Shown: positions 1 to 64,000 of the stretch, piece after piece
How positions within the stretch are numbered: the stretch's first letter is position 1
How the letters are laid out: each line of letters opens with the position of its first letter
Source: a bacterium
GTDB taxonomy: Bacteria > Lernaellota > Lernaellaia > JACKCT01
Assembly (NCBI GenBank): GCA_019912885.1
Contig: JAIOHV010000140.1
Coordinates: forward strand, 23,706-87,705
Direction of reading: 5' to 3'
Length of the DNA stretch: 64,000 bases
Position numbers and translations under genes: made by a program
The notes under the pieces: model-generated
Database searches by the model: none
Seen by the model: the letters and a program-made list of their open reading frames with translations, nothing else
What the model was told of the DNA's origin: nothing

Positions 1-6
1 ACCCGC

Positions 7-1572
7 GTGATGGAACTGACGCCCCAGGGGTTTACGGAATTGGTCGCGCTGGCCCAGGAGGTCATCGCCGCGCGGGGCAGCAAGACCTCGCTCGATGCGC
101 GGCTCGACATCTCTCTCAACGAGGACGGCACCTACAAGCGCACTGGTTTCCTCGACCAGGTCATGGACGAGGTGGAGGCGGCGCGCGGATCGGCGGTCAG
201 TCTCGATGCGCGGCTCGATGTGTCCATCAACAACGACGGCACCTATCGCCGCGTCGGGATTCTCGATGACGTCCTGGACGAGGTGGAGGCGGCGCGCGGC
301 AGCAAGGCCACGGTCGACGAGCGCCTGGATGTGTCCCTCAACAACGACGGCTCGATCAAGACGGCCGCCTTGCAGGAAAAGATCAGCCATACGGACTTGA
401 CCAACATGCCGGACACAGGCGGTTCGAACGGCGATCATGATGTCCGCTATTACCGCAAGTCCGAAATTGACACCGCCCGCGACCGCATTCATGGCGATGG
501 CGTGTTGTCGGGCCTTGATTATCTGGGCGCGGTGTATTTCTCCGGGGAAGGCCTTCGGTTGCATTTCGATTCCGGTTACGTCCTGCGAAACGGCCAGGTC
601 GTTTACGCGAGCGGCGGCTATTCCGCGCCGGTGACCGGCACCGACGGCGACTGGTACATCTCGGTCGACGGTGATGGCGGTTTGGTTACGACGCAGGACG
701 GATGGGTCGGCAGCGTGCCGATCCGCAAGCTCCATGTTTCGGACGGTGCGATCACCGCCAATTCCGACAAGCGAAACCTCATCAGCTTTCCCGACCGGCG
801 CAACGTCTTCCGCCATGCCGAGGACCACTACGATCCGGGCTTCACGACAATGGGCGGCGCGAGCCTGGCCTGGGAAGGCGTGCTTGCAATCGGCAAGGTC
901 GCGGGATGCGGCACGACCACTTACGACGGCCAGACGCGCGGCTACTGCCGGATGGTGGACGCGACGTTCGCCTCGGTCTTCGAAACCGGGATGACCGTCA
1001 CCTTCTGGAACACCGAGGACATGGAGACGCATAAGCGGATCGTCCATGCAGTGAATGCGGACCACGTCTACTTTACGTCGAGCACGTCCGTCGGACAGAA
1101 CAGCGCAGGAACCCTGGCCGAGTATCGCAAGATCGACACCAGCATCGACTTCCGGGATCGCATCCTCACTGTGCTCACCACGTCGCGCTACTCGCTGTAC
1201 GACGCCGCCAACTTCATGCCGAACGGCACCGACAAAGGGACCTGGGGCGCGACGGCGGGCGGTGAGGCCTACGGCAACTTCCGCATGAACCTGAGCCAGG
1301 TCTACACCGAAGCCGGGATCGATTTCTCGGAAAACGGTTGGTCCGATCAGCCGACCGACTGGAGCGCCGCGATGGCCTATATCCCCGGCGGAAGCCAGGA
1401 CGCGGGCACGCAGGGATGGCGCATCTTCGCCGAGGACTATGACGGCGAACTGTGGATCGCCTACGCCCACTCGTCTTGGGACGGCATCTTCGACGCGAGC
1501 ACCTACAAGGGCGGCCGCGCCAACTTCTACGTGATGATTCTCGCGAGCCCCGACCTCGGCGGCTATGTATAA
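7..1572 (+). CDS. Phage tail-fibre-like protein (frame is open to the window edge, so possibly 5' partial)
   Basis: 521-aa ORF. N-terminus has three tandem 37-aa units (AARGS-x4-LDARLD-x-S-x-N-x-DG ... DEVE), typical of fibrous phage receptor-binding proteins. Followed in the same orientation by a small ORF, a holin-like ORF and an endolysin. Confidence 0.6.
   Translation: MMELTPQGFTELVALAQEVIAARGSKTSLDARLDISLNEDGTYKRTGFLDQVMDEVEAARGSAVSLDARLDVSINNDGTYRRVGILDDVLDEVEAARGSKATVDERLDVSLNNDGSIKTAALQEKISHTDLTNMPDTGGSNGDHDVRYYRKSEIDTARDRIHGDGVLSGLDYLGAVYFSGEGLRLHFDSGYVLRNGQVVYASGGYSAPVTGTDGDWYISVDGDGGLVTTQDGWVGSVPIRKLHVSDGAITANSDKRNLISFPDRRNVFRHAEDHYDPGFTTMGGASLAWEGVLAIGKVAGCGTTTYDGQTRGYCRMVDATFASVFETGMTVTFWNTEDMETHKRIVHAVNADHVYFTSSTSVGQNSAGTLAEYRKIDTSIDFRDRILTVLTTSRYSLYDAANFMPNGTDKGTWGATAGGEAYGNFRMNLSQVYTEAGIDFSENGWSDQPTDWSAAMAYIPGGSQDAGTQGWRIFAEDYDGELWIAYAHSSWDGIFDASTYKGGRANFYVMILASPDLGGYV
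67..375 (+). repeat. Three tandem in-frame 111-nt (37-aa) repeats inside the tail-fibre gene (third copy degenerate)
   Basis: Units start at 67, 178 and 289 (gc(c/g)gcgcg(g/c)gg...ctcgatgcgcggctcga...gacgaggtggag). Read directly from the DNA and the translation. Confidence 0.8.
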
Positions 1573-1584
1573 GGAGGAACCGCC

Positions 1585-1983
1585 ATGCCGGTGAAATTCG
1601 TGTTCGACGATGCGGGCAACCTGGTGATCCGGACGCGCCTGCGGCCTCTCGCGGAGATACCTTCCGACGAGGAGATGCTGGATCGGGCGAAAGCCCGGGC
1701 CGGTGCTCAGTCCACCGAGGGTTGGCACGTCATCCAGGCGGACGATGCAACGTTCCACGCTCAGTACAAAACCGCCGCGTCTATCGCCCGCGACGTCCAG
1801 ACCGGACAGATCGCGGTCGTCCAGGCCACACCGACCGTCGTCTCCTCGGCTGAACTCGCGCGGGACGCTCGCGTCAAGGAAATCAGCGGTACAGCCGCCG
1901 CCGCGTGGGGCGTTCTCACAGCCGAGCAAAAAACCAACCTCGTTATCGAGTACTTCGAAAAGGCGATCCTGCGGATCGCATAG
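1585..1983 (+). CDS. Hypothetical phage protein (position suggests tail-fibre accessory/assembly protein)
   Basis: 132-aa ORF, 12 nt after the tail-fibre stop and preceded by aaggagg. No recognisable motif; the role is inferred from position only. Confidence 0.45.
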   Translation: MPVKFVFDDAGNLVIRTRLRPLAEIPSDEEMLDRAKARAGAQSTEGWHVIQADDATFHAQYKTAASIARDVQTGQIAVVQATPTVVSSAELARDARVKEISGTAAAAWGVLTAEQKTNLVIEYFEKAILRIA

Positions 1984-1989
1984 GGGGAT

Positions 1990-2286
1990 ATGACAATGGA
2001 ATCGAAATTCGTCTACGAGCTACTCGCCTTGATTGGCGGCGCGATGGCTGGCTACGGCGCGATGTTTGTCTTTTTGATCAAGTGGATGACCCGCAAGAAC
2101 GACGAACTCCTCAAGATCATGCTCGGCAACGACCGCGCGTGGAAGGCGCAGACCACCGAGTCGCTGGCCGACATCCGCGAGTGTGTCGATCACGGCGACT
2201 GCTGCGCGTATAAGGCCGACAAGGAAAACGTCCACGAGCGGCTGAACGAGATCCGCACGGCGGTCGTGGGACGGGAGGGCGCGTGA
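1990..2286 (+). CDS. Holin-like small membrane protein
   Basis: 98 aa with one clear hydrophobic helix (LLALIGGAMAGYGAMFVFLI) and a charged C-terminal tail. Its stop overlaps the start of the endolysin gene (2283-2286). Confidence 0.45.
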   Translation: MTMESKFVYELLALIGGAMAGYGAMFVFLIKWMTRKNDELLKIMLGNDRAWKAQTTESLADIRECVDHGDCCAYKADKENVHERLNEIRTAVVGREGA

Positions 2287-2816
2287 TGGCCGAAGCGAAC
2301 ATCATCCGCCTAGTCGAGAAACTGCCGTGGAATCCGAGCCGACCGCGCTGGCCGCAGAAGCGCAACCTGGAAAAGATCGACCGCGTGATCCTGCATCAGA
2401 GTCTCGGCCATGCGGACGTGTCCGGCAACCGCGATGTCTTCGGGATCAACAACTACCACATCAGCCCCGGCAACCACATCTCGGCCGCGGGCTGCCCGCA
2501 TATTTGCTATCACGCGTGCATTGACGACGATGGCTCCATCTACCTCTGCAACGATCTCACTGACGTTGTCTGGCACGCCGCCGCCCAGAACTCCCGCTCC
2601 ATCGGCGTCATGCTGGTCGGCGACTTCGCGGGGCCGGGACACGAAGGAGGTGAACCCACAGCGGCGCAGGAGCAGTCGTTCTTCGCCCTGGCCGAGCATC
2701 TGATGGCCACGCTGGGGCTTGTGCCCACGGCATTTTTCGGCCACTGCGACTTCGGCAAACCCGCGTGTCCGGGGACGACGGTCTACGGATGGGTCCAGCG
2801 GCTCCGGAATTGCTGA
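2283..2816 (+). CDS. N-acetylmuramoyl-L-alanine amidase endolysin (Amidase_2 / PGRP fold)
   Basis: Zn-amidase signature elements: VILHQS, NYH, VVWHAA, SIGVMLVGDF, GHCDFGKPACPG (T7-lysozyme-like H...H...C). Confidence 0.85.
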   Translation: MMAEANIIRLVEKLPWNPSRPRWPQKRNLEKIDRVILHQSLGHADVSGNRDVFGINNYHISPGNHISAAGCPHICYHACIDDDGSIYLCNDLTDVVWHAAAQNSRSIGVMLVGDFAGPGHEGGEPTAAQEQSFFALAEHLMATLGLVPTAFFGHCDFGKPACPGTTVYGWVQRLRNC

Positions 2817-2936
2817 AATAGCGCCGCTTTTCGCGCCGAAAAACTTCTCAAATACAAGCAGTTAAAGCCCACATTCGCCTTGACTTCCCCGCCCCCCGAA
2901 GCGATGTGTTTGACCACTTGAAAGGGGGCATTGTCG

Positions 2937-3890
2937 ATGGAACAATCTGGATCAGAGAATCCCAAGCACACGCTGCGCACCCTGCGCTTCGGCGTCGAGA
3001 TCGAACTCGTGATGATCTCCCGCGAGCGCGCGGCCAAGGCGGTCCAAGCGGTGGTCGGCGGCGCGGCCGCGTATCGCGGCTACGTCGATGGCCTCGATAC
3101 CTGGGTGGTCGATGACGCTCGTGGTCGCACATGGAAAATCGTATCCGACGCCTCGCTCACGAACGCGCCCGCGCACCTGCGCGTCGAGGTCGTCACGCCG
3201 ATCCTCGAATGGAATGATATCGCGGAACTCCAGGAGGTCGTGAGGGCGCTGAGGCAAACGGGCGGTCGCGTCAACGACCAGTGCGGAGTCCACGTCCACG
3301 TCGACGGTGCGCCCTTCGACGCCGCCGCGCTCGCCCGCCTGGTCAAGATTGTCAACAAACAGGAACGGCTGATCATCGACGCGCTCGCAGTCGACGAAGA
3401 TCGTCTGCGCCGGTACGCGAAGGCGAACAGCCAGGAGTTCGTCCAGAAGGTATCGACGCAGCGCGTCCGGTCGATGCGCACGCTAAATCGACTGTGGTAC
3501 GGGAAACACAACGGCCATCCGCAGCACTACGATCCGTCGAGATATAGAGGCCTAAATCTTCACCCGCTATGGTACGACCAATCGTTCGAACTCCGCTGGT
3601 TCAACGGATCGAACCACGCCGGGGTGATCCGCGCCTACATCGTGTTTTCGCTTGCCCTCGCGGCCAAGGCGCTCAATTCCAGGGCCGCCAGCGCCTCGCG
3701 CCGCGAATACGATCCGAACAACACTAAGTTTTGTTTCCGTGTTTTTCTGCTTCATCTCTCGCTCTCCGGCGACGAGTTCAAAAACGTCCGAAAGCACCTC
3801 ATGGCGCATCTCACCGGCAGTGCCGCATGGCGGCATGGGCGGCCGACGAAGAAGGGAAAGGGTGATGGGGCCGAGCAAGAAGCGAGATAA
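2937..3890 (+). CDS. Glutamine-synthetase-like amidoligase (Amidoligase_2-type)
   Basis: RFGVEIELV near the N-terminus, TWKIVSDASL, VEVVTPIL, CGVHVHVDG. GGGGG Shine-Dalgarno 7 nt before ATG 2937; the ORF track starts at TTG 2931. Confidence 0.75.
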   Translation: MEQSGSENPKHTLRTLRFGVEIELVMISRERAAKAVQAVVGGAAAYRGYVDGLDTWVVDDARGRTWKIVSDASLTNAPAHLRVEVVTPILEWNDIAELQEVVRALRQTGGRVNDQCGVHVHVDGAPFDAAALARLVKIVNKQERLIIDALAVDEDRLRRYAKANSQEFVQKVSTQRVRSMRTLNRLWYGKHNGHPQHYDPSRYRGLNLHPLWYDQSFELRWFNGSNHAGVIRAYIVFSLALAAKALNSRAASASRREYDPNNTKFCFRVFLLHLSLSGDEFKNVRKHLMAHLTGSAAWRHGRPTKKGKGDGAEQEAR

Positions 3891-4320
3891 AGCTGGCAGC
3901 CGCTCCACGATCCTTTTCGTCTACGGCACATTGAAGCACGGCCAGCGGAACCACGGCCTGATGCGCGAGGCACGATTCCTGGGCGAGGCCATCACCGCGC
4001 CCCACTACACGCTACTCGACCTGGGGCCGTTCCCCGGCCTGATCGCGGGCGGCAACACCGCCGTCCACGGCGAACTTTACGAGGTCGAGCCGAAACTCCT
4101 GGTGCGCCTCGACCGGCACGAGGGTGTGCCAAGGTTCTACATCCGCGAGGCCCTCCACCTGGACGGACGTGACAACGTCCAAAGCTATTTTCTGGTCGAC
4201 TCAGATCGAGTCCGAGACGGTATGCCTCTTATCGGCGGAATATGGATTCCGTCTCGCTCCACCTGGAATCCTGAAATCGGAAAAAACGGAATGACCCTCG
4301 CTGTCACATTCGTTTTCTAG
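3865..4320 (+). CDS. Gamma-glutamylcyclotransferase / AIG2-like (GGCT fold) protein
   Basis: ILFVYGTLKHGQRNH ... GELYEV ... LDRHEGVPRFYIRE. ATG 3865 lies inside the amidoligase 3' end (26-nt overlap). The upstream part of ORF 3652..4320 is out-of-frame overlap and is not counted. Confidence 0.8.
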   Translation: MGPSKKRDKAGSRSTILFVYGTLKHGQRNHGLMREARFLGEAITAPHYTLLDLGPFPGLIAGGNTAVHGELYEVEPKLLVRLDRHEGVPRFYIREALHLDGRDNVQSYFLVDSDRVRDGMPLIGGIWIPSRSTWNPEIGKNGMTLAVTFVF

Positions 4321-4401
4321 TATGATGCGCGGAAACGACCTGTAGGCGCTGAATACTTCCCAGGATTTTCACGCTGGCCATGCGCCACGACAGGGCTAGG
4401 C

Positions 4402-4434
4402 TTGCTCGTTTGCGAGCGGCTTTTCCTTTGTTTG
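4402..4434 (+). terminator. Weak hairpin + T-rich tract after the GGCT gene
   Basis: Stem gctcg/cgagc (4404-4408 / 4413-4417) with a tttg loop and flanking G-U pairs, followed by cttttcctttgtttg. Confidence 0.3.
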
Positions 4435-4465
4435 TCGATGGATTTCGTTTTGGGGACAGACGCTG

Positions 4466-7400
4466 ATGGCCCAGAAAACTCTTGACCCGATATCGATTCC
4501 TCGCGTGGGCATGATGGCCACGCTGCGGAACCGCCGGGCGCTCGTGGCTTCCGTGGAACCGTTTGATGCCGGTCCTGACGGTCGCCTTCACCTTGTTCGC
4601 GTCGAGTACACCGACCTTGACGGCGTACCGGAAGACGCCGTGCTTTGGGAACGCGAACAAGGCGCGACGCTACTGGAGCCGACAACCCTTCCGCAAGTTT
4701 CCGGCAGCGCGCCAATGATCCACGCTGAATACGACGCCTTGCTTCGGGCAACCCGCTGGAGCGCGATCACACCGTTCTTGAGTCCTGACGGCTCCGGAGA
4801 ACTGTCCGAGTTGCCGATATCCTCACCGTTTCACGGCGCGATCCAGGTTGATGACTTCCAATTGGTGCCGCTCCTGCAGGCGCTACAGATGCCACGAGTG
4901 TCTCTGCTGCTGGCCGACGACGTCGGCCTCGGCAAGACCATCGAAGCGGGCCTCGTCCTTACGGAACTCCTGATTCGGCGGCGCATCCGACGCGTCTTGA
5001 TCATCTGCCCGGCGTCGCTGCGAAACCAGTGGCGGCAGGAGATGGAGCAAAAATTCGCGCTGTCCTTCGACATCGTCGACCGGCCAGAAACCCACGCACT
5101 CCAGAAGCGCCTTGGTTTGCACGCCAATCCTTGGCGCGTCTTTCCACGCGTCGCCACGTCCTACCATTACCTGCGCCAACCCGACGTGCTGGAACAGTTT
5201 CTTTCCACTTGCCGTCCGACCGATCCGGACGCGCCGCTCGCTGCGCAGCTTCCCTGGGATCTGCTCGTCGTCGACGAGGCCCACAACCTGATGCCCTCGA
5301 ACTTCGGCGACGACAGCGACCTGACGAAGATGTTGCGTAGCATCACCCCATACTTCGAGCACAAACTCTTCCTGACCGCGACGCCGCACAACGGACACAC
5401 GCGGTCGTTTTCAGGTCTTCTGGAACTGCTCGACCCGGTTCGCTTCACCCAGACAAGCGATTTCAGCGATGACGAAAAGGCCCGTGTCGAGACGGTGGTC
5501 GTTCGACGCCTCAAGCGCGAGATCAACGAACTGGACGACCGCCTGAAACGGCCTCGTCGTTTTGCAGAACGCTACTTGGTTCCGGTCCCACTCTACTTCC
5601 ACCGGGAGGAAAAGCTCCTGGCCGAAGCAGTCGAGTCGTTCCGTAAAAAGGTCAAGACGCTGATCGCCGCCTCAAGCCGGACGGAACAATTGGCCGGATC
5701 GTTTGCGGTCGAGGTTCTGAACAAGCGATTGCTGTCCTGCCCCTATACCTTTGGCGAATCCTGGTGTCGATTCAAAAACGGACTCTCCGAAGAGGAAGCT
5801 GCCGATTCTGAAGAGGTCGCGGCCGCCAAGCGCGCCAGCGAAGCAGACATCGACGACGACCGGGAGCGTGAAGATCGAACGCGCCATGCGGTGCGAACTG
5901 TCGGCGCGTGGTTGAAGCCTCTGGTAACCACGCTGCAGGAACACATCAGTGCCATCGATACAACGCTACAGCATCTCGGTATCGCTTGGCGCGACGACTC
6001 GCCCACCGATCCCAAAAAGGACAGCCGCCTGGACCGAGTCATCGAACTGATCAACAAACACCTGCGGCGCGACCGGCAGTGGCTCGATGATGAGCGCCTG
6101 GTCATTTTTACGGAATACAAGACGACGCTCGACTACCTCGAACGACGCTTGAAGGCAGCCTTCGAGGACGACGGTGAACGCATCCGTATTCTGTATGGCG
6201 GCATGGATCAGGCTGACCGCGATTTGATCCGCGACGCTTTCAATGACCCCAACGACCCGATCCGAATTCTGATCGCTACGGACGCGGCCTCGGAAGGTCT
6301 GAACCTGCAAGAGACCGCCCGCCTGATGCTGCATTTCGACATCCCCTGGAACCCGTCGCGTCTTGAGCAACGCAACGGCCGCCTGGACCGACATGGTCAA
6401 GCGCGGGACGTGAGCGTCCATCACTTCGCCAGCGAAGACGACGCCGATCTCAAGTTCCTTGGGCACGTGGTGAAGAAAGTGGAAACCATCCGAGAGGACC
6501 TCGGATCGATGGGCGAGGTTTTTGATGCAGCGTTCGCCCGCCGATTCGTCGACCTGGAGGACTCGGATCGAGTCATTAGCGGCCTCGACCGCGATGTGGA
6601 GACGAACCGCAATCGCGCCGAGGTGCCCCGGAAAAAAAACATGTCGACCGGCGAGCAGGAAAAGAGCCGCCTCGAACAGATGTGCCGCGAGATCGATCTC
6701 ACTCCGGAGACGCTTCGCTCCACGCTTGAAATCGCACTTGGCCTCGGGATCGGAATGCGCTGTTTGGAAGGGCCGGACGAACGAGGACGGTTCAAGCTTG
6801 GTCATCGGCCGCCAAAGTGGGAATCACTGATTAACGATTCCGTTCGCTTGAAAGGCAAGAGCGGTGTTCCCGGCCCTATGCCCGGTCTCATTTTCGATCC
6901 TCTGCTATTCGTCCAAAGGAACAATGGGCGCCCGGTTTTCAGGCCTGCCAAGGACACCGTGCTCCTTCATCTGGGACATCCGATGTTCCGGCATGCGCTC
7001 GTCACCTACGCCCGAGCGCGTTTTCCGGGGGCTGGGGGCGATTTCGCCGCGAGCCGATGGTGTGTGCGGCATGGCGATGTTCCGGCAGGAACCGATGCCT
7101 TGGTCCTGCTGACCGTGGAAGAACTGGGCGTCAACGAATTGCGCGAGCCGTTTCACCATTGGGTTCGCACGATCCAGATTCCAGTCAAGGGCGGCGAACT
7201 TAAAAATCCTCTGCCCCATGTTGTTCCGGCGGCCTGTTCCAGCGGAGCCGCTCCTGCGGGTGATCGAGCCGTAAAGCGAGCAAAGGACCTTTGGGAGGAG
7301 ATCGATCCCGACCTCGCCACGATGTTGAAGTCCGAAACCGAACGCTTGACCACCCTCGTTCGGGCGCACATGGAGAAGCGATTCAAGGTCGCCGCTGTCG

Positions 7401-7741
7401 AGGAGAAGAAGACCTTCGATCATCGCCAGAAAGAGATCGAGCGGCTGATGAGTGAGAACAACATCAAGAAGCTCGAAAAAGAACGCGACAAGCTCCTTGC
7501 CGTGATGAAGCAGCAGGAATTATTCGCGCCACAGGTGCGCGACCAAGAGGAGCGCCTGCGTGACCTGGAAGAGGAATTGAAGAGGCGGCGCAGCCACTAC
7601 CAGGATTTGCTCGACCGTCTCAAGATCGAACGTAAGCGGGTCCTGGAGCAGATCCTGCCCCAGCGATACAGCCTGCGTGGGAAGGTCCAGGTTTTCCCCG
7701 TTGCCGTGGAGATTCTCTTACCGAGGGAGGTTCGGCCATGA
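4466..7741 (+). CDS. SNF2-family helicase (DISARM DrmD-like)
   Basis: LADDVGLGKTIEAG (motif I), LLVVDEAHNL (II), LFLTATPHNG (III), ILIATDAASEGLNLQ (V), WNPSRLEQRNGRLDRHGQ (VI). Coiled-coil-rich C-terminus. Stop overlaps the next start (ATGA 7738-7741). Confidence 0.85.
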   Translation: MAQKTLDPISIPRVGMMATLRNRRALVASVEPFDAGPDGRLHLVRVEYTDLDGVPEDAVLWEREQGATLLEPTTLPQVSGSAPMIHAEYDALLRATRWSAITPFLSPDGSGELSELPISSPFHGAIQVDDFQLVPLLQALQMPRVSLLLADDVGLGKTIEAGLVLTELLIRRRIRRVLIICPASLRNQWRQEMEQKFALSFDIVDRPETHALQKRLGLHANPWRVFPRVATSYHYLRQPDVLEQFLSTCRPTDPDAPLAAQLPWDLLVVDEAHNLMPSNFGDDSDLTKMLRSITPYFEHKLFLTATPHNGHTRSFSGLLELLDPVRFTQTSDFSDDEKARVETVVVRRLKREINELDDRLKRPRRFAERYLVPVPLYFHREEKLLAEAVESFRKKVKTLIAASSRTEQLAGSFAVEVLNKRLLSCPYTFGESWCRFKNGLSEEEAADSEEVAAAKRASEADIDDDREREDRTRHAVRTVGAWLKPLVTTLQEHISAIDTTLQHLGIAWRDDSPTDPKKDSRLDRVIELINKHLRRDRQWLDDERLVIFTEYKTTLDYLERRLKAAFEDDGERIRILYGGMDQADRDLIRDAFNDPNDPIRILIATDAASEGLNLQETARLMLHFDIPWNPSRLEQRNGRLDRHGQARDVSVHHFASEDDADLKFLGHVVKKVETIREDLGSMGEVFDAAFARRFVDLEDSDRVISGLDRDVETNRNRAEVPRKKNMSTGEQEKSRLEQMCREIDLTPETLRSTLEIALGLGIGMRCLEGPDERGRFKLGHRPPKWESLINDSVRLKGKSGVPGPMPGLIFDPLLFVQRNNGRPVFRPAKDTVLLHLGHPMFRHALVTYARARFPGAGGDFAASRWCVRHGDVPAGTDALVLLTVEELGVNELREPFHHWVRTIQIPVKGGELKNPLPHVVPAACSSGAAPAGDRAVKRAKDLWEEIDPDLATMLKSETERLTTLVRAHMEKRFKVAAVEEKKTFDHRQKEIERLMSENNIKKLEKERDKLLAVMKQQELFAPQVRDQEERLRDLEEELKRRRSHYQDLLDRLKIERKRVLEQILPQRYSLRGKVQVFPVAVEILLPREVRP

Positions 7742-10700
7742 CGACCGCGATCTCCCGCGAGCGAGCATGGTGGGTTTCGCTGAAGCATGGCGGCCTTCTC
7801 ATCGCACCGTCAAAGCTGGCTGAGTTCTTCCCCGAGGATATCGATCCGCTTCCGAAATACGTCATCGAGCGCCTGCGCCGGGATGTTACGAGACTTCAGA
7901 GCGGCGAGGATAAATACCTTCCGACGCTCTTCGACACGCTCGTTGAACACGTCCTCGGCTATCCGAAAAACCAGTGGACTAAAGGCAGCGTCGTCGATAC
8001 CAAGTGGTCGCGCCGAGCGATTACCGGTGAGATCGTCAAACCTCGCTACCTGTGGCAGGACGCTTCAGGAGAAATCCTGCCCGTATTCGTTGCCGACGCC
8101 GCGTTGGGTGCTGGGCACGATCACGAGACGGTGAGTCGCCTGGGTATCGGTCGCGGTCGCCGCTCGGTATCGCGTGTCATCGAGTGGCTTCGCCATACGG
8201 GCGAGAAGATCGCCCTGCTGACGAACGCTCGCCAATGGCGATTGATCCATGCGGGCGCGGACTACGACGCTTGGTGCGAGTGGGACATCGACTTGTGGTT
8301 TGAAGAGGGTGCGCCGGGTTCCCAGGTGACGGCGCTGCGTCAACTCCTCGGCGTGGACGCGCTTAAGAAGCGCTCGGCTGACGAACCATCACGCCTACTC
8401 GCGGCGATCCAGGCTTCCCGCAAAGGCCAAGCGGAACTGAGCAGCGCACTTGGCGAGCGGGTGCGCCAGGCGGTCGAACATCTCGTTCACGCATCGAGCG
8501 AAGCCCTCAACGTGTTTGAAGGCAATGCTCCGACCCCTGAAACGCGACGCGCCATTTACATTGCCGCCACGCGGCTCATCATGCGTTGCGTTGTCGTGCT
8601 TTTCGCCGAAGCCAGGGAATTGCTGCCTCGCAACAATCCTATCTACAACGACTCCTACGGATTACAGGGCCTGCGCGAACAACTGGATCGGCTTGCCGGT
8701 GGACGCGGCCCAGAACGGCTTCGACATTCCTGGGGCGCGTGGCCGAGGATCATCTCACTGTTTCGGCTGATCTTTTCCGGTTCCGGCCACGAGGCGCTGC
8801 CGATCCAGCGTTACGGCGGCGGTCTTTTTACACCGGGCGATCCGAATGCTGACGATTCGACATCAAGGGCCCTGGCCGCATTGGAGAACCAGAAGGACTG
8901 TCCCAGCGACGCCGACGCGCATCGGATTTTGGAACTGCTGTGCCACAGCAAGGTGAAGGTTCGCCAAGGGCGCGGCAGCACTTGGGTACCCGTTCCGGTG
9001 GACTTTTCCGATCTGTCCTCCGAATACATCGGCATACTCTATGAAGGCTTGCTCGACTTCGAGTTGCGTCGCGCCGAGACCGATGCGCCTATCGTGTTCT
9101 TGAACATCGGCGACCAACCGGCACTGCCCTTCTCGCGTTTGGAGGCAATGGATGACAGCGGACTTTCTTCGCTCCTGTCCAAGCTGAAGGTCTCCACGAA
9201 GAAGATGGCTTCCGAGGAAGAGTCCGAGGAAGGCGGTGACGAGGGTGAGGACGAGGGCGAAGAGGAGGAGATCGAAGCCGAGAGCGCAGACGACGACGAA
9301 CCTGTCGAGGAACTCGATGTCGACCAAGCGATCCGCGATGCGGTGTTTGGTTGGGCCGAGCGCGCCGTCAAGGCTGCGAAGATCGTCAAGGCGCCCAAGG
9401 GTAAAAAAGAAGGCCGCGCTAAGGCGGAATACGAGGAGCACGTTGGGAAGGCCGCAAGAGGGCTTGTTGGGCGAATCATTCCACCCGGCGACTGGTATCT
9501 GGTTCGTTGGGGCGGAACTCGCAAGGGCGCGGGCACGTTCTACACGCGGCCGCAACTGGCGGTTCCGACGACGCGCCGGACCCTGCAACCGCTGGCCTTT
9601 GATGTAGGCTCGGACGGTCAGGCCGTTCCCAAGAAACCCGAGGATATCCTGGCGCTCAAGGTCTGCGATCCGGCGATGGGCAGCGGTTCCTTCCTGGTCG
9701 CTGCCTTACGCTTCATCACCGACGCACTGCTGGTGAGCCTCCATCACCACGGGCGACTCGAAGAAACTGTGGGGCGAACAATCTGCCGTCTGGCCGACGG
9801 TGTACCGCTCGACCACCCTTCACAGGAATCGTTGCCCGTACCGAAAGACCATCCAGAATTCGAGGACCGTCTGCGCGCCCGACTCAAGCGCCACGTCGTC
9901 GAACGATGCATCTACGGCGTCGACCTCGACCCTCTGGCGGTCGAACTGGCGCGCATGGCGCTCTGGATCGAGACGATGGATCAGCGGCTGCCGTTCAGCT
10001 TCCTCGATCACAAGATCAAATGCGGCAACAGTCTGGTGGGATGCTGGTTCGACCGCTTCCAGGAATACCCGGCGATGGCCTGGGAGCGACAGGGTGACGA
10101 ATGGACCGATGCCATCAAGCAATTCAAAAACACGAAGGTCAAACCGGCCTTGGCCGCTTGGATCAAGGCGCGTCGGGAAGACGTTCTGCCCTTCATGAAA
10201 AAAGGCTTCACGCTCGACGATCTGCATCGAGACGCGGTGCGCGTGTTTGAGGAATTGCATGCGCTGCCGGTGCAAGAGACCGAGCGGCGCGAGACGATCT
10301 ATCGAGAGCATATCCTGGCGAACGAGGAGTTTTCACGTCTAAAGTCGGCGTTCGACACGTGGTCCGCCGTCTGGTTCTGGCCGGGGGACCAACTGAACCT
10401 CGCTCCGATGCCAAGGGATTTTGTTGCTCCTTCCAAATCCACAATGGACATGGTGCGAAGCCTGACTGCTCACCATCGGTTCTTCCATTGGGAGTTGGAG
10501 TTTCCGGATGTATTTTCGGGACCGAAATCCGGATTCCATGCGCTGATCGGCAACCCGCCGTGGGAAATCCAGAAGCCGAACTCGAAAGAGTTTTTCTCGA
10601 ACATCGACCCTTTGTACCGAGCCTACGGCAAGCAAGAAGCTCTCGCCAAGCAGCGTGAATTCTTTGCCAGCAATTCCGACCTCGCGCGGAATTGGCTGAT

Positions 10701-12747
10701 CTACAGTGCCCAACTAAAGGCACTTTCAAACTGGACGAAGCACTCCGCGTTCCCATTCGGCGACGTAAAGGAGGGCGGTGATAAACTCTCGTTCTCCAGG
10801 TCGACAACTGACAATGTCAGCCTGCACGATAGCTGGCGCAAGCAACGCCAGGGAAGGAAAGGCTATTCGGACCCGGAACACCCCTACCGGCACCAGGGAT
10901 CGGCAGACATCAATACGTACAAGATGTTCCTTGAAATCGCGCACGCTCTCGCGGCAAGCGGCGGGCAGTTCGGATTCCTCGTACCATCAGGCGTCTACAC
11001 CGACAAAGGCAGCACAAGCCTTCGGCAATTGTTCCTGACCAAGTGCGAGTGGCTGTGGCTGTTTGGTTTTGAAAACCGTGAAGGGATCTTCGACATCCAC
11101 AGGTCGTTCAAGTTCTGCCCGGTAATCGTGAAGAAGGGCGGCTCGACCAAGGCAATCCGCGCCACGTTCATGCATCGCTCTCTGGAGGACTGGGAGGACG
11201 CGGAGCGGCACGTGCTCGCCTATCCGCGTGAACGCGTTGAGCAGTTCAGCCCGAAATCCAAAGCGATTCTTGAAATCCGGACTGAGCGCGATTTGGAAAT
11301 TCTGGAGAAGCTCTACGCCAAGGGAGTGTTGCTCGGCGACGATAGTCCGGATGGGTGGGGAATCAAATACGCCACTGAGTTCCACATGACCAACGACTCA
11401 AAGCTCTTCCCGCCGACGCCCAAGTGGGAGGAGCAAGGGTATCGACCCGACGAATACGGTCACTGGCTCATGGGCAAGTGGAAGCCCTACGACGGTCCGA
11501 GATCGATCTTGAATAGGAAGAAAGGGTTGGTCCTCTCGTGTGATGGAACTCAGACCATTTATGTGGACGAGATCGAGGACGTCGCGTTACCGCTGTACCA
11601 GGGTGTAATGATCGGGCAGTTCGATTTTGCGGCCGCAAGATATCTAAGCGGTGCCGGAAATAGGGCACATTGGGAGCCCCTTAGCTGGGAGGAGAAACGC
11701 CTGGCCCCCCAGTTCCTCATGGCCGCTGAGACGATCTTCGAGAAGAACGGCGGCGGGTTACGTGGATGCAAGCTCGGCTTCCGAGATATCTCGAATGCGA
11801 CCAACGAACGCACATTTATCACTTCTGTCGTGCCGGATGTTCCATGCGGGAACACGCTTGGGATACTACGCACCGACCGCGAGCGACCACTCGGGCTCGC
11901 GGTGGCGCTCACGAGTCTAGCTTGTGACTGGGCGACCCGACTGCGCATGGGCGGCATGCACCTCAACCTCTTCGTGATTGAAGACGTACCTGTCTTGCGT
12001 CCCGGCTGGTCGGACCAACATCGCCGCCTGCCGGTTCTCGGCGCAAGTTTGGCCTTCGGCCATCTCATTTTCGCCCACGAGTGGTTGACCCTGTCGATGG
12101 CCGAACGATGCCACCCGTGGAAGGCGCTCTGGGCCGTCACGCTCCATGAACGCCTCCGATTTCGAAGCATCGTTGACGCAGTTGTTGCTGACCTTTATGG
12201 CCTCACCTCTTGGGACTTGGCTTGGATCATCCGCGATTGCGACAACCCGGCGGCAGTGATGCATTCGGACGACTTCACACGTGCTCTCGATCCCAAGGGC
12301 TTTTGGAGAGTCGACAAAGAGTGTGACCCGGAACTGCGACATCCCGTTTTAGCGTATGTCGCCTTCTGCGACCTGAAAGAAAAAGGGCTGGATGCATTCC
12401 TCTCGCAGAACGATGGCGAGGGTTGGATGATTCCAGAGAAGTTGCGGCTCGCAGACTATGGACTTGGCCACGACGACCGCGCCAAGGAATACCAACCCGT
12501 GGCGTCTCGGCTAGGTGACCGGTTTTTGCCCTGGCAGCTTGAGCAATCTGTCGAAGAATCGTGGGAGGAATGCGAGCGGCACGCCGAGCTAATCGAGAGG
12601 ATCGTGCCGCGACCAAAGCCCTCTCAAACGGCAGTGCCAACGGCAGGTTCGAGAAGTGACGCACCCAAGGACCTGTTTGGAAATCCGGAACCGACTGACC
12701 TATTTGGAAAAGTCGTTGAACCGACGCGGAAATCCCGGAGGAAATGA
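7738..12747 (+). CDS. Very large N6-adenine(/N4-cytosine)-class DNA methyltransferase (DISARM DrmMI-like / type IIG-like)
   Basis: 1669 aa. SAM-binding VCDPAMGSGSFLVAAL, catalytic LIGNPPWE, long N- and C-terminal extensions and an acidic insert at 9211-9318. Translationally coupled on both sides. Confidence 0.85.
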   Translation: MTTAISRERAWWVSLKHGGLLIAPSKLAEFFPEDIDPLPKYVIERLRRDVTRLQSGEDKYLPTLFDTLVEHVLGYPKNQWTKGSVVDTKWSRRAITGEIVKPRYLWQDASGEILPVFVADAALGAGHDHETVSRLGIGRGRRSVSRVIEWLRHTGEKIALLTNARQWRLIHAGADYDAWCEWDIDLWFEEGAPGSQVTALRQLLGVDALKKRSADEPSRLLAAIQASRKGQAELSSALGERVRQAVEHLVHASSEALNVFEGNAPTPETRRAIYIAATRLIMRCVVVLFAEARELLPRNNPIYNDSYGLQGLREQLDRLAGGRGPERLRHSWGAWPRIISLFRLIFSGSGHEALPIQRYGGGLFTPGDPNADDSTSRALAALENQKDCPSDADAHRILELLCHSKVKVRQGRGSTWVPVPVDFSDLSSEYIGILYEGLLDFELRRAETDAPIVFLNIGDQPALPFSRLEAMDDSGLSSLLSKLKVSTKKMASEEESEEGGDEGEDEGEEEEIEAESADDDEPVEELDVDQAIRDAVFGWAERAVKAAKIVKAPKGKKEGRAKAEYEEHVGKAARGLVGRIIPPGDWYLVRWGGTRKGAGTFYTRPQLAVPTTRRTLQPLAFDVGSDGQAVPKKPEDILALKVCDPAMGSGSFLVAALRFITDALLVSLHHHGRLEETVGRTICRLADGVPLDHPSQESLPVPKDHPEFEDRLRARLKRHVVERCIYGVDLDPLAVELARMALWIETMDQRLPFSFLDHKIKCGNSLVGCWFDRFQEYPAMAWERQGDEWTDAIKQFKNTKVKPALAAWIKARREDVLPFMKKGFTLDDLHRDAVRVFEELHALPVQETERRETIYREHILANEEFSRLKSAFDTWSAVWFWPGDQLNLAPMPRDFVAPSKSTMDMVRSLTAHHRFFHWELEFPDVFSGPKSGFHALIGNPPWEIQKPNSKEFFSNIDPLYRAYGKQEALAKQREFFASNSDLARNWLIYSAQLKALSNWTKHSAFPFGDVKEGGDKLSFSRSTTDNVSLHDSWRKQRQGRKGYSDPEHPYRHQGSADINTYKMFLEIAHALAASGGQFGFLVPSGVYTDKGSTSLRQLFLTKCEWLWLFGFENREGIFDIHRSFKFCPVIVKKGGSTKAIRATFMHRSLEDWEDAERHVLAYPRERVEQFSPKSKAILEIRTERDLEILEKLYAKGVLLGDDSPDGWGIKYATEFHMTNDSKLFPPTPKWEEQGYRPDEYGHWLMGKWKPYDGPRSILNRKKGLVLSCDGTQTIYVDEIEDVALPLYQGVMIGQFDFAAARYLSGAGNRAHWEPLSWEEKRLAPQFLMAAETIFEKNGGGLRGCKLGFRDISNATNERTFITSVVPDVPCGNTLGILRTDRERPLGLAVALTSLACDWATRLRMGGMHLNLFVIEDVPVLRPGWSDQHRRLPVLGASLAFGHLIFAHEWLTLSMAERCHPWKALWAVTLHERLRFRSIVDAVVADLYGLTSWDLAWIIRDCDNPAAVMHSDDFTRALDPKGFWRVDKECDPELRHPVLAYVAFCDLKEKGLDAFLSQNDGEGWMIPEKLRLADYGLGHDDRAKEYQPVASRLGDRFLPWQLEQSVEESWEECERHAELIERIVPRPKPSQTAVPTAGSRSDAPKDLFGNPEPTDLFGKVVEPTRKSRRK

Positions 12748-15700
12748 GCGTGCTGAATCCGATTACATACACGGAAAAAGTGGTCAGCGATTTTCTGAAA
12801 TATCAATTCACGACCTACCAGCTTGCCGACCGCGATCTGAATGCCCAAATGCGGCGCCTTCTGAGCTTGGAAGAAACCCGCGCGACGCCACTGATGAAAG
12901 GTCCATACATCAGCCTGAGCCGGTCGTTTCGCAAAGGCGCAAAGGTCGCGGCCTTGATCGCAGAAGGGCTGCTGCATCCTCACATGGCCAGTCTTGTTCC
13001 ATTCCAGAACGTCTATGGGCACCAGGAAACGGCTATCCGAGAGATCGCCAAACGACAGTCAACATTGATCTCGACGGGAACCGGGTCTGGGAAAACCGAG
13101 TGCTTTTTGTACCCCATTATCAGTCGGTGCCTGAAGCTACGGGATGAAAACGCGGCCGAGGGAATTCTTGCGGTCATTGTCTATCCGATGAACGCACTGG
13201 CTGAAGACCAGTTGGGGCGTCTGCGAGACCTGCTGACAGGCACTGGCATCTCATTTGGAATGTACGTTGGCAAGACGCCCGAACACAAAGCGGATGTGGC
13301 GGGGGCCAGACTTCCGGCAGGTTCGTCACGCGCCGATTATCAGGCGAAACTTAAGCAGCTTCGGGAGCAAAAGGACTCGCGGGCTGTTCATCCGTCCGAG
13401 GAGAGCACATCGCGTGAGGAAATGCGCATGCCGGGCAAGCAGCCTCGCATTCTGCTGACGAACGTGAAGCAGCTTGAATTGCTCCTCACGCGGCATCAGG
13501 ACGTGGAGCTATTCGACAACGCTCGCCTCGAATTCTTGGTGTTCGACGAGGCGCACACATTCGCTGGAGCGGCAGGCGCGGAAACCGCTTGCTTGATCCG
13601 CCGCCTCCGCGCTTTCTGCGGCAAGGGACCGAAAGACACGGTGTGCGTCGCCACTTCAGCAACCATCGCCGATCCTGTTCGAGGACCGGATGCCGGACGC
13701 GCATTTGCTTCGCGGTTTTTCGGCGTTGAACCCGACAACGTCTCGCTGATCGGCGAGGAGTACGAGGAAGATACCTGGGCTAAAACCCGCACGCCAAGCG
13801 CGCCATTACCCGGCGATCCGGTTGTTCAGTTGCAGACAGTCTTGGACGCGATCTTCGAACTGGAAAAGACCCCGCCGTCCAAGGACGCCGTGAAGATGCT
13901 GCGTGGAGTTTTCCAGGCGATGACCGGTGCCGCACTCGATCCAACGAAATGGCACCAGAGCCTTTACGACAGGCTCGCCGCGAACGAGATCGTGTTCCAG
14001 ATCGCCGAAGCCCTCAAGGAACCTCGTGCGTTGTTGAAACTCGTCGAGGATCTGACAGCGCGACTCGGGCGTCCCGTTCCGGTCGAGGAGATTCTCACCT
14101 GGTTGGCGCTCGGTGCCGCGTCGCGCAGCGAGGATGAACGGCCGCTATTGCGGCCCGTGGTTCACTGTTTTGTCCGTGGCGTCAGTGGGGCGGTTGTGAC
14201 GTTCCCGCCCGATGAACAGCTGCCGCGCCTCTGGTTGTCCGCTGAAGACGCCGCCGAAAAGGAAGGGAGCCTGTTCCGCCTTCAAGCGACGACCTGCACC
14301 ACTTGCGGCCAACACTACTTCGTCCATTTCGTCAAGGATTTCGATCTGAGCGGGAAGACCCCTGGAGGTGGTGAGGCGAAGGAAGATCGATTCTACTGGC
14401 CGCCTCTCGATCAAGCCCTCAACGGCAGTCGAGTGGTCTTGCTGGATCGATTGGCCCTTGGTGAAGATGACGACGAGGACAACGATATCCCACGTAAAAG
14501 CACACCGCTTTTCTTCTGCCGATATTGCGGCACGCTTCACCCAAAGAAAATTGATCGGTGCGACGGCTGCGGCCGCGAAGGCGATTTGGTCGGCCTATTC
14601 GCTGTCTGGCAGGACAAGGACAATCCAGGATATCTCTCCAGGTGTGTCGCCTGCGGCTCACTGGGGCGACGGTATCTGGGGACCTACCGTGAACCGGCCC
14701 GCCCGATCCGTGCGTTGACCGTATCCGATGTCCACGTCTTGGCCCAGAGCATGATCCAGCACGCCGTGCGCAAGCGCCTTCTGGTATTTGCCGACAACCG
14801 ACAGGACGCCGCGTTCCAGGCCGGGTGGATGCAGGATCACGCCCGTCGGTTCCGTCTGCGTTCGCTGATGTACCAACAAATTGAGAAGGGACCGATTTCC
14901 ATCGGGGATCTGACAGCGCATCTTGATCGGCTCCTTGATCTGGACGACGACCTCTCGGCGGCGCTGATTCCCGAAGTCTGGCGCGTGGCGCGGAAGGAAG
15001 CCACGGGCCTTGAACACGCCCGCGAGCGAAAACGGTTTCTGCGTATCCAGATCTTGCGAGAAATCACCACAGGAGCGCGCCAACGCATCGGTCTTGAGCC
15101 GTGGGGCCGCATCCGCGTGGAATACGTGGGGTTGGACGCTAACCTTGACTTCTTTCAAAGGTGGGCACCGGAAACTGGATGCACACCAGAGGAGCTTCTG
15201 GCGGGTGTCGCTGCGCTTCTCGACGTCGCGCGGCGCAATCGCGCACTTCTCGACCGCGAGGACCAGGTCTTCAGTAAGATTTGGTTTGAAGGCGACCGCG
15301 AAGTGCAATACGGCTATCTGCCGATTCTGAAAGGCGGTCCCAAGGGACTGAAGCTCCGATACGAAGCGAATGACGAACGTAGCCGAATCATCCAGTGGTT
15401 GGGTCAGCGAGCGGGTACGGCGGCACGTCAGGCCGCCAAGAACTGGGGCGTCCCCGACGATAAGATCAAGGAATTCTTTGAAGAACTCTGGCGCTTGCTC
15501 ACCGACAAGCTTCGCCTGTTGGCGAGCGTGACGCTCGTCGGCCGCCGAAACAATGCGCTGCCCGGATGCGCGGACGTCAAGCAAATAGATGCTGACCGGT
15601 TACTGATCCACGCGAACAAGGGCGTCTATCGGTGCGATGTCTGTCGTAGGCCAAACGTCCGAAAGACACCGCATTCGGCCTGCATGGTGTTTCGATGCAG

Positions 15701-17576
15701 CGGCACCTTGAAGTTCGAGGACGAGGACTCGGACAATTACGACCTGATGGTGTTGGATCAGCAGTTCAGCATGATTCGCCCGCGCGAGCATTCGGCACAG
15801 ATCCCTGCATCGGATCGAGAACTCATCGAGCGGATGTTCAAGGGGGATGGCGAGCGGCTCAACACCCTAGTCTGCACGCCCACATTGGAACTCGGGGTCG
15901 ACATCGGTGCCCTGGATTCGGTATTGATGCGGAATGTCCCGCCTCTCCCCGCCAATTACTGGCAGCGTGCCGGTCGCGCCGGTCGGCGGCACCGCATGGC
16001 CGTGAACATGACCTACGCCCGCCCCGCAAGTCACGACCGGGCTTATTTCGTCGATCCGATGAAGATGCTCAACGGCCGCATTCTGCCGCCAAGCTTCAAC
16101 CTAAAAAACGGCGTGATGATTCAGAAGCACGTCCACGCCTCGGTCCTCACTGTTCTCCACGGCCTGGCCAAATCGGGGCGCGCCTTGCCGGAACCCGACC
16201 GGACTGAACTCGCGGCCGCACTGGATCATTGCTTTCCCGCGCAGATCAAAGCCTACCTTTTCGATGATAGTGGAAATGTTCGATCTGAGCCGTTCGATTT
16301 AACCCTGTTCGCCCAGGCGCTAGTAAAGCATAGGGCGCACGTCCTGGATCATGTTCGCACGGTGTTCGCGCAGGGCTGGCCGGTCGCGGATTCCAACGTC
16401 GTCGAGGCATCGGTACTGGAGGGATATGTCGACGGCATGGGCGAGGCGCTAAAAAACGTGCTCGTCCGACTGAGCAAACGGCTCCATTGGGCGTTGGAAC
16501 AATTGAGTCGTTTGGATTCGGTACGACACAGAAAAGGAACGCTCGATCCCGAAGAGGATGCGCTCCGCAATCGCTGTGACCGCCTCGTCAAGAAGCTCAA
16601 AGGGATAAGTCGCAAGAAGCGGCGCGAGGCCGAGGGCTACGACGACACCTACACCTACTCTGTATTGGCGGCCGAGGGGTTCTTGCCGGGGTATGGCCTC
16701 GATACAGGCTCGGTTGTCGGATTCTATCTGGCCCCGCCGTTCGCTTCGGACATTCGGAACTGGGAACTGCGGCGAAGCCAATCGCTTGCCCTACACGAGT
16801 ACATTCCGGGAAATCTGATATACGCGAACGGCCATCGCTTCCTGCCAAGGTTTTTCCACCTCGAGCCCGTAGAGCCGTTACTCTTTCAGGTCAGTAGCGC
16901 ACAGGAAGCTATCCGAGAGGTCGGCACGGCAACGGATGGTGCAACATCGACGTTGGCGACCGCCGCGTTGAAGGCGGTGCCGATCTGCGATGTCGATCTT
17001 CCGCACAACTCCCACATCACGGACGAAGAGGACTACCGATTCCAACTCGGTGTCGCGGTCTATGGATACGAGCAGGCACGACACGAGGGTGGAAAATCGT
17101 TCACTTGGGGGCCGAAGGCCGTTACTTATCGCTCGGGCGTTTTCTTGCGATTAGTCAACGTCGGCGTGGCGAACCAAGTTCGCTCGGGCAATGGTCTGGG
17201 CTATCCGGTCTGCCGAATCTGCGGCCAGAGCCGTTCGCCGCTGGCCTCCCACGCCGATCTCGACCAGTTTGCGAAAGACCATCAGGAGCGGTGCGGCGCT
17301 CCCGTGGAAAGCATCGGTTTCTATGCCGACATCGTGGCGGATGCGATCTGTCTGCAAGATTGCGCCGACCGCGAAGAAGCCTTCAGCGTCATGGAAGCAC
17401 TGCGCAAAGGTGCGGCCCACGTGTGGAAATGGAGATCGGCGATTTGCAGTTGCTCGCCATCGGGCGACCGGGTGACGAAAAACTCGACATTCTCCTTTAC
17501 GACCCAATGCCGGGTGGGTCGGGACTTCTCGAACAGATGTTGGGGCGGTGGAACGAGGTCATCGATGCGGCGTTGA
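12744..17576 (+). CDS. DEAD/DEAH helicase fused to DUF1998 (DrmA+DrmB-like / DruE-like), upstream part of a frameshifted gene
   Basis: STGTGSGKTECF (I), LVFDEAHTF (II), SATI (III), TPTLELGVDIG and YWQRAGRAGRR (V/VI). Zn-ribbon-like CxxC pairs lie in the inter-lobe insert. DUF1998-type elements are GFLPGYGLD and YPVCRICGQ. The last ~50 codons (after 17424) read as nonsense. Confidence 0.85.
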   Translation: MSVLNPITYTEKVVSDFLKYQFTTYQLADRDLNAQMRRLLSLEETRATPLMKGPYISLSRSFRKGAKVAALIAEGLLHPHMASLVPFQNVYGHQETAIREIAKRQSTLISTGTGSGKTECFLYPIISRCLKLRDENAAEGILAVIVYPMNALAEDQLGRLRDLLTGTGISFGMYVGKTPEHKADVAGARLPAGSSRADYQAKLKQLREQKDSRAVHPSEESTSREEMRMPGKQPRILLTNVKQLELLLTRHQDVELFDNARLEFLVFDEAHTFAGAAGAETACLIRRLRAFCGKGPKDTVCVATSATIADPVRGPDAGRAFASRFFGVEPDNVSLIGEEYEEDTWAKTRTPSAPLPGDPVVQLQTVLDAIFELEKTPPSKDAVKMLRGVFQAMTGAALDPTKWHQSLYDRLAANEIVFQIAEALKEPRALLKLVEDLTARLGRPVPVEEILTWLALGAASRSEDERPLLRPVVHCFVRGVSGAVVTFPPDEQLPRLWLSAEDAAEKEGSLFRLQATTCTTCGQHYFVHFVKDFDLSGKTPGGGEAKEDRFYWPPLDQALNGSRVVLLDRLALGEDDDEDNDIPRKSTPLFFCRYCGTLHPKKIDRCDGCGREGDLVGLFAVWQDKDNPGYLSRCVACGSLGRRYLGTYREPARPIRALTVSDVHVLAQSMIQHAVRKRLLVFADNRQDAAFQAGWMQDHARRFRLRSLMYQQIEKGPISIGDLTAHLDRLLDLDDDLSAALIPEVWRVARKEATGLEHARERKRFLRIQILREITTGARQRIGLEPWGRIRVEYVGLDANLDFFQRWAPETGCTPEELLAGVAALLDVARRNRALLDREDQVFSKIWFEGDREVQYGYLPILKGGPKGLKLRYEANDERSRIIQWLGQRAGTAARQAAKNWGVPDDKIKEFFEELWRLLTDKLRLLASVTLVGRRNNALPGCADVKQIDADRLLIHANKGVYRCDVCRRPNVRKTPHSACMVFRCSGTLKFEDEDSDNYDLMVLDQQFSMIRPREHSAQIPASDRELIERMFKGDGERLNTLVCTPTLELGVDIGALDSVLMRNVPPLPANYWQRAGRAGRRHRMAVNMTYARPASHDRAYFVDPMKMLNGRILPPSFNLKNGVMIQKHVHASVLTVLHGLAKSGRALPEPDRTELAAALDHCFPAQIKAYLFDDSGNVRSEPFDLTLFAQALVKHRAHVLDHVRTVFAQGWPVADSNVVEASVLEGYVDGMGEALKNVLVRLSKRLHWALEQLSRLDSVRHRKGTLDPEEDALRNRCDRLVKKLKGISRKKRREAEGYDDTYTYSVLAAEGFLPGYGLDTGSVVGFYLAPPFASDIRNWELRRSQSLALHEYIPGNLIYANGHRFLPRFFHLEPVEPLLFQVSSAQEAIREVGTATDGATSTLATAALKAVPICDVDLPHNSHITDEEDYRFQLGVAVYGYEQARHEGGKSFTWGPKAVTYRSGVFLRLVNVGVANQVRSGNGLGYPVCRICGQSRSPLASHADLDQFAKDHQERCGAPVESIGFYADIVADAICLQDCADREEAFSVMEALRKGAAHVWKWRSAICSCSPSGDRVTKNSTFSFTTQCRVGRDFSNRCWGGGTRSSMRR

Positions 17577-18160
17577 AGTTCGTCCGGGAATGCCCGGCGG
17601 AATGCGCGCGGGCGTGTGTTGACTGCTTGCTGCAGTTCCGCAACGCTTTCTACCACCGCTATTTGAATCGCCAACTCGCGGTCGAGCGGCTGTCTGATTG
17701 GGGCGCAAGCCTTGCTTATTCTCATGATCTGCCGCCGCGTCTGCCTGATGAACCATCGACGGAGATGCCCGTCAACCAGGCCGAAAAAGCGCTAAAGGCG
17801 ATGTTGGAACGCGCGGGTTTCCACGGCTTTAAGGCTCAACATCCCATCGATCTCGGACGACCGCTTGGGACGACGACGCCGGATTTCTTCATCGAAGATC
17901 CGACCGGGGCAAGAGAAGGCATCTGCATTTACCTCGACGGCATGAGCAAGCACATCCACGGTAATCCGAGGACCCTGAAAAAGGATCGGGAAATTCGAGA
18001 TGAACTGCGCGGTCGGGCCTATGAGGTGATCGAAATACCTTATGGGCATCTAACGGACCTAGAAGCGATGCGCCGTCACTTCTATCGTCTCGGAAGAATT
18101 CTCGCTGGCCGCGAGATGGCGGATAGAATCCGCGACAACGAAAATTGGTTCAAAACATGA
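17429..18160 (+). CDS. C-terminal continuation of the same helicase gene (rest of DUF1998 + Vsr/DUF559-like nuclease fold) in another frame
   Basis: EMEIGDLQLL..LLYDPMPGGSGLLEQM..CPAECARACVDCLL continues the DUF1998 domain, then TTPDFFIED...ICIYLDGMSKHIHG...DREIRDELRGRAYEVIEI. Only the part of ORF 17105..18160 after ~17423 makes sense. Confidence 0.7.
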   Translation: MEIGDLQLLAIGRPGDEKLDILLYDPMPGGSGLLEQMLGRWNEVIDAALKFVRECPAECARACVDCLLQFRNAFYHRYLNRQLAVERLSDWGASLAYSHDLPPRLPDEPSTEMPVNQAEKALKAMLERAGFHGFKAQHPIDLGRPLGTTTPDFFIEDPTGAREGICIYLDGMSKHIHGNPRTLKKDREIRDELRGRAYEVIEIPYGHLTDLEAMRRHFYRLGRILAGREMADRIRDNENWFKT

Positions 18161-18191
18161 AAATTTACCCGTGGGTACTGGAGGATTTCTG

Positions 18192-19598
18192 ATGGACACA
18201 GCAGAGCGGCTTTTCGATGGCCATATCCTGATCGGTGGTCGCGAGCTTCTTGATTTTACTGATTCCGAAATGACGGAAAATGATGATGCTAAGGACAAAG
18301 CGAAGTCGCGATTAACTGAGGTCATGAAGGAGATGCGAGTCAGATTTGGCACGCTCCTCAAAATGGACAATGTCTCCTTTCTTCTCGGAGCAGGAGCTTC
18401 AATTGATGCTGGAGGAATATCCCTTGCCACCATACCAATTCCGATAGAGAAGGCCATTGTAAAGGAAGCGCTTGAAAGCAACACCAGTTCGACAACTGTG
18501 CCTGCATGGGTAGAATGTTTCTATCAGACGGCATCGCTCCTATCAGGACGTACCATTCGCCTTGAAGATCGTAAAACGAAACTACTTGGCGACTCCGACC
18601 AACACCCTGAGCCAATACCATTTAATTTTGAAGAATATTTGGGTCGCCTTTACACGTGGCTTGCAGGGTTCGTGTCCGATGCTATTTCCTTGAAAATAAC
18701 CACACCATCTGACGTACCTATGGAAATGGGAGATCTCCGCACTCTCACTCGACACCTTACCCATAGCCTGACAGCCGTTTTGAATTTGCCACACAAAGGC
18801 AAAGAAGACTCGATTCGAACACATCGACGTTTTCTGAAAAAGCTGCTAACGCGGCCACTCAATCTTCGAAGGGTCAACTTATTTACACTCAATTACGACA
18901 CCATGCTGGAACAAGCCGCCGATGCTGAAGGGACTGTTCTGGTCGATGGTTTTATAGGATCACTAAGGCGAGTATTTCGACCGGAATCCTTCGATATTGA
19001 TTTCTACTTTCCTGCGCACACAACAGAAGGGCGGGTTCATAGGTTTGATAGAGCAATTCACCTTTATAAGCTGCATGGCTCTCTGACTTGGCATCGCTGC
19101 GACCAAAATTGGGAGAATCCATTCGGGCTTTACGCCACTTACCACGACCAGGACGCCTCTTCTTCCGACGATGTTGTCATCTTTCCTTCCCCGCTAAAAT
19201 ACGGACAAACGTTGGCCATGCCCTATTCCGAGCTTTTTAGGCGGTTCGGCAATGCCATTGCCCAACCCCAGTCAGCCCTTTTTGTCATAGGCTATGGCTT
19301 CGGCGATGACCACGTAAACGCTCTAATAAGGCAGGCGCTCGCAATTCCCAGTTTTACCCTCGTCGTCGTCGATCCAAACCCAACAAGCGGATTTGTGAGG
19401 GACCTTCAAAACCTCCGAGACGAGCGAGTGTGGATGCTAACAGGAATGGACATCGGAACGTTTGCGAAATTTGTCGAGAATCTTTTACCTGACCTTCGTG
19501 AAGAAGAGATTAGCCGAAGGGTCATGCGTACCTTCCAAGCGCTGTCAACGAAAAGCAATACGTCAATCGACTCCGGAGAAGACGAAAATGATCAGTGA
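18192..19598 (+). CDS. SIR2-family (SIR2_2-like) NADase-type defence protein
   Basis: VSFLLGAGASIDAGG, LFTLNYDTMLEQA, LYKLHGSLTW, FVIGYGFGDDHV. GGAGGA 8 nt upstream of ATG 18192. Paired with the HerA-like ATPase. Confidence 0.8.
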   Translation: MDTAERLFDGHILIGGRELLDFTDSEMTENDDAKDKAKSRLTEVMKEMRVRFGTLLKMDNVSFLLGAGASIDAGGISLATIPIPIEKAIVKEALESNTSSTTVPAWVECFYQTASLLSGRTIRLEDRKTKLLGDSDQHPEPIPFNFEEYLGRLYTWLAGFVSDAISLKITTPSDVPMEMGDLRTLTRHLTHSLTAVLNLPHKGKEDSIRTHRRFLKKLLTRPLNLRRVNLFTLNYDTMLEQAADAEGTVLVDGFIGSLRRVFRPESFDIDFYFPAHTTEGRVHRFDRAIHLYKLHGSLTWHRCDQNWENPFGLYATYHDQDASSSDDVVIFPSPLKYGQTLAMPYSELFRRFGNAIAQPQSALFVIGYGFGDDHVNALIRQALAIPSFTLVVVDPNPTSGFVRDLQNLRDERVWMLTGMDIGTFAKFVENLLPDLREEEISRRVMRTFQALSTKSNTSIDSGEDENDQ

Positions 19599-21801
19599 CC
19601 ACGAGATTGGGCGACTCGTTGCAGTAGACACCGCCCAGGTTACTATTGAATTGAGCAGGGATCTCAAAGCGCTCACACGGTCAACATTTGAGGGTGCCCT
19701 GGAGGTGGGCAGAATCAATTCTTATATTGTTATTCCGGTCGGCGCACAACGGATCGTAGCGATGATTACTAGAGTGGTTTTAACCGAAGAAAGCGAACTG
19801 AAGGCCGAAAAAACAATGGTTACCCTTCCTTCGGCTAGGCGTTTAATGAAAGCTACGATGATTGGCACTATCGATGAAGGCCGGTTTCGCCAAGGTATCA
19901 GCTTGTTTCCTGTACTTGATACACCAGTATTGATGACAACTCGGCAGGATCTCGATGCCATTTTTGGTAACGAACCAGGGCTAGAACAGTTTTCTCCAGA
20001 AAGGCCTGGGTATTGCATTAACATAGGCCGGTCGGTGGTATTTCCAGACTATAATATACGGATTGATCCAGACGCGTTCTTTGGTAAGCACGCGGCGATT
20101 ATTGGGAGCACCGGCTCTGGCAAATCTTGTACAATAGCAACGATTATTCAATCTGTTCTCTGTAATCCTGCTGTAAAGCACACGCGTTTCGTTATCATTG
20201 ACACTAACGGAGAATATAGAGCGGCCTTTCAAAAGGAAAATAGCGACCATGAATGGGTCGAGGCCGATGTACGCTTCCAGCCACTTTATATACCGACGGA
20301 CACAAAAGAACCCCGAAGGCTTGCAATTCCTTACTGGTTTATGGACGCCGATGATTTTGTACGGTTGTTCCGTGCTTCACCTGGTGTACAACGTCCTGTC
20401 TTAATGAATGCACTTTCGACGGCAAGGAACACGGAGAGTGGTGAGGAGACATGGTTACAAATCAGAGAAAATATTATTAAAGAATGCAATCGTATTCTCG
20501 GATTAAGTTCAGGCTCCGATAAAAACGACGCCAAATCGATCCGTCAGTTGTGTGACGGCTTTGTTGCCTATATCAGTGATATCTCTGTTTCGAAGCAACT
20601 AAAAATGTTGTCGGATAATTATCCAGAAGTGACAGGCACGAATTTAAAAGTAGGGTTTGAAGAAATGCGCGAGATTGTGCGTGAAGGAATAAAGAGCGAA
20701 GGTGAAAAGTTCGAGTCCTATGCGACTATTGACATCAATAAACGTAGACGCATTGAGGAAAAGGTAAAACCAATATTGAGCGCTTTAACACGACTTCCTA
20801 AAAACAGTTCTGAACTGAACTTGTCATCTGCGGATTGCCCACGACATTTCAGCAAATCAGAGTTTAGATATCGTTATTTAGAAAACGCGATGACCAGAGA
20901 CGAAGCAAATTCAACCAGGGCACGTGATAACTGTTCAACTATGTTGATGCGTATTTATCGCTTGCTTGAGGACTCACGATTTGAATTTATTTTTGGCCCA
21001 ACATGCGCGGAGTGGCCATCGGTAAAGCATTCCTTGGCAACCTTTTTACGTCATATTCTCGGTAGCGAAAGTTCGCCACCGTCCATACTGAGCAATGTCG
21101 ATGAGTGTTGTGAGGGTCAACTGCCATATTACGATCAACAAAGGGAGGGAATGTCACGGTCGAACGTCGTCGTCATTGATTTAAGTTTAATGGCATCTGA
21201 AGTTCTCGAAAACGTGACTGCGCTAATTGGTAGATTAATACTTGAGTTTTTGCAACGACTTAGCGATCCATTAAGCGGAATTGGTCGGGGTGAATATCCA
21301 GTGGTCCTTGTTCTTGAAGAAGCGCAAAACTATATCCATGAGGCCAGGAAGTCGGAGGAGGAGTCGATTTCTAAAATAACATTTGAACGTATTGCACGCG
21401 AAGGGAGAAAATATGGATTAGGACTCGTTGTCGCTTCGCAACGTCCAAGTGAGCTATCAAAAACAGTATTATCACAGTGCAACAGTTTTATTGTCCATCG
21501 GCTGCAAAATCCGGAAGACTTAAGATATTTTCGAGAGATTGTACCCGGAATTTACGGTCAGCTTCTTGACCAACTTCCGGCGCTGGCAGCGCGAAGTGCT
21601 TTGGTGCTGGGAGAGTGTGTTCAAGCCCCAGCATTGGTCGAGATGCGAGAAGTCAACCCAGCACCCAAGAGCAAAAATCCAAAGTTTTACAAGAGTTGGA
21701 CGCTTGAGGAAAAGGAGCCGGATTTTGAAGCAGTGTGTTCCAAATGGGAGGGTGCAAACATTGAAAGCGCCCAGAAGGAATCTGACAAGAAAAGGGTTTA
21801 G
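19588..21801 (+). CDS. HerA/FtsK-like (DUF87) ATPase, partner of SIR2
   Basis: Walker A AIIGSTGSGKSCT, Walker B VVLVLEEAQNYI, ASQRPSELSKTVLSQCNSFIVHRL. ATG 19588 overlaps the SIR2 stop by 11 nt. Confidence 0.8.
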   Translation: MISDHEIGRLVAVDTAQVTIELSRDLKALTRSTFEGALEVGRINSYIVIPVGAQRIVAMITRVVLTEESELKAEKTMVTLPSARRLMKATMIGTIDEGRFRQGISLFPVLDTPVLMTTRQDLDAIFGNEPGLEQFSPERPGYCINIGRSVVFPDYNIRIDPDAFFGKHAAIIGSTGSGKSCTIATIIQSVLCNPAVKHTRFVIIDTNGEYRAAFQKENSDHEWVEADVRFQPLYIPTDTKEPRRLAIPYWFMDADDFVRLFRASPGVQRPVLMNALSTARNTESGEETWLQIRENIIKECNRILGLSSGSDKNDAKSIRQLCDGFVAYISDISVSKQLKMLSDNYPEVTGTNLKVGFEEMREIVREGIKSEGEKFESYATIDINKRRRIEEKVKPILSALTRLPKNSSELNLSSADCPRHFSKSEFRYRYLENAMTRDEANSTRARDNCSTMLMRIYRLLEDSRFEFIFGPTCAEWPSVKHSLATFLRHILGSESSPPSILSNVDECCEGQLPYYDQQREGMSRSNVVVIDLSLMASEVLENVTALIGRLILEFLQRLSDPLSGIGRGEYPVVLVLEEAQNYIHEARKSEEESISKITFERIAREGRKYGLGLVVASQRPSELSKTVLSQCNSFIVHRLQNPEDLRYFREIVPGIYGQLLDQLPALAARSALVLGECVQAPALVEMREVNPAPKSKNPKFYKSWTLEEKEPDFEAVCSKWEGANIESAQKESDKKRV

Positions 21802-21984
21802 GGAAAATCACGCCAACCAGAAGTGCTGAGAAATCGTCACGCGCAATTGCTACACAGAGTGACGGATCAGTTTCGTAAAAAGAGTTTTCTTCCAGAAACG
21901 AAATCGATTGGTTCCGCCTTTTTCGACCGTCAAGAATCGGGCTACATCATTTTCTCTCTTCTATCCGTTTGTCTTTGTCCATTG

Positions 21985-22479
21985 CTCGGATGCCCCTGCG
22001 GCTATTACGGAGACTCGATGCACGAGTGCCGCTGCGCGCCGGGCGCCGTCGCACGCTACATCCAGCGTATTTCGGGGCCGCTGCTCGATCGCATCGATCT
22101 GCACGTCGAGGTTCCGTCCGTGCGTTACAAGGAGATCGCCAACCCCGCCGCGGCGGAATCTTCGGAGGCGATTCGCGCGCGCGTGGTCGCGGCGCGCAAT
22201 ATCCAGATTGAACGATTCGCCGGCACGCGGGCGCGCTGCAACGCGGCGATGAGCGTCACGCAGATCCGCCGCTACTGCCGCATCGACGCGGACGGTCACC
22301 GCATCATGGAGGCGGTGATGGAGCGCCTCGGACTGTCGGCCCGCGCGCACGACCGTATCCTCAAGGTCTCGCGCACGATCGCCGACCTCGACGGCGTGCC
22401 GGACATCCGCGCAACGCACATCGCCGAGGCCGTCCAATACCGCGGCCTCGACCGAACATTCACCAACGCGGCCGCGTAA
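21985..22479 (+). pseudogene. comM: 3' remnant of comM/yifB (Mg-chelatase-like AAA+ competence protein), N-terminal two-thirds missing
   Basis: CPCGYYGD..C.C, YIQRISGPLLDRIDLHVEV, ARAHDRILKVSRTIADLDG, HIAEAVQYR are the conserved C-terminal ComM/YifB blocks. The first ~54 codons of ORF 21823..22479 are unrelated AT-rich sequence. Confidence 0.8.
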
Positions 22480-22491
22480 GCGTCGCGGACT

Positions 22492-22511
22492 CGGGGCGCA
22501 TCGGCGCCCCG
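22492..22511 (+). terminator. GC hairpin just after the comM remnant (possible terminator, no T-tract)
   Basis: cggggcgc-atcg-gcgccccg, a perfect 8-bp stem. Confidence 0.3.
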
Positions 22512-22567
22512 GGAAGGAGCGCGAAAGACAAGGCGCCAACAGCGGCGCGACCGGTCCGCGCGGCGCG

Positions 22568-22795
22568 CCAAACAGAGCCGCGACCGCGAGGGAGCGGTCG
22601 CCCGGTTCGCGCGACGAGCCGCCATCGCAAGAGGCACGAGCGCGGCGTGACAAACAGAGCCGCGAGCGTGAGCGAGCGGGTTATTACGCCCTTGCGATAA
22701 CGCCGTCGCGCGGCAGACGAAGCGCCGTCGCGCGGACGAAACGGATCGCGCGGCGACAAACAGAGCCGCGAGCGTGAGCGAGCGGGTTATTACGC
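22568..22795. repeat. Three copies of a short extragenic repeat (aaacagagccgcgagcgtgagcgagcgggttattacgcc type)
   Basis: Identical 42-mers at 22648-22689 and 22754-22795 with similar flanks. Degenerate copy at 22568-22602. Related word at 50594-50629. Confidence 0.75.
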
Positions 22796-23489
22796 CTTGG
22801 CGACAACGCCGTCCCTCGGCGGGAGCGGTCGCGCGTGAAGGCGTTGTGTCGCCGCCGCAAACGGTCGCGTCCCTTTGCGGCGTGGCAATGCCGCCTGCAA
22901 ACGGCGGCGCTTCGGCATGGACGCGGCCGGCAGGTTCGCTACCGGCGGGATGTGCAGTCGCGCTTACGCGTGAACCTCGCCGCCCCGGAATTCGGTTCGG
23001 GGCAGGCGGGATGTCGTGCGAGCGCGGTGGCGAAAGCGCGCGGAACGCCCACATAGCGCGCCGCGGTCTTCTTTCTCATTCGAATGCCTTCCGGCAAAGC
23101 AACGGGCGCGCGTTGCCGGGAGGAGGACCAAGAAAAATATCTTTCGGAGAAACCATCCCATGCTGCCGGGCACGGTGGACTCCAAGAAAACAACAGGCCG
23201 GGGCGGTGGCCGCAAACCGCCGCCCTGGTCGAATTCGAAATGGTGTGTTTGAAATTCCGAATAGCAATATTACGTAATATACGAAAAATCTAATGTCATG
23301 TCAACGGAATTTTTCGGTTTTTTTTCAGGCACCACCGGCGGTCGTTGCGGTGCGCGGAGTTTCGTGGGACGCCGCTCGTTCCGAGAACGAGGCGGAATAC
23401 GGCGGCGGCGCGCCGGGACCGGAAACGACAGGAAATCGGCGTGATCCGCGAATGGACCGTCGTGCGCGTGGTACAATGGTTTCGAACTT

Positions 23490-24068
23490 ATGGTCGCTTG
23501 TTTGCCCGAAATCGTCCTCCAATTTTCCTCCGATCTCGACGCTCCCCCGGCCGACGTGTGGGCGCACGCCGGCACGATGGAAGGCGTCAATTTCGAGCTT
23601 GGGCCGTGGGTGCGCATGACGCATCCGCCGGGAACGTTCGAGGAGATCATCCGCGCAAAGGCCGACGAGGTGCTGCGCGCAGGTCGCCAGGCGCCTCTCG
23701 CGGCAGATACCGTGCCCGGTGCGAACATCGCCGCGGACCGCGTCAACGCTCTTGTCCGCGGGCGCGTGCTGTTCAAAAGCGTCCTTCTCGCGTTCGGGTT
23801 TTTGCCGTTCGACGTTCATTCGCTCGCGCTTGAGCGCGTCGATCCGGGACACGGCTTCGTCGAGGAATCGACGTCATGGCTTGGGCGGCGATGGCACCAC
23901 GAACGCTCGTTCGAGCCACTTGGCGAAAACGGCTGCCGCGTCACCGACCGGCTGACGGTCGCGCCGCGCGCTGCTTTCGCCGCGCCGATCACGCGCGCGG
24001 TCGTGCGTTTTCTGTTTATCCGGCGGCATCGGCGATTGCGCTCGCGTTTCGGTGGACGGCCCTCATAA
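23490..24068 (+). CDS. SRPBCC/START-like family protein (tentative)
   Basis: 192-aa ORF. The N-terminal pattern F-x-S-x-LDAPPADVWAHAGTMEGVNFELGPWVRM resembles SRPBCC ligand-binding proteins. Function not supported further. Confidence 0.5.
   Translation: MVACLPEIVLQFSSDLDAPPADVWAHAGTMEGVNFELGPWVRMTHPPGTFEEIIRAKADEVLRAGRQAPLAADTVPGANIAADRVNALVRGRVLFKSVLLAFGFLPFDVHSLALERVDPGHGFVEESTSWLGRRWHHERSFEPLGENGCRVTDRLTVAPRAAFAAPITRAVVRFLFIRRHRRLRSRFGGRPS
23716..23849 (+). repeat. 134-nt direct repeat, copy 1 (internal to the SRPBCC-like gene)
   Basis: Matches 25729-25862 with 6 mismatches by manual alignment. Confidence 0.9.
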
Positions 24069-24173
24069 AACGGTACCTTGCCGTCGCCCCGGTTGTTGCG
24101 AAAATTTGCCGGAGTATCGAGGAAAAAAACACACGAGCGTCGTTGATTTTGCCCTTGTGTGCTGGCACGATGA

Positions 24174-25721
24174 ATGCGTTGCCACGTTGAAAATTCGTCA
24201 TTCCGACGCCGCGGGATAAGCCCCATCAGCACGAAACGCAAAACGACGGAAATTGCATTTCCGCTTAGCCGCGCCGGCGCGCGCCATCCGCGCGTCACGA
24301 GGTTATTGTTCGCGTTCTTCGCGGCGCTCGCCATGCTTACGCCCATCGAATCGTCGATTCGCGGCTCGGGGGCGACGCTGATTTTCAAGGACTATGTGGC
24401 TCAGGCGATTGCCGATGCCATCTTTCTTTTTGGTTTTCGTGCCTACAAAATCGCGCGGAAGCTTTCGGAAGCGGTTCGGATCGTCATGGTCCAGGATATC
24501 GAGGAATTTTTCGTCATCGACATGATCATCATCGCGATCGTCGCCGGCACCGTTATTTACGTCGCGCGATTACTGATCGGCCAGCGTTTTTTTCCCACGC
24601 TGCTCGTTGTGTTCACCGGCGCCGGCGAGCTTGTGACCATGGCGATTCTCATCATGATCTGGTCCGTCACCTGCTCATGGCAACCGCTCATGGGGATTGT
24701 CATCGCCGGCGCGTTTGCGGTCGCCTTTTATCGATTGCGAAATCGTGAGCCATGGCATGGGCGCGTTCTCGTCGCGATGCTCGTGACCGGCGCGTTCGGA
24801 TTCGCGGCCGCAAACGCCTGGCAAGCCATCGCGGCGGATACACCGCCGAGCGTCAACATCTATCCCCACCCCGCTTACGACGCCGAGACAAATCCGAATG
24901 GACAGACGGTGGTGCTTTCGCGCCACGAGGACGCGATCTTTTTCGATCAAGGTCGGCAGCTCCCGGTCCCGGGAAGCGAACGCCCTCAGCGCCTGGCTTG
25001 GAATAACGACGAGCGAGCCTTTTTCATCGCGAATTACCTCACGAACGAGATCGGCGCGATTTCGATGATGCGCGAAGGCGGCGAAAGCGGCACCTTCGAC
25101 ATCCCGCGTTGCAACCGCCCCATCGACATCACGGTCTTCTACCAGATCCCTCGCCTGATCCTCGCATGCGAAAGAAGCAATATCCTGTTAATCCGCAATT
25201 ACGCGCGGCCCGGCGCGCCCGATGTTTTTATTGAACTCGACGGTTTGATCTACCATGTCGACGTGGACGAGCGACGGTATTTCGCGTACGTCACCGCGCA
25301 AATGGGACAGGTTTACCGCATCAATCTGCACCGAAATCATCCATCGATCGGCAAGGAGCGCTGGCTCGGCCCGACCATCGTTTGGGGTGTCGCCGTCTGG
25401 TCCGAGGACGGGAGCGTCTGGGTGACGCGTCCCGCGCCTGGCGAGGTGATGATCCTGGACCAGGATCTTAACACGTTGGGCCGGGTCACGGTCGGTTTCG
25501 GTGCGCGCGACATCGAGATCGATCAAGAATTGGATGTCGCTTACGTCGCCAATTACATTACCGGAACGGTCGACGTCATCGATCTGAAAACACGGAAGCG
25601 AACGCGGTCCGTCTGGGTGGGCGACCGCTCGCTCGTTCAGCAGGTGCGCGGCGTCAGCGTGACCCCCGATCACTCGATCTTGATATCGAAAAGCAGCGGC
25701 GTCTGGTCGGTATCTCCGTAA
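24174..25721 (+). CDS. Polytopic membrane protein with C-terminal YVTN/YncE-like beta-propeller region (start uncertain)
   Basis: Several hydrophobic helices in the first ~230 aa. The C-terminal part has motifs such as DVAYVANYITGTVDVIDLKTRK. Confidence 0.6.
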   Translation: MRCHVENSSFRRRGISPISTKRKTTEIAFPLSRAGARHPRVTRLLFAFFAALAMLTPIESSIRGSGATLIFKDYVAQAIADAIFLFGFRAYKIARKLSEAVRIVMVQDIEEFFVIDMIIIAIVAGTVIYVARLLIGQRFFPTLLVVFTGAGELVTMAILIMIWSVTCSWQPLMGIVIAGAFAVAFYRLRNREPWHGRVLVAMLVTGAFGFAAANAWQAIAADTPPSVNIYPHPAYDAETNPNGQTVVLSRHEDAIFFDQGRQLPVPGSERPQRLAWNNDERAFFIANYLTNEIGAISMMREGGESGTFDIPRCNRPIDITVFYQIPRLILACERSNILLIRNYARPGAPDVFIELDGLIYHVDVDERRYFAYVTAQMGQVYRINLHRNHPSIGKERWLGPTIVWGVAVWSEDGSVWVTRPAPGEVMILDQDLNTLGRVTVGFGARDIEIDQELDVAYVANYITGTVDVIDLKTRKRTRSVWVGDRSLVQQVRGVSVTPDHSILISKSSGVWSVSP

Positions 25722-25728
25722 AAGCCGG

Positions 25729-25862
25729 CCGGTGCGAACATCGCCGCGGACCGCATCAACGATCTTGTCCGCGGGCGCGTGCTGTTCAAAAGCGTCCTTC
25801 TCGCGTATGGATTTTTGCCTTTCGACGTTCATTCGCTCGCGCTTGAGCGCGTCGATCCGGGA
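25729..25862 (+). repeat. 134-nt direct repeat, copy 2 (orphan fragment of an SRPBCC-like gene)
   Basis: See 23716-23849. Begins 8 nt after the stop of the 24174..25721 gene. Confidence 0.9.
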
Positions 25863-25865
25863 ACG

Positions 25866-25984
25866 GCGCCCGCGCCCGGGTCGAACGGCGCGGTCTCCTC
25901 GCCTTCGCATGAACACGCGGGCCCGCCGAACGCCAGTATGGCGATCGCGCCAACGATGCACCAACCGCGCCGCGTTCGTCGCAT
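25866..25984 (-). pseudogene. 5' fragment (signal peptide + first ~40 codons) of a paralog of the 26069..27115 lipoprotein gene
   Basis: The minus strand from ATG 25984 reads MRRTRRGWCIVGAIAILAFGGPACSCEGEETAPF... versus MRGRLRAFFVSIAVAAMAIGAPSCSCEGEETAPF... in the intact gene. It runs into the antisense of repeat copy 2 and stops at 25829-25831. Confidence 0.6.
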
Positions 25985-26068
25985 GACGATTCCCTCCCTC
26001 ATCGTTCAAACCATGAAAACGATGTGCCGGCCAAACCCGGTCACACGATGGCCTCGCCGGTCCCGATT

Positions 26069-27115
26069 TCAAATCAGCGGATTGAAGACGATAAAACTCA
26101 GCGCCCGTGTCACGTCGCGCGTCTGGCCGTCCTCGTGATGGAACGAGGTGTAGGTGACGCGGCCGGCGCCGAAAGGAAATTGCACGAGCAACGGGCCGTC
26201 GGTCACCGTCGCGATATCTTCAAAGCCGAAGACCTCGTAATCTCCGCGAACCAGCACCTGCGTTTCGTCGCCCGTGTCCGCGATCGAGACCCACGCCCCG
26301 AGATTGAATTCGATCTCCATGACGCCGGCGCCCAGGTATGCCGCGAGCGCGTCGCTTTCGACGACGCCCTCCGCGTAAGTGGAATAGCCGATGTGCGCGA
26401 AATCCGGAAACGCGATCGCGTCCGGCCACGCGTCGACGATGTAAGTAAACGCCCAGTCCGACACGTACAGCCCGCCGCCGGCCTTCACGTAGCCGCGCAA
26501 CGCCTCGATGATTTCGGGGTCGCCGACGATCGGATTGTTCGTGCAGTTGATGAACACGTAGTCGTACTGTTTGAGAAGGGCTTCGTCGCGCAGATCGCGC
26601 GGGCGGATGATGTCGAAATCCTGCCCCTCGCGGTATCCCATCCGGGCGAGCAAATCCTGAATCGCGTCGTAGTCGAAATCGCCGGTCTGGAAATTTTCCT
26701 TGGTGACGACGACGGCCATGTGGAAGTCGATCGGCCGTATCGGCACCTCGACGTAGTTTCCCCGCGAGACGCAGATCTTCACCGTCGCTTCGCCCGCGAA
26801 GCCGTTCTTTTCCGCACGAATACGCTGGTCACCGCCGGGAACTTTGTCGAAGTGGAAATCGCCTTGACCGTCGGAGACCGTTTGAAGGCTCTCGCCGATC
26901 ACGGTGACATCGGCGCCGTTGACGGGCGTCACGAAATCCGGAGCGACCACCCGCCCCGACAGTTCGGCGTCCCCGGGCGTGCAATCCTGTTCGTCGGCGC
27001 CGCCCGAGTTCGCGAACGGCGCGGTTTCCTCTCCTTCGCACGAGCACGACGGCGCGCCAATCGCCATCGCCGCGACGGCGATCGAAACGAAAAACGCGCG
27101 CAGTCTTCCCCGCAT
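26069..27115 (-). CDS. Lipoprotein with CarboxypepD_reg-like beta-sandwich and ThuA/class-I-GATase-like domain (tentative)
   Basis: Lipobox-like IGAPSC. GRVVAP...PVNGADVTVIG...SDGQGDFHFDKVPGG matches the Cna/CarboxypepD_reg pattern. YDYVFINC...GGGLYVSDWAF matches the ThuA-like pattern. Start moved to ATG 27115. Confidence 0.65.
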   Translation of the reverse strand: MRGRLRAFFVSIAVAAMAIGAPSCSCEGEETAPFANSGGADEQDCTPGDAELSGRVVAPDFVTPVNGADVTVIGESLQTVSDGQGDFHFDKVPGGDQRIRAEKNGFAGEATVKICVSRGNYVEVPIRPIDFHMAVVVTKENFQTGDFDYDAIQDLLARMGYREGQDFDIIRPRDLRDEALLKQYDYVFINCTNNPIVGDPEIIEALRGYVKAGGGLYVSDWAFTYIVDAWPDAIAFPDFAHIGYSTYAEGVVESDALAAYLGAGVMEIEFNLGAWVSIADTGDETQVLVRGDYEVFGFEDIATVTDGPLLVQFPFGAGRVTYTSFHHEDGQTRDVTRALSFIVFNPLI

Positions 27116-27172
27116 CGGATGACCCTTATTTCGATTTTCGACGAGCACGATTCTATCACGAATCGCGTGCGT

Positions 27173-28630
27173 TCAACGCCGATTCGCCTGGATCTGTTCG
27201 TAGATCGCGGCGGTCAGATCGCCGATGTTCGGGTTCGGGCAGAGCACCGTTTCGTAGGCGTACGGCGCGGTGGCGAACTGGTCCGGCGTCAGGATGTAGC
27301 CGAGCCAGTCCTGCCCAAGGCCGATCAGCATTTGCGCCTCGCCGCCCATCCCGGTCCGAAGGGGACCGCTGTAATTCGGGACGTATTCGCCGGGCAGCGT
27401 TCCGAAAACGACCGGCCCGACGTTGAAGGCGCTGATGCGCGCGTACGCCGTTCCGCCAAGCGGCGGGATGTCGCGGGCGATCAGGCCGAGCTTGCCGGCA
27501 AGCGCGAACACCGGGTTCACAAGCGTGCTTTCGAGCGTGACGTTCGCCAAAAAATCGATGGACGGATTTTCGATCGGCTCCGCGACGGCCAAGAGGGCGC
27601 CTACGTCGTCCGCGAGCGTTGCGCCGACCGTTTCCACCTCGTCCCATTCGTCGGCGTCAACCCACCGGGGATCGGGCTGGATCATCGCGCCGAGCAGGCC
27701 GTTGACGAAAACGTGCACGCCGCCGAAATCTTCCGCCATCTCCCGGCTATACACGCCGGGAAAGTCCGCGGAGACGAGCGTGTTTTCTTCGCCCATCACG
27801 GTCGGATGCGCGGCCCAGTTCATGACGGAGCCGAGCATCGCGCCACCTTCGTCGTACGCGAAAAGCGCGGTCATCGTGTCGTCGATCGTCTTGTCCGGAT
27901 CGTCGATGATGTTCTTGTGCAGCGCCGCCTCCTCGCCCGCCGCAAAGGCGAACGACGCCGGCACGCGCGCATCCCACGCCGCGGCGCCCGCCTCGACCGC
28001 GCCGGTGAGGATCGACTCGATCACCGCCGCCTGCCGGCCGGAGATCGGCGGGATGAGCACGCCCCAGATGCCGATGGTGTCCGGACCGTGATGCGTGTGC
28101 GTTGACGCCACGATGACGTTGTCCGGCGAAAGGCCGGTCGCCTCGGCGATATCCTCGGCGATGATGTCCACGTCGTTTTTCACAAGGCCGACAAGGTCGA
28201 GCACGACAAGGAGGACGGGGCCGCCGCCCGTGGGGTCATCGAAGGCAACGGCGCGCGCGTAGAGGGGATCGTGCACGCCGGTTGACCAGCGGCAGTTGTC
28301 CTCGGACAGGAAAAACGTGCCGTAGCCCGCCATCTTCACTGGCTCGACGGGCGTGATATCGACCTCGGCGAAACCGGCCTTGAAACGCGGATCGATATCG
28401 TCGTCGCCCGTGTCGTCGTCATTCGCATCGTCATCGTTCGCGTCATCGTCGATCGTGTCGTCGTCGATCGTGTCATCGTCCACGTCATCGTCGTTGGCGT
28501 CGTCGTCGGATGCGGAGTCGTCGTCGCCCGCGGTATCCGAATCGTCGTCGTCAGCCGATCCGCACGCGCAGCCCATGGAGAACGTTAAAGGAATCAATAG
28601 GGCGGATAGAACAGTGTAAAAAAGACTCAT
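27173..28630 (-). CDS. Neutral/alkaline-ceramidase-N-domain-like lipoprotein with poly-Asp tether
   Basis: Signal peptide + FSMGCAC. About 55 aa are Asp-rich. Then AEVDITP..VKMAGYG..GVHDPLYARAV..VASTHTHHGPD, typical of the ceramidase_alk N-terminal hydrolase family. Confidence 0.7.
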   Translation of the reverse strand: MSLFYTVLSALLIPLTFSMGCACGSADDDDSDTAGDDDSASDDDANDDDVDDDTIDDDTIDDDANDDDANDDDTGDDDIDPRFKAGFAEVDITPVEPVKMAGYGTFFLSEDNCRWSTGVHDPLYARAVAFDDPTGGGPVLLVVLDLVGLVKNDVDIIAEDIAEATGLSPDNVIVASTHTHHGPDTIGIWGVLIPPISGRQAAVIESILTGAVEAGAAAWDARVPASFAFAAGEEAALHKNIIDDPDKTIDDTMTALFAYDEGGAMLGSVMNWAAHPTVMGEENTLVSADFPGVYSREMAEDFGGVHVFVNGLLGAMIQPDPRWVDADEWDEVETVGATLADDVGALLAVAEPIENPSIDFLANVTLESTLVNPVFALAGKLGLIARDIPPLGGTAYARISAFNVGPVVFGTLPGEYVPNYSGPLRTGMGGEAQMLIGLGQDWLGYILTPDQFATAPYAYETVLCPNPNIGDLTAAIYEQIQANRR

Positions 28631-28640
28631 TTTCGCGAAG

Positions 28641-28853
28641 TCAATATCCAGATGATTCCGAAAATGCCAACGCGGCCTGGATATCGTCGATCGTGAGTTG
28701 GGGATAGTGGCCGACGATTTCCTCGTTCACCATGCCGTCTGCGAGTCCGTCGAGGATTACGGCGATCTCAATGCGCGTATCCCGAACGCATGGCTTTCCG
28801 CCGCATACGCCGGGATTGACGGTAATCCGATTGAACATCTCTTCGCGTGTCAT
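28641..28853 (-). CDS. DUF433-family small protein (antitoxin-like)
   Basis: ITVNPGVCGGKPCVRDTRIEIAVILDGLADGMVNEEIVGHYPQLTIDDIQAAL matches the DUF433 pattern. ATG 28853 preferred over 28886. Confidence 0.7.
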   Translation of the reverse strand: MTREEMFNRITVNPGVCGGKPCVRDTRIEIAVILDGLADGMVNEEIVGHYPQLTIDDIQAALAFSESSGY

Positions 28854-28896
28854 CGTAGGACTCCCACGACAATTGTCCGTCCGCAAGGGCGTGGCG

Positions 28897-29853
28897 TCAA
28901 TCGACGTACAAAAGCACCACGACTACCGCGAACCAGAGCGCGATGTTGGCAAGCAGCGGGCGATCGGAGACGAGCACCTTGCTGGGGCTGCCGCCTTCTT
29001 CCCTTTGGTGCACGAGGTAGAGGTAGCGGAAGATGCCGTAGATCACGAACGGGATCGTGAAGGGCAGTTTGTCGGTTCCGAGCTTGGCGACCGTGACGGG
29101 ATCGAGCGTATAGAGCGCGTAAGCGATGACCGTGCTCGCCGTGACGACGGCGATCATCTGGTCCAGGTAATAGGGCGAGTATTCCTGCAGGATGCGCCGG
29201 TGCTCGCCCGCGCCCCCGGAGAGCAGGACCAGCTCGTGCCGGCGCTTGCCGAAGCCGAGAAACAGCGCGAGCAGCGTCGTGCAGATGACGATCCACATGC
29301 CGATCGGCACGTCGAGGATCGCCGCGCCGGCGAGCACGCGCAAAACGAATCCCGCGGCGATGCACCCGACGTCCAGAATCACGACGTGTTTCAGGTGCAG
29401 CGTGTACGCGATCTGCAAGGCGAGATACGCAAGCGCGATGGCGAACACGTCGAGCCCGGCGGTCAGCGTGATGAGGTTTAGCGCGAGCATCCCGGCAAGC
29501 CCCGCCGCCGCCAGAAAAATCATCGCACGATGCGCGAGCGCGATGGGCACCTGCCCCGAGGCGATCGGCCGGAACCGCTTGTTCGGATGGCGGCGGTCCT
29601 GCTCCACGTCGCGGATGTCGTTGAAAAAATATACCGAGGACGACAGCAGGCAGAACGCGGCGAACCCCCCGGCCACGGCGGCGACGCTGCGCGTATCCGT
29701 GAGCCGGCCGGCAAACACGAGCGCCGGGAAGAGCATGAAATTCTTGATCCACTGCCCCGGCCGTCCCGCGCGCAAAAGCGCGACGCCAAGCGCCAGGCCG
29801 CGCGCCCTCCCCCCCGCCGGAGGCGGGTTCATGATGTCGGCGGTATCGTCCAT
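28897..29853 (-). CDS. UbiA-family prenyl-phosphate phosphoribosyltransferase (decaprenyl-phosphate phosphoribosyltransferase-like)
   Basis: RPGQWIKNFMLFPALVFAG, FFNDIRDVEQDRRHPNKRFRPIASG, multiple TM helices. Confidence 0.8.
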   Translation of the reverse strand: MDDTADIMNPPPAGGRARGLALGVALLRAGRPGQWIKNFMLFPALVFAGRLTDTRSVAAVAGGFAAFCLLSSSVYFFNDIRDVEQDRRHPNKRFRPIASGQVPIALAHRAMIFLAAAGLAGMLALNLITLTAGLDVFAIALAYLALQIAYTLHLKHVVILDVGCIAAGFVLRVLAGAAILDVPIGMWIVICTTLLALFLGFGKRRHELVLLSGGAGEHRRILQEYSPYYLDQMIAVVTASTVIAYALYTLDPVTVAKLGTDKLPFTIPFVIYGIFRYLYLVHQREEGGSPSKVLVSDRPLLANIALWFAVVVVLLYVD

Positions 29854-30098
29854 CGGCGCGGATGCTAACGGCGCATGAGGAATTAGGAAATAGGAATTAG
29901 GAACCAGGAAAGAGGAAAGAGACGGCGAGCACGTTCGTGTCGCGCGGAAATGCGCGGTTTGCGTCGATGGCGCGCGTTCATCCGTCCACGGCGTCCATCA
30001 AGTCCGTTGTGTCCATTTCCCATTTGGGAACTGGAAGACGAAAAGTGAGCGGCGCGGCGACGCATTGACCTGTTAGACGCGCGTGGCAAGATGCGCAC

Positions 30099-30446
30099 AT
30101 GATTTCCGAGACGTGGAAAGGCCGGCTCCAGATCGCGGGCGCGATCGCGCTATCGATCCTTTTTGGCGCCGTCGTCGTGACGTGCGCGGTATCCGAGAAC
30201 CCCACGGCGACGCTCGCGCATCTTTTTTCGCCGACGCCCGCGCCGACGCCCCTGCCCGCACGTCCGATCGGCGGCGTGACACGCATGCCGTCGGTCGGCG
30301 AGCCCCCGGTTTCCATGCCTTCGGACGAGCAACGGGCCGAGTGGGATTCGCTGCCCGTCGGACGGGACGCCGCGCCCGCGCCCATCGAATCGGCCTGGGC
30401 GCCCGGAAGCGCCTCCGCCGCCGCGGCCGACGACGGCACGTCGTAA
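30099..30446 (+). CDS. Hypothetical membrane-anchored Pro/Ala-rich protein
   Basis: 115-aa ORF with one N-terminal TM helix (IAGAIALSILFGAVVVT). No other support. Confidence 0.4.
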   Translation: MISETWKGRLQIAGAIALSILFGAVVVTCAVSENPTATLAHLFSPTPAPTPLPARPIGGVTRMPSVGEPPVSMPSDEQRAEWDSLPVGRDAAPAPIESAWAPGSASAAAADDGTS

Positions 30447-30486
30447 ATTCGGCGCGCGATTTTTTCGCCGTCGATCGGGAGTACAC

Positions 30487-30918
30487 GTGAGTCCGGAATT
30501 TTCGGCCGAAACCATCTCGCCGGATCCGATCGAGCCGGGTCGATCCCCGCAAACGGCGACCGCGCCGAAAAGGCCGCGCATCGCGATCCTCATCGCGTTT
30601 TTCATTCTCATCGGCGCCGCCGTCCCGTTATTTTCGTTGGTCGGTCCGGAATGCCACAGTGAGCGCCTGCTCAAAACCGGCACACCGGCCCAGGGAACAA
30701 TTTTATCCATCGACGACACCGGCAACCGCTTCAACGATCAACCGCAGGTGCGCATTCGCCTGACCGTCGAACCACCCGGCGGCGCGCCGTACGAGACGTC
30801 GGTGAAGATGATCATCTCCCCCGTGCACCTGCCGCAATTTCAGCCCGGCAAACGCGTGAAATTGCGCTTCGATCCCGGCGACCCGAGGGATGTAGCTATC
30901 GAAGCGGTCATGGAATAG
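30487..30918 (+). CDS. Hypothetical membrane protein with C-terminal beta-rich domain
   Basis: 143 aa, GTG start, one TM helix (IAILIAFFILIGAAVPLF), then LKTGTPAQGTILSIDDTGNR... Confidence 0.5.
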   Translation: MSPEFSAETISPDPIEPGRSPQTATAPKRPRIAILIAFFILIGAAVPLFSLVGPECHSERLLKTGTPAQGTILSIDDTGNRFNDQPQVRIRLTVEPPGGAPYETSVKMIISPVHLPQFQPGKRVKLRFDPGDPRDVAIEAVME

Positions 30919-30974
30919 GTGCGCGTCGCACGGATGACCTGTCACCGGATGCCGGATCCCGGTAGCCTTCCGTC

Positions 30975-31898
30975 ATGACCTGGCGCAAATGCCCCAACTG
31001 CGGCGCGCCCGCCTCGCGCGGGGCGACCCGGTGCCTCTACTGCGGCTCGGAATGGTGGGGGCCCATCGAAGGCGACGGCGACGAACCCGAATTTTCGGGC
31101 GATCGCGAACGGGCGCCTACCGGCGGCGCCGCACCCGCCATCGTGCCGATGGGCGCGAACGCCACACGCGCGGGCTTTTTTCGCACCTTCCTGTTCGTCG
31201 TCCTTGTTCCGTGCTGCCCGCCGGTCGCGCTTTTGTGGCTGTGGCTGGCGATGCCGTGGAGACGTGGGCGCAAGGCGCTTTTCACGGGGATCATTCTTGC
31301 GCTCATCGCCTGGGCTGCTTACGAGATCGACGACGCGACCGTTCGCGTGGATGGCCCGAAGTTTTCGACCAGCGCGCCCGACCTCGCCGGCCGCGCGCAC
31401 GAGACGATCGGCGTGGATGATGTCTTCCGCCTGATGCGCGACGAGGCGCTCCCGCGCGAAACGCGAAAGGAGCGATTCCTTGCCCAGTACGCCGGGCGGT
31501 GGGTGCGTTGGAGCGGAACGGTCGATGAAGTCAGCACCTACACCACGATGGCCTCGGAGGTACGCGTCGACCCATTCGGCGTTCCGCCGCCGGCCCCCAA
31601 ACGGCTCGTGCGCGCGTTCATGGATCCGGCCGCCAACGCGATGATCAACGATCTCACCGAAGGCGCTCCGGTCACCGTCAGCGGCCGGCTTTTCGGTTAC
31701 GACTTCTTTTTGCACCGCGTTGAAATCGCCGACGCGATTCCGGTCAACGGCGCCCCCGCGTCGGGCGAACCGTTGCCTGGATTTGACCTGCCCGATAATG
31801 GCCCGAACGACGATGCCGTATCTCCGGATTTGGCCCAAACCGCGGACGCCGAGCCATCCCCCAAAACCGGCGACAATCCTCCCGCGGCGTCGAAATAG
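30975..31898 (+). CDS. Zinc-ribbon membrane protein, function unknown
   Basis: N-terminal CPNCG...CLYCG zinc ribbon, two hydrophobic helices, ~180-aa C-terminal soluble domain. Confidence 0.6.
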   Translation: MTWRKCPNCGAPASRGATRCLYCGSEWWGPIEGDGDEPEFSGDRERAPTGGAAPAIVPMGANATRAGFFRTFLFVVLVPCCPPVALLWLWLAMPWRRGRKALFTGIILALIAWAAYEIDDATVRVDGPKFSTSAPDLAGRAHETIGVDDVFRLMRDEALPRETRKERFLAQYAGRWVRWSGTVDEVSTYTTMASEVRVDPFGVPPPAPKRLVRAFMDPAANAMINDLTEGAPVTVSGRLFGYDFFLHRVEIADAIPVNGAPASGEPLPGFDLPDNGPNDDAVSPDLAQTADAEPSPKTGDNPPAASK

Positions 31899-32006
31899 CG
31901 GGCGCAGGATTGGTCGGCGACGGGCTCAAACCGTTGATTTTGCGCTGGAATTGTCGCTTATTTAACCTCCTCTGTTTCTGGCGTTTCTGTTTTCCGTCAC
32001 ACAAAT

Positions 32007-32036
32007 GGGACAGAAAATTCACTTATTCGCTATAAT
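32007..32036 (+). promoter_or_regulatory. Possible sigma70-type promoter in an AT-rich intergenic island
   Basis: gggaca (4/6 to TTGACA), 18-nt spacer, tataat (32031-32036, perfect -10). Sits in the only AT-rich stretch of the 31899-32365 gap. Confidence 0.3.
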
Positions 32037-32175
32037 TACTATTGTTTCTATTGTTTGCTCATGGTAGTTATTCGCCCGTCAAGATCTCATAGCAACGCAG
32101 AAAACAATGAAATCTTTTTCGGGGCGCGCATGCAGCGTTTTTTCGCCGCGCTTCGGACTCGAGGGGGAATCGGAA

Positions 32176-32259
32176 ATGAAATTGGAGCTTTTTTTCAATG
32201 GCTCGGTCGCGGCCGTGCTTCTCGTGACGTGGATCTATCTGAAGGCGCGCTGGTTTTAA
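32176..32259 (+). CDS. Possible 27-aa hydrophobic small protein (MKLELFFNGSVAAVLLVTWIYLKARWF); alternative in-frame start at 32107
   Basis: GAGGGGG 8 nt upstream of ATG 32176. Single TM-like helix with a basic/aromatic C-terminus. Below the ORF-track size cut-off and not otherwise supported. Confidence 0.25.
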   Translation: MKLELFFNGSVAAVLLVTWIYLKARWF

Positions 32260-32365
32260 TTTCGCATCCGGGAAGTTGAAGGCGCGTCACGCAAGGATTG
32301 TCGAGACGGCGGCCTGACGGTTTCGCGCCCTTCGCGCGCGCGACGGTCTCCATTACAATCGGCGG

Positions 32366-33775
32366 ATGATCGAACGAGCGCGCGAGCCGGGCAAGGCAAG
32401 CGGCCGGCGGATTTTCGCCCCGCTGGTGGCGGCGTTTGTGCTGCTCGCCGCGGGCCGCTCGGTCGCGCGCGTCATCCTGTTTGACTCGTTCGACCGCGGT
32501 CTCGAGGACCGGTGGACGATCGTCGATCACGCGACGGGCGGATCGACCTTCATGACCGGTGACGCGGTGCTCGAGGCCATCGGCGCGGGCTGGGCGAATC
32601 TCGATGCGCCGTTTTGTTCCGCCGCGACGTATCACACGCCCGGATTCGCGACGGACACCGAGCTCGTCTCCCCGCCGCTCGATCTCACGGGATTCGAGAA
32701 CATCGCGTTGACGCTCGGCGCGAGTTTTCAAAAGGGAGGGGGAGCGAGCGCGTCGATTCGACTGGCGGCCAGCGCGGGCGACCTGCTTGCCATGACGTTG
32801 ACCGACGACACCTCGGACACCGTGCTCGATCTTGGCGAATCGACCCCCGTCGGCCCGGCCGACGCGCGCGTTCGCCTTCGCTTCGCTTCACCCGCGGACG
32901 CGGGCGCGTATTTCGCCGCGGACGACATTCTCGTCGAGGGGTTTTGTTTTTTGCCCCAGTCGCACGATTTCGTTCACGACGATGGCGAGTGGAACAACGC
33001 CCACGCGTGGAGCGTCGAAGGCCGCGAGTTCGTGAACTGCTTTGTTCCCGATCGGTACCCCGCCTATCTCATGCGCATCGAGGCGTTTCACCACACCTTC
33101 GGTCCGAACACGGAGGAGTATCGCTGGGTGGTTTACGAGAATCCGGACGGCACGGGTCCGCCCGAAGGCGAACCGATTTTTGAATCCGATCCCGACATGT
33201 TCGGATCCACGGGTTGGTCCGAGGCGCTTCTCGGGGTCGAAGGGCTTTCACCTCCGATCGTGTCGGGCGGCTGGTGCGTCGGCGTGCGTCAGGTTGACGC
33301 GGCGCCGGCGGAATTCGACCAACGCATTTACATTGGCGAGGACGCCTCGACGCCCGGCGACGGCGTCAGCTACGGCGGATCCGCGACGGACGGCTGGGGT
33401 CACTACACGGGCACGGGCACGCTGATGATTCGCGCTCGGGCCGAGGCGTGCTCGACCGCGACGTCGACGACCGCCCCGCCGACCACGACAACCACGCCGC
33501 CCACGACGACCACAACCGGCGCGACAACGACAAGCTCCAGCGCGGGCACGACGACCACGACCGCGCCCTCGACGACGACGAGCGTACCCGCCACGACCAC
33601 CACCACGGCGCCCCCCGGCACGGATGACGACGCTGAGAACGATGACGACGCAGAGAATGATGACGATGCGGAGAACGATGACGATGCGACCGGCGGCGAT
33701 ACCGACGAGGACGACGATCCGGGCGGGCCTACGTCCGCGGGTGACGGGGACGACTCGACGTGCTGCGGGTGCTAG
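32366..33775 (+). CDS. Secreted protein: MAM/choice-of-anchor-J-like N-domain, poly-Thr and poly-Asp linkers, C-terminal CCGC
   Basis: Signal/anchor helix, ILFDSFDRGLEDRWTIVD, LDLTGFENIALT. Paralogous to 34496..36001. Ends ...GDGDDSTCCGC*. Confidence 0.75.
   Translation: MIERAREPGKASGRRIFAPLVAAFVLLAAGRSVARVILFDSFDRGLEDRWTIVDHATGGSTFMTGDAVLEAIGAGWANLDAPFCSAATYHTPGFATDTELVSPPLDLTGFENIALTLGASFQKGGGASASIRLAASAGDLLAMTLTDDTSDTVLDLGESTPVGPADARVRLRFASPADAGAYFAADDILVEGFCFLPQSHDFVHDDGEWNNAHAWSVEGREFVNCFVPDRYPAYLMRIEAFHHTFGPNTEEYRWVVYENPDGTGPPEGEPIFESDPDMFGSTGWSEALLGVEGLSPPIVSGGWCVGVRQVDAAPAEFDQRIYIGEDASTPGDGVSYGGSATDGWGHYTGTGTLMIRARAEACSTATSTTAPPTTTTTPPTTTTTGATTTSSSAGTTTTTAPSTTTSVPATTTTTAPPGTDDDAENDDDAENDDDAENDDDATGGDTDEDDDPGGPTSAGDGDDSTCCGC
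33623..33688 (+). repeat. In-frame 18-nt tandem repeat (DDDAEN x3.7)
   Basis: gatgacgacgc(t/a)gagaa(c/t) units at 33623, 33641, 33659 and 33677. Confidence 0.85.
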
Positions 33776-33881
33776 AGCCGCGTCCGGCGCGGGCGCGCCG
33801 CCCGCTTGCTCTTGGTGTCTATCGTTTCTAGAATCCGGTTACGCGTCCGATTAATTGAATTTCTTGAAGGAGACTCAAACG

Positions 33882-34439
33882 ATGATGTTTCGAACGTTGT
33901 GCGTTTTGTCGCTTTTTTTGCTTGCCGTCACGTCGTTCGTCCATGCCGAGGAGGAGCCCGCGGCGCCCGCAATGCCGACGCCCGCGCCCGAACTTGAGAA
34001 CGTCGCCTTCTTCGAGGGCGACTGGTCCTGTGACAATCGGCAGGAAGCGCACGAGATGACCGGGCCGGCGCACGATTTCAAAGCGGCGTTGAACGTGAAG
34101 AAAGGCGTCCGCGATTTCTGGTACGCATTGAGTTGGAAAGAGGAAGCCAGCGACGTGCATCCGCCGTTCGAGGCCTCGGGGCACATTGGTTACGATGCCC
34201 TGGCGAAGAAGTACGTTCTCGTCGGCGTCGATAGTTGGGGCATGGTGGCGCGGTTTGAGTCGGACGGTTGGGCGGACGACCGGTTCACGTTCACAGCCGA
34301 CATCCCGATGGAGCCCGGCAAGCTGACGCCCGTCCGGTGGACGTGGGAGAAGAAGGAAGGCGGTGAGCTTGTCAGCACGTGGAACATGAAACAGGGTGAC
34401 GAGTGGAAGGCGTTCTCCCGCTCGGTGTGCAAGAAATAG
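33882..34439 (+). CDS. Secreted protein, DUF1579-like (tentative)
   Basis: Signal peptide MMFRTLCVLSLFLLAVTSFVHA, FFEGDWSC, ~160-aa mature beta-rich domain. AAGGAG 9 nt upstream of ATG 33882. Confidence 0.55.
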   Translation: MMFRTLCVLSLFLLAVTSFVHAEEEPAAPAMPTPAPELENVAFFEGDWSCDNRQEAHEMTGPAHDFKAALNVKKGVRDFWYALSWKEEASDVHPPFEASGHIGYDALAKKYVLVGVDSWGMVARFESDGWADDRFTFTADIPMEPGKLTPVRWTWEKKEGGELVSTWNMKQGDEWKAFSRSVCKK

Positions 34440-34495
34440 GCGAGAAATCGCGGCGGCGCCCCGGATCGGCGCATTGTTTCGAAAGGGGAGGGTTC

Positions 34496-36001
34496 ATGAA
34501 ATCTCGATACCTGCTTGCGGCGTTCGCGCTGATCATTCTCACGTCGGTCGCGACGGAGCCCGCCTTGGCTCGCGTCGTCATCTTTGAGGAATTCGAAAAC
34601 GGCATTCCGTCGCACTGGTCGGTCGTCAACAACGCCGGCGAGACGTGGATCACCGGTGACCCCGATCTCGAGGCGGTACGCGACAGCACCTGGGACTTGA
34701 TCTTCATGACGTTCGCGAGCGTCGACAACTACTACACGAATTATGGCGTCGCGACGGATTCGGACATCATTTCCAACCTCGTCGATCTGACCGGGTTCGA
34801 AAACATGGAGATCACGGCGTCCATCGACGTTTTCTCGCCAACAAGCGATGTCGCTGCGGCGCTGTATGTCGAGGCGGACGGGGGCGGCTGGCAAGTTATG
34901 GTCAGCGGCACGGATGACCAGATCGACGATTCGCTTTTGGAAGTCGATGTGTCCGACGAACTCGACGGCATGCCGGACTCCCGCTTTCGCTTCGGATTCG
35001 CGACGACCAACAGCGCGGGCGGATGGTTCGCGATCGACAATGTCCGACTTGGCGGCGATTGCATCGCGGAGGTCAGCGACACGATCATCGAGGACGACGG
35101 CACTTCGGAAATCCCGGTCGCACCTGCGCTTGGCATCGCCGTGGTGGTCTGCGTGACCCCGGACACCTACCCCGCGTATCTCACCGGTGTCGAAGCGTTC
35201 TTCACCGCGCTCTCGCAGGAGGGCAGTCAGGTGGAATATATCGTGTATTACGATCCGGACAACGACGGGCCCCAGACGGGCGATCCGCGTTGGGTGGATT
35301 CGGGTTTCGTGCCGACGGCCGACACCTGGAACTTCGTCGATGTGTCGGGCGAAGGGGAGTTTCTCGTCCCGCTGACGTCCGGAGCGTTTTGCGCCGGCGT
35401 CCGTTTTCCGGCGGGCCTCGGTACGGAATTCCTCGGGGTCGACAGCGCCGATCCGGACGGCCATTCATGGATTTCCAACGGGGATCAGACGACGTGGGAG
35501 AACTTCGACACCGTCTTCACGCCCTCGCGCGACGCGATGATCCGGCTCGAATACGAGTACTGCGCGGTTTCCACGACAACCACAACGACATCCACGACAA
35601 CGACGACCGGCGCGACGACGACAAGTACCGGCGGCACCACGACGACAACGGGCGCCACGACGACAACGGGCGCCACGACGACGACCGGTGCCACAACCAC
35701 GACGGGGGCGACGACGACGACCGGAGGGACGACGACAACGACGATCCCCGGCGATGACGACGATTTTGATGACGACACGGCGGACGACGACACGGCGGAT
35801 GATGACACGTCCGACGATGACACGTCCGACGACGACACCTCCGACGATGATTTCGACGATGACTTCGACGACGACTCGGATGACGATGACGATTTCGACG
35901 ATGACGTCACGCCGGACGACGACGCGTTCGAGGACGACGACGACGATTCACGTGATTCGTCGCGTCGCGACAACGACGACGAAAACTGCTGCGGGTGCTA
36001 G
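34496..36001 (+). CDS. Secreted paralog of 32366..33775 (same N-domain, poly-Thr/poly-Asp tail, C-terminal CCGC)
   Basis: Signal peptide MKSRYLLAAFALIILTSVA, VIFEEFENGIPSHWSVVNN, VDLTGFENMEIT, TPDTYPAYLTGVEAFF (compare PDRYPAYLMRIEAFH). Ends ...DNDDENCCGC*. GGGGAGGG SD before ATG 34496. Confidence 0.8.
   Translation: MKSRYLLAAFALIILTSVATEPALARVVIFEEFENGIPSHWSVVNNAGETWITGDPDLEAVRDSTWDLIFMTFASVDNYYTNYGVATDSDIISNLVDLTGFENMEITASIDVFSPTSDVAAALYVEADGGGWQVMVSGTDDQIDDSLLEVDVSDELDGMPDSRFRFGFATTNSAGGWFAIDNVRLGGDCIAEVSDTIIEDDGTSEIPVAPALGIAVVVCVTPDTYPAYLTGVEAFFTALSQEGSQVEYIVYYDPDNDGPQTGDPRWVDSGFVPTADTWNFVDVSGEGEFLVPLTSGAFCAGVRFPAGLGTEFLGVDSADPDGHSWISNGDQTTWENFDTVFTPSRDAMIRLEYEYCAVSTTTTTTSTTTTTGATTTSTGGTTTTTGATTTTGATTTTGATTTTGATTTTGGTTTTTIPGDDDDFDDDTADDDTADDDTSDDDTSDDDTSDDDFDDDFDDDSDDDDDFDDDVTPDDDAFEDDDDDSRDSSRRDNDDENCCGC
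35651..35722 (+). repeat. In-frame 18-nt tandem repeat (GATTTT x4)
   Basis: Units at 35651, 35669, 35687 and 35705 (ggcgccacgacgacaacg and variants). Confidence 0.85.
35768..35842 (+). repeat. In-frame 15-nt tandem repeat (DDDT(A/S) x5)
   Basis: Units at 35768, 35783, 35798, 35813 and 35828. Confidence 0.85.
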
Positions 36002-36010
36002 AAACCCGAC

Positions 36011-36041
36011 GCCGCGGCGATCGAGCCGCGGTGGCTTTTTT
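36011..36041 (+). terminator. Rho-independent-type terminator after the CCGC gene
   Basis: gccgcggc (36011-18) / gccgcgg (36025-31) stem, 6-nt loop, then tggc + tttttt (36036-41). Confidence 0.45.
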
Positions 36042-36047
36042 CCCGGG

Positions 36048-36794
36048 ATGACGCCGATGACGTGGGCGGCGCGAAGGCTTTCGCTCACCGCGCTCGTTGT
36101 GTTTTTCGCCGTTGGCGCGGCTCCAGCAAGCGCTCAGGTGCGCCGCCCGGCGCCACCGCCGTCGGCCGCGATGTCGCGCGATGTCACGGGCTTTTTCATG
36201 ATCGAGGCGGGCGTGACGATTGCCCCGTCGGTCGGCATCGAAACCGACGGCGCGGCGGCCCGGTCCGTTTCCGGCGCGCAGGCGAACATCCCCGGATTTT
36301 CGGCCGCCCTGTTCCTCATCCCCACATGGGGGCGCAACGGGCTCACCTTTGGCGCGTCCTACGACCTCACCGGCGGATCATTCGAACATCGACTCGAATC
36401 GGACGGTGAACAACGCACCGTGGAAACGGATTTCGGCATGGCGCAATTCGCGGCGCGCGCCGGGTACGTGCGTTATTTCGGGCGCTACCGCTGGTTTCCG
36501 TTCGTGCTCGCCGACGCCGGTCTTGTGTGGGAGCGTGTGCAAGTTTCGTTTGGGGAGGGCGACGAGGAAACCGTGCACCAGGGCCGCGCGAACACCGGGG
36601 TTCTTGGCCTCGGGGTGGGCATCCTGCGCGCGGCGCAATCGACGACCGCTGCTTACGGCATCGAGTTAAAGGCGGACATCTACCCGTTTCCGACGACGAC
36701 CGATCACCCGGACGTCTTTGACCGGCACGACATGACGATCGCGCATCCGGCCATCGTCAAGCTGCGTTTTCTTGCGGGGTGGGGAAAGCTGTAG
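36048..36794 (+). CDS. Outer-membrane beta-barrel-like protein (tentative)
   Basis: Signal peptide ...VFFAVGAAPASAQV, then alternating hydrophobic/polar beta-strand pattern with aromatic girdle residues. The upstream part of ORF 35688..36794 is an out-of-frame read of the Asp-rich gene. Confidence 0.5.
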   Translation: MTPMTWAARRLSLTALVVFFAVGAAPASAQVRRPAPPPSAAMSRDVTGFFMIEAGVTIAPSVGIETDGAAARSVSGAQANIPGFSAALFLIPTWGRNGLTFGASYDLTGGSFEHRLESDGEQRTVETDFGMAQFAARAGYVRYFGRYRWFPFVLADAGLVWERVQVSFGEGDEETVHQGRANTGVLGLGVGILRAAQSTTAAYGIELKADIYPFPTTTDHPDVFDRHDMTIAHPAIVKLRFLAGWGKL

Positions 36795-36822
36795 GATGCC
36801 GCCGTCCGTCCGGCCGGCGGTG

Positions 36823-37242
36823 TTACGCGTAGGGATTCCGAATTCGCACGGCGTCGATGACCTGACCGTCGTTCAGATCCTCCGTCCAGAGCACCTTCGC
36901 GCCGACCTGCTTCGCGGCCTGGACGTTCATGGCGTCCCATATGCTGATCCGGTGGCGGCGCGATATTTCGATGGCTTGAAGGACGTCGCCTTCGTTCGGG
37001 ACGAAGACGAACCATTGTGCGGCTTCGGCGACGATCAACGCCGCCGTTTTCTCGTCCATGCGCCTTTTCAGTTTTCTTGTGAGTCCGTTGTAGAGCTCCA
37101 GCAGAATCTGCGTACTGATGGCGCCGATCGAATTGTTGGAGATGCGTTCTATCAGCTCGATCGAAACGCGTTGCTTGCCTGGCGAATTGGCGTCATGCGC
37201 ATAGATGAGAACGTTCGTATCGACGAACTCAATCGCGCTCAT
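36823..37242 (-). CDS. vapC: PIN-domain ribonuclease toxin (VapC-like)
   Basis: FVDTNVLIYAHD (first acidic residue), ...WDAMNVQAA..., TEDLNDGQ. 14-nt overlap with the upstream RHH gene. Confidence 0.8.
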   Translation of the reverse strand: MSAIEFVDTNVLIYAHDANSPGKQRVSIELIERISNNSIGAISTQILLELYNGLTRKLKRRMDEKTAALIVAEAAQWFVFVPNEGDVLQAIEISRRHRISIWDAMNVQAAKQVGAKVLWTEDLNDGQVIDAVRIRNPYA

Positions 37243-37528
37243 GGAGTTCGTCTCGCGTCCAGGGAATCTGCTCGTTCAGGCCCAGGTTGAACCCTTTTTT
37301 CATAAGTTTGAGCGAACGTTTCATCGCCGCGCGATATTTTTCTTCACGGTCGACCAGATTTTCCATCAACTCCGCGACATAGTCGGACAACGACATGCCG
37401 CGCTCGATCGCGATGTGGCGCAGGCCGCTTAGCATGTCGGCGGGCAGCGAAAGCGTGATGTTCTGGTGTTCATCCTTCGCGCGAGACCCGGCGTCCTCGT
37501 AGGATCGCGCTGTGCGTTGGGCGCTCAT
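37229..37528 (-). CDS. Ribbon-helix-helix antitoxin (VapB/CopG-like)
   Basis: ITLSLPADMLSGLRHIAIERGMSLSDYVAELMENL is an RHH pattern. Lies immediately upstream of and overlapping the PIN gene. Confidence 0.7.
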   Translation of the reverse strand: MSAQRTARSYEDAGSRAKDEHQNITLSLPADMLSGLRHIAIERGMSLSDYVAELMENLVDREEKYRAAMKRSLKLMKKGFNLGLNEQIPWTRDELHERD

Positions 37529-37767
37529 TTGCGTTCGCTCCCCGTTTTGGGGGTTTTGGGCTGAGCGCGCTTTTTGCCGCGCGCGCTTACGGCCACCTTC
37601 CGGTGCGCTTCCATGGCGCCGCGAAATTGCGGATCGCGATTCATCCGATCCTGCACCAAACGCGCGACAAGGCCCGACACGGAGGTCTCGCGTTCCACCG
37701 CCAGGTGGCGGACCTGCTTGAGCAACTCCTTGGGAACCTTGACGGTGACGTTCTTCTTACGCTGCAC
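37525..37767 (-). CDS. Second ribbon-helix-helix protein (GTG start)
   Basis: VTVKVPKELLKQVRHLAVERETSVSGLVARLVQDRM. 4-nt overlap with the next RHH gene. The rest of ORF 37525..38052 upstream of GTG 37767 has no support. Confidence 0.55.
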   Translation of the reverse strand: MQRKKNVTVKVPKELLKQVRHLAVERETSVSGLVARLVQDRMNRDPQFRGAMEAHRKVAVSARGKKRAQPKTPKTGSERK

Positions 37768-37939
37768 GATTCGCCTCCTGTTCGCGAGCAGAATAGCACG
37801 AAATCGTCGTTCTCGTGCATTCGCGATGTCGTGAAGTCGTGATCTCGTGATCTCGTACGATGGCGAGGAAGAGGAAAAGCAAAACGCGTAGGATTCGATC
37901 TCCTTCGTGTTCCTCGCGTCCCTGGCGGCGCCGAAAAAC

Positions 37940-39529
37940 CTAGATTGCGAAATCGCGCGCGTCGTCGGGAGCGGCCGACGCGCTTTTGCCCGCATCCTTG
38001 GACGAAAGCAGCGCGGACAGGCCCTGACCCTCGCGCCGGAAGGTGAACACAAGATCGTATTCGTACGCGAGCGCCGTGAGCGGGTGCAGGTGGTCGATCG
38101 ACGGGAAGCGGAACAGGAAGCGCTCGCCTCGCCCCAGCGCCTCGATGAACGCGGGGTCCGCGTCGAATTCCACGATCGCGTTCTCGCTTGTCATATCGAC
38201 GAGGTTGGGCTCGGGCCACTGCGTGACGGCATCCGACAAACGCACCACGCGGCGCGCCGATCCGAGGCTCTCGTTGGTGGCGCCACGGATGATGCCGCCG
38301 CCGGCAACGCGGCCGTTCGCCGCGATCACGAAGCGGCCGAGCTTCACGTTTTCGTCGAAGGCGTCCGCGGCGACGGGGCGCTTCAGGCGAAGGCGTACGT
38401 TGGCGGTTTCGGTGTTGTGGATCTCGGCCGCGTCGCGCTCGAGCACCTCGAGCGTGGAGGAGTCGATGCGCTCTTGCACGCTTGCCAGCTCCGCCTCGAC
38501 CGACACGGTCGCCAGGCGCAGTTCGTATTTCCGGCCGCGCACGAGCGGATCCCGGCCGAGCCAGAACAGGCTTGCGGAGATTTCCGTCGCGGCGAACGGC
38601 GCGGTGGGCGGCGACGCGATGACGTGCCCGCGTTCGGCGAACAGCTCGTCAACCAGCGTCAGCCCGACGCTTTCGCCCGCGCCCGCGGACATGCGTCCGG
38701 CTGTCGGCCAGCCCTCGATGGATTTCACGCGCGTCGATTTGCCGGTCGGCGCGATCGTCACCTCTTCGCCCACGCGGATGGTTCCGGACTCGACGCGGCC
38801 GACGTAGATGCGTTTGCCGTCCCACTTGTAGATGTCCTGGATGGGCAGGCGCAGCGGCGCGCGTTGATCGACGATCACGGGCAGGAACGCATCGAGCGCC
38901 TCCACGAACGTCGGGCCCGAATACCACGGCGCCTTGTCCGTGCGGGAGGCGATGTTGTCGCCGGTCTTCGCGCTCATCGGAATCATGTAGGAGGCGACGA
39001 GCCCGACGCTGTGCAGGAAGGTTTTCACCTCGCTCGACACCTGCGCGAACGCCTTTTGCGAGAACTCCAGACGGTCGAGTTTGTTGATGGCCACGATGAT
39101 CTGCCGGATGCCCAGAAGCGAGAGCACGTAGGCGTGCCGGCGGGTCTGCTCCTGCATGCCTTCCGCCGCGTCGACGATGAGAATCGCCGCGTCCGCGGTG
39201 GAGCTGCCGGTGATCATGTTCTTCAGGAATTCCTTGTGCCCCGGCGCGTCGATGATGACGTACGGCCGCTTCTCGGTGCGGAAAAACGTCTGCGCGGTTT
39301 CGATCGTGATGTTCTGCTCGCGCTCTTCCTCGAGCGCGTCCATCAGATAGGCGAACTCGAACTCGCGCCCCTGCCGCTTGCAAGCCGCGACAATCTCCGC
39401 GTAGCGCTCCGGCGGCAGCGAGCCCGTGTCGTAGAACAGGCGGCCGATGAGCGTGGATTTGCCGTGGTCCACGTGGCCGACGATCACGATCTTGAGGGCG
39501 TCGTTGGCTCCCTCCATCATCTCTCCCAA
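37940..39529 (-). CDS. cysN: Sulfate adenylyltransferase subunit 1 (GTPase), no APS-kinase domain
   Basis: KIVIVGHVDHGKSTLIGRL (G1), DAPGH (G3), NKLD (G4), EF-Tu-like domains II/III. Sits downstream of cysD. Confidence 0.85.
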   Translation of the reverse strand: MGEMMEGANDALKIVIVGHVDHGKSTLIGRLFYDTGSLPPERYAEIVAACKRQGREFEFAYLMDALEEEREQNITIETAQTFFRTEKRPYVIIDAPGHKEFLKNMITGSSTADAAILIVDAAEGMQEQTRRHAYVLSLLGIRQIIVAINKLDRLEFSQKAFAQVSSEVKTFLHSVGLVASYMIPMSAKTGDNIASRTDKAPWYSGPTFVEALDAFLPVIVDQRAPLRLPIQDIYKWDGKRIYVGRVESGTIRVGEEVTIAPTGKSTRVKSIEGWPTAGRMSAGAGESVGLTLVDELFAERGHVIASPPTAPFAATEISASLFWLGRDPLVRGRKYELRLATVSVEAELASVQERIDSSTLEVLERDAAEIHNTETANVRLRLKRPVAADAFDENVKLGRFVIAANGRVAGGGIIRGATNESLGSARRVVRLSDAVTQWPEPNLVDMTSENAIVEFDADPAFIEALGRGERFLFRFPSIDHLHPLTALAYEYDLVFTFRREGQGLSALLSSKDAGKSASAAPDDARDFAI

Positions 39530-39606
39530 AAACGCGCGCCGCCCCGCCCGGAGCGGGGCGCGGCGCGGAAAATTTCAACGCTCAGGGGCATCTTGAGCGC
39601 GGCCGT

Positions 39607-40407
39607 TTACATGTACCCCAGCGTGCGGAGCTTCTGCATCATGTACGCCTTCTCGTGGTCCTGCGCGCGCCCGGCGCGCTCGGGCGTTTTGGTCACCTTC
39701 AACTCGGCGACGATCTCGTCGATCGTCCGGGCGTTCGAGCTGATGGGCATGTTGCAGGGCCAGCAGCCCAGGCTGCGGAATCGCTTGCCGTTGTTGGCGA
39801 AATACAAGGGGCAGACGGGGATGTTCTCCCGCTTGGTGTATTCCCAGATATCCAGCTCCGTCCAATGCAAAAGCGGATGGATGCGGATGTGCGTGTCCCT
39901 GGAAAAGGTCGTGTTGAATTGATCCCACAGCTCCGGCGGCTGATCGCGGAAATCCCACTCGAAGTTCGCGTCGCGCGGCGAAAAGAAACGTTCCTTGGCG
40001 CGCGAGCCTTCCTCGTCGCGGCGGATGCCGAGGATGACGCCCTTGAAGCCCTCGCGGTCGATCACCTGTTGCAGGCCCTTGGTTTTGCGCGCGGTGCAGC
40101 ACTCGAAGCGGCCCTTGTCAGGCGTGATCGCCTGCGCGTCGGCGTCAGCGTTCGTGTGGACGATGAGGTTCAGCCCCCATTCCCTGGCGTAATGATCGCG
40201 GAAGGCGATCAGCTCCGCGGGCTTGTAGGTCGTGTCGATGTGCACGAGCGGAAACGGTACGCGGCCGAAAAACGCCTTGCGCGCCAGCCACAATAGCGCG
40301 GTCGAATCCTTGCCGATCGACCACAGCATGGCGATGTCCTCGAAGTGCCGGAACGCCTCGCGGAAGATGTAGATGCTCTGGCTTTCCAGCGCGTCCAGAT
40401 GATTCAT
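39607..40407 (-). CDS. cysD: Sulfate adenylyltransferase subunit 2
   Basis: [25 protein letters not shown] (PP-loop SGGKDS-type), HIDT, ...RTLGYM C-terminus. Confidence 0.9.
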
Positions 40408-40467
40408 GGTTCTGACGGTCTCCCGAAAGTCTCGTGGATTGTCGCGTATCACTCGCACCATGTCGTT

Positions 40468-41181
40468 TTACGGCCGCGCCGGATCGTGTCCGACGTGCAG
40501 CCCGCACTCCTTGCTTTCCGGGCGCTCCCACCACCAGCGGCCCGCGCGCTCGTCCTCGCCGGGCTCGATCGCCCGCGTGCACGGCGCGCAACCGATCGAC
40601 GGATAGCCCTTGTCGTGCAGCCGGTTGTAGGGAAGCTCCCGTTCGCGGATGTATTCCCAGACGTCCTTGCTTGTCCATTCGGCAAGCGGATTGAACTTTA
40701 AAACCCCGGCGCGGTCGGGATCGGCTTCCACGAGCGGCAGCGCAAAGCGCGTCACGGACTGCTCCTGCCGCCGGCCGGTGATCCACGCCGGCAGATCCTT
40801 GATGGCGCGCATCAAAGGCTCGACCTTGCGTATGCCGCAGCACTCGTGCCGGTTCTCGACCGAATCGCGAAACGAATGCAGCCCCTTTTCGCGCTCCAGG
40901 CGTTCAACCGCGTCACGCTGAGGAAAATACCACTCGACGCGCAGGCCGAACCGCTCGGCCACGCGGCTGGCCACCTCGTACGTTTCTTCGGGAAGGCGGC
41001 CGGTATCGATCGCAAACACCCCCGCGGGTGCGTCGATTTGCGCGAGCATGTCGATGATGACGATGTCCTCCGGGCCGAAGCTGCACGCGAGCTTCAACCC
41101 CGCGCCGAAATCGCGCGAGGCCGCCGCGAGCAATTCGCGCGGGTCCTTGATGCCCTTGTATGACGCAACGTTTGACATCAT
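40468..41181 (-). CDS. cysH: Thioredoxin-dependent adenylyl-sulfate (APS)/PAPS reductase, Fe-S (APS-reductase) type
   Basis: Catalytic KECGLH tail, plus the two Cys pairs HECCGIRKVEPL and SIGCAPCT that characterise [4Fe-4S] APS reductases. Confidence 0.85.
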   Translation of the reverse strand: MMSNVASYKGIKDPRELLAAASRDFGAGLKLACSFGPEDIVIIDMLAQIDAPAGVFAIDTGRLPEETYEVASRVAERFGLRVEWYFPQRDAVERLEREKGLHSFRDSVENRHECCGIRKVEPLMRAIKDLPAWITGRRQEQSVTRFALPLVEADPDRAGVLKFNPLAEWTSKDVWEYIRERELPYNRLHDKGYPSIGCAPCTRAIEPGEDERAGRWWWERPESKECGLHVGHDPARP

Positions 41182-41391
41182 GCGTGCCCGGCGCCCGAAG
41201 GCCGTATCCGGCCCGGCGCCTTGCGCCCGTTCGCCTGCTTCAGGCGATTCGGGATCTGCTACCCAAAACCCTCGTGTCCCTCACCCCGCGAAAGCGCTCC
41301 GAAACAAGGGCACCTCGCGCCTCTTTTCCGGACTTCGGTTCGCGCGCGTGCGGTTTATAGCGCCGCTTGCGCGAGGACACAACCGACGCCG

Positions 41392-41419
41392 ACTATACTA
41401 AATTGATCGAGAAAGTCAA
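41392..41419 (-). promoter_or_regulatory. Sigma70-type promoter upstream of cysH
   Basis: The minus strand reads TTGACT, 16 nt, TATAGT (-35 at 41419-41414, -10 at 41397-41392). About 210-nt GC-rich leader to the cysH start. Confidence 0.45.
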
Positions 41420-41449
41420 GAATGATCGTCCCACAGCGAGGCGGACCAT

Positions 41450-41899
41450 CTAAATCGTGAAATTTGCTACATATTCTCTCTGCGCCTCGGCCTTATCCAC
41501 AAGGTCTTGCAGGCTCCAGTTCCCGAAAACGCCCTGCATGGCGCCGCGCGCCTCGCCCCAGACCAGCGCGAGCGTCAGATCGACCTCGTTTTGCGGCGTC
41601 AGGCCGTTTTCGCCGGCACCGGGATATTGAACGATATCGCCCTCGAAAAATTCAATGATGTCCTGGACCTTGATCTGCGAGGGCCGCCGCGCGAGGAGAT
41701 ACCCGCCATCGGAGCCTCGGCGCGAATCGACGAACCCCGCCTGGCGAAGCTGGCGGAGGATCGCCTCGAGAAAACGGATGGGGATGTTCTGCCGCTCGGC
41801 GATCGTTCCGATCTTGATCGGCGCCTGGCGCTCATGCCGCGCGAGGTGGAACATCGCCTTCAAGCCATAATAGCATTTTTGCGAAACGAGATTGGACAA
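41450..41899 (-). CDS. Rrf2-family transcriptional regulator (probable TTG start)
   Basis: SQKCYYGLKAMFHLA, IGTIAERQNIPIRFLEAILRQLRQAGFVDSRRGSDGGYLLAR (winged HTH of Rrf2/IscR/CymR type). ORF 41450..42139 trimmed to a typical ~150-aa length. Confidence 0.75.
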   Translation of the reverse strand: MSNLVSQKCYYGLKAMFHLARHERQAPIKIGTIAERQNIPIRFLEAILRQLRQAGFVDSRRGSDGGYLLARRPSQIKVQDIIEFFEGDIVQYPGAGENGLTPQNEVDLTLALVWGEARGAMQGVFGNWSLQDLVDKAEAQREYVANFTI

Positions 41900-42142
41900 G
41901 ACACTCTCCGCGCGGCGCCCGCCAATCACGATAAATTGGCGGCGCGGGAAGTCAAGGAGAAAGAGGATCGGGGATCGAGGATCAAGGATTGAGTGAATCA
42001 CAAGCGCCGGGAGCGCAGACGTCCCGCCTGCTTCGGAGACGGGCTTCACCTCTCGACGCACTCCAAAAACCACGCTCGTGTCTTCCCAAATCGGCCGCTC
42101 GCGGGACGCCTGCGCTTCCGGGAGGTTCCTCGCTCCCAAAGG

Positions 42143-43624
42143 TTACGGCGCGCTGGTGTAGCCGCGGAAGGCGTCGAACTCCACGGTGCCTTCAGGCGGG
42201 CCTTCGGTCGCGAACTTCACGCCGGTCATGTCGCCGGGAAGACCCACACCTTCGTAATACGTTTCGAGATTCACGCACGCCGTCGCGGCCTGATCGACCT
42301 TCACTTCGTAACTCGCATTGACGCGATCGACCATCACATCGATCGCGTACCATTCGTCGTACGCGATCCCCGCGAGACAGGTCACCCACGCGCCGAGGCT
42401 GTGGTCGTACGCCTTGATGTCGCCGTCGCGGAAGAAAACCATCATGCGCCACGGGTGGCTGATGCCGTCCTCGGTGTAATAGGTGCCGAATCCGCCGTGC
42501 GTGTCCGCGCGGATGCGCATGCTGACTTGCACGCCGTAGGTATCCGGCAGCGGTGCCGGTTCCTCGAAATACAACGAAGCCCACGTTTCGCGGATGCCGT
42601 CAAACGAAAGGTTGTCGTCGAGGATCTGCAGGATGCTTCCGCCCGGCGGCGTGAACAGCGGCCACACGCGCGGGAAGGTGCCATTCCAGGGATCGTTCGA
42701 GAACGACCACGGCGCGCCGGGCACCGACCCGATCGTCCAGCTCTCGAAGTTGTCGTAGTAGAGGATGTCGAACTGATAGTCTGATTGCAGGCCGAGGTTG
42801 CCGAGAAAATCCTCGGGCAGGATCTTCAACGCCGTCGTCCCGGGGAATTCGAGACTGAACGGCGCCACCTCGGTGAACGTGCCGGGTTGACCGGGAACGG
42901 GGTCGGAGCCGTCGAGTGTGTAGTACACCTCGGGATCCGTATCCGCGAGATCCGTGCAGTTCACGGTGACCTGCAGCGGACCGATGCCGAGCGGCGCGTA
43001 CGGGCCGCCATAAGTTCCGGAATCGGGATCGGTCACGCACACCGGACCTTCGTAGTCGAACCGGTACAACTCTTCCTGGGGCAGCTCCTCATTGTCGTAC
43101 ACGTCGATCGCGAAAAACTTCACGGTCGTATCCGCGAGGACGCCGCTGATCGTGACCGGCGTCGGTCCGGACATCGTTGTTCCGCCGCCCGGTACGGGAT
43201 CGCTGCCGTCCGTCGTGTAGTAGATCGTCGGCGTCGGGTCGTCGTTGTCCACCGCCGTCAACGTCACGCCGATCGTGTCGTTGAACCATCCGCCATCGGG
43301 CGTCGCCGTCGTGACCGGCGCTTCCGGATCGACCGTGTCGTCGTCGGCGTCGTCGTCGATGTCGTCATCGTCGATGTCGTCATCATCGGTGTCATCATCG
43401 TCGAGGTCGTCGTCGATGTCGTCATCCTCGAAGTCGTCATCGTCGAAGTCGTCATCGGAAAACGAGTCGTCGTCTCCCGGCTGCGTGTCGTCGTCGCCGA
43501 AATCGGAATACGTCAGACCGGGGCGGCCGCCGTCGTCATCGTCATCGTCGTCCCCGCACGAACAGCCCGCGACGGCAAGCGGAATCGCCAGAACCAGAGC
43601 CGCTGCAAACGTAAAATTTTTCAT
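42143..43624 (-). CDS. Lipoprotein with poly-Asp tether, two CHB_HEX_C-like (chitobiase C-terminal/FN3-like) modules and an uncharacterised C-domain
   Basis: MKNFTFAAALVLAIPLAVAGCSCG + Asp-rich ~75 aa. IYYTTDGSDPVPGGG and VYYTLDGSDPVPG motifs. Confidence 0.7.
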   Translation of the reverse strand: MKNFTFAAALVLAIPLAVAGCSCGDDDDDDDGGRPGLTYSDFGDDDTQPGDDDSFSDDDFDDDDFEDDDIDDDLDDDDTDDDDIDDDDIDDDADDDTVDPEAPVTTATPDGGWFNDTIGVTLTAVDNDDPTPTIYYTTDGSDPVPGGGTTMSGPTPVTISGVLADTTVKFFAIDVYDNEELPQEELYRFDYEGPVCVTDPDSGTYGGPYAPLGIGPLQVTVNCTDLADTDPEVYYTLDGSDPVPGQPGTFTEVAPFSLEFPGTTALKILPEDFLGNLGLQSDYQFDILYYDNFESWTIGSVPGAPWSFSNDPWNGTFPRVWPLFTPPGGSILQILDDNLSFDGIRETWASLYFEEPAPLPDTYGVQVSMRIRADTHGGFGTYYTEDGISHPWRMMVFFRDGDIKAYDHSLGAWVTCLAGIAYDEWYAIDVMVDRVNASYEVKVDQAATACVNLETYYEGVGLPGDMTGVKFATEGPPEGTVEFDAFRGYTSAP

Positions 43625-44148
43625 GGCGTACCTCAGCTTTTTTTAATCGGCGCGTGAGCCGAAAACCCCAAGCCGACGCCGCGGGCTCCCGTCACGCCAA
43701 ACTGCGCGGTGTCGATCTTCCCCATTGTTCATGCAGTATACCAAGGACCTGAAAAAACAGAAGGCATTTTCCGAAAAAATTTCCGAAAAATTGACTTCAA
43801 GATTACGGAAATCATTACGAAATTACCCGCGTACGCGCCTGCGGCTACGAATCCACATCATGAATCATCATTCAATTGTCGTCGTATGAATTTGGCGACT
43901 GCCTATTCACGCGGGATGACGCACGACGATCCCCGCCACGCGATTCAAAACGGGCGTATCGCCGCGGTTCGATCACGCGTGTTTCGCGCGGCGCCGGTCG
44001 CCGTGTCCGCGCCGTCGTCGATCGCGCCGAGCCGGAGCCGGACTTGCCCTTGGCGCGCGCGGGCCGATCATGATACAGCATGTCCCCTCGCGATCCTTTT
44101 GAGCGCGGGATTCTCTCGTCGCTTCGCGCACGAATCCGAGATCGACGC

Positions 44149-44940
44149 ATGCCGCAGGTCATCGCTCTGGCCAACCGCAAAGGCGGTGTGGGAAAGACGA
44201 CGACGGCCATCAACCTGGCCGCCGGACTTGCGCTCGCCCGCCGCAAGGTGCTGCTGGTCGATCTCGATCCGCAGGCCAACGCCACAAGCGGCCTCGGCGT
44301 CGGCACGGGCGACCGCGATCCGAACGTGTACGACGTCCTGGTCGGCCGCGCCGCGATGACGTCGGTTGTGCGGCGCACGGAAACCGGCCGCCTGTTTCTG
44401 GTGCCGAGCGCGCGCGATCTGGCCGCGCTCGAAATCGAATTGGCCAACGCCGACGACCGTGCGTTCTATTTGCGCCGGGCGCTCGAGCCGATGCGCCGCG
44501 AGTTCGACTACGTGCTCATCGACGCGCCGCCGTCGCTGGGCATCCTGACCTTGAACGCGCTCGTCGCCGCGGACGAGGTGATGGTGCCGCTGCAGACGGA
44601 ATATTACGCGCTCGAGGGGCTGACGGAGATGATGGAGACGATCGACATGGTGCGCCGCCAGGTCAACGCCGACTTGCGCGTCGGCGGCATCATCCTGACG
44701 ATGACCGACCGGCGCACGAATCTGGCGCGCCAGGTGGAGGAAGAGGTGCGCGCGCATTTCCCGGTCGAGACCTTCGAGACGACCATCCCTCGCGGCATCC
44801 GCCTGGCGGAAGCGCCGAGCTTCGGCAAGACCATCTTCGAATACGACATCCGCAGCTCGGGCGCGGACGCCTATCTCGCGCTGGCGCGCGAGCTGGTGCG
44901 CCGCGAGAAGGCGATCATCGCGGAGGCCGCCGGCGGATGA
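44149..44940 (+). CDS. parA: Chromosome-partitioning ATPase ParA/Soj
   Basis: VIALANRKGGVGKTTTAINLA (deviant Walker A), LLVDLDPQANAT, YVLIDAPPSLG. Confidence 0.9.
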   Translation: MPQVIALANRKGGVGKTTTAINLAAGLALARRKVLLVDLDPQANATSGLGVGTGDRDPNVYDVLVGRAAMTSVVRRTETGRLFLVPSARDLAALEIELANADDRAFYLRRALEPMRREFDYVLIDAPPSLGILTLNALVAADEVMVPLQTEYYALEGLTEMMETIDMVRRQVNADLRVGGIILTMTDRRTNLARQVEEEVRAHFPVETFETTIPRGIRLAEAPSFGKTIFEYDIRSSGADAYLALARELVRREKAIIAEAAGG

Positions 44941-45875
44941 CCTCGAAGAAGCGACCCGCGCTCGGCAAGGGATTGTCCGCGCTGCTTGCCGGCAAGGAGA
45001 CGGACGCTCCGTCCGCCGCGCGCACCGGCGAAACGCCCGCGCCGGGCGCGGGCGAGGTGACGCGCCTTTCCGTCGAGGCGATCGTGCCGAACCCGCGCCA
45101 GGCGCGGCGCCTGTTCGAGTCCGGTTCGCTTGCCGAGCTGGCCGCGTCGATCCGCGAGGCGGGCATCCTGCAACCGCTCGCGGTGCGCCGGCGCGACGAC
45201 GGCAAATACGAGCTGATCGCGGGCGAGCGCCGGTTCCGCGCGGCGCGCATGATCGGGCTTTCGAGCGTGCCGGTCGTCGTGCTCGACGCGAGCGGGCGCG
45301 AGTCGTCGATCATGTCGCTCATCGAGAACATGCAGCGAGAGAATCTGAATCCGATCGAGGAGGCCGAAGGCATCGCGCGTCTGATGGACGAATTCGATCT
45401 GACGCAGGAGCAGGTTTCCGAACGGATCGGCAAGAGCCGCAGCGCGGTCGCCAATTCCGTGCGTCTGCTGAATTTGCCGGACGAGGTGAAAAAGGGGCTT
45501 CTCGATGAAACGATCACCGCCGGTCACGCGCGGGCGATCGCGGGCCTCGCGGACATCGGCCTTTTGCTCGCGGCGTACGAGCGCATCGTGCAAAACGATT
45601 TGTCCGTGCGCGAAACCGAGCGCATGGTCGCGGGCTTCGCGCGCCGCGACGAGCCCGGGGAGCCGGAGGCCGCGGATCCGCCGGTGCGCGAGGCGCGGCG
45701 TCGCGACGCGAACCTCGAGGCTTATGTCGGCGAGCTTTCGCAGACGCTCGGGCGGAAGATCACGGTGAGCGGCGACGAAAAGAAGGGCCGTGTGGAGTTG
45801 CACTACTTTTCGCGCGAGGACAGGGACCGTATGCTGGAGCAACTTCACGACTTGGGAAAATCCCGGTCGTCCTGA
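44937..45875 (+). CDS. parB: ParB/Spo0J partition protein
   Basis: IVPNPRQARR, GILQPLAVR, ELIAGERRFRAA, ENMQRENLNPIEEA, HTH block LTQEQVSERIGKSRSAVANSVRLL. 4-nt overlap with parA. Confidence 0.9.
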   Translation: MTSKKRPALGKGLSALLAGKETDAPSAARTGETPAPGAGEVTRLSVEAIVPNPRQARRLFESGSLAELAASIREAGILQPLAVRRRDDGKYELIAGERRFRAARMIGLSSVPVVVLDASGRESSIMSLIENMQRENLNPIEEAEGIARLMDEFDLTQEQVSERIGKSRSAVANSVRLLNLPDEVKKGLLDETITAGHARAIAGLADIGLLLAAYERIVQNDLSVRETERMVAGFARRDEPGEPEAADPPVREARRRDANLEAYVGELSQTLGRKITVSGDEKKGRVELHYFSREDRDRMLEQLHDLGKSRSS

Positions 45876-45937
45876 CCGGTCTTACACAAGCAACGCCATT
45901 TCGGGGCGCGTCGGCGTCCGTGAGAAGGAGGAGGAAC

Positions 45938-46396
45938 ATGGTTGATGAGATGGGGGGCTTCCCGAAGGACGTCAACGCCTTCATCGGCAAGAACAGCGAG
46001 TTCGTCGGCAAGCTGACCTTTGACGGCACGGTGCGCATCGACGGCAAGGTCGACGGCGAAATTTTCTCGAAGGGCACGCTGATCATCGGCCCGGGCGCGC
46101 AGATCAAGGCCAAGGTGAACGTGGATGTGGTCATCGTGTCCGGCACGATCACCGGCAATATCCACGCAAAAAAGCGTACGGAGCTTCGCGCGCCGGGCAA
46201 GCTCTACGGCAACATCGCGACGCCGTCGCTGGTCGTCGAGCAGGGCGTCATCTTCGAGGGCAACTGCAAGATGGAAAACCTGCCGGCCGACGTGGAAACC
46301 GAGGACAAGGGCGACAAGACCGAAAAGTCCGAGCGGCCGAGCCAGCCGAACCTGCGCGCCGCGGACAGCGGCCGCGAGCGCGAGCGCGGAGCGTAA
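45938..46396 (+). CDS. Bactofilin (polymer-forming cytoskeletal protein)
   Basis: Beta-helical repeat pattern GKLTFDGTVRIDGKVDGEI..GTLIIGPGAQIKAKV..VVIVSGTITGNIHA..LRAPGKLYGNI..LVVEQGVIFEG, with an acidic/basic tail. AGGAGGAGG before ATG 45938. Confidence 0.85.
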   Translation: MVDEMGGFPKDVNAFIGKNSEFVGKLTFDGTVRIDGKVDGEIFSKGTLIIGPGAQIKAKVNVDVVIVSGTITGNIHAKKRTELRAPGKLYGNIATPSLVVEQGVIFEGNCKMENLPADVETEDKGDKTEKSERPSQPNLRAADSGRERERGA

Positions 46397-46405
46397 ACCC
46401 GCGGC

Positions 46406-46966
46406 CTATTTCTTTTTTGACCTGGCGACATGCGCCCGGATCGCCTTCGCGAATCCGGGCGCGTTGATGTCAAGCTCGGTCAACAGATGATCGAGAGATA
46501 TGGGCGGATCCGTGCAGTCGCGAACTTGTGCGCGAAGCACGTCGGTAACGCCGTCAGGATCGGACTCGAAAATTCGCGTCATGAATACGTCGGGCTTCAT
46601 CGCGACGACGCCAGGCGGAAGCTTGCTGAAATGCCGGGTGTTCGCGGTGACAATGATGGAAGCCCGCGATTTGACGGCGACGGCGGAAACATGCCGGTCG
46701 TGGGGATGATTCGGCATCGTCGGTATCAGAGCGTTGAAATCCGTTACGTCGGCATCCGGAAAGCCTTCATTCAAGATACTTCGTAAACGCGCAGCACGTT
46801 CGGGCTTTGACATGCGGCGCGCCACGAGCGTCCGCACCAATTCATCGAGGATGTTTTGCGATCAACGGACCTGAATCAGCCCCGACTCCGCGAATCGCAG
46901 CAGGGTGTCGCGAAGGGCGGCGGGTACGAGGACATTTGTGTCGAGCACGGCAATCGGAACCGCCAT
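46406..46966 (-). pseudogene. PIN-domain toxin gene interrupted by an in-frame TGA (46862-46864) at a conserved Trp position
   Basis: MAVPIAVLDTNVLVPAALRDTLLRFAESGLIQVR-stop-SQNILDELV... is in frame with ORF 46406..46840. Its start lies 7 nt after the HTH antitoxin stop. Confidence 0.7.
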
Positions 46967-46972
46967 GATGCC

Positions 46973-47518
46973 TTAGGAACCCGATTCATTCCGCTTATGA
47001 TCGTCGATTTGCCAGCCATATCCTCCCGCTTCTTCAGTAATCCGCACGAGCTTGCGCAACGCGGCCCGGCGCCTGCGGTCACGCATTTTTTTATAGGCGA
47101 GAACATCCTGCAGTTGCACGCGGCGATGACTGCCCGTGCGTCGCGCGGGCAATGCTCCTTCTTCAATCAGGCGAACGAGATATTGTCTCGATACATTCAG
47201 GATGTCGGCGGCTTGCTTGGTCGTGAGTTCGGCGTCAACGCGTACGACCGAAACCGAATCGCCGCGCGCAAGCGACTCCGTAGCTTTCGCCATCACCTGA
47301 AGCACGGAATGGGGGATCTTCGATGACTCTCCGTCGGGTCCGACGAACCGGCTTTTTGGACGCCGCCCTTTCGTTTTTGCCAGCGCGACCTTCAAAACCT
47401 TGGCTATCTCGGCGACCTCGTCGATCTCGCCCTTGGGTACCGATATCGTAGTCCGGGACTGCGTAACCCGCCGCGTGTCGCGATCGTTTTCGGATACCAT
47501 TTTCAAAATCACCTCCAC
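46973..47518 (-). CDS. Excisionase/MerR-like HTH DNA-binding protein (antitoxin partner of the PIN gene)
   Basis: LTTKQAADILNVSRQYLVRLIEEGALPARRTGSHRRVQLQDVLAYK. Immediately upstream of the PIN gene. Confidence 0.7.
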   Translation of the reverse strand: MEVILKMVSENDRDTRRVTQSRTTISVPKGEIDEVAEIAKVLKVALAKTKGRRPKSRFVGPDGESSKIPHSVLQVMAKATESLARGDSVSVVRVDAELTTKQAADILNVSRQYLVRLIEEGALPARRTGSHRRVQLQDVLAYKKMRDRRRRAALRKLVRITEEAGGYGWQIDDHKRNESGS

Positions 47519-47747
47519 GTTTCACATTATTGAAAATTCGACCCAAACGCAACCAGGCCCGCGCGGTCGCCCGGGCCATTCGGCGAGCGATCATCCGGAG
47601 GGGCGAGATTGATCTTCGTCAACACGCCCCTAAAGCATCCCCGGTTTTCTTACGATAAGTTCCGCACGATTATTTTCGGTCCCGGACGGCGCGCGCAGGG
47701 GCCGCGCGCTTGATTCCCGGGCCGATTTTCATAGGCGGATTCCCATC

Positions 47748-49265
47748 GTGCGTTCGCGGACGGTTGTTCTTGCGATCCTTTTTGTCGCGGCGTTCGCGTT
47801 ATTCGCGGCGCCGGCGGCGGCTCAATCCCACGACGAAGGCGACGCTGGCGGCGAGTCCGCCGGCGCCGGGTCGCACGACGCGCAGGCGGCACATGGCCAC
47901 GGCGAACTCGGCAAGGAGCTTTCGCTTGTGTGGGCGATTCCGTTTGCCGCGATTCTGCTTTCGATCGCCCTGTTTCCGCTCGTGCTTCCGCATTTCTGGC
48001 ACAAACACTTTCCGAAGGTGAGCGCCGTTTGCGCGCTCGCGTTCGCCGTGCCGTTCCTCGTTGGATACAAGATGCAGGCCGTGTCCGCGATCTGGCACAT
48101 CGTCATCGCGGATTTCATCCCGTTCATCATTTTGCTTTCGGGCCTATTCACCGTGGCCGGCGGCATCGTCGTCCGCGGATCGTTTCGCGGATCGCCCGCG
48201 GTGAACGTCGCGATGATCCTCATCGGCACGATCCTGGCCTCCTGGATCGGCACGACCGGCGCGGCGATGGTGATGATCCGCCCGTTGCTGCGCGCGAATG
48301 CGTGGCGCAAGCGCCAGGCGCATGTCGTCGTCTTTTTCATCTTCCTCGTCGCCAACATCGGCGGATCGCTGACCCCGCTTGGCGACCCGCCGCTGTTCCT
48401 CGGATTCCTGCACGGCGTGCCGTTTTTCTGGACGATGAAACACGTCTGGCTGGAAACGTCCTTCGTCGCGGCGCTCGTGCTCGCCATCTTTTACGTCTGG
48501 GACACCGTGATGTATCGCCGCGAGTCCGCGCCGCCCGCCGACGGCGAACGCGAGCCCCTGCGTATCGAGGGCGCGCACAACTTCCTGTTCCTCCTTGGCA
48601 TCGTCGGCGCGGTGCTGTTTTCGGGCATGGTCGAACTCGGCGAGATCCCGATGGGCTTTGGCGTGCACGAGTCCGTACAGAATCTCATTCGCGATTTCGC
48701 CATCGTCGTCATCGCCATCTCCGCCTACAAATCGACGCAGGCCTCGATGCGCGAGGCCAACAGCTTCACGTGGTTTCCGATCCTGGAGGTCGCGTACCTG
48801 TTCGCGGGTATCTTCGTCACAATCATCCCCGCGCTCGAGATCCTGAAGGCCGGGCAGGAGGGCGCGCTCGGCTTCCTGGTGTCCGCGGTGAACACGCCGC
48901 CCCGCTACTTCTGGGCGACGGGCGTCTTGTCGAGCTTTCTCGACAACGCGCCGACGTACCTCACGTTTTTCAATGCCGCGCTCGGCCAGCTCTACCCCGG
49001 CGTGGCCGAGGCGCAGGCGGTGCCGCACCTCATCGGCGCTGCCGCGGGCGGGCCGCCGCCGGGCATCGACTTCCTCGCGGCGATCTCCGTCGGTGCGGTG
49101 TTCATGGGCGCGAACACCTACATCGGAAACGCGCCGAACTTCATGGTAAAATCGATCGCGGAAGAGGCGGGCATTCCGATGCCCACGTTCTTTGGCTACA
49201 TGCTGAAGTATTCGATTCCGGTTCTCGTCGTCGTCTTCCTGCTGATGACACTCGTTTTCTTCTAA
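47748..49265 (+). CDS. ArsB/NhaD-superfamily permease (Na+/H+ antiporter-like)
   Basis: 505 aa, about 11-12 TM helices. The His/Asp-rich N-terminal segment follows a signal-like helix. The overall pattern resembles proteins annotated as sodium:proton antiporter. Confidence 0.6.
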   Translation: MRSRTVVLAILFVAAFALFAAPAAAQSHDEGDAGGESAGAGSHDAQAAHGHGELGKELSLVWAIPFAAILLSIALFPLVLPHFWHKHFPKVSAVCALAFAVPFLVGYKMQAVSAIWHIVIADFIPFIILLSGLFTVAGGIVVRGSFRGSPAVNVAMILIGTILASWIGTTGAAMVMIRPLLRANAWRKRQAHVVVFFIFLVANIGGSLTPLGDPPLFLGFLHGVPFFWTMKHVWLETSFVAALVLAIFYVWDTVMYRRESAPPADGEREPLRIEGAHNFLFLLGIVGAVLFSGMVELGEIPMGFGVHESVQNLIRDFAIVVIAISAYKSTQASMREANSFTWFPILEVAYLFAGIFVTIIPALEILKAGQEGALGFLVSAVNTPPRYFWATGVLSSFLDNAPTYLTFFNAALGQLYPGVAEAQAVPHLIGAAAGGPPPGIDFLAAISVGAVFMGANTYIGNAPNFMVKSIAEEAGIPMPTFFGYMLKYSIPVLVVVFLLMTLVFF

Positions 49266-49278
49266 AAGGAGGCGCCCC

Positions 49279-49866
49279 TTGAGCGCGGCTTATTTCGAAT
49301 TCGTGCTGACCGGCAACGAGCAGGAGATTCGCGACCTTGTCGCCAACGCGCGAGCGACGATGGGCGCCAACGTCGCCGTCTTCATCTCCCGCGATGTCGG
49401 CATCCACGGAGAGACGCGCTTGCACAAGGCGTTGCAGATGGTGCGTCTGGAAAAAGCGCACCTGCACGTGCTCGTGCCCGCCGCGGTATTCGACGATTTC
49501 CGCGCGATGGCCGCGACGGCGGCGGCGATCGACATCGAGTCGGCGCACGAGGTGCTTGAACAAAGCTTCAAGTTCCGGTTTCGCTGTTACAACAAGGAGA
49601 AGGCGCACGCGATCGCGAGACTGTTCAATCCGCCGCCCGAGGGCGTCACGATGCGCAACTACGAATTCAAGCAGCGCGACGACCCGGAAGCCAAGGGGCA
49701 GGAGCTCTACACGCCGACGCACGACTTCGAATACGTCGGACACGGCGAAGCGACCGGCGAGCTGCCGAGGCTCGTCGCCATGCACCGCCGGGCCGAGGAA
49801 GAACCGCTCGTCGAGCTTTCGGAGATCCACCTGACGCTCGGCGCGGACGTCGTCAAAAACGATTGA
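49279..49866 (+). CDS. Hypothetical cytoplasmic protein
   Basis: 195-aa ORF (TTG start), 13 nt after the permease stop, with coding-like composition. No motif recognised. Confidence 0.5.
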   Translation: MSAAYFEFVLTGNEQEIRDLVANARATMGANVAVFISRDVGIHGETRLHKALQMVRLEKAHLHVLVPAAVFDDFRAMAATAAAIDIESAHEVLEQSFKFRFRCYNKEKAHAIARLFNPPPEGVTMRNYEFKQRDDPEAKGQELYTPTHDFEYVGHGEATGELPRLVAMHRRAEEEPLVELSEIHLTLGADVVKND

Positions 49867-50126
49867 CCACGGAGAACACGGAGTCCACAGAGGTATTTCC
49901 GTGTTTCCGTCGTCGGATGGAAAAACAGCGCGCATCGGGTCGTTTTTTCCCCTCCGTGTCCTTCGCGCTCTCTGTGGTGAACGGTGTTTTGCGCCTCCTG
50001 CGATGAGTTTACAGTCTTTCAGCCTTCTAGCCTCCTACAAGCCCTTTGCGTCTTTGCGGTAAATATCGTAAATAACGCGCCGGACAAACGTGGTCGTCCT
50101 TGCCGGGCGGCTTGGGGACATCGGGT

Positions 50127-50549
50127 ATGATCGAAGTCAACTGGACGCTCGGATACGTCGTCGTTTTGTTTCTGGCGCTCCTCGTTTTTCTGGGGCGCGT
50201 TCTGATCACGCCGGTGCGCAAGGTGCTCGACGCGCGCGAAGCGGCGCACGAGGCGCCCGCGAACGCGGCGCGCGAGCTTCGCCGCCAGGCTCAGGAGTTG
50301 CGCGCCGATCTCGAAACGAGGCTCGAGGAAGCGCACACGCAGGCCCAGCGCGTGTCCGCCGCGCTCGCGGAGGAGTCCGCGCGACAGCGTGAGTCGGTGT
50401 TCGGCGAGGCGCGCGGCCAGGCCGAGCGCATCATGAAAGAGACGCGCGCGAACCTGCAATCGACCGTCGCCGCCGCGCGCGAACGCCTGGACGCCGACGC
50501 CCGCAAGCTCGCCGACCAGCTCGCCAAAAAGCTGCTCGAAACCGCGTAA
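50127..50549 (+). CDS. F-type ATPase subunit-b-like protein (orphan)
   Basis: N-terminal TM helix (LGYVVVLFLALLVFLGRVLITPVRKVLDAR) followed by a long Ala/Arg/Glu-rich helix, the classic AtpF architecture. No other atp genes nearby. Confidence 0.45.
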   Translation: MIEVNWTLGYVVVLFLALLVFLGRVLITPVRKVLDAREAAHEAPANAARELRRQAQELRADLETRLEEAHTQAQRVSAALAEESARQRESVFGEARGQAERIMKETRANLQSTVAAARERLDADARKLADQLAKKLLETA

Positions 50550-50593
50550 GCGCAAGTCTCACGCGGAGACGCGGAGCGCGCGGAGGTCGCCGA

Positions 50594-50629
50594 GTCAACA
50601 GAGCCGCGCGCGTCAGCAAGCGGTTAACC
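50594..50629. repeat. Dispersed copy of the caacagagccgcg...agcaagcgg extragenic repeat
   Basis: gtcaacagagccgcgcgcgtcagcaagcggttaacc resembles the 22.6-kb repeats. Preceded by acgcggagacgcggagcgcgcggagg. Confidence 0.5.
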
Positions 50630-50751
50630 GGTTCGAATCAAGGGCTGGCTGTCGGAAGAGCTACGTACCCGCACCCGATCTCGCTTCTCAATTCTCGCTC
50701 CTCACTCCTCGCATTCGTGATATGATGCATCCCTCTTTTCGGGGGTAGTGC

Positions 50752-52896
50752 ATGTCATATCGCGTGCATGTGTTCCGGGGATACCTGTTCCTGGTGCTGG
50801 CGGTGGGGTGCGTCGTGGCGGCGCTTGCCGGGTGCGACACCGGCGGCACGCCGATCGCCGTCGCGGACGACAATGATGACGTGGCGGATGACGATGACGA
50901 TTCCGCGAGTGCGGACGATGATGAGATGGACGATGACGATGCCATCAGCGAGTTCGGTGACGATGCGGCGGGTGATCGCGACGCGGAGTTCGCGACCCGC
51001 TGGATCGACGCGACCGGGTTCACTTTCGACGACGGCCCCGTCCATGGCGAGTTGATCGAGGGCGGCGCGCTGGGCGGCGAGGGTTTCGACGTGGCACGGT
51101 TTACCGACGGACAATTCGTGGTCATTGCGACGATGGGTTCGTTTCTATTGGAACTTCGCGAAACACCAGACGGCGATTGGACATGGTCGGAAATCATTCG
51201 CGCTTGGGGCCGATACGTTCTTGATGTTTCCGTAGCGACCGATTCGCAAGATCATATCCATATCGCGTATTGCGACTCGAATTTTGATATCCGCTACGCG
51301 ACAAATGCCGGCGGCGATTGGGCGGACGAGACCGTCCTCATCGTGGCTTTGGATTCATTCGTGTGCCCGAGAACGGCGATCACGATCGACTCGAAAAGTC
51401 ACGCGCGTGTTCTGGTCGGGGCCTATCACGGGCCGATCTATCTGGAGCAAACGGACGCGGGGTGGACCGCGGCAGAGTTCGACCCGCGATTTGATCTCGG
51501 GTACACGGTCGCGATTGCCGTTGACGCCGAGGATCACGTTCACGTCGCATACGACGGAGATTCTTATCCGCCGCAATACGCGAACAACGCCGGAGGGATC
51601 TGGCAATTTCAGGACATCGACGATGCAGGCTATCTTGGCGGCGCGATGGCGCTTGATGCGGCAGGCGTCGTGCATGTGACGTACACGCGGAGTGACGGCG
51701 TTCGATATTACGCCAACAATACGAACGGCGCTTTTCAGCGGGAGGTCGTCGACAACACCTCGCGCTCCGGTTGCGCGATCACGTTTGACCCGCGCGGTGA
51801 CGTTGCCATCGCTTATGTGGGCGACTCGAACTTGCGGTACGCGCGGCGGACGGGCCCGGCGTGGGAAATCGAAGTGCTACCAGGTACGACGGCGGCTAGC
51901 AGCGGCGAATTTCGCCTTGCATTCGACGGCGACGGCGCACCGATCGTATTTCACGATCCAAATGGCGAACAGCTCGATAAGATTGCTCGCGACGAATCCG
52001 AATGGATATCAACGACGCTACCGTTTGCGGGTGCGATCTATCTCGAATCCGGTTCGATCGCGATTGATGAGGCGGGCACGGCGCGGCTTGTTTACGAGTT
52101 GGACGGGAAAATCGGTATTGCCGCCTCAAGTGATAGCGGCTTAAAAAAACGGGCCATGAATGTCGGGAGTTGCCGGAGCGGATTCGATGCCGCGAGTTCA
52201 TCCGACGGGTCGCTCTCGGTCATTTGCTCCGACATAAACAAGCTCGTCGCCTGGGAGATTCGCGATGACATGGCGATGCGGACGACGCTCGCGACTGGCG
52301 AAAAGCATTACAGCCCGTCGATTGATCGTGACGATGCGGGCCACAGCCATGTCTGTGGTTTCGACCCGGATACTCGCGAGCTAAAGTATTGGACAAATTC
52401 GAGTGGTGAATGGACGTCCGAGGCGTTGCCGCCAGGTAAGATGTATGAGCACTCCGCACCATGCATCGTTCTACGCGCGAAAAGTGGTGTTGTGAACATC
52501 CTGTATCGAACCGAGGAGAAAGTAACGCACGTCTTTGGCGAAAGGGGTTCATGGTTGACGCAAGCGCTCAGCGAAATTCCAGACGCGGGCGATTCGTATA
52601 ACGGCACAGGTTTCCGGTGGCTCGGACTTGCGCCGACACGCGACGGCGTGACGTACGCGACGGTCACCCGTGTAGATTGGCGGACGACGCCACACCAACT
52701 TACGCGCGTTTACTATCAAACGTATTTTTTCGAGCGCGAAAACAATGCGTGGCGGCGGAAAAACACATGGTTTGATGTCCCTGGAGTCCGACTCGGCTCA
52801 GACTCATTTTCGACACTTGTTGGCGGTTTCGATTTTGTGAATCGAGTAAAATCAAGGATTTACGCGCCGAATTTTGGAAAATCGTCGAAAATGTAG
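50752..52896 (+). CDS. Lipoprotein with Asp-rich tether and repeated beta-propeller-like units
   Basis: LAGC lipobox, Asp-rich ~50 aa. Recurring ~45-aa unit [H(I/V)H(I/V)AY ... (I/L)RYA(T/N)N.GG.W]: HIHIAYCDSNFDIRYATNAGGDW, HVHVAYDG..PQYANNAGGIW, VVHVTYTRSDGVRYYANNTNGAF, DVAIAYVGDSNLRYARRTGPAW. Confidence 0.65.
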   Translation: MSYRVHVFRGYLFLVLAVGCVVAALAGCDTGGTPIAVADDNDDVADDDDDSASADDDEMDDDDAISEFGDDAAGDRDAEFATRWIDATGFTFDDGPVHGELIEGGALGGEGFDVARFTDGQFVVIATMGSFLLELRETPDGDWTWSEIIRAWGRYVLDVSVATDSQDHIHIAYCDSNFDIRYATNAGGDWADETVLIVALDSFVCPRTAITIDSKSHARVLVGAYHGPIYLEQTDAGWTAAEFDPRFDLGYTVAIAVDAEDHVHVAYDGDSYPPQYANNAGGIWQFQDIDDAGYLGGAMALDAAGVVHVTYTRSDGVRYYANNTNGAFQREVVDNTSRSGCAITFDPRGDVAIAYVGDSNLRYARRTGPAWEIEVLPGTTAASSGEFRLAFDGDGAPIVFHDPNGEQLDKIARDESEWISTTLPFAGAIYLESGSIAIDEAGTARLVYELDGKIGIAASSDSGLKKRAMNVGSCRSGFDAASSSDGSLSVICSDINKLVAWEIRDDMAMRTTLATGEKHYSPSIDRDDAGHSHVCGFDPDTRELKYWTNSSGEWTSEALPPGKMYEHSAPCIVLRAKSGVVNILYRTEEKVTHVFGERGSWLTQALSEIPDAGDSYNGTGFRWLGLAPTRDGVTYATVTRVDWRTTPHQLTRVYYQTYFFERENNAWRRKNTWFDVPGVRLGSDSFSTLVGGFDFVNRVKSRIYAPNFGKSSKM

Positions 52897-52965
52897 TGGT
52901 AAAAAAGCGCGTCTGCATGTGGATTAGCTGTTGACAGCAGCGTCGTTGGCATTGAATGTGACCGC

Positions 52966-54150
52966 ATGTTTGTACGGCTGCGGCGTAGTGTGCAGGGCGG
53001 GAAGACCTACGAGTACCTGCAAATTTGCGAATCCTACCGGGAAGGCGCGAAGGTCAAACAACGGCTGATCGCGAATCTCGGGCGCATCGAGCATTTGCGG
53101 GCGTCGGGCCAGCTCGACGGCGTGCTGACAAGCCTCGCGAAATTCAGCGATCGCGTGCGCGTGATCGAGGCCCACCGCACGCAGGGGATGGTGGCGCGGT
53201 CGGCGAAATCCTGGGGTCCGGCGCTGGTTTTCGGCCGTTTGTGGGAGCGGCAGGGTTTGCCGCACGTGCTGGGGCGTCTGGCCGCTGGCCGGAAGTTCGC
53301 GTTCGACCCGGAGCGCGTGGCGTTTGCGCTGGCCTTGCAGCGGCTGTGCGAACCGGGCAGCGATCTTCAAGGCTCGGAGTGGTTGAAAGACGTCGAGGGT
53401 CTGCCCGAGATCGGCCTGCACCAGATGTACCGCACGGTCGGCTGGCTTGCCGAGGTCCGCGAGGAATTGGAGCGCATGCTCTTTTTTCGCGACCGCGACC
53501 TGTTTCATCAGGAGATTGACCTGGTCTTCCTGGACACGACGAGCACGTACGTCTATCGCGACCAGGAGACGGCGTTTTGCAAACGCGGTTACTCCCGCGA
53601 CAAACGGCCGGACCTGCCGCAGATGGTGCTGTGCGTCGCGGTGGATCGATCCGGCTGGCCGATCGCGTGGGAGGTCTTTCCCGGCAACACCGCGGACAAG
53701 GACGCCTTCACGCACGTGGTCACGCGCCTGCGCGAGCGCTTTCAGATCCGGCGCGTCGTCGTCGTCGCGGATCGCGGGATGATCTCGAAGGACTCGATCG
53801 AGCTGCTCACGGGGGATAAAGAGGCGCCGTTCGATTTCATCCTCGGCTGCCGGATGCGCCGGGACCTCGACGTGACGGACCTTCTGCACATGACGCGCGA
53901 GTTCGACGAGATCGCGCCCGGCCTCGGCGTGGCGGAGCGGACCCTCGAAGGCAAGCGCTACGTCGTCTGTTACAACGAGGTCGAGGCGAAAAAGGACGCC
54001 GCCGCGCGCGAGGCGATGGTCCAGTCGCTCATGGAAAAACTCGAAGCCGGCGAGTCGAAGAGCCTCGTCGGAAACACCGGGTATCGCCGATTCCTGAAAG
54101 GCGAGAAGTGGCAAAAAAGGGGACAGTCACCTATTACTACTGTGTCATAA
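52966..54150 (+). mobile_element. IS1634-family (IS4 superfamily) transposase gene, 3'-truncated
   Basis: MFVRLRRSVQGGKTYEYLQICESYREGAKVKQRLIANLGR is a typical IS1634 N-terminus. The DDE region contains VFLDTTS and VVVADRGM. The C-terminal third is missing and the ORF ends in unrelated residues. Confidence 0.75.
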
Positions 54151-54209
54151 ACGTTTCGTGCCCACAGCAGGGGCAGTGCCCGAGATTTTTGGTGAGGTAT
54201 CGTGCGCAT

Positions 54210-54695
54210 TCAAGTCGTTTCGTGGCGATGGACGCGGGGCTGTGTCGTTCGGGACGAACCGGGGGCGCCTCTTGGCCGAAAACCTTTGGGTAGGCGAGCG
54301 GCTTTGAGGAAGGCCAGAGGCTCTGGGGGGGAAAGCCTCGCCCGCTCCGCGACGAGGAAGGCATACGCCGCGACGCAAAGGGCACCGTGATGGTGGAACC
54401 CCCTCCATCCGCGGCCTTCGTAGTGCCCGAGCCCGAGTTCCTGTTTCATTTCTTCGTAATCCCGCTCGATCCGCCAGCGCAGTTTCACCAGGCGCACCAG
54501 ATCGTCGAGGGGGACCATCCCCGGGGCCGAGGACAGGGTGTATTTCGTCGGTTCCTTCTCGTTTTTGGGCCATTCGACGAGCAGCCATTCGCGCTCGCGA
54601 AGCTCGGACTTTTTATAGTCCCGATGCGCCGCGCGCACCCGGAGGGCCGCAAAGCGCGAGACCAACGCGCCTTTCGTTCCCTCGCGCCAACACAC
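54210..54695 (-). pseudogene. IS701-family transposase, C-terminal fragment only
   Basis: LVKLRWRIERDYEEMKQELGLGHYEGRGWRGFHHHGALCVAAYAFL is the conserved IS701 C-terminal block. The N-terminal ~half is absent. Confidence 0.7.
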
Positions 54696-54768
54696 GTCCC
54701 GCCACGCGCATTCCGTGGTAGATGATTTTCACGCGAAATGGGGTTGGAGGGACGAAACGCCGTAAATC

Positions 54769-55041
54769 ATGAAGCCGAAAAAGGCGCGTGTTTCGCTTCC
54801 GCTTTTCCAGACGGATCTGATTCGCTCCATCGACAAGAAGCACTCCCTTTACGACTTGGCGCACAACTTGGGATTGCCCGCGTTCGAACCGGCTTTTGGC
54901 GACTGCTACGCGACGGAAGATAACGACATTCGTGCCGGCCGGGCTCGGCGACCCCGGGCGCGCAACGCAATGAAACAAATCGATGCAACATCAGCGAAAC
55001 AACGCGAAACATTACGCCGCAACGATCCCGCCAGACATTAA
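54769..55041 (+). pseudogene. IS5/IS1182-type transposase N-terminal (InsH_N-like) fragment (tentative)
   Basis: LPLFQTDLIRSIDKKHSLYDLAHNLGLPAFEPAFGDCYATEDN resembles the lidpnHpL..LA..idW..fE..fg..Y block. No DDE domain follows. Confidence 0.4.
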
Positions 55042-55160
55042 CAATCATCAAATAAAACAATAACTTCCGGTGCGGAACGCCGCTTGGCACGGATCGTGGT
55101 CTATCCACCCTCGTGATGCTGCAGTTCCAGGAAGTCCCCCAATCGAGACGAGGTGCGTGG

Positions 55161-56525
55161 ATGCGTTTGGCGTGGATGACGACTTTCGTACTTTTGCTGG
55201 CTGCGGCAAGCCCGCCGGCTTTCGCGACCGAGACTCTGACACTCGAGCGCGCGATCGACCTGGCGCTCGCGGGCAATCGGGAGATTCAGGCCGCGCAATA
55301 CGACCGCAACGCGGCCGGTTTCGGAGTCGGCGAGGCGGTCAGCTATTACCTGCCGCACGTTTCGGTGCAGGCGATCCACATGCAAACAAACAACCCCGTG
55401 ATGGCCTTCGGTACGTCGCTGAACCAGGGGACGTTCTCGCTGATGGAATTCCAGACGACCGATCCGAACGAGCCCGACGTCACCGACGACTACATCACAC
55501 GCATCGAAGGGACGCAGGCGATCTTCGGCGGCGGGAAGATCCTGACCGGCATCCACCAGGCCCGCCGCATGGTTCAGGCGGCCGGACACGCGCGCGACTG
55601 GCAGAAGGTCGATGTGCGTTTCCGCGTCACCGAGGCGTATTACAACGCCCTGCGCGCGCGGCGCTTCGTGGCGCTGACCGAGCAGGTGATCGCCACGATG
55701 GACCGCCACGTGAAGACGGCGGGCGACTATTACGACCAGGGCCTTGCGCTCGAATCCGACAAGTTGCAGGCCCAGGTGTATCGCGGCGAGGCGAAGCTCG
55801 CGAACGTCGAGGCGTCAAACCATTATCGCCTGGCGATCGAGAACCTGAACTTCCTGCTTGGCGCCGAACGCGGCAAGGCGTGGGATCTCGCGGAACCGCC
55901 GGATTTCGAATGCGGGGCCGGAGAACCGGATGCGCTCGTTGACGAGGCGCTCGCCAGGCGCGCCGACCTTGCCGCGATGATGCGCAAGGTCGATGTCGCG
56001 CGCGCCGGGCAGGCGATGGCCGCGACGGGCTTTGTCCCCACCGTGGGGCTGAAGGCCGAATACAATTTTCATGACGACGAGGAATGGCTCGGCGATCAGG
56101 CGGAAGACTGGTCGGTTTTCCTTGTGGCCAACTGGGAAATCTTCGACGGCGGGCGCGATGTCGCGAAGGTCGGCAAGGCCGTCAACGAGGCGCGCGCCGC
56201 CAAAACGCGCCTTGCGCACATGCGCGAGGGCGTCGCGCTGCAGGTGATGGAAAAGCGGCTGAACCTTTCGGCCGCGGAGCAGAAATTCGCCGTCGCGTCC
56301 GCGTCGGTGACGCAGGCCGAACGCGCGCTCGAAATCCAGACCAACCGCTTTGAAAGCGGCCTGCTCAAGATCGGCGATCTGCTCGACGCGCAGACAAACG
56401 ACACCAAGGCGAAAACCAACGAACTCAACGCCACCTACGACCTGATTCTCGCGCGGCTCGCGCTTCGCCACGCCGTTGGCGATCAGCAGTGCGGCCCGGA
56501 CGCCGAAACGACGGAAGGGAACTGA
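55161..56525 (+). CDS. TolC-family outer-membrane efflux protein
   Basis: Signal peptide, LTLERAIDLALAGNREIQAA, duplicated coiled-coil/beta architecture. First gene of the efflux operon. Confidence 0.85.
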   Translation: MRLAWMTTFVLLLAAASPPAFATETLTLERAIDLALAGNREIQAAQYDRNAAGFGVGEAVSYYLPHVSVQAIHMQTNNPVMAFGTSLNQGTFSLMEFQTTDPNEPDVTDDYITRIEGTQAIFGGGKILTGIHQARRMVQAAGHARDWQKVDVRFRVTEAYYNALRARRFVALTEQVIATMDRHVKTAGDYYDQGLALESDKLQAQVYRGEAKLANVEASNHYRLAIENLNFLLGAERGKAWDLAEPPDFECGAGEPDALVDEALARRADLAAMMRKVDVARAGQAMAATGFVPTVGLKAEYNFHDDEEWLGDQAEDWSVFLVANWEIFDGGRDVAKVGKAVNEARAAKTRLAHMREGVALQVMEKRLNLSAAEQKFAVASASVTQAERALEIQTNRFESGLLKIGDLLDAQTNDTKAKTNELNATYDLILARLALRHAVGDQQCGPDAETTEGN

Positions 56526-56526
56526 T

Positions 56527-57618
56527 ATGAAAACCAAAAAGAGCACGATCCTTGTCGCGTTCGCGGCGTTTGCGGCGATCGCCGCCGCGGGCTGCGGGCC
56601 CGGCGCGACCACGACGCCCTACGTCGAGCCGCCCGTCGCCGAGGTGCGTGTCGAAACACCCGGCGGCGCCGAATCCGGCGCGTTTTTCCAGACCGTCGGC
56701 CGCGTGAAGAACGTGCGCGAATCGACCCTCGCCTCGAAGGTCATGGGCACGGTGCGCGACATCAAGGTGAAGGCGGGCAGCAAGGTGCGTCGCGGGCAGA
56801 CGCTCATGCGCATCGACGACGCGGATATCGCCGGCAAGGCGCAGCAGGCTGCCGGCGCGCTCGCGCAAGCCAGGGCGGCGCTCGCGATTACGGAGGCCAA
56901 TCACAAGCGCTTCGTGACGCTGTTCGAATCCGGATCGGCGTCCAAGGCGGAGCTCGACAAGGCGACGTTCGATTACGACGCGGCAAGGGGCGCGCTGGAG
57001 CAGGCACAGGGCGCCGTCGCCGAGGCCGCAAGCTACCTCGCCGAGGCCCGCGTCGCCGCGCCGTTTGATGGCGTTGTCGTCGACACGATGATCGAGGAGG
57101 GCGAGATGGTCGCGCCCGGCCGGCCGCTCGTGCGCATCGAGGGCCAATCCGCGCTGGAGTTCGAGACGACGGTCAACGAACGCGACGTTGCGTTCATCGA
57201 GATCGGGCAAAAGGCGCCGGTCCTGCTCGACGCCGTGTCCGGCGAAAAATCGCAAATCGACGGCGAGATCAGCGAGATCGTGCCGGCCTCCGACGGAACG
57301 CACAGCCAGGTCGTTCGCATCGCGCTTGTTGACGGTGCGGAGGTTCGGTCCGGCCTGTTCGGGCGCGTGCGTTTCGCGAAGCCGGACGGCGCGGCGAGCG
57401 CGCGGCTTGCGCCGTCGGACCGCGTCGTGCGTCGCGGGCAACTGGCGGGGGTGTGGGTCGTGGATCACGGCGATCGCGTGCGTCTGCGCCTCGTGCGCGA
57501 GGGGCGTGCGTCCGGCGACAGGACGGAGATCTTCGCGGGCGTCCTCGCGAAGGACCGCATCGTGACCTCCGACATCTCCGAACTCATCGACGGCCAGCCG
57601 GCGAAGGTGGTGAACTGA
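56527..57618 (+). CDS. Efflux RND periplasmic adaptor (MFP/HlyD family) lipoprotein
   Basis: Lipobox AAAGC. Biotinyl-lipoyl-like V..V.VK.GSKVRRGQTLMRID, hairpin helices, APFDGVV. Confidence 0.85.
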   Translation: MKTKKSTILVAFAAFAAIAAAGCGPGATTTPYVEPPVAEVRVETPGGAESGAFFQTVGRVKNVRESTLASKVMGTVRDIKVKAGSKVRRGQTLMRIDDADIAGKAQQAAGALAQARAALAITEANHKRFVTLFESGSASKAELDKATFDYDAARGALEQAQGAVAEAASYLAEARVAAPFDGVVVDTMIEEGEMVAPGRPLVRIEGQSALEFETTVNERDVAFIEIGQKAPVLLDAVSGEKSQIDGEISEIVPASDGTHSQVVRIALVDGAEVRSGLFGRVRFAKPDGAASARLAPSDRVVRRGQLAGVWVVDHGDRVRLRLVREGRASGDRTEIFAGVLAKDRIVTSDISELIDGQPAKVVN

Positions 57619-60600
57619 TGGACGCGAAGGAACGCGAGGTTCTGCGGCGGCACTTCGAACGAAAAAAGCTCGGCGTCTCCGGGCGGATCGCCGCCGCGTT
57701 TCAGGCGAACAAGCTGACGCCGCTTCTGGTGCTGTTCGCGTTTTTCCTCGGCGCGCTCGCGCTCGCGATCACGCCGCGCGAGGAAGAGCCTCAGATCATC
57801 GTTCCGATGATCGACATCTTCGTGCCGTCGGCGGGGCTCTCGCCCGAGGAGATCGAGACGCTCGTCACCGACCCGATGGAGAAGCTGCTCTGGGAGATCA
57901 CGGGCGTCGAGCATCTCTACTCGGTGTCGCGCCCGGGTCTTTCGATGGTGATCGCCCGCTTCAAGGTCGGCGAGAACGAAGAAGACAGTCTGGTGAAGGT
58001 CTACAACAAGCTGCACGGCAACGCGGACCGGATTCCGCACGGCGTGGGGCAGCCGCTCATCAAGCTGCGCACGATCGACGACGTTCCGGTCATGGCGGTG
58101 ACGCTGCACTCGAAACTCTACGATCATTACATGCTGCGCCAGGTCGCGGGGGAATTGGCGACCGAGCTCAAGAAGGCGCCCGACGTCGCGGACGTGACGT
58201 TCATCGGCGGGCAGCGCCGGCAGGTGCGCGTCGCGATCGATCCCGCGCGCCTCGCGGGGTTCATGGTCTCGCCGTTGCAAGTGTTCGGCGCGCTTTCGCG
58301 CGATAACGCGAATCTTCCGGCGGGCGCGTTTGCCAAGGGCGGCAAGAATTATCTCGTGGAGGTCGGCGACTTTTTCCGCGACGCGCGGGACGTCGGCAAT
58401 ACGGTCGTCGCGGTTTACGGCGGCCGGCCCGTGTATCTGGCCGACGTTGCGGAAGTGATCGACGGACCCGAGGAGATCGCGAATTACGTCTTTCACCGCG
58501 CGGGCGCGACGCACGCCGCCGCAAAGGACGCGGGCGATTCCGACTGGCCGTTCGCCGATGAGGCGGCGGTGACGATCGCCGTCGCCAAGCGGCGCGGCGC
58601 GAACGCGACCGATTTGACGACCGCGCTTTGGAAGCGCGTGCAGGACCTGAAAGGCGATGTGATCGTGTCGGGCATCGACGCGACGCTCACGCGCGACTAC
58701 GGCTTCACCGCGAAGGAAAAATCAGACGAGTTGATCTTCCACATGGTGCTTGCCACGGTGGCGGTCATCATTTTGATGGGCGTGTTTCTCGGCGTGAAGG
58801 AGGCGGCGGTCGTCGCGGTCGCCGTTCCGATGACGCTCTCACTTACGCTCTTCACGAGCTATTTTTTCGGCTACACGCTCAACCGCGTTACGCTGTTCGC
58901 GCTCATCTTCGCGATCGGGATTCTGGTGGATGACGCGATCGTCGTGGTCGAGAACATTCACCGCCACGCGCGCATGAAGTGGGCGCCGCAATCGGTGATG
59001 ACGCCATACGCTGTGGACGAGGTCGGCAACCCGACGATCCTCGCGACGTTCACCGTCATCTTCGCGCTCATGCCGATGGCTTTCGTCTCCGGAATGATGG
59101 GCCCGTACATGAGCCCCATTCCCATCAGCGCGTCGGCGGCGATGTTCTTCTCGCTTGTCGTCGCGTTCGTGGTGACGCCGTGGATGGCCGGCGGGCTGAT
59201 GACGCTTTCGGAGCGCGTGCGCGCAAGGCTCGGCAAGGGCGAGGCGGCGCACGACGCCGAACACGGCGCGGGCCGCATCGACGCGGTATATCGCCGGCTC
59301 ATGGAGCCGCTGGTCGAGAACGCGAAGCTGCGCAACCTCGCGCTGGCGTCGGTCGTCGTTCTGCTGTTCGCGTCGATGTCGCTTTTTTACGTGCGCGCGG
59401 CGAAGGTGAAGATGCTGCCGCACGACAACAAGTCGGAGTTCCAGGTCGTCATCGACGCCGACGAGGGCACGACGCTCGAGGAAACGACCGCACTCGCGCG
59501 CGAGATCGCCGACGCGCTCGCGAAGGACCCGATGGTCGCCGACCTGCAGATCTACGCGGGCACGAGCGGGCCGATCAACTTCAACGGCCTGGTTCGCCAC
59601 TACTTCCTGCGCCAGGGACCGACCGTCGCCGATGTGCAGGTGAATCTTTTGCCCAAGCACGACCGCGCCGAGAAGTCGCACGACATCGCGCGCCGCCTGC
59701 GGCCGACGATCGACGCCATCGCGGCGAACCACGACGCAACGGTGATCGTCGCCGAGGTTCCGCCCGGCCCGCCGGTGTGGGCGACAATGATGGCCGAGGT
59801 ATACGGTCCGAATATCGAGGGCCAGCGCAAGTTCGCCGCGGACATCGAGCGCGTCTTTACCGAGGCGCCGGGCATCACGGATGTCGATCGGTGGGTGGAG
59901 CGCGAGCAGGCGAAGTTCGCCTTCACGGTGGACAAGGCCAAGGCGGCGCTTTCGGGCATCACGACCGAGCAGGTCACGAATACTGTGGGCCTCGCGCTGT
60001 ACGGCAAATCCGCCGGTCTTTTGCACACCGGCCGCGACCGCGAGCCGGTGGAGTTGATGGTGCACGTGCCCGAGCCGTTGCGCTCGTCGGTCGAGGACAT
60101 CGAAAGCATCAAGGTCCACGCCGGCGACGGGCGACTTGTCGCCGTGCAGTCGGTGACCGAGCGCGACACGCGCGGGCAGGAGCCGTTCATCTATCGCAAG
60201 GACCTGCGTCGCGTGGTGTACGTGACCGGCGAGGTCGTGGGCGAAGACGAAAGCCCCGTCTACGGCATCCTCGACACGAAGGACACCATCGCGAATCTCG
60301 TCGCGCCGGACGGCGCCAAGGCCGCGCAACTGTTCTCGGGAATGCCCGAGGACGAGAGCACGTATTCGGTCAAGTGGGATGGTGAGTGGCAGATCACGCA
60401 CGACGTATTCCGCGACATGGGCATCGCCTTTGGCGTGGTGATGATTCTCATCTACATCCTGGTTGTCGCGTGGTTTCGCAGCTTTGCGACACCGTTCATC
60501 ATCATGACCCCGATCCCGCTGACGCTGATCGGCATCATCCCCGGGCATTGGCTCACGGGCACGTATTTCACCGCCACGTCGATGATCGGTTTCATCGCGC

Positions 60601-60932
60601 TCGCGGGTATCGTCGTGCGCAATTCGATCCTGCTCGTCGATTTCATCGAACAGGAACTCGACGCGGGCGCGGAATTGAAGGAAGCCGTGTTGCAGGCGGG
60701 CGCGGTGCGTTTCCGGCCCATTGTCCTGACGGCGGCGGCGCTTGTCATCGGCGGCGCGGTCATCATGCTCGACCCGATCTTCTCCGGGCTCGCGGTCAGC
60801 CTGATTTTCGGCGTCACGATTTCCACCGCGCTCACGCTCGTCGTGATTCCGCTTTCCTACTACATGTTCCGCAGGCACGAGATCCGCGTTCACGGCGACG
60901 TGCTGCACCACCATCAGGAGGACGCGGCATGA
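57618..60932 (+). CDS. RND efflux transporter permease (AcrB/CzcA superfamily)
   Basis: ~1100 aa, 12-TM architecture with two large periplasmic loops. GILVDDAIVVVENI and GIVVRNSILLVDF signature blocks. ATGA-type overlap with the MFP stop. Confidence 0.9.
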   Translation: MDAKEREVLRRHFERKKLGVSGRIAAAFQANKLTPLLVLFAFFLGALALAITPREEEPQIIVPMIDIFVPSAGLSPEEIETLVTDPMEKLLWEITGVEHLYSVSRPGLSMVIARFKVGENEEDSLVKVYNKLHGNADRIPHGVGQPLIKLRTIDDVPVMAVTLHSKLYDHYMLRQVAGELATELKKAPDVADVTFIGGQRRQVRVAIDPARLAGFMVSPLQVFGALSRDNANLPAGAFAKGGKNYLVEVGDFFRDARDVGNTVVAVYGGRPVYLADVAEVIDGPEEIANYVFHRAGATHAAAKDAGDSDWPFADEAAVTIAVAKRRGANATDLTTALWKRVQDLKGDVIVSGIDATLTRDYGFTAKEKSDELIFHMVLATVAVIILMGVFLGVKEAAVVAVAVPMTLSLTLFTSYFFGYTLNRVTLFALIFAIGILVDDAIVVVENIHRHARMKWAPQSVMTPYAVDEVGNPTILATFTVIFALMPMAFVSGMMGPYMSPIPISASAAMFFSLVVAFVVTPWMAGGLMTLSERVRARLGKGEAAHDAEHGAGRIDAVYRRLMEPLVENAKLRNLALASVVVLLFASMSLFYVRAAKVKMLPHDNKSEFQVVIDADEGTTLEETTALAREIADALAKDPMVADLQIYAGTSGPINFNGLVRHYFLRQGPTVADVQVNLLPKHDRAEKSHDIARRLRPTIDAIAANHDATVIVAEVPPGPPVWATMMAEVYGPNIEGQRKFAADIERVFTEAPGITDVDRWVEREQAKFAFTVDKAKAALSGITTEQVTNTVGLALYGKSAGLLHTGRDREPVELMVHVPEPLRSSVEDIESIKVHAGDGRLVAVQSVTERDTRGQEPFIYRKDLRRVVYVTGEVVGEDESPVYGILDTKDTIANLVAPDGAKAAQLFSGMPEDESTYSVKWDGEWQITHDVFRDMGIAFGVVMILIYILVVAWFRSFATPFIIMTPIPLTLIGIIPGHWLTGTYFTATSMIGFIALAGIVVRNSILLVDFIEQELDAGAELKEAVLQAGAVRFRPIVLTAAALVIGGAVIMLDPIFSGLAVSLIFGVTISTALTLVVIPLSYYMFRRHEIRVHGDVLHHHQEDAA

Positions 60933-61222
60933 AGATGCTGATGATCATCGTCGACGACAAATTCCGCGACACGGTCGAGGTCCTGCTCGAGGAGCACGCG
61001 GTCGTCGGTTTCACGGAGATTCCGACCGCGTTTGGCGAGGGGATGCACGGCAAGAAATTCGCCTCGCGCCTTCATCCGGGCGCGAACTCCATCGTCTTTT
61101 CCATCGTCACGGACACGCACGCCGAATCCATCAAGGAGGCGCTCGTCGGCGCCTGCCGCCGGGATCCCGCGTGCGAGAAACCCATCCACATCGCCACGAT
61201 GAACGTGGAAGAATTCATCTGA
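60929..61222 (+). CDS. PII-like small protein associated with the RND pump
   Basis: 97 aa with a beta-alpha-beta-beta-alpha-beta pattern (MLMIIVDDKFRDTVEVLLEEHAVVGFTEIP...GANSIVFSIV). 4-nt overlap with the RND stop. Confidence 0.5.
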   Translation: MKMLMIIVDDKFRDTVEVLLEEHAVVGFTEIPTAFGEGMHGKKFASRLHPGANSIVFSIVTDTHAESIKEALVGACRRDPACEKPIHIATMNVEEFI

Positions 61223-61236
61223 GGAAAGGAAAGTTT

Positions 61237-61446
61237 ATGAACCTCAACGAAGCGCTACGGCTGATCGCGGGAGCTTTCATTCTCATCTCCGTCGTCATCG
61301 GTTACGCCGTGACACCGTGGGCGTACGCCTTCACCGCCTTCGTCGGCGTGAACCTCGTGCAGTCCGCGTTCACCAGGTGGTGCCCGATGATGTCGCTGCT
61401 GCGCGCGTGCGGGCACAAGGATGACGGCGCCTCCTGCGCGAGCTGA
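61237..61446 (+). CDS. DUF2892 (YgaP-like) small membrane protein
   Basis: RLIAGAFILISVVIGY...FTAFVGVNLVQSAFTRWCPMMSLL is a typical DUF2892 pattern. Confidence 0.65.
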   Translation: MNLNEALRLIAGAFILISVVIGYAVTPWAYAFTAFVGVNLVQSAFTRWCPMMSLLRACGHKDDGASCAS

Positions 61447-61480
61447 TTGACCGCCGTCCACGCACCCGAATCGCCCCGAT

Positions 61481-61510
61481 CGCCCCACGCCGGGGCGTTT
61501 GGCGTTTTTG
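61481..61510 (+). terminator. Rho-independent-type terminator of the efflux operon
   Basis: cgcccc-acgcc-ggggcg followed by tttggcgttttt. Confidence 0.45.
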
Positions 61511-61632
61511 GACCCGTCCACGGCGCGGGGGCGTGCCGGTCCTGCACGTCAACGGCCAAACAATATAGAAGATTTTTCTTTTCGCCCCATCGCAAACGTG
61601 ATAGAAACATTTTCATGAATTTGTAGGGAGGC

Positions 61633-62631
61633 ATGATGATTCATCAGGTCCGACAAGCGTTTGTCATCGCGCTTCTCTGCGCGGCGGTCGGCTTCAACCT
61701 GGCGTCCGCTTGCGGTGATGACGACGACGATGATGATAGCGGCGATGATGGCGACGCGGCCTGCCCGATCCCGGGCGATGATCTTGGCGACGAACCGATC
61801 AGCGCCGTCGTGAACGATTGCGAGGAAATTGGCCTTGCGATCATTGTCGAGGCGTTCGGCGCGAACGACGACTTCACGATCCGCCAAATCCGCGGGCAGT
61901 ACGCGATCACAAACGAATACACGTATTACCTGCGTGGCGCCGGGCTCTCCCCGGATACGGCGTGCTACGAGCGTCTGTCCGGCGCCGGAACTTTCACCGT
62001 GCGTACCGAGTCCGATCGCTGTGAGGAGTCGATCGTCATCGACGTCGTGACCGCGGCGAATCCCGACGCGCGGGCGTTTTGCCGGTTTTCGGTCGACGCG
62101 TCCGCGGATTGCGGCGACGACGGCGGATCCGGCGAGGGCACGGATGACGACGACGATGGCGACGACGTCAACGAGGCCTACGAAATGTGCGTCGCGTTCT
62201 ATGTCGGATGCGGCGTGACCGTCGATGATGCCGAATTGGCTTGCGACTACATCAAGGACTACGCCGACTTCTGGAACGATTGCTTAGACGACGCGATGGC
62301 TGACTACTTTGCCTGCCTGCACGATGCGGGATGTACCGGCGGCGCCGCCGCGAATGAATGCGCGAATCAGTTCTCCGAAGACGTGATCGATTGCGACGGC
62401 CTCGACGATGACGGCGACGATGATGACGGTGACACTTATTGCAGCGGCGCGTACGCGGCGCTCTACAACGATTGCGGCATGGCTATCGCGGACGATACCG
62501 GCCAACTCTCCGAATCCGAGGCGGTTGCGGCCTGCGAGTCGGGCGATCCGTTTGCCGACTGCGTGGCGGGATGCGTCTGGGTTTCGGAATTCTGCGAGGA
62601 CGTGGAGGAATGCGTCGGGGAATATTGCTGA
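61633..62631 (+). CDS. Cys-rich acidic lipoprotein, tandem paralog 1
   Basis: Signal peptide + LASAC + poly-Asp. Conserved module CPIPGD...DC..IGL...FTIRQIRGQYAITN..YYLRGAG...C...LSGAGTFTVRTES..C...AANPDA.AFC. Confidence 0.7.
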   Translation: MMIHQVRQAFVIALLCAAVGFNLASACGDDDDDDDSGDDGDAACPIPGDDLGDEPISAVVNDCEEIGLAIIVEAFGANDDFTIRQIRGQYAITNEYTYYLRGAGLSPDTACYERLSGAGTFTVRTESDRCEESIVIDVVTAANPDARAFCRFSVDASADCGDDGGSGEGTDDDDDGDDVNEAYEMCVAFYVGCGVTVDDAELACDYIKDYADFWNDCLDDAMADYFACLHDAGCTGGAAANECANQFSEDVIDCDGLDDDGDDDDGDTYCSGAYAALYNDCGMAIADDTGQLSESEAVAACESGDPFADCVAGCVWVSEFCEDVEECVGEYC

Positions 62632-62672
62632 TCGCGTCCGATGACAGATCGTGAATTCGAGGGAGGCGACGC

Positions 62673-63431
62673 ATGGAAAACTTGATGACGCGCCTGGGAT
62701 TCGGCGCCGCATGCGCGGTTCTTATCGTCGCTCTCGTGCCGGCGTGCCTGTCGAGCGGCGGCGGCGGCGACGACGATGACGGCGACGCGGCAAAACGTGC
62801 ATCGTGCCCGATTCCGGGCGAAAGTCTGAAATCCGTGCCTTACCAGGATTATGTCGGCGACTGCACGGCGCTTGGGCTCACGTTGGTCATCAAGGAACTC
62901 CGACAAAACGAGGACCAGACGATCCGGGAGGTGCGTGGTCGTTACGCCATCGGCAACGCGAACGTCTATTATCTGCGCGGCGCGGGCACGCCCGAAGGGG
63001 GCGATTGTTTTGTCGAGATCACCGGTTCGGGATCGTTCGCGGTGCGTTCGGAGGCATCCGCGTGTTCGAGCCGGACGACGGTTGGAGTCCTGACGGCCGC
63101 CGACCCGAGCGCGCAGGCGTTTTGCGAGCTGGTAGCCGTTTCGAATGACGGATGCGACGGCGAAGCCGACGATATCGACGACGACTTCGACGATGACGAA
63201 TCTGACGACGACGCCGGGCCCGGTTGCGTTGACGCGATGAGCTTTCTCTTTGGCGACGACGGCTGCTTCACGCTCGTGGACGGCGAAGGCCATGTGATCG
63301 AGCCCGGGGAGCTTTGCAGCAATCCGGATTACGTCCATGAGCGTGACTGCTACATGGCGTGCTACGACAACAACGACGACTGCGACTCGATGGGCGAGTG
63401 CCTGGTGGACAACTGCGGCCTGTCGTTTTGA
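62673..63431 (+). CDS. Cys-rich acidic lipoprotein, tandem paralog 2
   Basis: Same N-module (CPIPGE...QTIREVRGRYAIGNANVYYLRGAG...ITGSGSFAVRSEA..C...AADPSAQAFC), with a divergent acidic/Cys-rich tail. Confidence 0.7.
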   Translation: MENLMTRLGFGAACAVLIVALVPACLSSGGGGDDDDGDAAKRASCPIPGESLKSVPYQDYVGDCTALGLTLVIKELRQNEDQTIREVRGRYAIGNANVYYLRGAGTPEGGDCFVEITGSGSFAVRSEASACSSRTTVGVLTAADPSAQAFCELVAVSNDGCDGEADDIDDDFDDDESDDDAGPGCVDAMSFLFGDDGCFTLVDGEGHVIEPGELCSNPDYVHERDCYMACYDNNDDCDSMGECLVDNCGLSF

Positions 63432-63498
63432 TTTCCGCTCGCGACGGCGGCGCCGATGGTGAAGCGGGCGCGAACGGATGATGGAGGGAGGATACTCG

Positions 63499-64000
63499 AT
63501 GACAAGCGAACGCATGCGGATTCAGGCGGGCGCCTTTATCGCCCTCGCGTGGCTTATCCTGTCCCTGGCGTGCATTGGCGGCGGGGATGATGACGACGAC
63601 GATGACGGCAAGAGCGCGTCCTGCCCCATCACCTCGGATAAAATGGTCGAGGCGCCGTTTCGCGAAAGCGGCGGGCGATGCGACGATATCGGCCTGTCGC
63701 TCGTCGTCGACAAACTCTTGCTGAACCCCGACTTCACGATCCGCGAGGTGCGCGGACAATACGCCATCAACAACGGCAATACTTATCACCTGCGCGGCGC
63801 GGGTGTGTCCGACGACACGGCATGTTTTGCCACCATCTCCGGCGCGGGCGCGTTCGCCGTGCGCACCGAGTCGCTCGACTGTGAGGAGGAGGCCGTCATC
63901 GATGTCGTCGCGACGAACGATCCCGAAGCCAACGCGTTTTGCGATCTAACCGTGACCGCGACGATCGCGTGCGACGATGATAGTGACGGCCTGCCGGACG
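63499..64000 (+). CDS. Cys-rich acidic lipoprotein, tandem paralog 3 (3' partial, runs off the window)
   Basis: Translated manually from ATG 63499, which follows GGAGGGAGGA: MTSERMRIQAGAFIALAWLILSLACIGGGDDDDDDDGKSASCPITS...FTIREVRGQYAINNGNTYHLRGAG...ISGAGAFAVRTES..C...TNDPEANAFC. No stop before 64000. Confidence 0.65.
   Translation, partial: MTSERMRIQAGAFIALAWLILSLACIGGGDDDDDDDGKSASCPITSDKMVEAPFRESGGRCDDIGLSLVVDKLLLNPDFTIREVRGQYAINNGNTYHLRGAGVSDDTACFATISGAGAFAVRTESLDCEEEAVIDVVATNDPEANAFCDLTVTATIACDDDSDGLPD

Follow-up and report, generated by a model that had tools for sequence, protein, structure and literature searches.

A two-gene amidoligase and gamma-glutamylcyclotransferase unit in a temperate prophage, a reduced member of a long-known phage cassette

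In the literature, phages of the phiEco32, LUZ24, PaP3 and RIO-1 type are reported to combine a gamma-glutamylcyclotransferase (GGCT) and a GAT with an amidoligase, a second ligase and an ATP-grasp enzyme. Later papers describe this set of genes, also termed the 'peptidoglycan modification cassette', as a putative peptidoglycan-modification or superinfection-exclusion module, and trace it to Iyer 2009 and Hardies 2013 (PMC5498523, PMC11945000, PMC3890496). The 64,000-nucleotide stretch of DNA analysed here (the window) encodes an Amidoligase_2 protein and a GGCT-fold protein, as do the podophage cassettes (phiEco32, LUZ24, PaP3, tf, RIO-1 and PSA-HP1 types), and for both the function is a prediction. 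The window holds two of the five podophage enzymes and is without the GATase, the ATP-grasp enzyme and the second COOH-NH2 ligase: neither the ORFs nor the Pfam matches between 2816 and 4466 include a class-II glutamine amidotransferase, and the unit consists of two ORFs only, with no ATP-grasp enzyme or second COOH-NH2 ligase among them. Whereas the podophage cassette is located in the early or DNA-metabolism region of virulent phages, the window pair follows the lysis genes of a temperate prophage. A tblastn search with the window ligase (E<=1e-5) retrieved no LUZ24- or phiEco32-type ligases, hence the window ligase represents a different subfamily. A sister clade of this ligase (L031, L036 and L041; 52-54% identity) nevertheless retains the cassette order of amidoligase, GATase_6 and GGACT, with a DUF5049-containing ORF following the amidoligase, while in Arthrobacter phages the ligase is partnered by a GATase alone.

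A second counterpart of the window arrangement is provided by two-gene modules of PHROG 2443 and PHROG 2520 reported in Ca. Heliusvirales, in Faecalibacterium phage Taranis and in C. clostridioforme LM41 prophages (PMC11318856). These gut Firmicutes phage modules have the same order and strand as the window pair, and their ligases are 34-39% identical to the window ligase over ~90% of its length. In contrast, the partner is mostly of the YGSN type (AIG2_2/GGCT-like) rather than the YGTL type (GGACT/YtfP-like) found in the window. It is often fused to DUF4314, or followed by a DUF4314 gene, which is not a feature of the window, and the ligase is often preceded by a very divergent second ligase paralogue. 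The gut module also lies between DNA methylases and terminase, as opposed to the position of the window pair after lysis genes. The pairing was thus already recognised, and the evidence supports well the view that the window carries a reduced two-gene member of the long-known phage amidoligase/GAT/GGCT cassette. An earlier note on this DNA had described the pair as an uncharacterised module without experimentally defined function. This holds in that no experiment defining a function for the amidoligase/GGCT pairing was found in the literature searched; it does not hold for the pairing itself, known from PHROG 2443/2520, from published prophages and from the Iyer 2009/Hardies 2013 cassette.

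Pairs of enzymes that install and remove a gamma-glutamyl group are established in metabolism, including BtrJ/BtrG (butirosin), EgtA/EgtC (ergothioneine), PuuA/PuuD (putrescine) and the gamma-glutamyl cycle (GCL and GGCT). Of these enzymes, EgtA and PuuA belong to the GS superfamily of ligases, and the fold of BtrG is that of GGCT. The logic of BtrJ/BtrG, EgtA/EgtC and PuuA/PuuD is that proposed here, in which an ATP-dependent ligase forms the gamma-glutamyl amide and the glutamyl group is later stripped by an enzyme of the GGCT-fold or GATase type. However, the metabolic pairs act on known substrates and flank other tailoring steps within longer pathways, while no tailoring enzyme is located beside the window pair, and the two share no sequence kinship beyond the superfamily. 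A similar concept is seen for the PafA/Dop pupylation system, in which a ligase joins the glutamate gamma-carboxylate to lysine with a reversing enzyme alongside. A structure search with the ligase model does recover PafA, at a TM-score of just 0.32-0.33; the reversing enzyme of that system is a PafA paralogue, as opposed to the GGCT fold in the window, where no Pup-like gene was seen. The Klebsiella 'amidoligase-like' protein CfmP has no bearing on the pair, as it is an ATP-grasp enzyme.

The pair lies within what is, with good support, a temperate myovirus-like prophage of a deltaproteobacterial or myxococcal-type genome, probably inserted at a comM-like gene. The phage setting is evident from genes 5' of the pair (tail-fibre-like, holin-like and endolysin) and from baseplate genes in relatives. 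A small holin-like ORF (1990-2286, by Pfam/PHROG context) precedes the muramoyl-L-alanine amidase endolysin of the Amidase_2 family (2283..2816, + strand; PF01510 E=1.9e-16, PHROG endolysin/amidase families), which is the last gene that every relative in this prophage lineage shares. As a well-supported conclusion, a variable region starts right after the endolysin, with the pair as its first unit. Beyond the pair, PADLOC identifies variable defence cargo on the + strand (4466..21801), comprising a DrmD-like SNF2 protein (4466-7741), a type IIG/DrmMI-like methylase (7738-12747), a DruE/DrmA-like helicase (12744-17576), SIR2 (18171-19598) and HerA (19462-21801). The lysis genes 5' and the DISARM-like and SIR2-HerA genes 3' that the earlier note had reported were thus recovered using Pfam, PHROG and PADLOC. 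Its placement of the pair at a prophage end does not agree with our data, as the likely right junction of the integrated element is ~17.5 kb further on, near 21985. Here a 3' fragment of a comM/Mg-chelatase-like gene (21985..22479, + strand) covers Mg_chelatase positions 158-206 of 207 and Mg_chelatase_C (Pfam), and the comM-like homology in the translation starts near ...CPLLGCPCGYYG. No ORF of 150 aa or more is found in 21802-21980, and the window contains no tRNA genes that could mark an att site; the truncated comM-like gene is taken as the likely junction.

The ligase gene (2937..3890, + strand) encodes a 317 aa Amidoligase_2 protein. It starts at an ATG (2937) located 7 nt 3' of a Shine-Dalgarno-like run, GAAAGGGGG, with an alternative in-frame TTG at 2931. 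The match to PF12224 (E=5.7e-57; score 193.8 bits, cut-off 22) covers profile positions 2-244 of 245, and the protein matches PHROG 2443, 'amidoligase enzyme', at E=2e-73. Both the ORF and the motifs previously read as an amidoligase signature were confirmed at this position. Eight residues (E21, E23, E84, H119, H121, R202, E218 and R220) are without variation across 66 homologues. E21 and E23 fall within the RFGVEIE motif, E84 within VEVVTP, and H119 and H121 within CGVHVHV, and this pattern of conservation leads us to assign the eight residues to putative GS-type metal and ATP sites.

An AF2 model of the ligase was obtained with high confidence (pLDDT 93.6, pTM 0.90). Its best Foldseek matches in the PDB are YbdK/GCS2 (1r8g), glutamine synthetases of types I-III and PafA, with probabilities of 0.9-1.0 at TM-scores of just 0.32-0.42, indicating a distant likeness; models of viral amidoligases reach TM-scores of up to 0.65. 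The ligase is hence predicted to be an ATP-dependent carboxylate-amine ligase with a glutamine-synthetase-like fold. PDB searches using the single ligase sequence or a 66-sequence profile gave nothing meaningful, and NCBIfam contains no model for either protein of the pair. Ten long relatives of the ligase (412-956 aa) contain extra regions in which no Pfam domains and no GGCT fusions were detected, thus offering no fusion clue to a role. The literature searched yielded no measured activity for any PF12224 member. Amidoligase_2 is a large, mainly viral family (~4,300 clusters at 50% identity reach E<=1e-3) that has no sequence-detectable solved structure, and its functional prediction has been repeated since 2009.

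The second gene (3865..4320, + strand) encodes a GGACT/AIG2-type gamma-glutamylcyclotransferase of 151 aa. The AIG2/GGCT-fold protein proposed here by the earlier note is borne out by the ORF, by PF06094 (E=1.7e-22; score 80.6 bits, cut-off 22.8) and by PHROG 2520, 'gamma-glutamyl cyclotransferase'. Solved GGACT-fold proteins that align to it are E. coli YtfP (1xhs, E=7.5e-11), human GGACT (3jub, E=5.5e-8) and the mouse protein (1vkb). It carries the YGTL motif at its N-terminus (Y20-G21-T22-L23), and E86, within LDRHEG, is placed in the alignment opposite the FLDDFE glutamate of the mouse and human-type GGACT chains; the catalytic glutamate of human GGACT is Glu82. Y20, G21, D83 and E86 are invariant among close relatives and at least 90% conserved in 78 partner proteins. 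The ligase keeps all family-invariant residues, and the cyclotransferase both YGTL and the glutamate aligned with the catalytic residue of GGACT. An AF2 model of the GGCT built from a shallow alignment was discarded owing to its low confidence (pLDDT 52.4). The C-terminal ~20 residues are a read-through extension missing in 31 relatives.

The ligase stop codon (TAA, 3888-3890) lies beyond the GGCT start (ATG, 3865), giving an overlap of 26 nt. The same overlap is present in relatives L003, L004, L022 and L023, and gene calls give 14 nt in L021. This retention in close relatives provides good support for a translationally coupled operon, as had been proposed from the overlap alone. Both genes are under purifying selection of a strength comparable to that on the endolysin, with dN/dS values against relatives of 0.12-0.20 for the ligase and 0.23-0.44 for the GGCT.

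Comparison of the loci revealed a conserved element 5' of the pair (2841..2908, + strand), within which lie TTGACT and the imperfectly inverted repeat CACAT(T)CGC ... GCGATGTG. It is almost fully invariant in 8 related loci, compared with ~78-85% identity for the coding DNA there, and occurs as a single copy in the window against a chance expectation of 0 matches. The core of the element is restricted to loci with the pair and missing from pair-less relatives. Furthermore, it keeps its place beside the ligase even where an extra gene has been inserted after the endolysin. It is probably a promoter or operator of the pair. A riboswitch was considered and dropped since the RNA fold of the block is insignificant (z=-0.29); an Rfam scan of 2500-4700 gave just a sub-threshold M23 match at 3815-3861 (26.7 against 41.2 bits), taken as chance. 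A consensus scan places a terminator-like hairpin followed by a T-run (4400..4419, + strand) between the GGCT stop and the DrmD-like start, which suggests that the pair may form a transcription unit apart from the defence operon starting at 4466. Together with the upstream element, it lends good support to the pair being an autonomous unit.

Whether the pair could be an accessory part of the neighbouring DISARM-like or SIR2-HerA system was considered by comparing related loci. It is present in 10 of 15 loci of the same prophage lineage, cleanly missing in 4, and reduced to a GGCT 3' remnant alone in 1, so a common but dispensable status is well supported. The pair-less relatives were found by scanning metagenomes with the endolysin as query (the same scan of viral contigs gave no match), and their homology with the window ends at ~2795. 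An initial reading of the pair as conserved phage backbone was withdrawn because these relatives share the endolysin yet miss the pair. Six kinds of sequence follow the pair in relatives, among them BREX-like genes (L003), a type I RM system (L005), a ResIII helicase (L006 and L019), a MAD7 protein with an N6 methylase (L022 and L023) and host IleRS (L021); the DISARM-like arrangement of the window recurs in L004. As tblastx of the flanks in L003, L005 and L021-L023 against the window found nothing in common, there is no common host flank.

The case for an accessory role in DISARM or SIR2-HerA is one of proximity, with just 146 bp on the same strand from the GGCT stop to the DrmD-like start; one relative, L004, is arranged alike. 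It is countered by the hairpin in between, by the other genes that occupy this position in relatives, and by the absence of defence genes near the pair at most loci. No conserved co-occurrence with DISARM-like or SIR2-HerA core genes was seen among the relatives. This explanation is close to refuted, and it is well supported that the pair is not a component of either system. Because the sequences 3' of the pair vary between relatives, the link to defence reflects a shared accessory region as opposed to a shared function, and the pair is hence no defence candidate on context alone. The guilt by association invoked by the earlier note is accordingly weak: relatives carry other genes, or none, 3' of the pair. 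In being gained and lost as a whole, and in having a regulatory element of its own, the pair acts as a discrete accessory module.

A stand-alone anti-phage defence of the prophage, acting through an abortive-infection drain of ATP and glutamate or through glutamylation of an invading phage protein, is a separate matter. The accessory region of the pair otherwise holds defence systems in every relative examined, the pair has its own putative promoter, and lysogens often express the accessory genes found at such places in a prophage. Against this, PADLOC-DB v2 contains 0 families matching the ligase or the GGCT, while the neighbours matched strongly in the same search; the absence of a named defence system of this composition had been anticipated. 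No sensor or regulatory domain is present that would restrain a toxic cycle, and the family is widespread in virulent phages and giant viruses and nearly absent from plasmids, the reverse of the usual distribution of defence. We regard this reading as very improbable.

As regards wider distribution, 70 phage records and no fewer than 534 IMG/VR stretches contain relatives, compared with 3 of 72,556 plasmid records; virulent, crAss-like, jumbo and giant viruses are among the carriers. Of 82 evaluable loci, 78 have a GGCT-fold ORF adjoining the ligase, 71 of them with Pfam confirmation, and after dereplication at 80% identity the figure is 29 of 33 evaluable loci. A few phage lineages dominate this census, and its counts therefore do not represent independent events. 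Ligase and partner show correlated pairwise identities (r=0.685), a value reached by 0 of 2000 Mantel permutations. The earlier note had been prepared to abandon its proposal if the two families were not syntenic in other genomes; the strong synteny seen here means that this argument against it fails. Amidoligase and GGCT are a widespread phage-specific pair. Their frequency in phages, virulent ones included, and near-absence from plasmids fits a phage-serving function better than host defence.

The neighbours of the pair in most other phages are DNA methylases, SAM synthetase, ParB-N and terminase rather than defence genes. Among same-strand neighbours in 41 dereplicated phage loci we counted 10 N6_N4 DNA methylases, 5 C5 methylases, 11 ParB_N and 3-4 SAM synthetases. 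This recurrence would be in keeping with modification of nucleic acids or nucleotides for anti-restriction, in which a base, a nucleotide or an amine or carboxylate bound to DNA would be decorated by the ligase, and the resulting adduct completed or edited by the GGCT. A study of thymidine hypermodification found amidoligase and amidotransferase Pfam matches within hypermodification gene clusters, and the window pair shares its accessory region with restriction-type defence cargo. However, no 5-hmdU kinase, aGPT-Pplase, dUMP hydroxymethylase or similar gene is found near the pair in the window or close relatives, which would leave ordinary DNA lacking an obvious carboxylate or alkylamine handle. 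Furthermore, the methylase neighbourhood may reflect an accessory-gene site in one large gut-phage lineage, the loci not being independent. Anti-restriction is thus improbable.

The position of the pair directly 3' of the holin-like ORF and the muramoyl-L-alanine amidase endolysin could instead point to the envelope. According to this explanation, a peptidoglycan precursor in the cytoplasm (UDP-MurNAc-peptide or lipid II) would receive an amino acid or amine from the ligase at one of its carboxylates, on D-iso-Glu or meso-DAP; alternatively, the ligase would create an unusual gamma-glutamyl linkage. Gamma-glutamyl peptides would be trimmed or recycled by the GGCT, and the altered wall would stop adsorption or injection by other phages, leading to superinfection exclusion. 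Neither protein has a signal peptide or a clear membrane segment, and action would be limited to cytoplasmic precursors. Papers on related cassettes repeat this reading with reference to Iyer 2009 and Hardies 2013, and what they repeat is a prediction made in 2009. The adjacency to lysis genes is peculiar to the window lineage, the neighbours elsewhere being DNA methylases, SAM synthetase, ParB-N and terminase, and the 'three unusual linkages' argument needs the ATP-grasp enzyme, second ligase and GATase that the window lacks. A GGCT requires a free glutamyl alpha-amino group, and in stem peptides L-Ala blocks that group. On balance we consider envelope modification unlikely.

The reading we prefer, and to which we assign a probability somewhat short of even, is an autonomous phage accessory operon that serves the phage through ATP-driven gamma-glutamylation of an amine followed by 5-oxoproline release. 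In a first step, the GS-fold ligase would use ATP to activate a carboxylate as the acyl-phosphate and join it to a primary amine. The bond formed would most likely be a gamma-glutamyl amide, linking the glutamate gamma-carboxyl to the amine, given that the alternative ligase partners (GGCT-fold or stand-alone class-II GATase/Ntn-type) both act on gamma-glutamyl amides. The GGACT-type partner would then cyclise the gamma-glutamyl group to 5-oxoproline and free the amine. The acyl-phosphate mechanism is established for GS, GCS2 and PafA, and GGACT acts on gamma-glutamylamines; by analogy with these enzymes and with BtrJ/BtrG-type precedents, we infer the chemistry of all three steps. As a net result, an amine in the cytoplasm (for example that of a lysine side chain, a polyamine or a small metabolite) would carry a gamma-glutamyl mark for a limited time. 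The role would more likely lie in taking over the host, in counter-defence or in competing with other phages than in host defence. One argument against this reading comes from cassettes in which a GATase and a GGCT occur side by side, as this speaks against a simple exchange of one partner for the other.

Two further points weigh against this chemistry. The carboxylate used by the ligase need not be glutamate. On its face, a ligase and a cyclotransferase working on the same bond constitute a futile cycle, converting Glu and ATP to 5-oxoproline, ADP and Pi, which needs further explanation.

The same reactions could alternatively serve an auxiliary metabolic module acting on small molecules only, for instance by turning glutamate into 5-oxoproline with an amine as catalyst, by gamma-glutamylating polyamines and releasing them again, or by rerouting nitrogen and amino acids during infection or lysogeny. 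The canonical activities agree with this, as GS-like GCS2 and PuuA make gamma-glutamyl compounds and GGACT/GGCT release 5-oxoproline, and no recognisable targeting domain is present in the pair. Several papers annotate these genes as AMGs, one of them tying a carrier phage to nitrogen use, but such claims are annotations. The net reaction would also drain ATP with no evident benefit, and the near-exclusive phage distribution, with no cellular orthologues in NCBIfam, is unusual for borrowed metabolism. A purely metabolic role therefore appears quite unlikely.

Returning to the phage-serving operon, the minimal two-gene version with its intact-looking catalytic residues is a simple system for biochemistry, and a substrate, if found, would be relevant for hundreds of phages, abundant lineages of the gut among them. 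A bolder form of the proposal, which we hold to be unlikely, is that the minimal pair represents a new kind of phage conflict effector, writing and erasing a gamma-glutamyl mark on a macromolecular or signalling amine. If so, the mark could be placed on an immune signal that bears an amine, or on a lysine in a host protein of immunity or receptor biogenesis. This would result in counter-defence or exclusion of rival phages, with the cyclotransferase confining the mark in time or to the right target.

Two overlapping reading frames on the + strand, at 2937-3890 and 3865-4320, are present as the earlier note had described, and profile searches bear out the family proposed for each. The first encodes a 317-aa protein that matches essentially the full Pfam Amidoligase_2 profile (193.8 bits, where the cut-off is 22; E=5.7e-57) and PHROG 2443 'amidoligase enzyme' (E=2e-73), and is termed here the ligase. 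The second encodes a 151-aa GGACT-type gamma-glutamylcyclotransferase (GGCT), matched by PF06094 GGACT (E=1.7e-22) and by PHROG 2520 'gamma-glutamyl cyclotransferase'. The ligase stop codon (3888-3890) lies downstream of the GGCT ATG (3865), giving the expected 26-nt overlap. The same overlap recurs in the gene calls of four close relatives (L003, L004, L022 and L023), while in a fifth, L021, it measures 14 nt. Measured against five relatives, dN/dS of the ligase is 0.12-0.20 and that of GGCT 0.23-0.44; the endolysin gives 0.12-0.18. Purifying selection thus acts on both genes of the pair, which are real and maintained.

A PDB search by sequence with the ligase, profile included, detected no solved structure. 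The AF2 model, based on an alignment of 66 homologues, is confident (pLDDT 93.6, pTM 0.90), and the closest solved structures to it are YbdK/GCS2 (1r8g, 1tt4), glutamine synthetases and the Pup ligase PafA. These matches combine high probability with TM values of just 0.32-0.42, which places the modelled ligase within the GS-like carboxylate-amine ligase fold, though far from its solved members. Residues E21, E23, E84, H119, H121, R202, E218 and R220 are invariant among the 66 homologues and fit the superfamily's pattern of metal, ATP and acyl-phosphate sites, onto which we infer that they map. A sub-threshold match to the Rfam M23 sRNA inside the 3' end of the ligase gene (3815-3861; 26.7 bits against a gathering threshold of 41.2, E=0.02) is probably due to chance.

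GGCT aligns with the solved GGACT-fold proteins YtfP (1xhs, E=7.5e-11), mouse GGACT (1vkb) and human GGACT (3jub). It retains the YGTL motif, and E86 is aligned to the catalytic Glu of GGACT. The C-terminus (window 4261-4320) is ~20 residues longer than in 31 relatives, which terminate soon after the conserved Trp127; this extension looks like read-through beyond a lost stop codon. An N-terminal hydrophobic segment was looked for in both proteins and found in neither, so both are probably cytoplasmic. The pair consists of two coupled, conserved enzymes that look active: the first shows the fold and motifs of a predicted carboxylate-amine ligase, the second those of a predicted gamma-glutamylamine cyclotransferase.

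In addition to the window, we assembled 103 loci drawn from genomes, metagenomes and IMG/VR; 82 loci were evaluable, each with a full-length ligase. A GGCT-fold ORF adjoins the ligase in 78 of the 82 (downstream in 72, upstream in 6). Pfam GGACT confirmed 71 of these 78 partners, the six upstream cases being the least certain. After dereplication at 80% ligase identity, a downstream partner is found in 29/33 evaluable loci. Furthermore, the identities of ligase and partner co-vary (r=0.685), a value reached by none of 2000 Mantel permutations. Together, these figures show that the two families are syntenic elsewhere, the opposite of the non-synteny that the earlier note had listed as refuting its proposal.

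The partners are of two types, YGTL (GGACT/YtfP-like, as in the window) and YGSN (GGCT/AIG2_2-like), the latter forming the majority in gut phages. At some Myxococcales loci both occur in tandem: in five MAGs (L007, L008, L009, L011 and L013) the ligase is followed by two GGCT-fold genes, one of YFAYGSNL type and one of VYGTL type. In the L008 example (8462-9403 and 9022-9789), the neighbourhood contains transposase-like ORFs with no obvious phage genes. Many Firmicutes phage loci from the gut (e.g. L001, 5119-5883 and 7439-7834) share two further features. One is a very divergent second ligase-like ORF directly upstream of the ligase, whose scores with the ligase HMM are 32-68 bits and which lacks a Pfam match. 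The other is a DUF4314 domain, fused to GGCT or following it, in 27/78 partners. In a sister clade at 52-54% identity the genes run amidoligase, DUF5049-containing ORF, GATase_6 (a class-II glutamine amidotransferase) and GGACT, and Arthrobacter phages carry the amidoligase and GATase only.

Upstream of the pair, the window contains a tail-fibre-like gene, a small holin-like ORF and an Amidase_2 endolysin (2283-2816), and relatives carry baseplate V, W and J genes farther upstream; these point to a myovirus-like prophage, whose host is a deltaproteobacterial or Myxococcales-type MAG. The tail-fibre-like ORF (7-1572) is without a Pfam or PHROG match and contains internal repeats of a ~37-aa unit (EVEAARGS..SLDARLD.S.N.DGTY.R.G.LD), which show in the translated sequence and, with blastn, as self-matches at an offset.

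A second search was seeded with the endolysin rather than the ligase. In four of the loci recovered (L106, L107, L108 and L110) the endolysin is 78-83% identical to that of the window and both genes of the pair are absent; homology to the window runs out where the endolysin gene ends, and different cargo of lower GC3 comes next. L109, with the same endolysin, lacks the ligase and retains a ~105-nt remnant (2852-2956) corresponding to window 4080-4184, the 3' part of GGCT, which looks like a scar left by deletion of the pair. Overall, the pair is present in 10 of the 15 evaluable loci of this prophage lineage. It is common yet dispensable, and comes and goes as a block.

Downstream of the pair, the window encodes DrmD-like, type IIG/DrmMI-like, DruE/DrmA-like helicase, SIR2 and HerA proteins. 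A 351-aa ORF (17105-18160) lies between the helicase and SIR2, partly overlapping the helicase ORF, and has no NCBIfam match. HerA is followed, after a stretch with no ORF of ≥150 aa, by a 3' fragment of a comM / Mg-chelatase-like gene that begins near 21985 (region 21802-22479). The integrated element probably has its right attachment junction at this fragment, in which case the ~17.5 kb of defence genes is prophage cargo within the element. Past it, long + strand ORFs at 24174-39922 (515, 693, 469, 532 and 671 aa) have no Pfam match at E≤1e-3.

The earlier note had taken this defence-gene context as a guide to function, which adds little, since the genes after the pair differ between relatives: BREX-like genes in L003, a type I RM system with RhuM in L005, a ResIII helicase in L006 and L019, an MAD7 protein with an N6 methylase in L022 and L023, and host IleRS, without any defence genes, in L021. 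That the pair belongs to the adjoining DISARM-like or SIR2-HerA systems is thus nearly excluded. When window 4466-21801 is compared with L003, L005, L006, L019, L021-L023 and L106-L108, the region after the endolysin or pair is a hotspot whose content differs in almost every relative, including also a large type IIG-like ORF accompanied by an HTH gene (identified by eye from the sequence), or nothing. A second, small site of variation lies between the endolysin and the element upstream of the ligase, where an extra gene is inserted in L005 (5571-6095), L006 (3464-4048), L021 (8329-8883) and L022 (8077-8886). Two of these inserted genes encode HExxH-like motifs (HHEWGHH, HEAGH); Pfam matches none of them.

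Ligase relatives number ~4,283 among 50%-identity clusters at E≤1e-3, ~1,259 at 1e-10 and ~411 at 1e-30, and at least 534 IMG/VR stretches match. Matches occur in 70 of 50,697 phage records versus only 3 of 72,556 plasmid records, and structural relatives are present in crAss-like, jumbo and giant viruses. The distribution is that of a phage-serving gene rather than of a host defence system, a stand-alone defence role being one of the rival readings. PADLOC has no model for ligase or GGCT, and defence-type helicases are rare beside the pair in 41 dereplicated phage loci. The neighbours in these loci are mostly DNA methylases, ParB-N, SAM synthetase and terminase, sometimes with a GATase. The methylase and SAM-synthetase neighbourhood supports a further rival, DNA or nucleotide modification by the pair, and a thymidine hypermodification study places amidoligase and amidotransferase domains within hypermodification clusters.

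The pairing is not new. PHROGs includes families for both proteins, and published prophages have them annotated as neighbours. [quoted passage not shown] These papers label the cassette a putative peptidoglycan-modification or superinfection-exclusion module, with Iyer 2009 and Hardies 2013 cited; other papers class amidoligase/GGCT genes as AMGs. The literature searched contained no experiments on any PF12224 protein. Hence, of the uncharacterised conflict module suggested in the earlier note, a real, conserved and uncharacterised phage module stands, albeit one already recognised, and the window's pair offers a minimal, tractable way into an old open question.

By analogy with GS, GCS2 and PafA, the ligase would form an acyl-phosphate and then an amide. 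The bond made would be a gamma-glutamyl amide, because both alternative partners (GGCT fold and class-II GATase/Ntn) process such bonds, and a GGACT-type partner would release the glutamyl group as 5-oxoproline. 'Install then remove' precedents are BtrJ/BtrG, EgtA/EgtC and PuuA/PuuD. With no tailoring enzyme between ligase and GGCT, two outcomes are possible: either a target amine carries a transient gamma-glutamyl mark, or Glu is turned, on balance, into 5-oxoproline at the expense of ATP. Rival roles are a purely metabolic one and the modification of cell-wall precursors, the latter being the view of the literature. With modest confidence, we favour a transient mark on a cytoplasmic amine, serving host takeover, counter-defence or phage competition.

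Immediately upstream of the ligase lies a conserved non-coding block of ~65 nt (2841-2908) that is almost wholly invariant in 8 relatives, where coding DNA is ~78-85% identical. Within it are TTGACT and an imperfect inverted repeat (CACATTCGC ... GCGATGTG). The block occurs once in the window and, among the loci, only where the pair is present, and it stays with the ligase despite the extra gene inserted after the endolysin (L005, L006, L021-L023, L111). It has no significant RNA fold and no Rfam match, and is probably the promoter or operator of the pair. A C-run in the block could pair with a GGGGG Shine-Dalgarno-like run. At the other end of the pair, a terminator-like hairpin (4400-4419) is located between GGCT and the DrmD-like gene.

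Follow-up and report, generated by a model that had tools for sequence, protein, structure and literature searches.

A probable Type I ARMADA anti-phage operon of three genes, with a frameshift in the helicase-nuclease gene

Introduction

ARMADA was defined in September 2025 as a system related to DISARM and Druantia, with a Vsr nuclease on its helicase, and was presented as a "missing link" between the two (Bell et al. 2025, bioRxiv 10.1101/2025.09.15.676423). The phage-defence experiments on ARMADA cited here concern Type II, and the activity of Type I is a prediction. Type II gives direct, non-abortive protection for which all genes, the Walker motifs and NPPW are needed (Bell et al., 10.1101/2025.09.15.676423), and this protection has been confirmed in EHEC. 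Some Type I systems, many of them from archaea and cyanobacteria, have a reversed gene order (Bell et al., 10.1101/2025.09.15.676423). Here we compare with these systems an operon found in a 64-kb stretch of bacterial DNA, referred to as the window, to which all coordinates refer.

Results

Three coupled genes in a recurrent order

Three genes on the forward strand, encoding an SNF2 helicase, an N6-adenine methyltransferase and a helicase-DUF1998-nuclease, occupy positions 4466-18160 (Table 1); we refer to them as armA, armB and armC. An open reading frame scan returned 4466-7741 (1091 aa), 7738-12747 (1669 aa) and 12744-17576 (1610 aa), the last overlapped by a fourth frame at 17105-18160. 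Neighbouring genes share ATGA overlaps at 7738-7741 and 12744-12747, the second preceded by GGAGGA. The translational coupling of the three genes given in a preliminary description of this DNA was reproduced to the exact coordinate, and every motif quoted there was located at its position. The leader upstream of armA, which is kept in the alignment of the two closest relatives (loci L001 and L005), contains a terminator-like hairpin at 4400-4419 (hairpin scan); it presumably also holds a putative promoter, and any regulatory role is likewise presumed.

Table 1. Features of the operon and their positions in the window
Feature	Position	Strand	Description
Leader	4290..4465	+	5' of armA; kept in the two closest relatives (L001 and L005 alignment); putative promoter (presumed)
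armA	4466..7741	+	1091 aa, intact; SNF2/RapA-like translocase, DrmD/BrxHII type
armA motifs	4916-4939; 5273-5287; 5375-5395; 6377-6400	+	DDVGLGKT; DEAHN; TATPHNG; GRLDRHGQ
armB	7738..12747	+	1669 aa, intact; N6-adenine DNA methyltransferase, PglX/DrmMI/Type IIG-like
armB motifs	9667-9696; 10552-10563	+	DPAMGSGSFL; NPPW
armC 5' part	12744..17423	+	frame 0; reading frame continues out of frame to a stop at 17576
armC helicase motifs	13077-13100; 13542-13556; 13656-13664; 15963-15989	+	GTGSGKTE; FDEAH; SAT; QRAGRAGRR
armC helicase core	13077-13100; 13545-13556; 15963-15989	+	YprA-family DExH: Walker A; DEAH; motif VI
armC first DUF1998 Cys pair	17211-17228	+	CRICGQ
Frameshift site	17421..17429	+	one base short relative to all relatives (..CAC GTG / xTG GAA ATG..)
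armC 3' part	17426..18160	+	frame +2; second half of MZB/DUF1998 and C-terminal nuclease
armC Cys cluster	17591-17626	+	CPAECARACVDC
armC nuclease domain	~17771-18157	+	predicted Vsr-like PD-(D/E)xK nuclease; AlphaFold, Foldseek, invariant residues

In 48 of the 53 related loci with enough flanking sequence, ArmA and ArmB lie upstream of ArmC with strand and order preserved; three more keep ArmB with ArmA falling beyond the locus edge. The survey that had been proposed, of SNF2 and DrmMI-like methyltransferase genes alongside a fused helicase-DUF1998, finds the combination recurring across many phyla; the order reaches Myxococcota, Acidobacteriota, Pseudomonadota, Verrucomicrobiota, Chloroflexota and Bacillota.

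ArmA and ArmB

ArmA matches Pfam SNF2-rel_dom (8e-20) and Helicase_C, the PADLOC models for DrmD (7e-209, 694.6 bits over residues 10-1088) and BrxHII (262 bits), and NCBIfam DISARM_DrmD (703.6 bits; cut-off 610). Its nearest solved relatives are RapA chains (4e-34), and it shares 87% identity over its full length with the orthologues in L001 and L005. ArmB carries a SAM motif (DPAMGSGSF), the catalytic NPPW and Eco57I/N6_Mtase domains (Pfam Eco57I methylase, 1.2e-19). Its strongest PADLOC match is REase_MTase_IIG (1551 bits), with DrmMI at 447 bits (4e-134). In a profile over 45 orthologues its conservation is lowest at about residues 1300-1450, which we presume from the sequences to be the target-recognition region. 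The class 1 DISARM partners named in the preliminary description are therefore as it had read them: an SNF2 helicase of DrmD type is encoded by gene 1, and a methyltransferase of DrmMI/PglX type by gene 2.

Given its top PADLOC match, gene 2 could also be read as a stand-alone Type IIG restriction-modification enzyme that happens to lie between two unrelated helicase genes. The ATGA overlaps and the gene order, which 48 of 53 loci from different phyla share, make this extremely improbable, and so do the requirement for every gene in Type II ARMADA and the N-terminal region of ArmB, where sequence conservation among the 45 orthologues revealed no invariant D...ExK. The pairing of an SNF2 protein with a large N6-adenine methyltransferase also resembles BrxHII and PglX of BREX. 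Nevertheless, the NCBIfam BREX PglX models match ArmB weakly and below threshold (27-29 bits; cut-offs 500-900), and the open reading frames scanned on either side of the operon contain no PglZ, BrxC, BrxA or BrxB.

ArmC is a fused helicase with a predicted C-terminal nuclease

The third gene is frameshifted in the given sequence, as had been noted. Frame 0 ends in ...GAAHV and frame +2 resumes with EMEIGDLQ..., and because relatives read GAAHVLEMEI unbroken, the sequence lacks a single base at about 17424-17425. Repair yields an ArmC of 1805 aa, in agreement with the earlier claim that helicase and DUF1998 form one DruE-like polypeptide of roughly 1800 aa. ArmC is a single unbroken match in nearly all of 83 related loci. 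Over 100 homologues, 1800-1990 aa in length, have the same fusion, so it is neither local nor an artefact.

Profile searches with ArmC returned Pfam DEAD (1e-22), MZB/DUF1998 (1.6e-9) and PADLOC DruE3 (1e-106); like those of ArmA and ArmB, these domain matches lie well outside what chance would give. RecA1 and RecA2 are separated by a helical insert (about residues 359-459) and a beta-rich Zn module holding four conserved CxxC pairs (518-637), followed by a helical region and two further Cys pairs (964-985); the predicted secondary structure runs, in the order expected for ARMADA, helical (359-459), beta-rich (471-654) and helical (659-831). These inserts are seen at the level of secondary structure; in ARMADA a BrxA-like helical insert, a Zn-binding beta-barrel and a MarR-like domain are expected there. 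The structure model of ArmC covers 1200 aa, with low confidence in the RecA2 core, and its best Foldseek matches are to MrfA (6znq/6znp/6zns; 4e-10). A phmmer search against the PDB gave a 2108-aa DEAD/DEAH helicase (9tu7; 2e-55) and then YprA/MrfA (1e-29). The former is probably Druantia DruE, which would make Druantia the nearest solved relative.

Past the break, the 3' part contains DPMPGGSG, the Cys cluster and a Pfam MZB match (1.2e-9), and ends in the predicted nuclease domain. The AlphaFold model of this domain has a pLDDT of 80.6, and across 56 sequences its invariant residues are D (17882-17884), D (17936-17938) and H (17957-17959). Its best Foldseek matches are TnsA, the I-Bth0305I catalytic domain (3r3p; target TM 0.71), VRR_NUC, REase-like folds and 3ijm, with weak E-values (0.04-0.1), probabilities of 0.98-1.0 and one fold class throughout; Pfam Vsr gave no match in the domain. 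Bell et al. (2025, bioRxiv 10.1101/2025.09.15.676423) likewise report chain 3r3p for the ARMADA nuclease. The different nuclease fold that had been suspected at the C-terminus is therefore of PD-(D/E)xK/Vsr-like type by AlphaFold and Foldseek.

Comparison with DISARM and Druantia

Class 1 DISARM (DrmD, DrmMI, DrmA, DrmB, DrmC) shares with this operon the DrmD-type SNF2 protein, the DrmMI-like methyltransferase and a DUF1998-bearing helicase core. Here, in contrast, helicase and DUF1998 are one polypeptide from a different YprA clade, the PLD protein DrmC, frequent but not universal in DISARM, is absent, and the nuclease is a fused Vsr-type domain. The absence of a PLD gene, stated earlier, extends to the whole window: no HKD/PLD motif occurs in any open reading frame of the 64 kb, and Pfam found no PLD among the flanking ones. 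The operon could still be a class 1 variant that arose by fusion of drmA with drmB and loss of drmC, a reading favoured by an ArmA score above the NCBI DISARM DrmD equivalog cut-off and by the DrmMI match of ArmB. We consider it very unlikely. The PADLOC models for DrmA cover no more than the generic helicase-C motif region (3e-17, whereas DruE3 reaches 1e-106), and no DrmA or DrmB chain in the PDB matches at E<=0.001, where 9tu7 and MrfA do. Fusion is ancestral in a large conserved clade, and all relatives are fused; split drmA and drmB genes with a drmC, which had been considered as a possible state of the relatives, are not what they show. Bell et al. (10.1101/2025.09.15.676423) moreover group these helicases with Druantia, not with DISARM.

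With type III Druantia (DruH-DruE) the operon shares a YprA-family helicase of giant size that carries Zn modules and, fused at its C-terminus, a nuclease; by PADLOC HMM match DruE is the nearest characterised helicase. The differences are that DruH is missing, the nuclease is PD-(D/E)xK rather than PLD, and the partners are an SNF2 protein and a methyltransferase. That the locus is a type III-like Druantia with unusual partner genes would agree with the DruE3 and DruE1 models being the best PADLOC matches of the helicase and with 9tu7 being its nearest solved sequence, yet it is extremely improbable: E. coli DruE aligns in just three short segments, at about 25-40% identity, the DruE3 model (2055 positions) is matched in parts only, and the window lacks both DruH (tblastn with E. 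coli DruH gave a chance-level match elsewhere in the window, E 0.13) and any match to the PLD C-terminal region of E. coli DruE. Searches with PADLOC, NCBIfam and tblastn found no complete DISARM or Druantia gene set; the presence of one was a case that, according to the preliminary description, would overturn its view.

Probable assignment to ARMADA Type I

As judged by similarity to the proteins in Table S1 of Bell et al., the locus is very probably a Type I ARMADA anti-phage system with the order armA-armB-armC and without ArmD. Across 100% of its length, repaired ArmC shares 60-62% identity with MCC6316615, MDA2923350, MCL4298959 and HHV61974, all given there as "ARMADA Type I helicase", as are the contigs of the related loci L042, L060, L063, L080 and L081. 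Identity to most of the surveyed related loci, several of them Type I in Table S1, is 56-65%. The components are those of Type I: a BrxHII/RapA-like SNF2 protein, a PglX-like methyltransferase, and a YprA-like helicase to which OB-CON-DUF1998 and a Vsr-type nuclease are fused, with the SNF2 and methyltransferase genes ahead of the helicase in what Bell et al. call the reversed order; this copy differs in its frameshifted armC.

Type II ARMADA (armABCD of E. coli NCTC 12900, ATCC 8739 and EDL933) has the same armA, armB, armC order and domain logic, but places ArmD (RelE-like plus GajB/UvrD-like helicase) directly after armC. No ArmD was detected in the window by tblastn with an ArmD homologue (best E 0.77), and SIR2 and HerA genes follow armC instead. 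Identity to the E. coli Type II proteins is low (ArmA 28%; ArmB 23% in the methyltransferase core; ArmC 25-33%, the last in two segments of E. coli Sakai ECs_5263), and their ArmC exceeds that of the window by about 300 aa and includes additional nuclease-like domains that are inactive. The proposal of an undescribed subtype between DISARM and Druantia does not stand, as the same architecture and argument had already appeared as ARMADA and close homologues of the helicase are Type I in Table S1 (Bell et al. 2025).

Bell et al. ascribe ArmD to Type II, whereas about a quarter of the relatives surveyed here (14 related loci) carry an ArmD-like gene, which suggests that ArmD and the A-B-C order are less type-specific than described. 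The clade, spread over at least 8 bacterial phyla, also has optional C-terminal add-ons, such as a Peptidase_S24-like domain. It is conceivable, if rather unlikely, that the clade of the window is a distinct ARMADA subtype, with a Type I helicase, a Type II-like armA-armB-armC order, optional ArmD and C-terminal add-ons. Its mechanism may differ from that of the tested E. coli Type II system.

State of this copy

All 79 positions 3' of the break that are conserved at >=90% in 55 homologues are kept, with no further stops, so the frameshift appears to be either very recent or an assembly error. If real, it costs ArmC half of its Zn domain and the entire nuclease; judging from the sequence, methylation would then probably stay and restriction be lost, or this copy may be nonfunctional altogether. 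The question of whether the copy is dead concerns its functional state and is nested within the assignment to ARMADA Type I. A genuine frameshift, leaving an orphan-like adenine methyltransferase and an SNF2 protein beside an ArmC without nuclease, is a serious possibility that we nonetheless hold to be somewhat less probable than its opposite. The break is present in the sequence, other broken ArmC genes are known (one of them on the Synechocystis sp. B12 plasmid CP101713.1), and the other very long reading frames of the window (ArmA, ArmB, AcrB) are unbroken, so that the assembly is not generally error-prone. On the other hand, the preserved downstream sequence gives no sign of decay, a one-base sequencing or assembly error fits equally well, and the exact truncated product is absent from independent assemblies on record.

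Discussion

Taking the locus as Type I ARMADA, a mechanism can be proposed by analogy with the relatives of Type I. ArmA would be an SNF2/RapA-like dsDNA translocase, ArmB a PglX/DrmMI-like N6-adenine methyltransferase whose recognition region varies, and ArmC a YprA-family helicase whose motor is fused to an OB-CON-DUF1998 "canopy", with the Vsr-type PD-(D/E)xK nuclease last. ArmB would mark host DNA at a specific adenine motif, a step that we infer to separate self from non-self. ArmC would load on single-stranded or forked DNA arising from injected or replicating phage DNA and then translocate; such loading is a property of MrfA and of Druantia DruE, a helicase-coupled nuclease acting on forked or ssDNA substrates, and is reported for DISARM DrmAB. 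Unmarked DNA would be cut by the C-terminal nuclease of ArmC together with ArmA and ArmB, and direct, non-abortive immunity would result. Because tested Type II systems need the methyltransferase catalytic motif for defence, ArmB is probably part of the restriction machinery beyond being a protective methylase, like PglX in BREX; the Type II methyltransferase, too, is probably required for the defence reaction itself.

A prophage-like element has inserted in comM, and the operon lies at its end, adjoined after armC by a low-GC SIR2-HerA system. In this lineage the comM-targeting element carries the operon together with a slot after armC for a second defence system that can be swapped, a neat example of how defence systems are exchanged on mobile elements. 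The locus appears to be a real, correctly read member of the published ARMADA family, known since September 2025, and the DISARM-Druantia reasoning behind that family was here reached from raw sequence alone. For the biology of the family, the lineage offers compact three-gene examples of Type I ARMADA, with L001 and L005 as intact close relatives.

Operon structure and gene assignments

The ORF map resolves the locus into three genes, the third overlapped by a fourth ORF in a different frame. All of the motifs quoted in the preliminary description are present at the coordinates it implied, the ATGA overlaps at the gene junctions were found exactly where it had placed them, and its structural interpretation of the three-gene locus was right. 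Profile searches identified gene 1 (ArmA) as an SNF2 helicase (SNF2-rel_dom 8e-20, Helicase_C 5e-20), which matched the PADLOC DrmD model from end to end (694.6 bits) and scored 703.6 bits on the NCBI model 'DISARM system SNF2-like helicase DrmD', above its curated cut-off of 610. Gene 2 (ArmB) was identified as an N6-adenine methyltransferase (Eco57I 1e-19), scoring 447 bits on the DrmMI model and 1551 bits on the PADLOC 'Type IIG' model. Gene 3 (ArmC) encodes a DEAD/DEAH helicase whose top PADLOC matches were DruE models (1e-106), and the MZB/DUF1998 zinc domain was found on the out-of-frame fourth ORF (1.6e-9).

The leader 5′ of armA is kept in the two closest relative loci, L001 and L005. 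Within it, 46 nt before the armA start, a GC hairpin resembling a terminator is followed by a T-rich tail; this element could be the terminator of the upstream gene or a regulatory element.

Features of the defence locus and its surroundings (coordinates are those of the window)
Feature	Coordinates	Strand	Remarks
Prophage-like end	7-4320		one large and two small ORFs without matches, then amidase
Endolysin-type amidase	2283-2816
Amidoligase and gamma-glutamyl cyclotransferase pair	2931-4320		upstream of operon
Leader of armA	4290-4465		~170 nt
GC hairpin and T-rich tail	4400-4419		in leader
Gene 1 (ArmA) ORF	4466-7741	+	1091 aa
Gene 2 (ArmB) ORF	7738-12747	+	1669 aa
Gene 3 (ArmC) ORF, frame 0	12744-17576	+	1610 aa
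Fourth ORF	17105-18160	+	carries MZB/DUF1998
Invariant D, D, H	17882-17884, 17936-17938, 17957-17959		ArmC C-terminal domain
SIR2 and HerA pair	18171-21801		475 aa and about 740 aa
comM/Mg-chelatase 3′ fragment	21823-22479		after defence genes
Citrate transporter	47748-49265		chromosomal gene near transposase ORF
DDE transposase (DDE_Tnp_1) ORF	52966-54150		amid ordinary chromosomal genes
AcrB-type pump	57453-60932		chromosomal gene near transposase ORF

Assignment to ARMADA Type I

Bell et al. (2025, bioRxiv 10.1101/2025.09.15.676423) describe three ARMADA components: ArmA, a helicase of BrxHII/RapA-like type; ArmB, a methyltransferase resembling PglX; and ArmC, a YprA-like helicase that has its nearest counterpart in Druantia DruE and carries a C-terminal Vsr-type PD-(D/E)xK nuclease predicted to be active. 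Type II adds ArmD, in which a RelE-like domain and a GajB-like helicase are fused. The same authors term ARMADA a 'missing link' between DISARM and Druantia, and the earlier proposal that this locus may be an undescribed subtype has thus been overtaken by a publication that makes the same argument.

Accessions were obtained for ten ArmC homologues and then looked up in Table S1 of Bell et al. Four of them (MCC6316615, MDA2923350, MCL4298959, and HHV61974), each 60-62% identical to the window ArmC over its full length, are all entered as 'ARMADA Type I helicase', and the contigs of at least five of our surveyed loci (L042, L060, L063, L080, and L081) are likewise entered as Type I. The comparison with Type II was made against the tested system of E. 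coli O157:H7 Sakai (ECs_5261-5264, adjoining DruH/DruE), whose ArmC is 25-33% identical to the window protein in two segments and is about as distant from it as E. coli DruE. A search of the window with an ArmD homologue found nothing. Taken together, the Type I entries of the homologues, the distance of the E. coli ArmC, and the missing ArmD indicate at the sequence level that the locus is an ARMADA Type I system with reversed (A-B-C) gene order. The original observation is therefore confirmed, and the locus adds one more example to an already published family.

Fourteen related loci with an ArmC of the Type I clade (L014, L021, L022, L023, L030, L034, L040, L042, L052, L054, L060, L069, L073, and L084) also have an ArmD-like gene 3′ of it, in most of them as the next gene. 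The product combines a RelE-like N-terminus with a UvrD helicase and shares 34% identity with E. coli ArmD over the full length (E 8e-108). The helicases of the ArmD-bearing L042 and L060 were typed as Type I by Bell et al., who ascribe ArmD to Type II.

Conservation of the fused helicase and of gene order

A search of the repaired, frame-corrected ArmC against 5.8 billion proteins returned thousands of matches. The best 120 of these are 1650-2040 aa long, nearly all cover the full query at 58-88% identity, and they span Myxococcota, Gemmatimonadota, Acidobacteriota, Chloroflexota, Bacillota, and many cyanobacteria. DEAD, Helicase_C, and MZB occur in a single chain among these best 120 matches, which bears out the proposed fusion of helicase and DUF1998 and leaves no room for a merely local fusion.

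The SNF2-methyltransferase-helicase order was recovered in all three genomic contexts retrieved through exact protein matches (an 88% relative, Aerosakkonema, and a Bacillota bin). A survey with one genome per species then yielded 80 further loci, and all loci were searched with the three window proteins. Gene order was counted in the 53 loci that extend 9.9 kb or more upstream of the helicase: in 48, ArmA and ArmB precede the helicase on its own strand with their order unchanged, in 3 ArmB is kept and ArmA displaced beyond the locus edge by insertions, and in 2 neither is present. The possibility that a further conserved gene separates armB from armC was considered and rejected, as the inserts of approximately 25 loci are mutually unrelated.

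Sequenced phages contained no close relatives (best identity 31%), and one plasmid relative was found, in fragments. On the 71-kb Synechocystis sp. B12 plasmid CP101713.1 (L089), a 52%-identical ArmC at 29333-34900 is annotated as at least five successive CDS fragments with IS elements around it, a pattern that reflects either the decay of another ARMADA or poor assembly quality. The Thermus thermophilus plasmid NZ_AP025604.1 (L088) carries a distant ARMADA-like operon (ArmC identity 28%) that adjoins a type III-A CRISPR locus. Its genes for SNF2, an NYN-domain protein, and an N6 methylase are followed by two small genes in reverse orientation, the 1838-aa helicase, and a gene annotated as a 3′-5′ exonuclease.

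Domains of ArmC and ArmB

We modelled the last 244 residues of ArmC with an alignment of 55 homologues (pLDDT 80.6). PD-(D/E)xK folds ranked first in a Foldseek search against the PDB, with probabilities of 0.98-1.0 and weak E-values; the matches included TnsA, the Vsr-like catalytic domain of I-Bth0305I (3r3p, TM 0.71 on target), VRR_NUC, and a 'restriction endonuclease-like' protein. Three residues of this region, the D of PDFF, the D of YLDG, and the H of KHIHG, are invariant in 56 of 56 sequences, and no Pfam or NCBIfam model matched the nuclease domain even at E<=10. The fold agrees with the suggestion of a C-terminal nuclease other than PLD, and the reported lack of a PLD gene holds as well, since no window ORF has an HKD/PLD motif and the PLD region of DruE was unmatched. 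DruH gave a chance-level match only in the window (E 0.13).

In eight proteobacterial loci (L027, L031, L038, L045, L055, L064, L067, and L072) the ArmC frame runs on for ~180 aa directly after the Vsr domain, into a Peptidase_S24 (LexA/UmuD-like) domain (Pfam 6e-10). Many other homologues end in a different extension (roughly 100-230 aa), and the window ArmC has neither.

The helicase body was modelled over 1200 residues (mean pLDDT 75.7, with a poorly predicted RecA2 core at pLDDT <50), giving the order RecA1, helical insert, beta-rich module, further helical domains, and RecA2. Four conserved CxxC pairs (residues 518/521, 592/595, 606/609, and 634/637) fall within this body, as do two more Cys pairs (964/967 and 980/985). 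The predicted domain order and the Cys pairs are compatible with the published description of ARMADA, the inserts being compared by order only. MrfA, the founding YprA helicase, came on top in a Foldseek search with this 1200-aa model, and the other matches were generic SF2 helicases; this search cannot tell DruE from DrmA, and DruE entries are seemingly absent from the library. By sequence, the nearest solved chains are MrfA and the 2108-aa DEAD/DEAH helicase 9tu7, which we take to be probably a DruE, and no DrmA or DrmB chain was among the PDB matches of ArmC.

Across 45 ArmB orthologues, conservation peaks near the SAM and NPPW motifs and is lowest at residues ~1300-1450, as would be expected of a putative target-recognition region. 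No invariant D...ExK nuclease motif was found in the N-terminal region of these orthologues, and phmmer of ArmB against the PDB gave no match.

Genomic neighbourhood

The operon appears to form one end of a prophage-like element that inserted into comM and whose left end falls outside the window. The upstream amidoligase/cyclotransferase pair is found in L005 and L085 and is missing from L001. Beginning 11 nt past the armC stop is a SIR2-HerA anti-phage pair with a GC content of 45-48% versus about 60% nearby, which suggests recent insertion; the pair is possibly co-transcribed with ARMADA. Beyond the defence genes, the window, L001 (19553-20071), and L005 (~17000-17350) each have a 3′ comM fragment, with homology beginning at ~21990 in the window. 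What separates armC from comM varies among the three: the window has SIR2-HerA, L001 a Cap4-nuclease and an AAA_23 protein, and L005 only ~1.6 kb of sequence. The shared fragment and differing cargo point to a mobile element that inserted into comM and has an exchangeable slot after armC.

Proposed mechanism

Type II ARMADA protects E. coli directly and non-abortively, and its protection depends on all four genes, on the Walker motifs in both ArmA and ArmC, and on NPPW in ArmB. Its defence has also been confirmed in EHEC. Druantia DruE is a helicase-coupled nuclease acting on forked or single-stranded DNA intermediates. In the window system, ArmB would mark host DNA, and ArmC would load on ssDNA or forks that phage DNA exposes on entry or during replication, translocate and, with ArmA and ArmB, degrade unmarked DNA through its Vsr-type domain. 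Because NPPW is needed for Type II defence, a BREX-like part of ArmB in restriction would, by analogy, be more likely than a purely protective role.

State of armC

Read from the DNA, frame 0 of armC ends ...LRKGAAHV and frame +2 goes on EMEIGDLQLLAIGRPGDEKLDILLYDPMPGGSG..., and the closest relative reads GAAHVLEMEIDDLQ with no break at this site. The frame switch and the unbroken relative indicate that one base is missing at ~17424-17425; the repaired ArmC has 1805 aa. As ArmC is one unbroken match in nearly all surveyed loci, the window frameshift is the exception. Programmed frameshifting at 17424 was ruled out, given that there is no slippery heptamer and the relatives are all in frame. 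A search for the exact sequence of the truncated 1610-aa product found no independent record, and the sole other contig with this ArmA (Logan SRR15662001, 9.6 kb) stops short of the frameshift site.

On the window branch, dN is 0.093 downstream of the break versus 0.024 upstream (dS saturated). All three relatives also vary more in the downstream region, and we treat this rise as uninformative with regard to relaxed selection. Downstream of the break lie 79 positions with a conservation of at least 90% across the family, and the window keeps all 79, whereas other members deviate at 3.7% on average. This retention indicates, as judged from the sequence, that the lesion either arose very recently or stems from an assembly error. 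A genuine deletion would leave ArmC without the four invariant Zn-cluster Cys and the entire nuclease.
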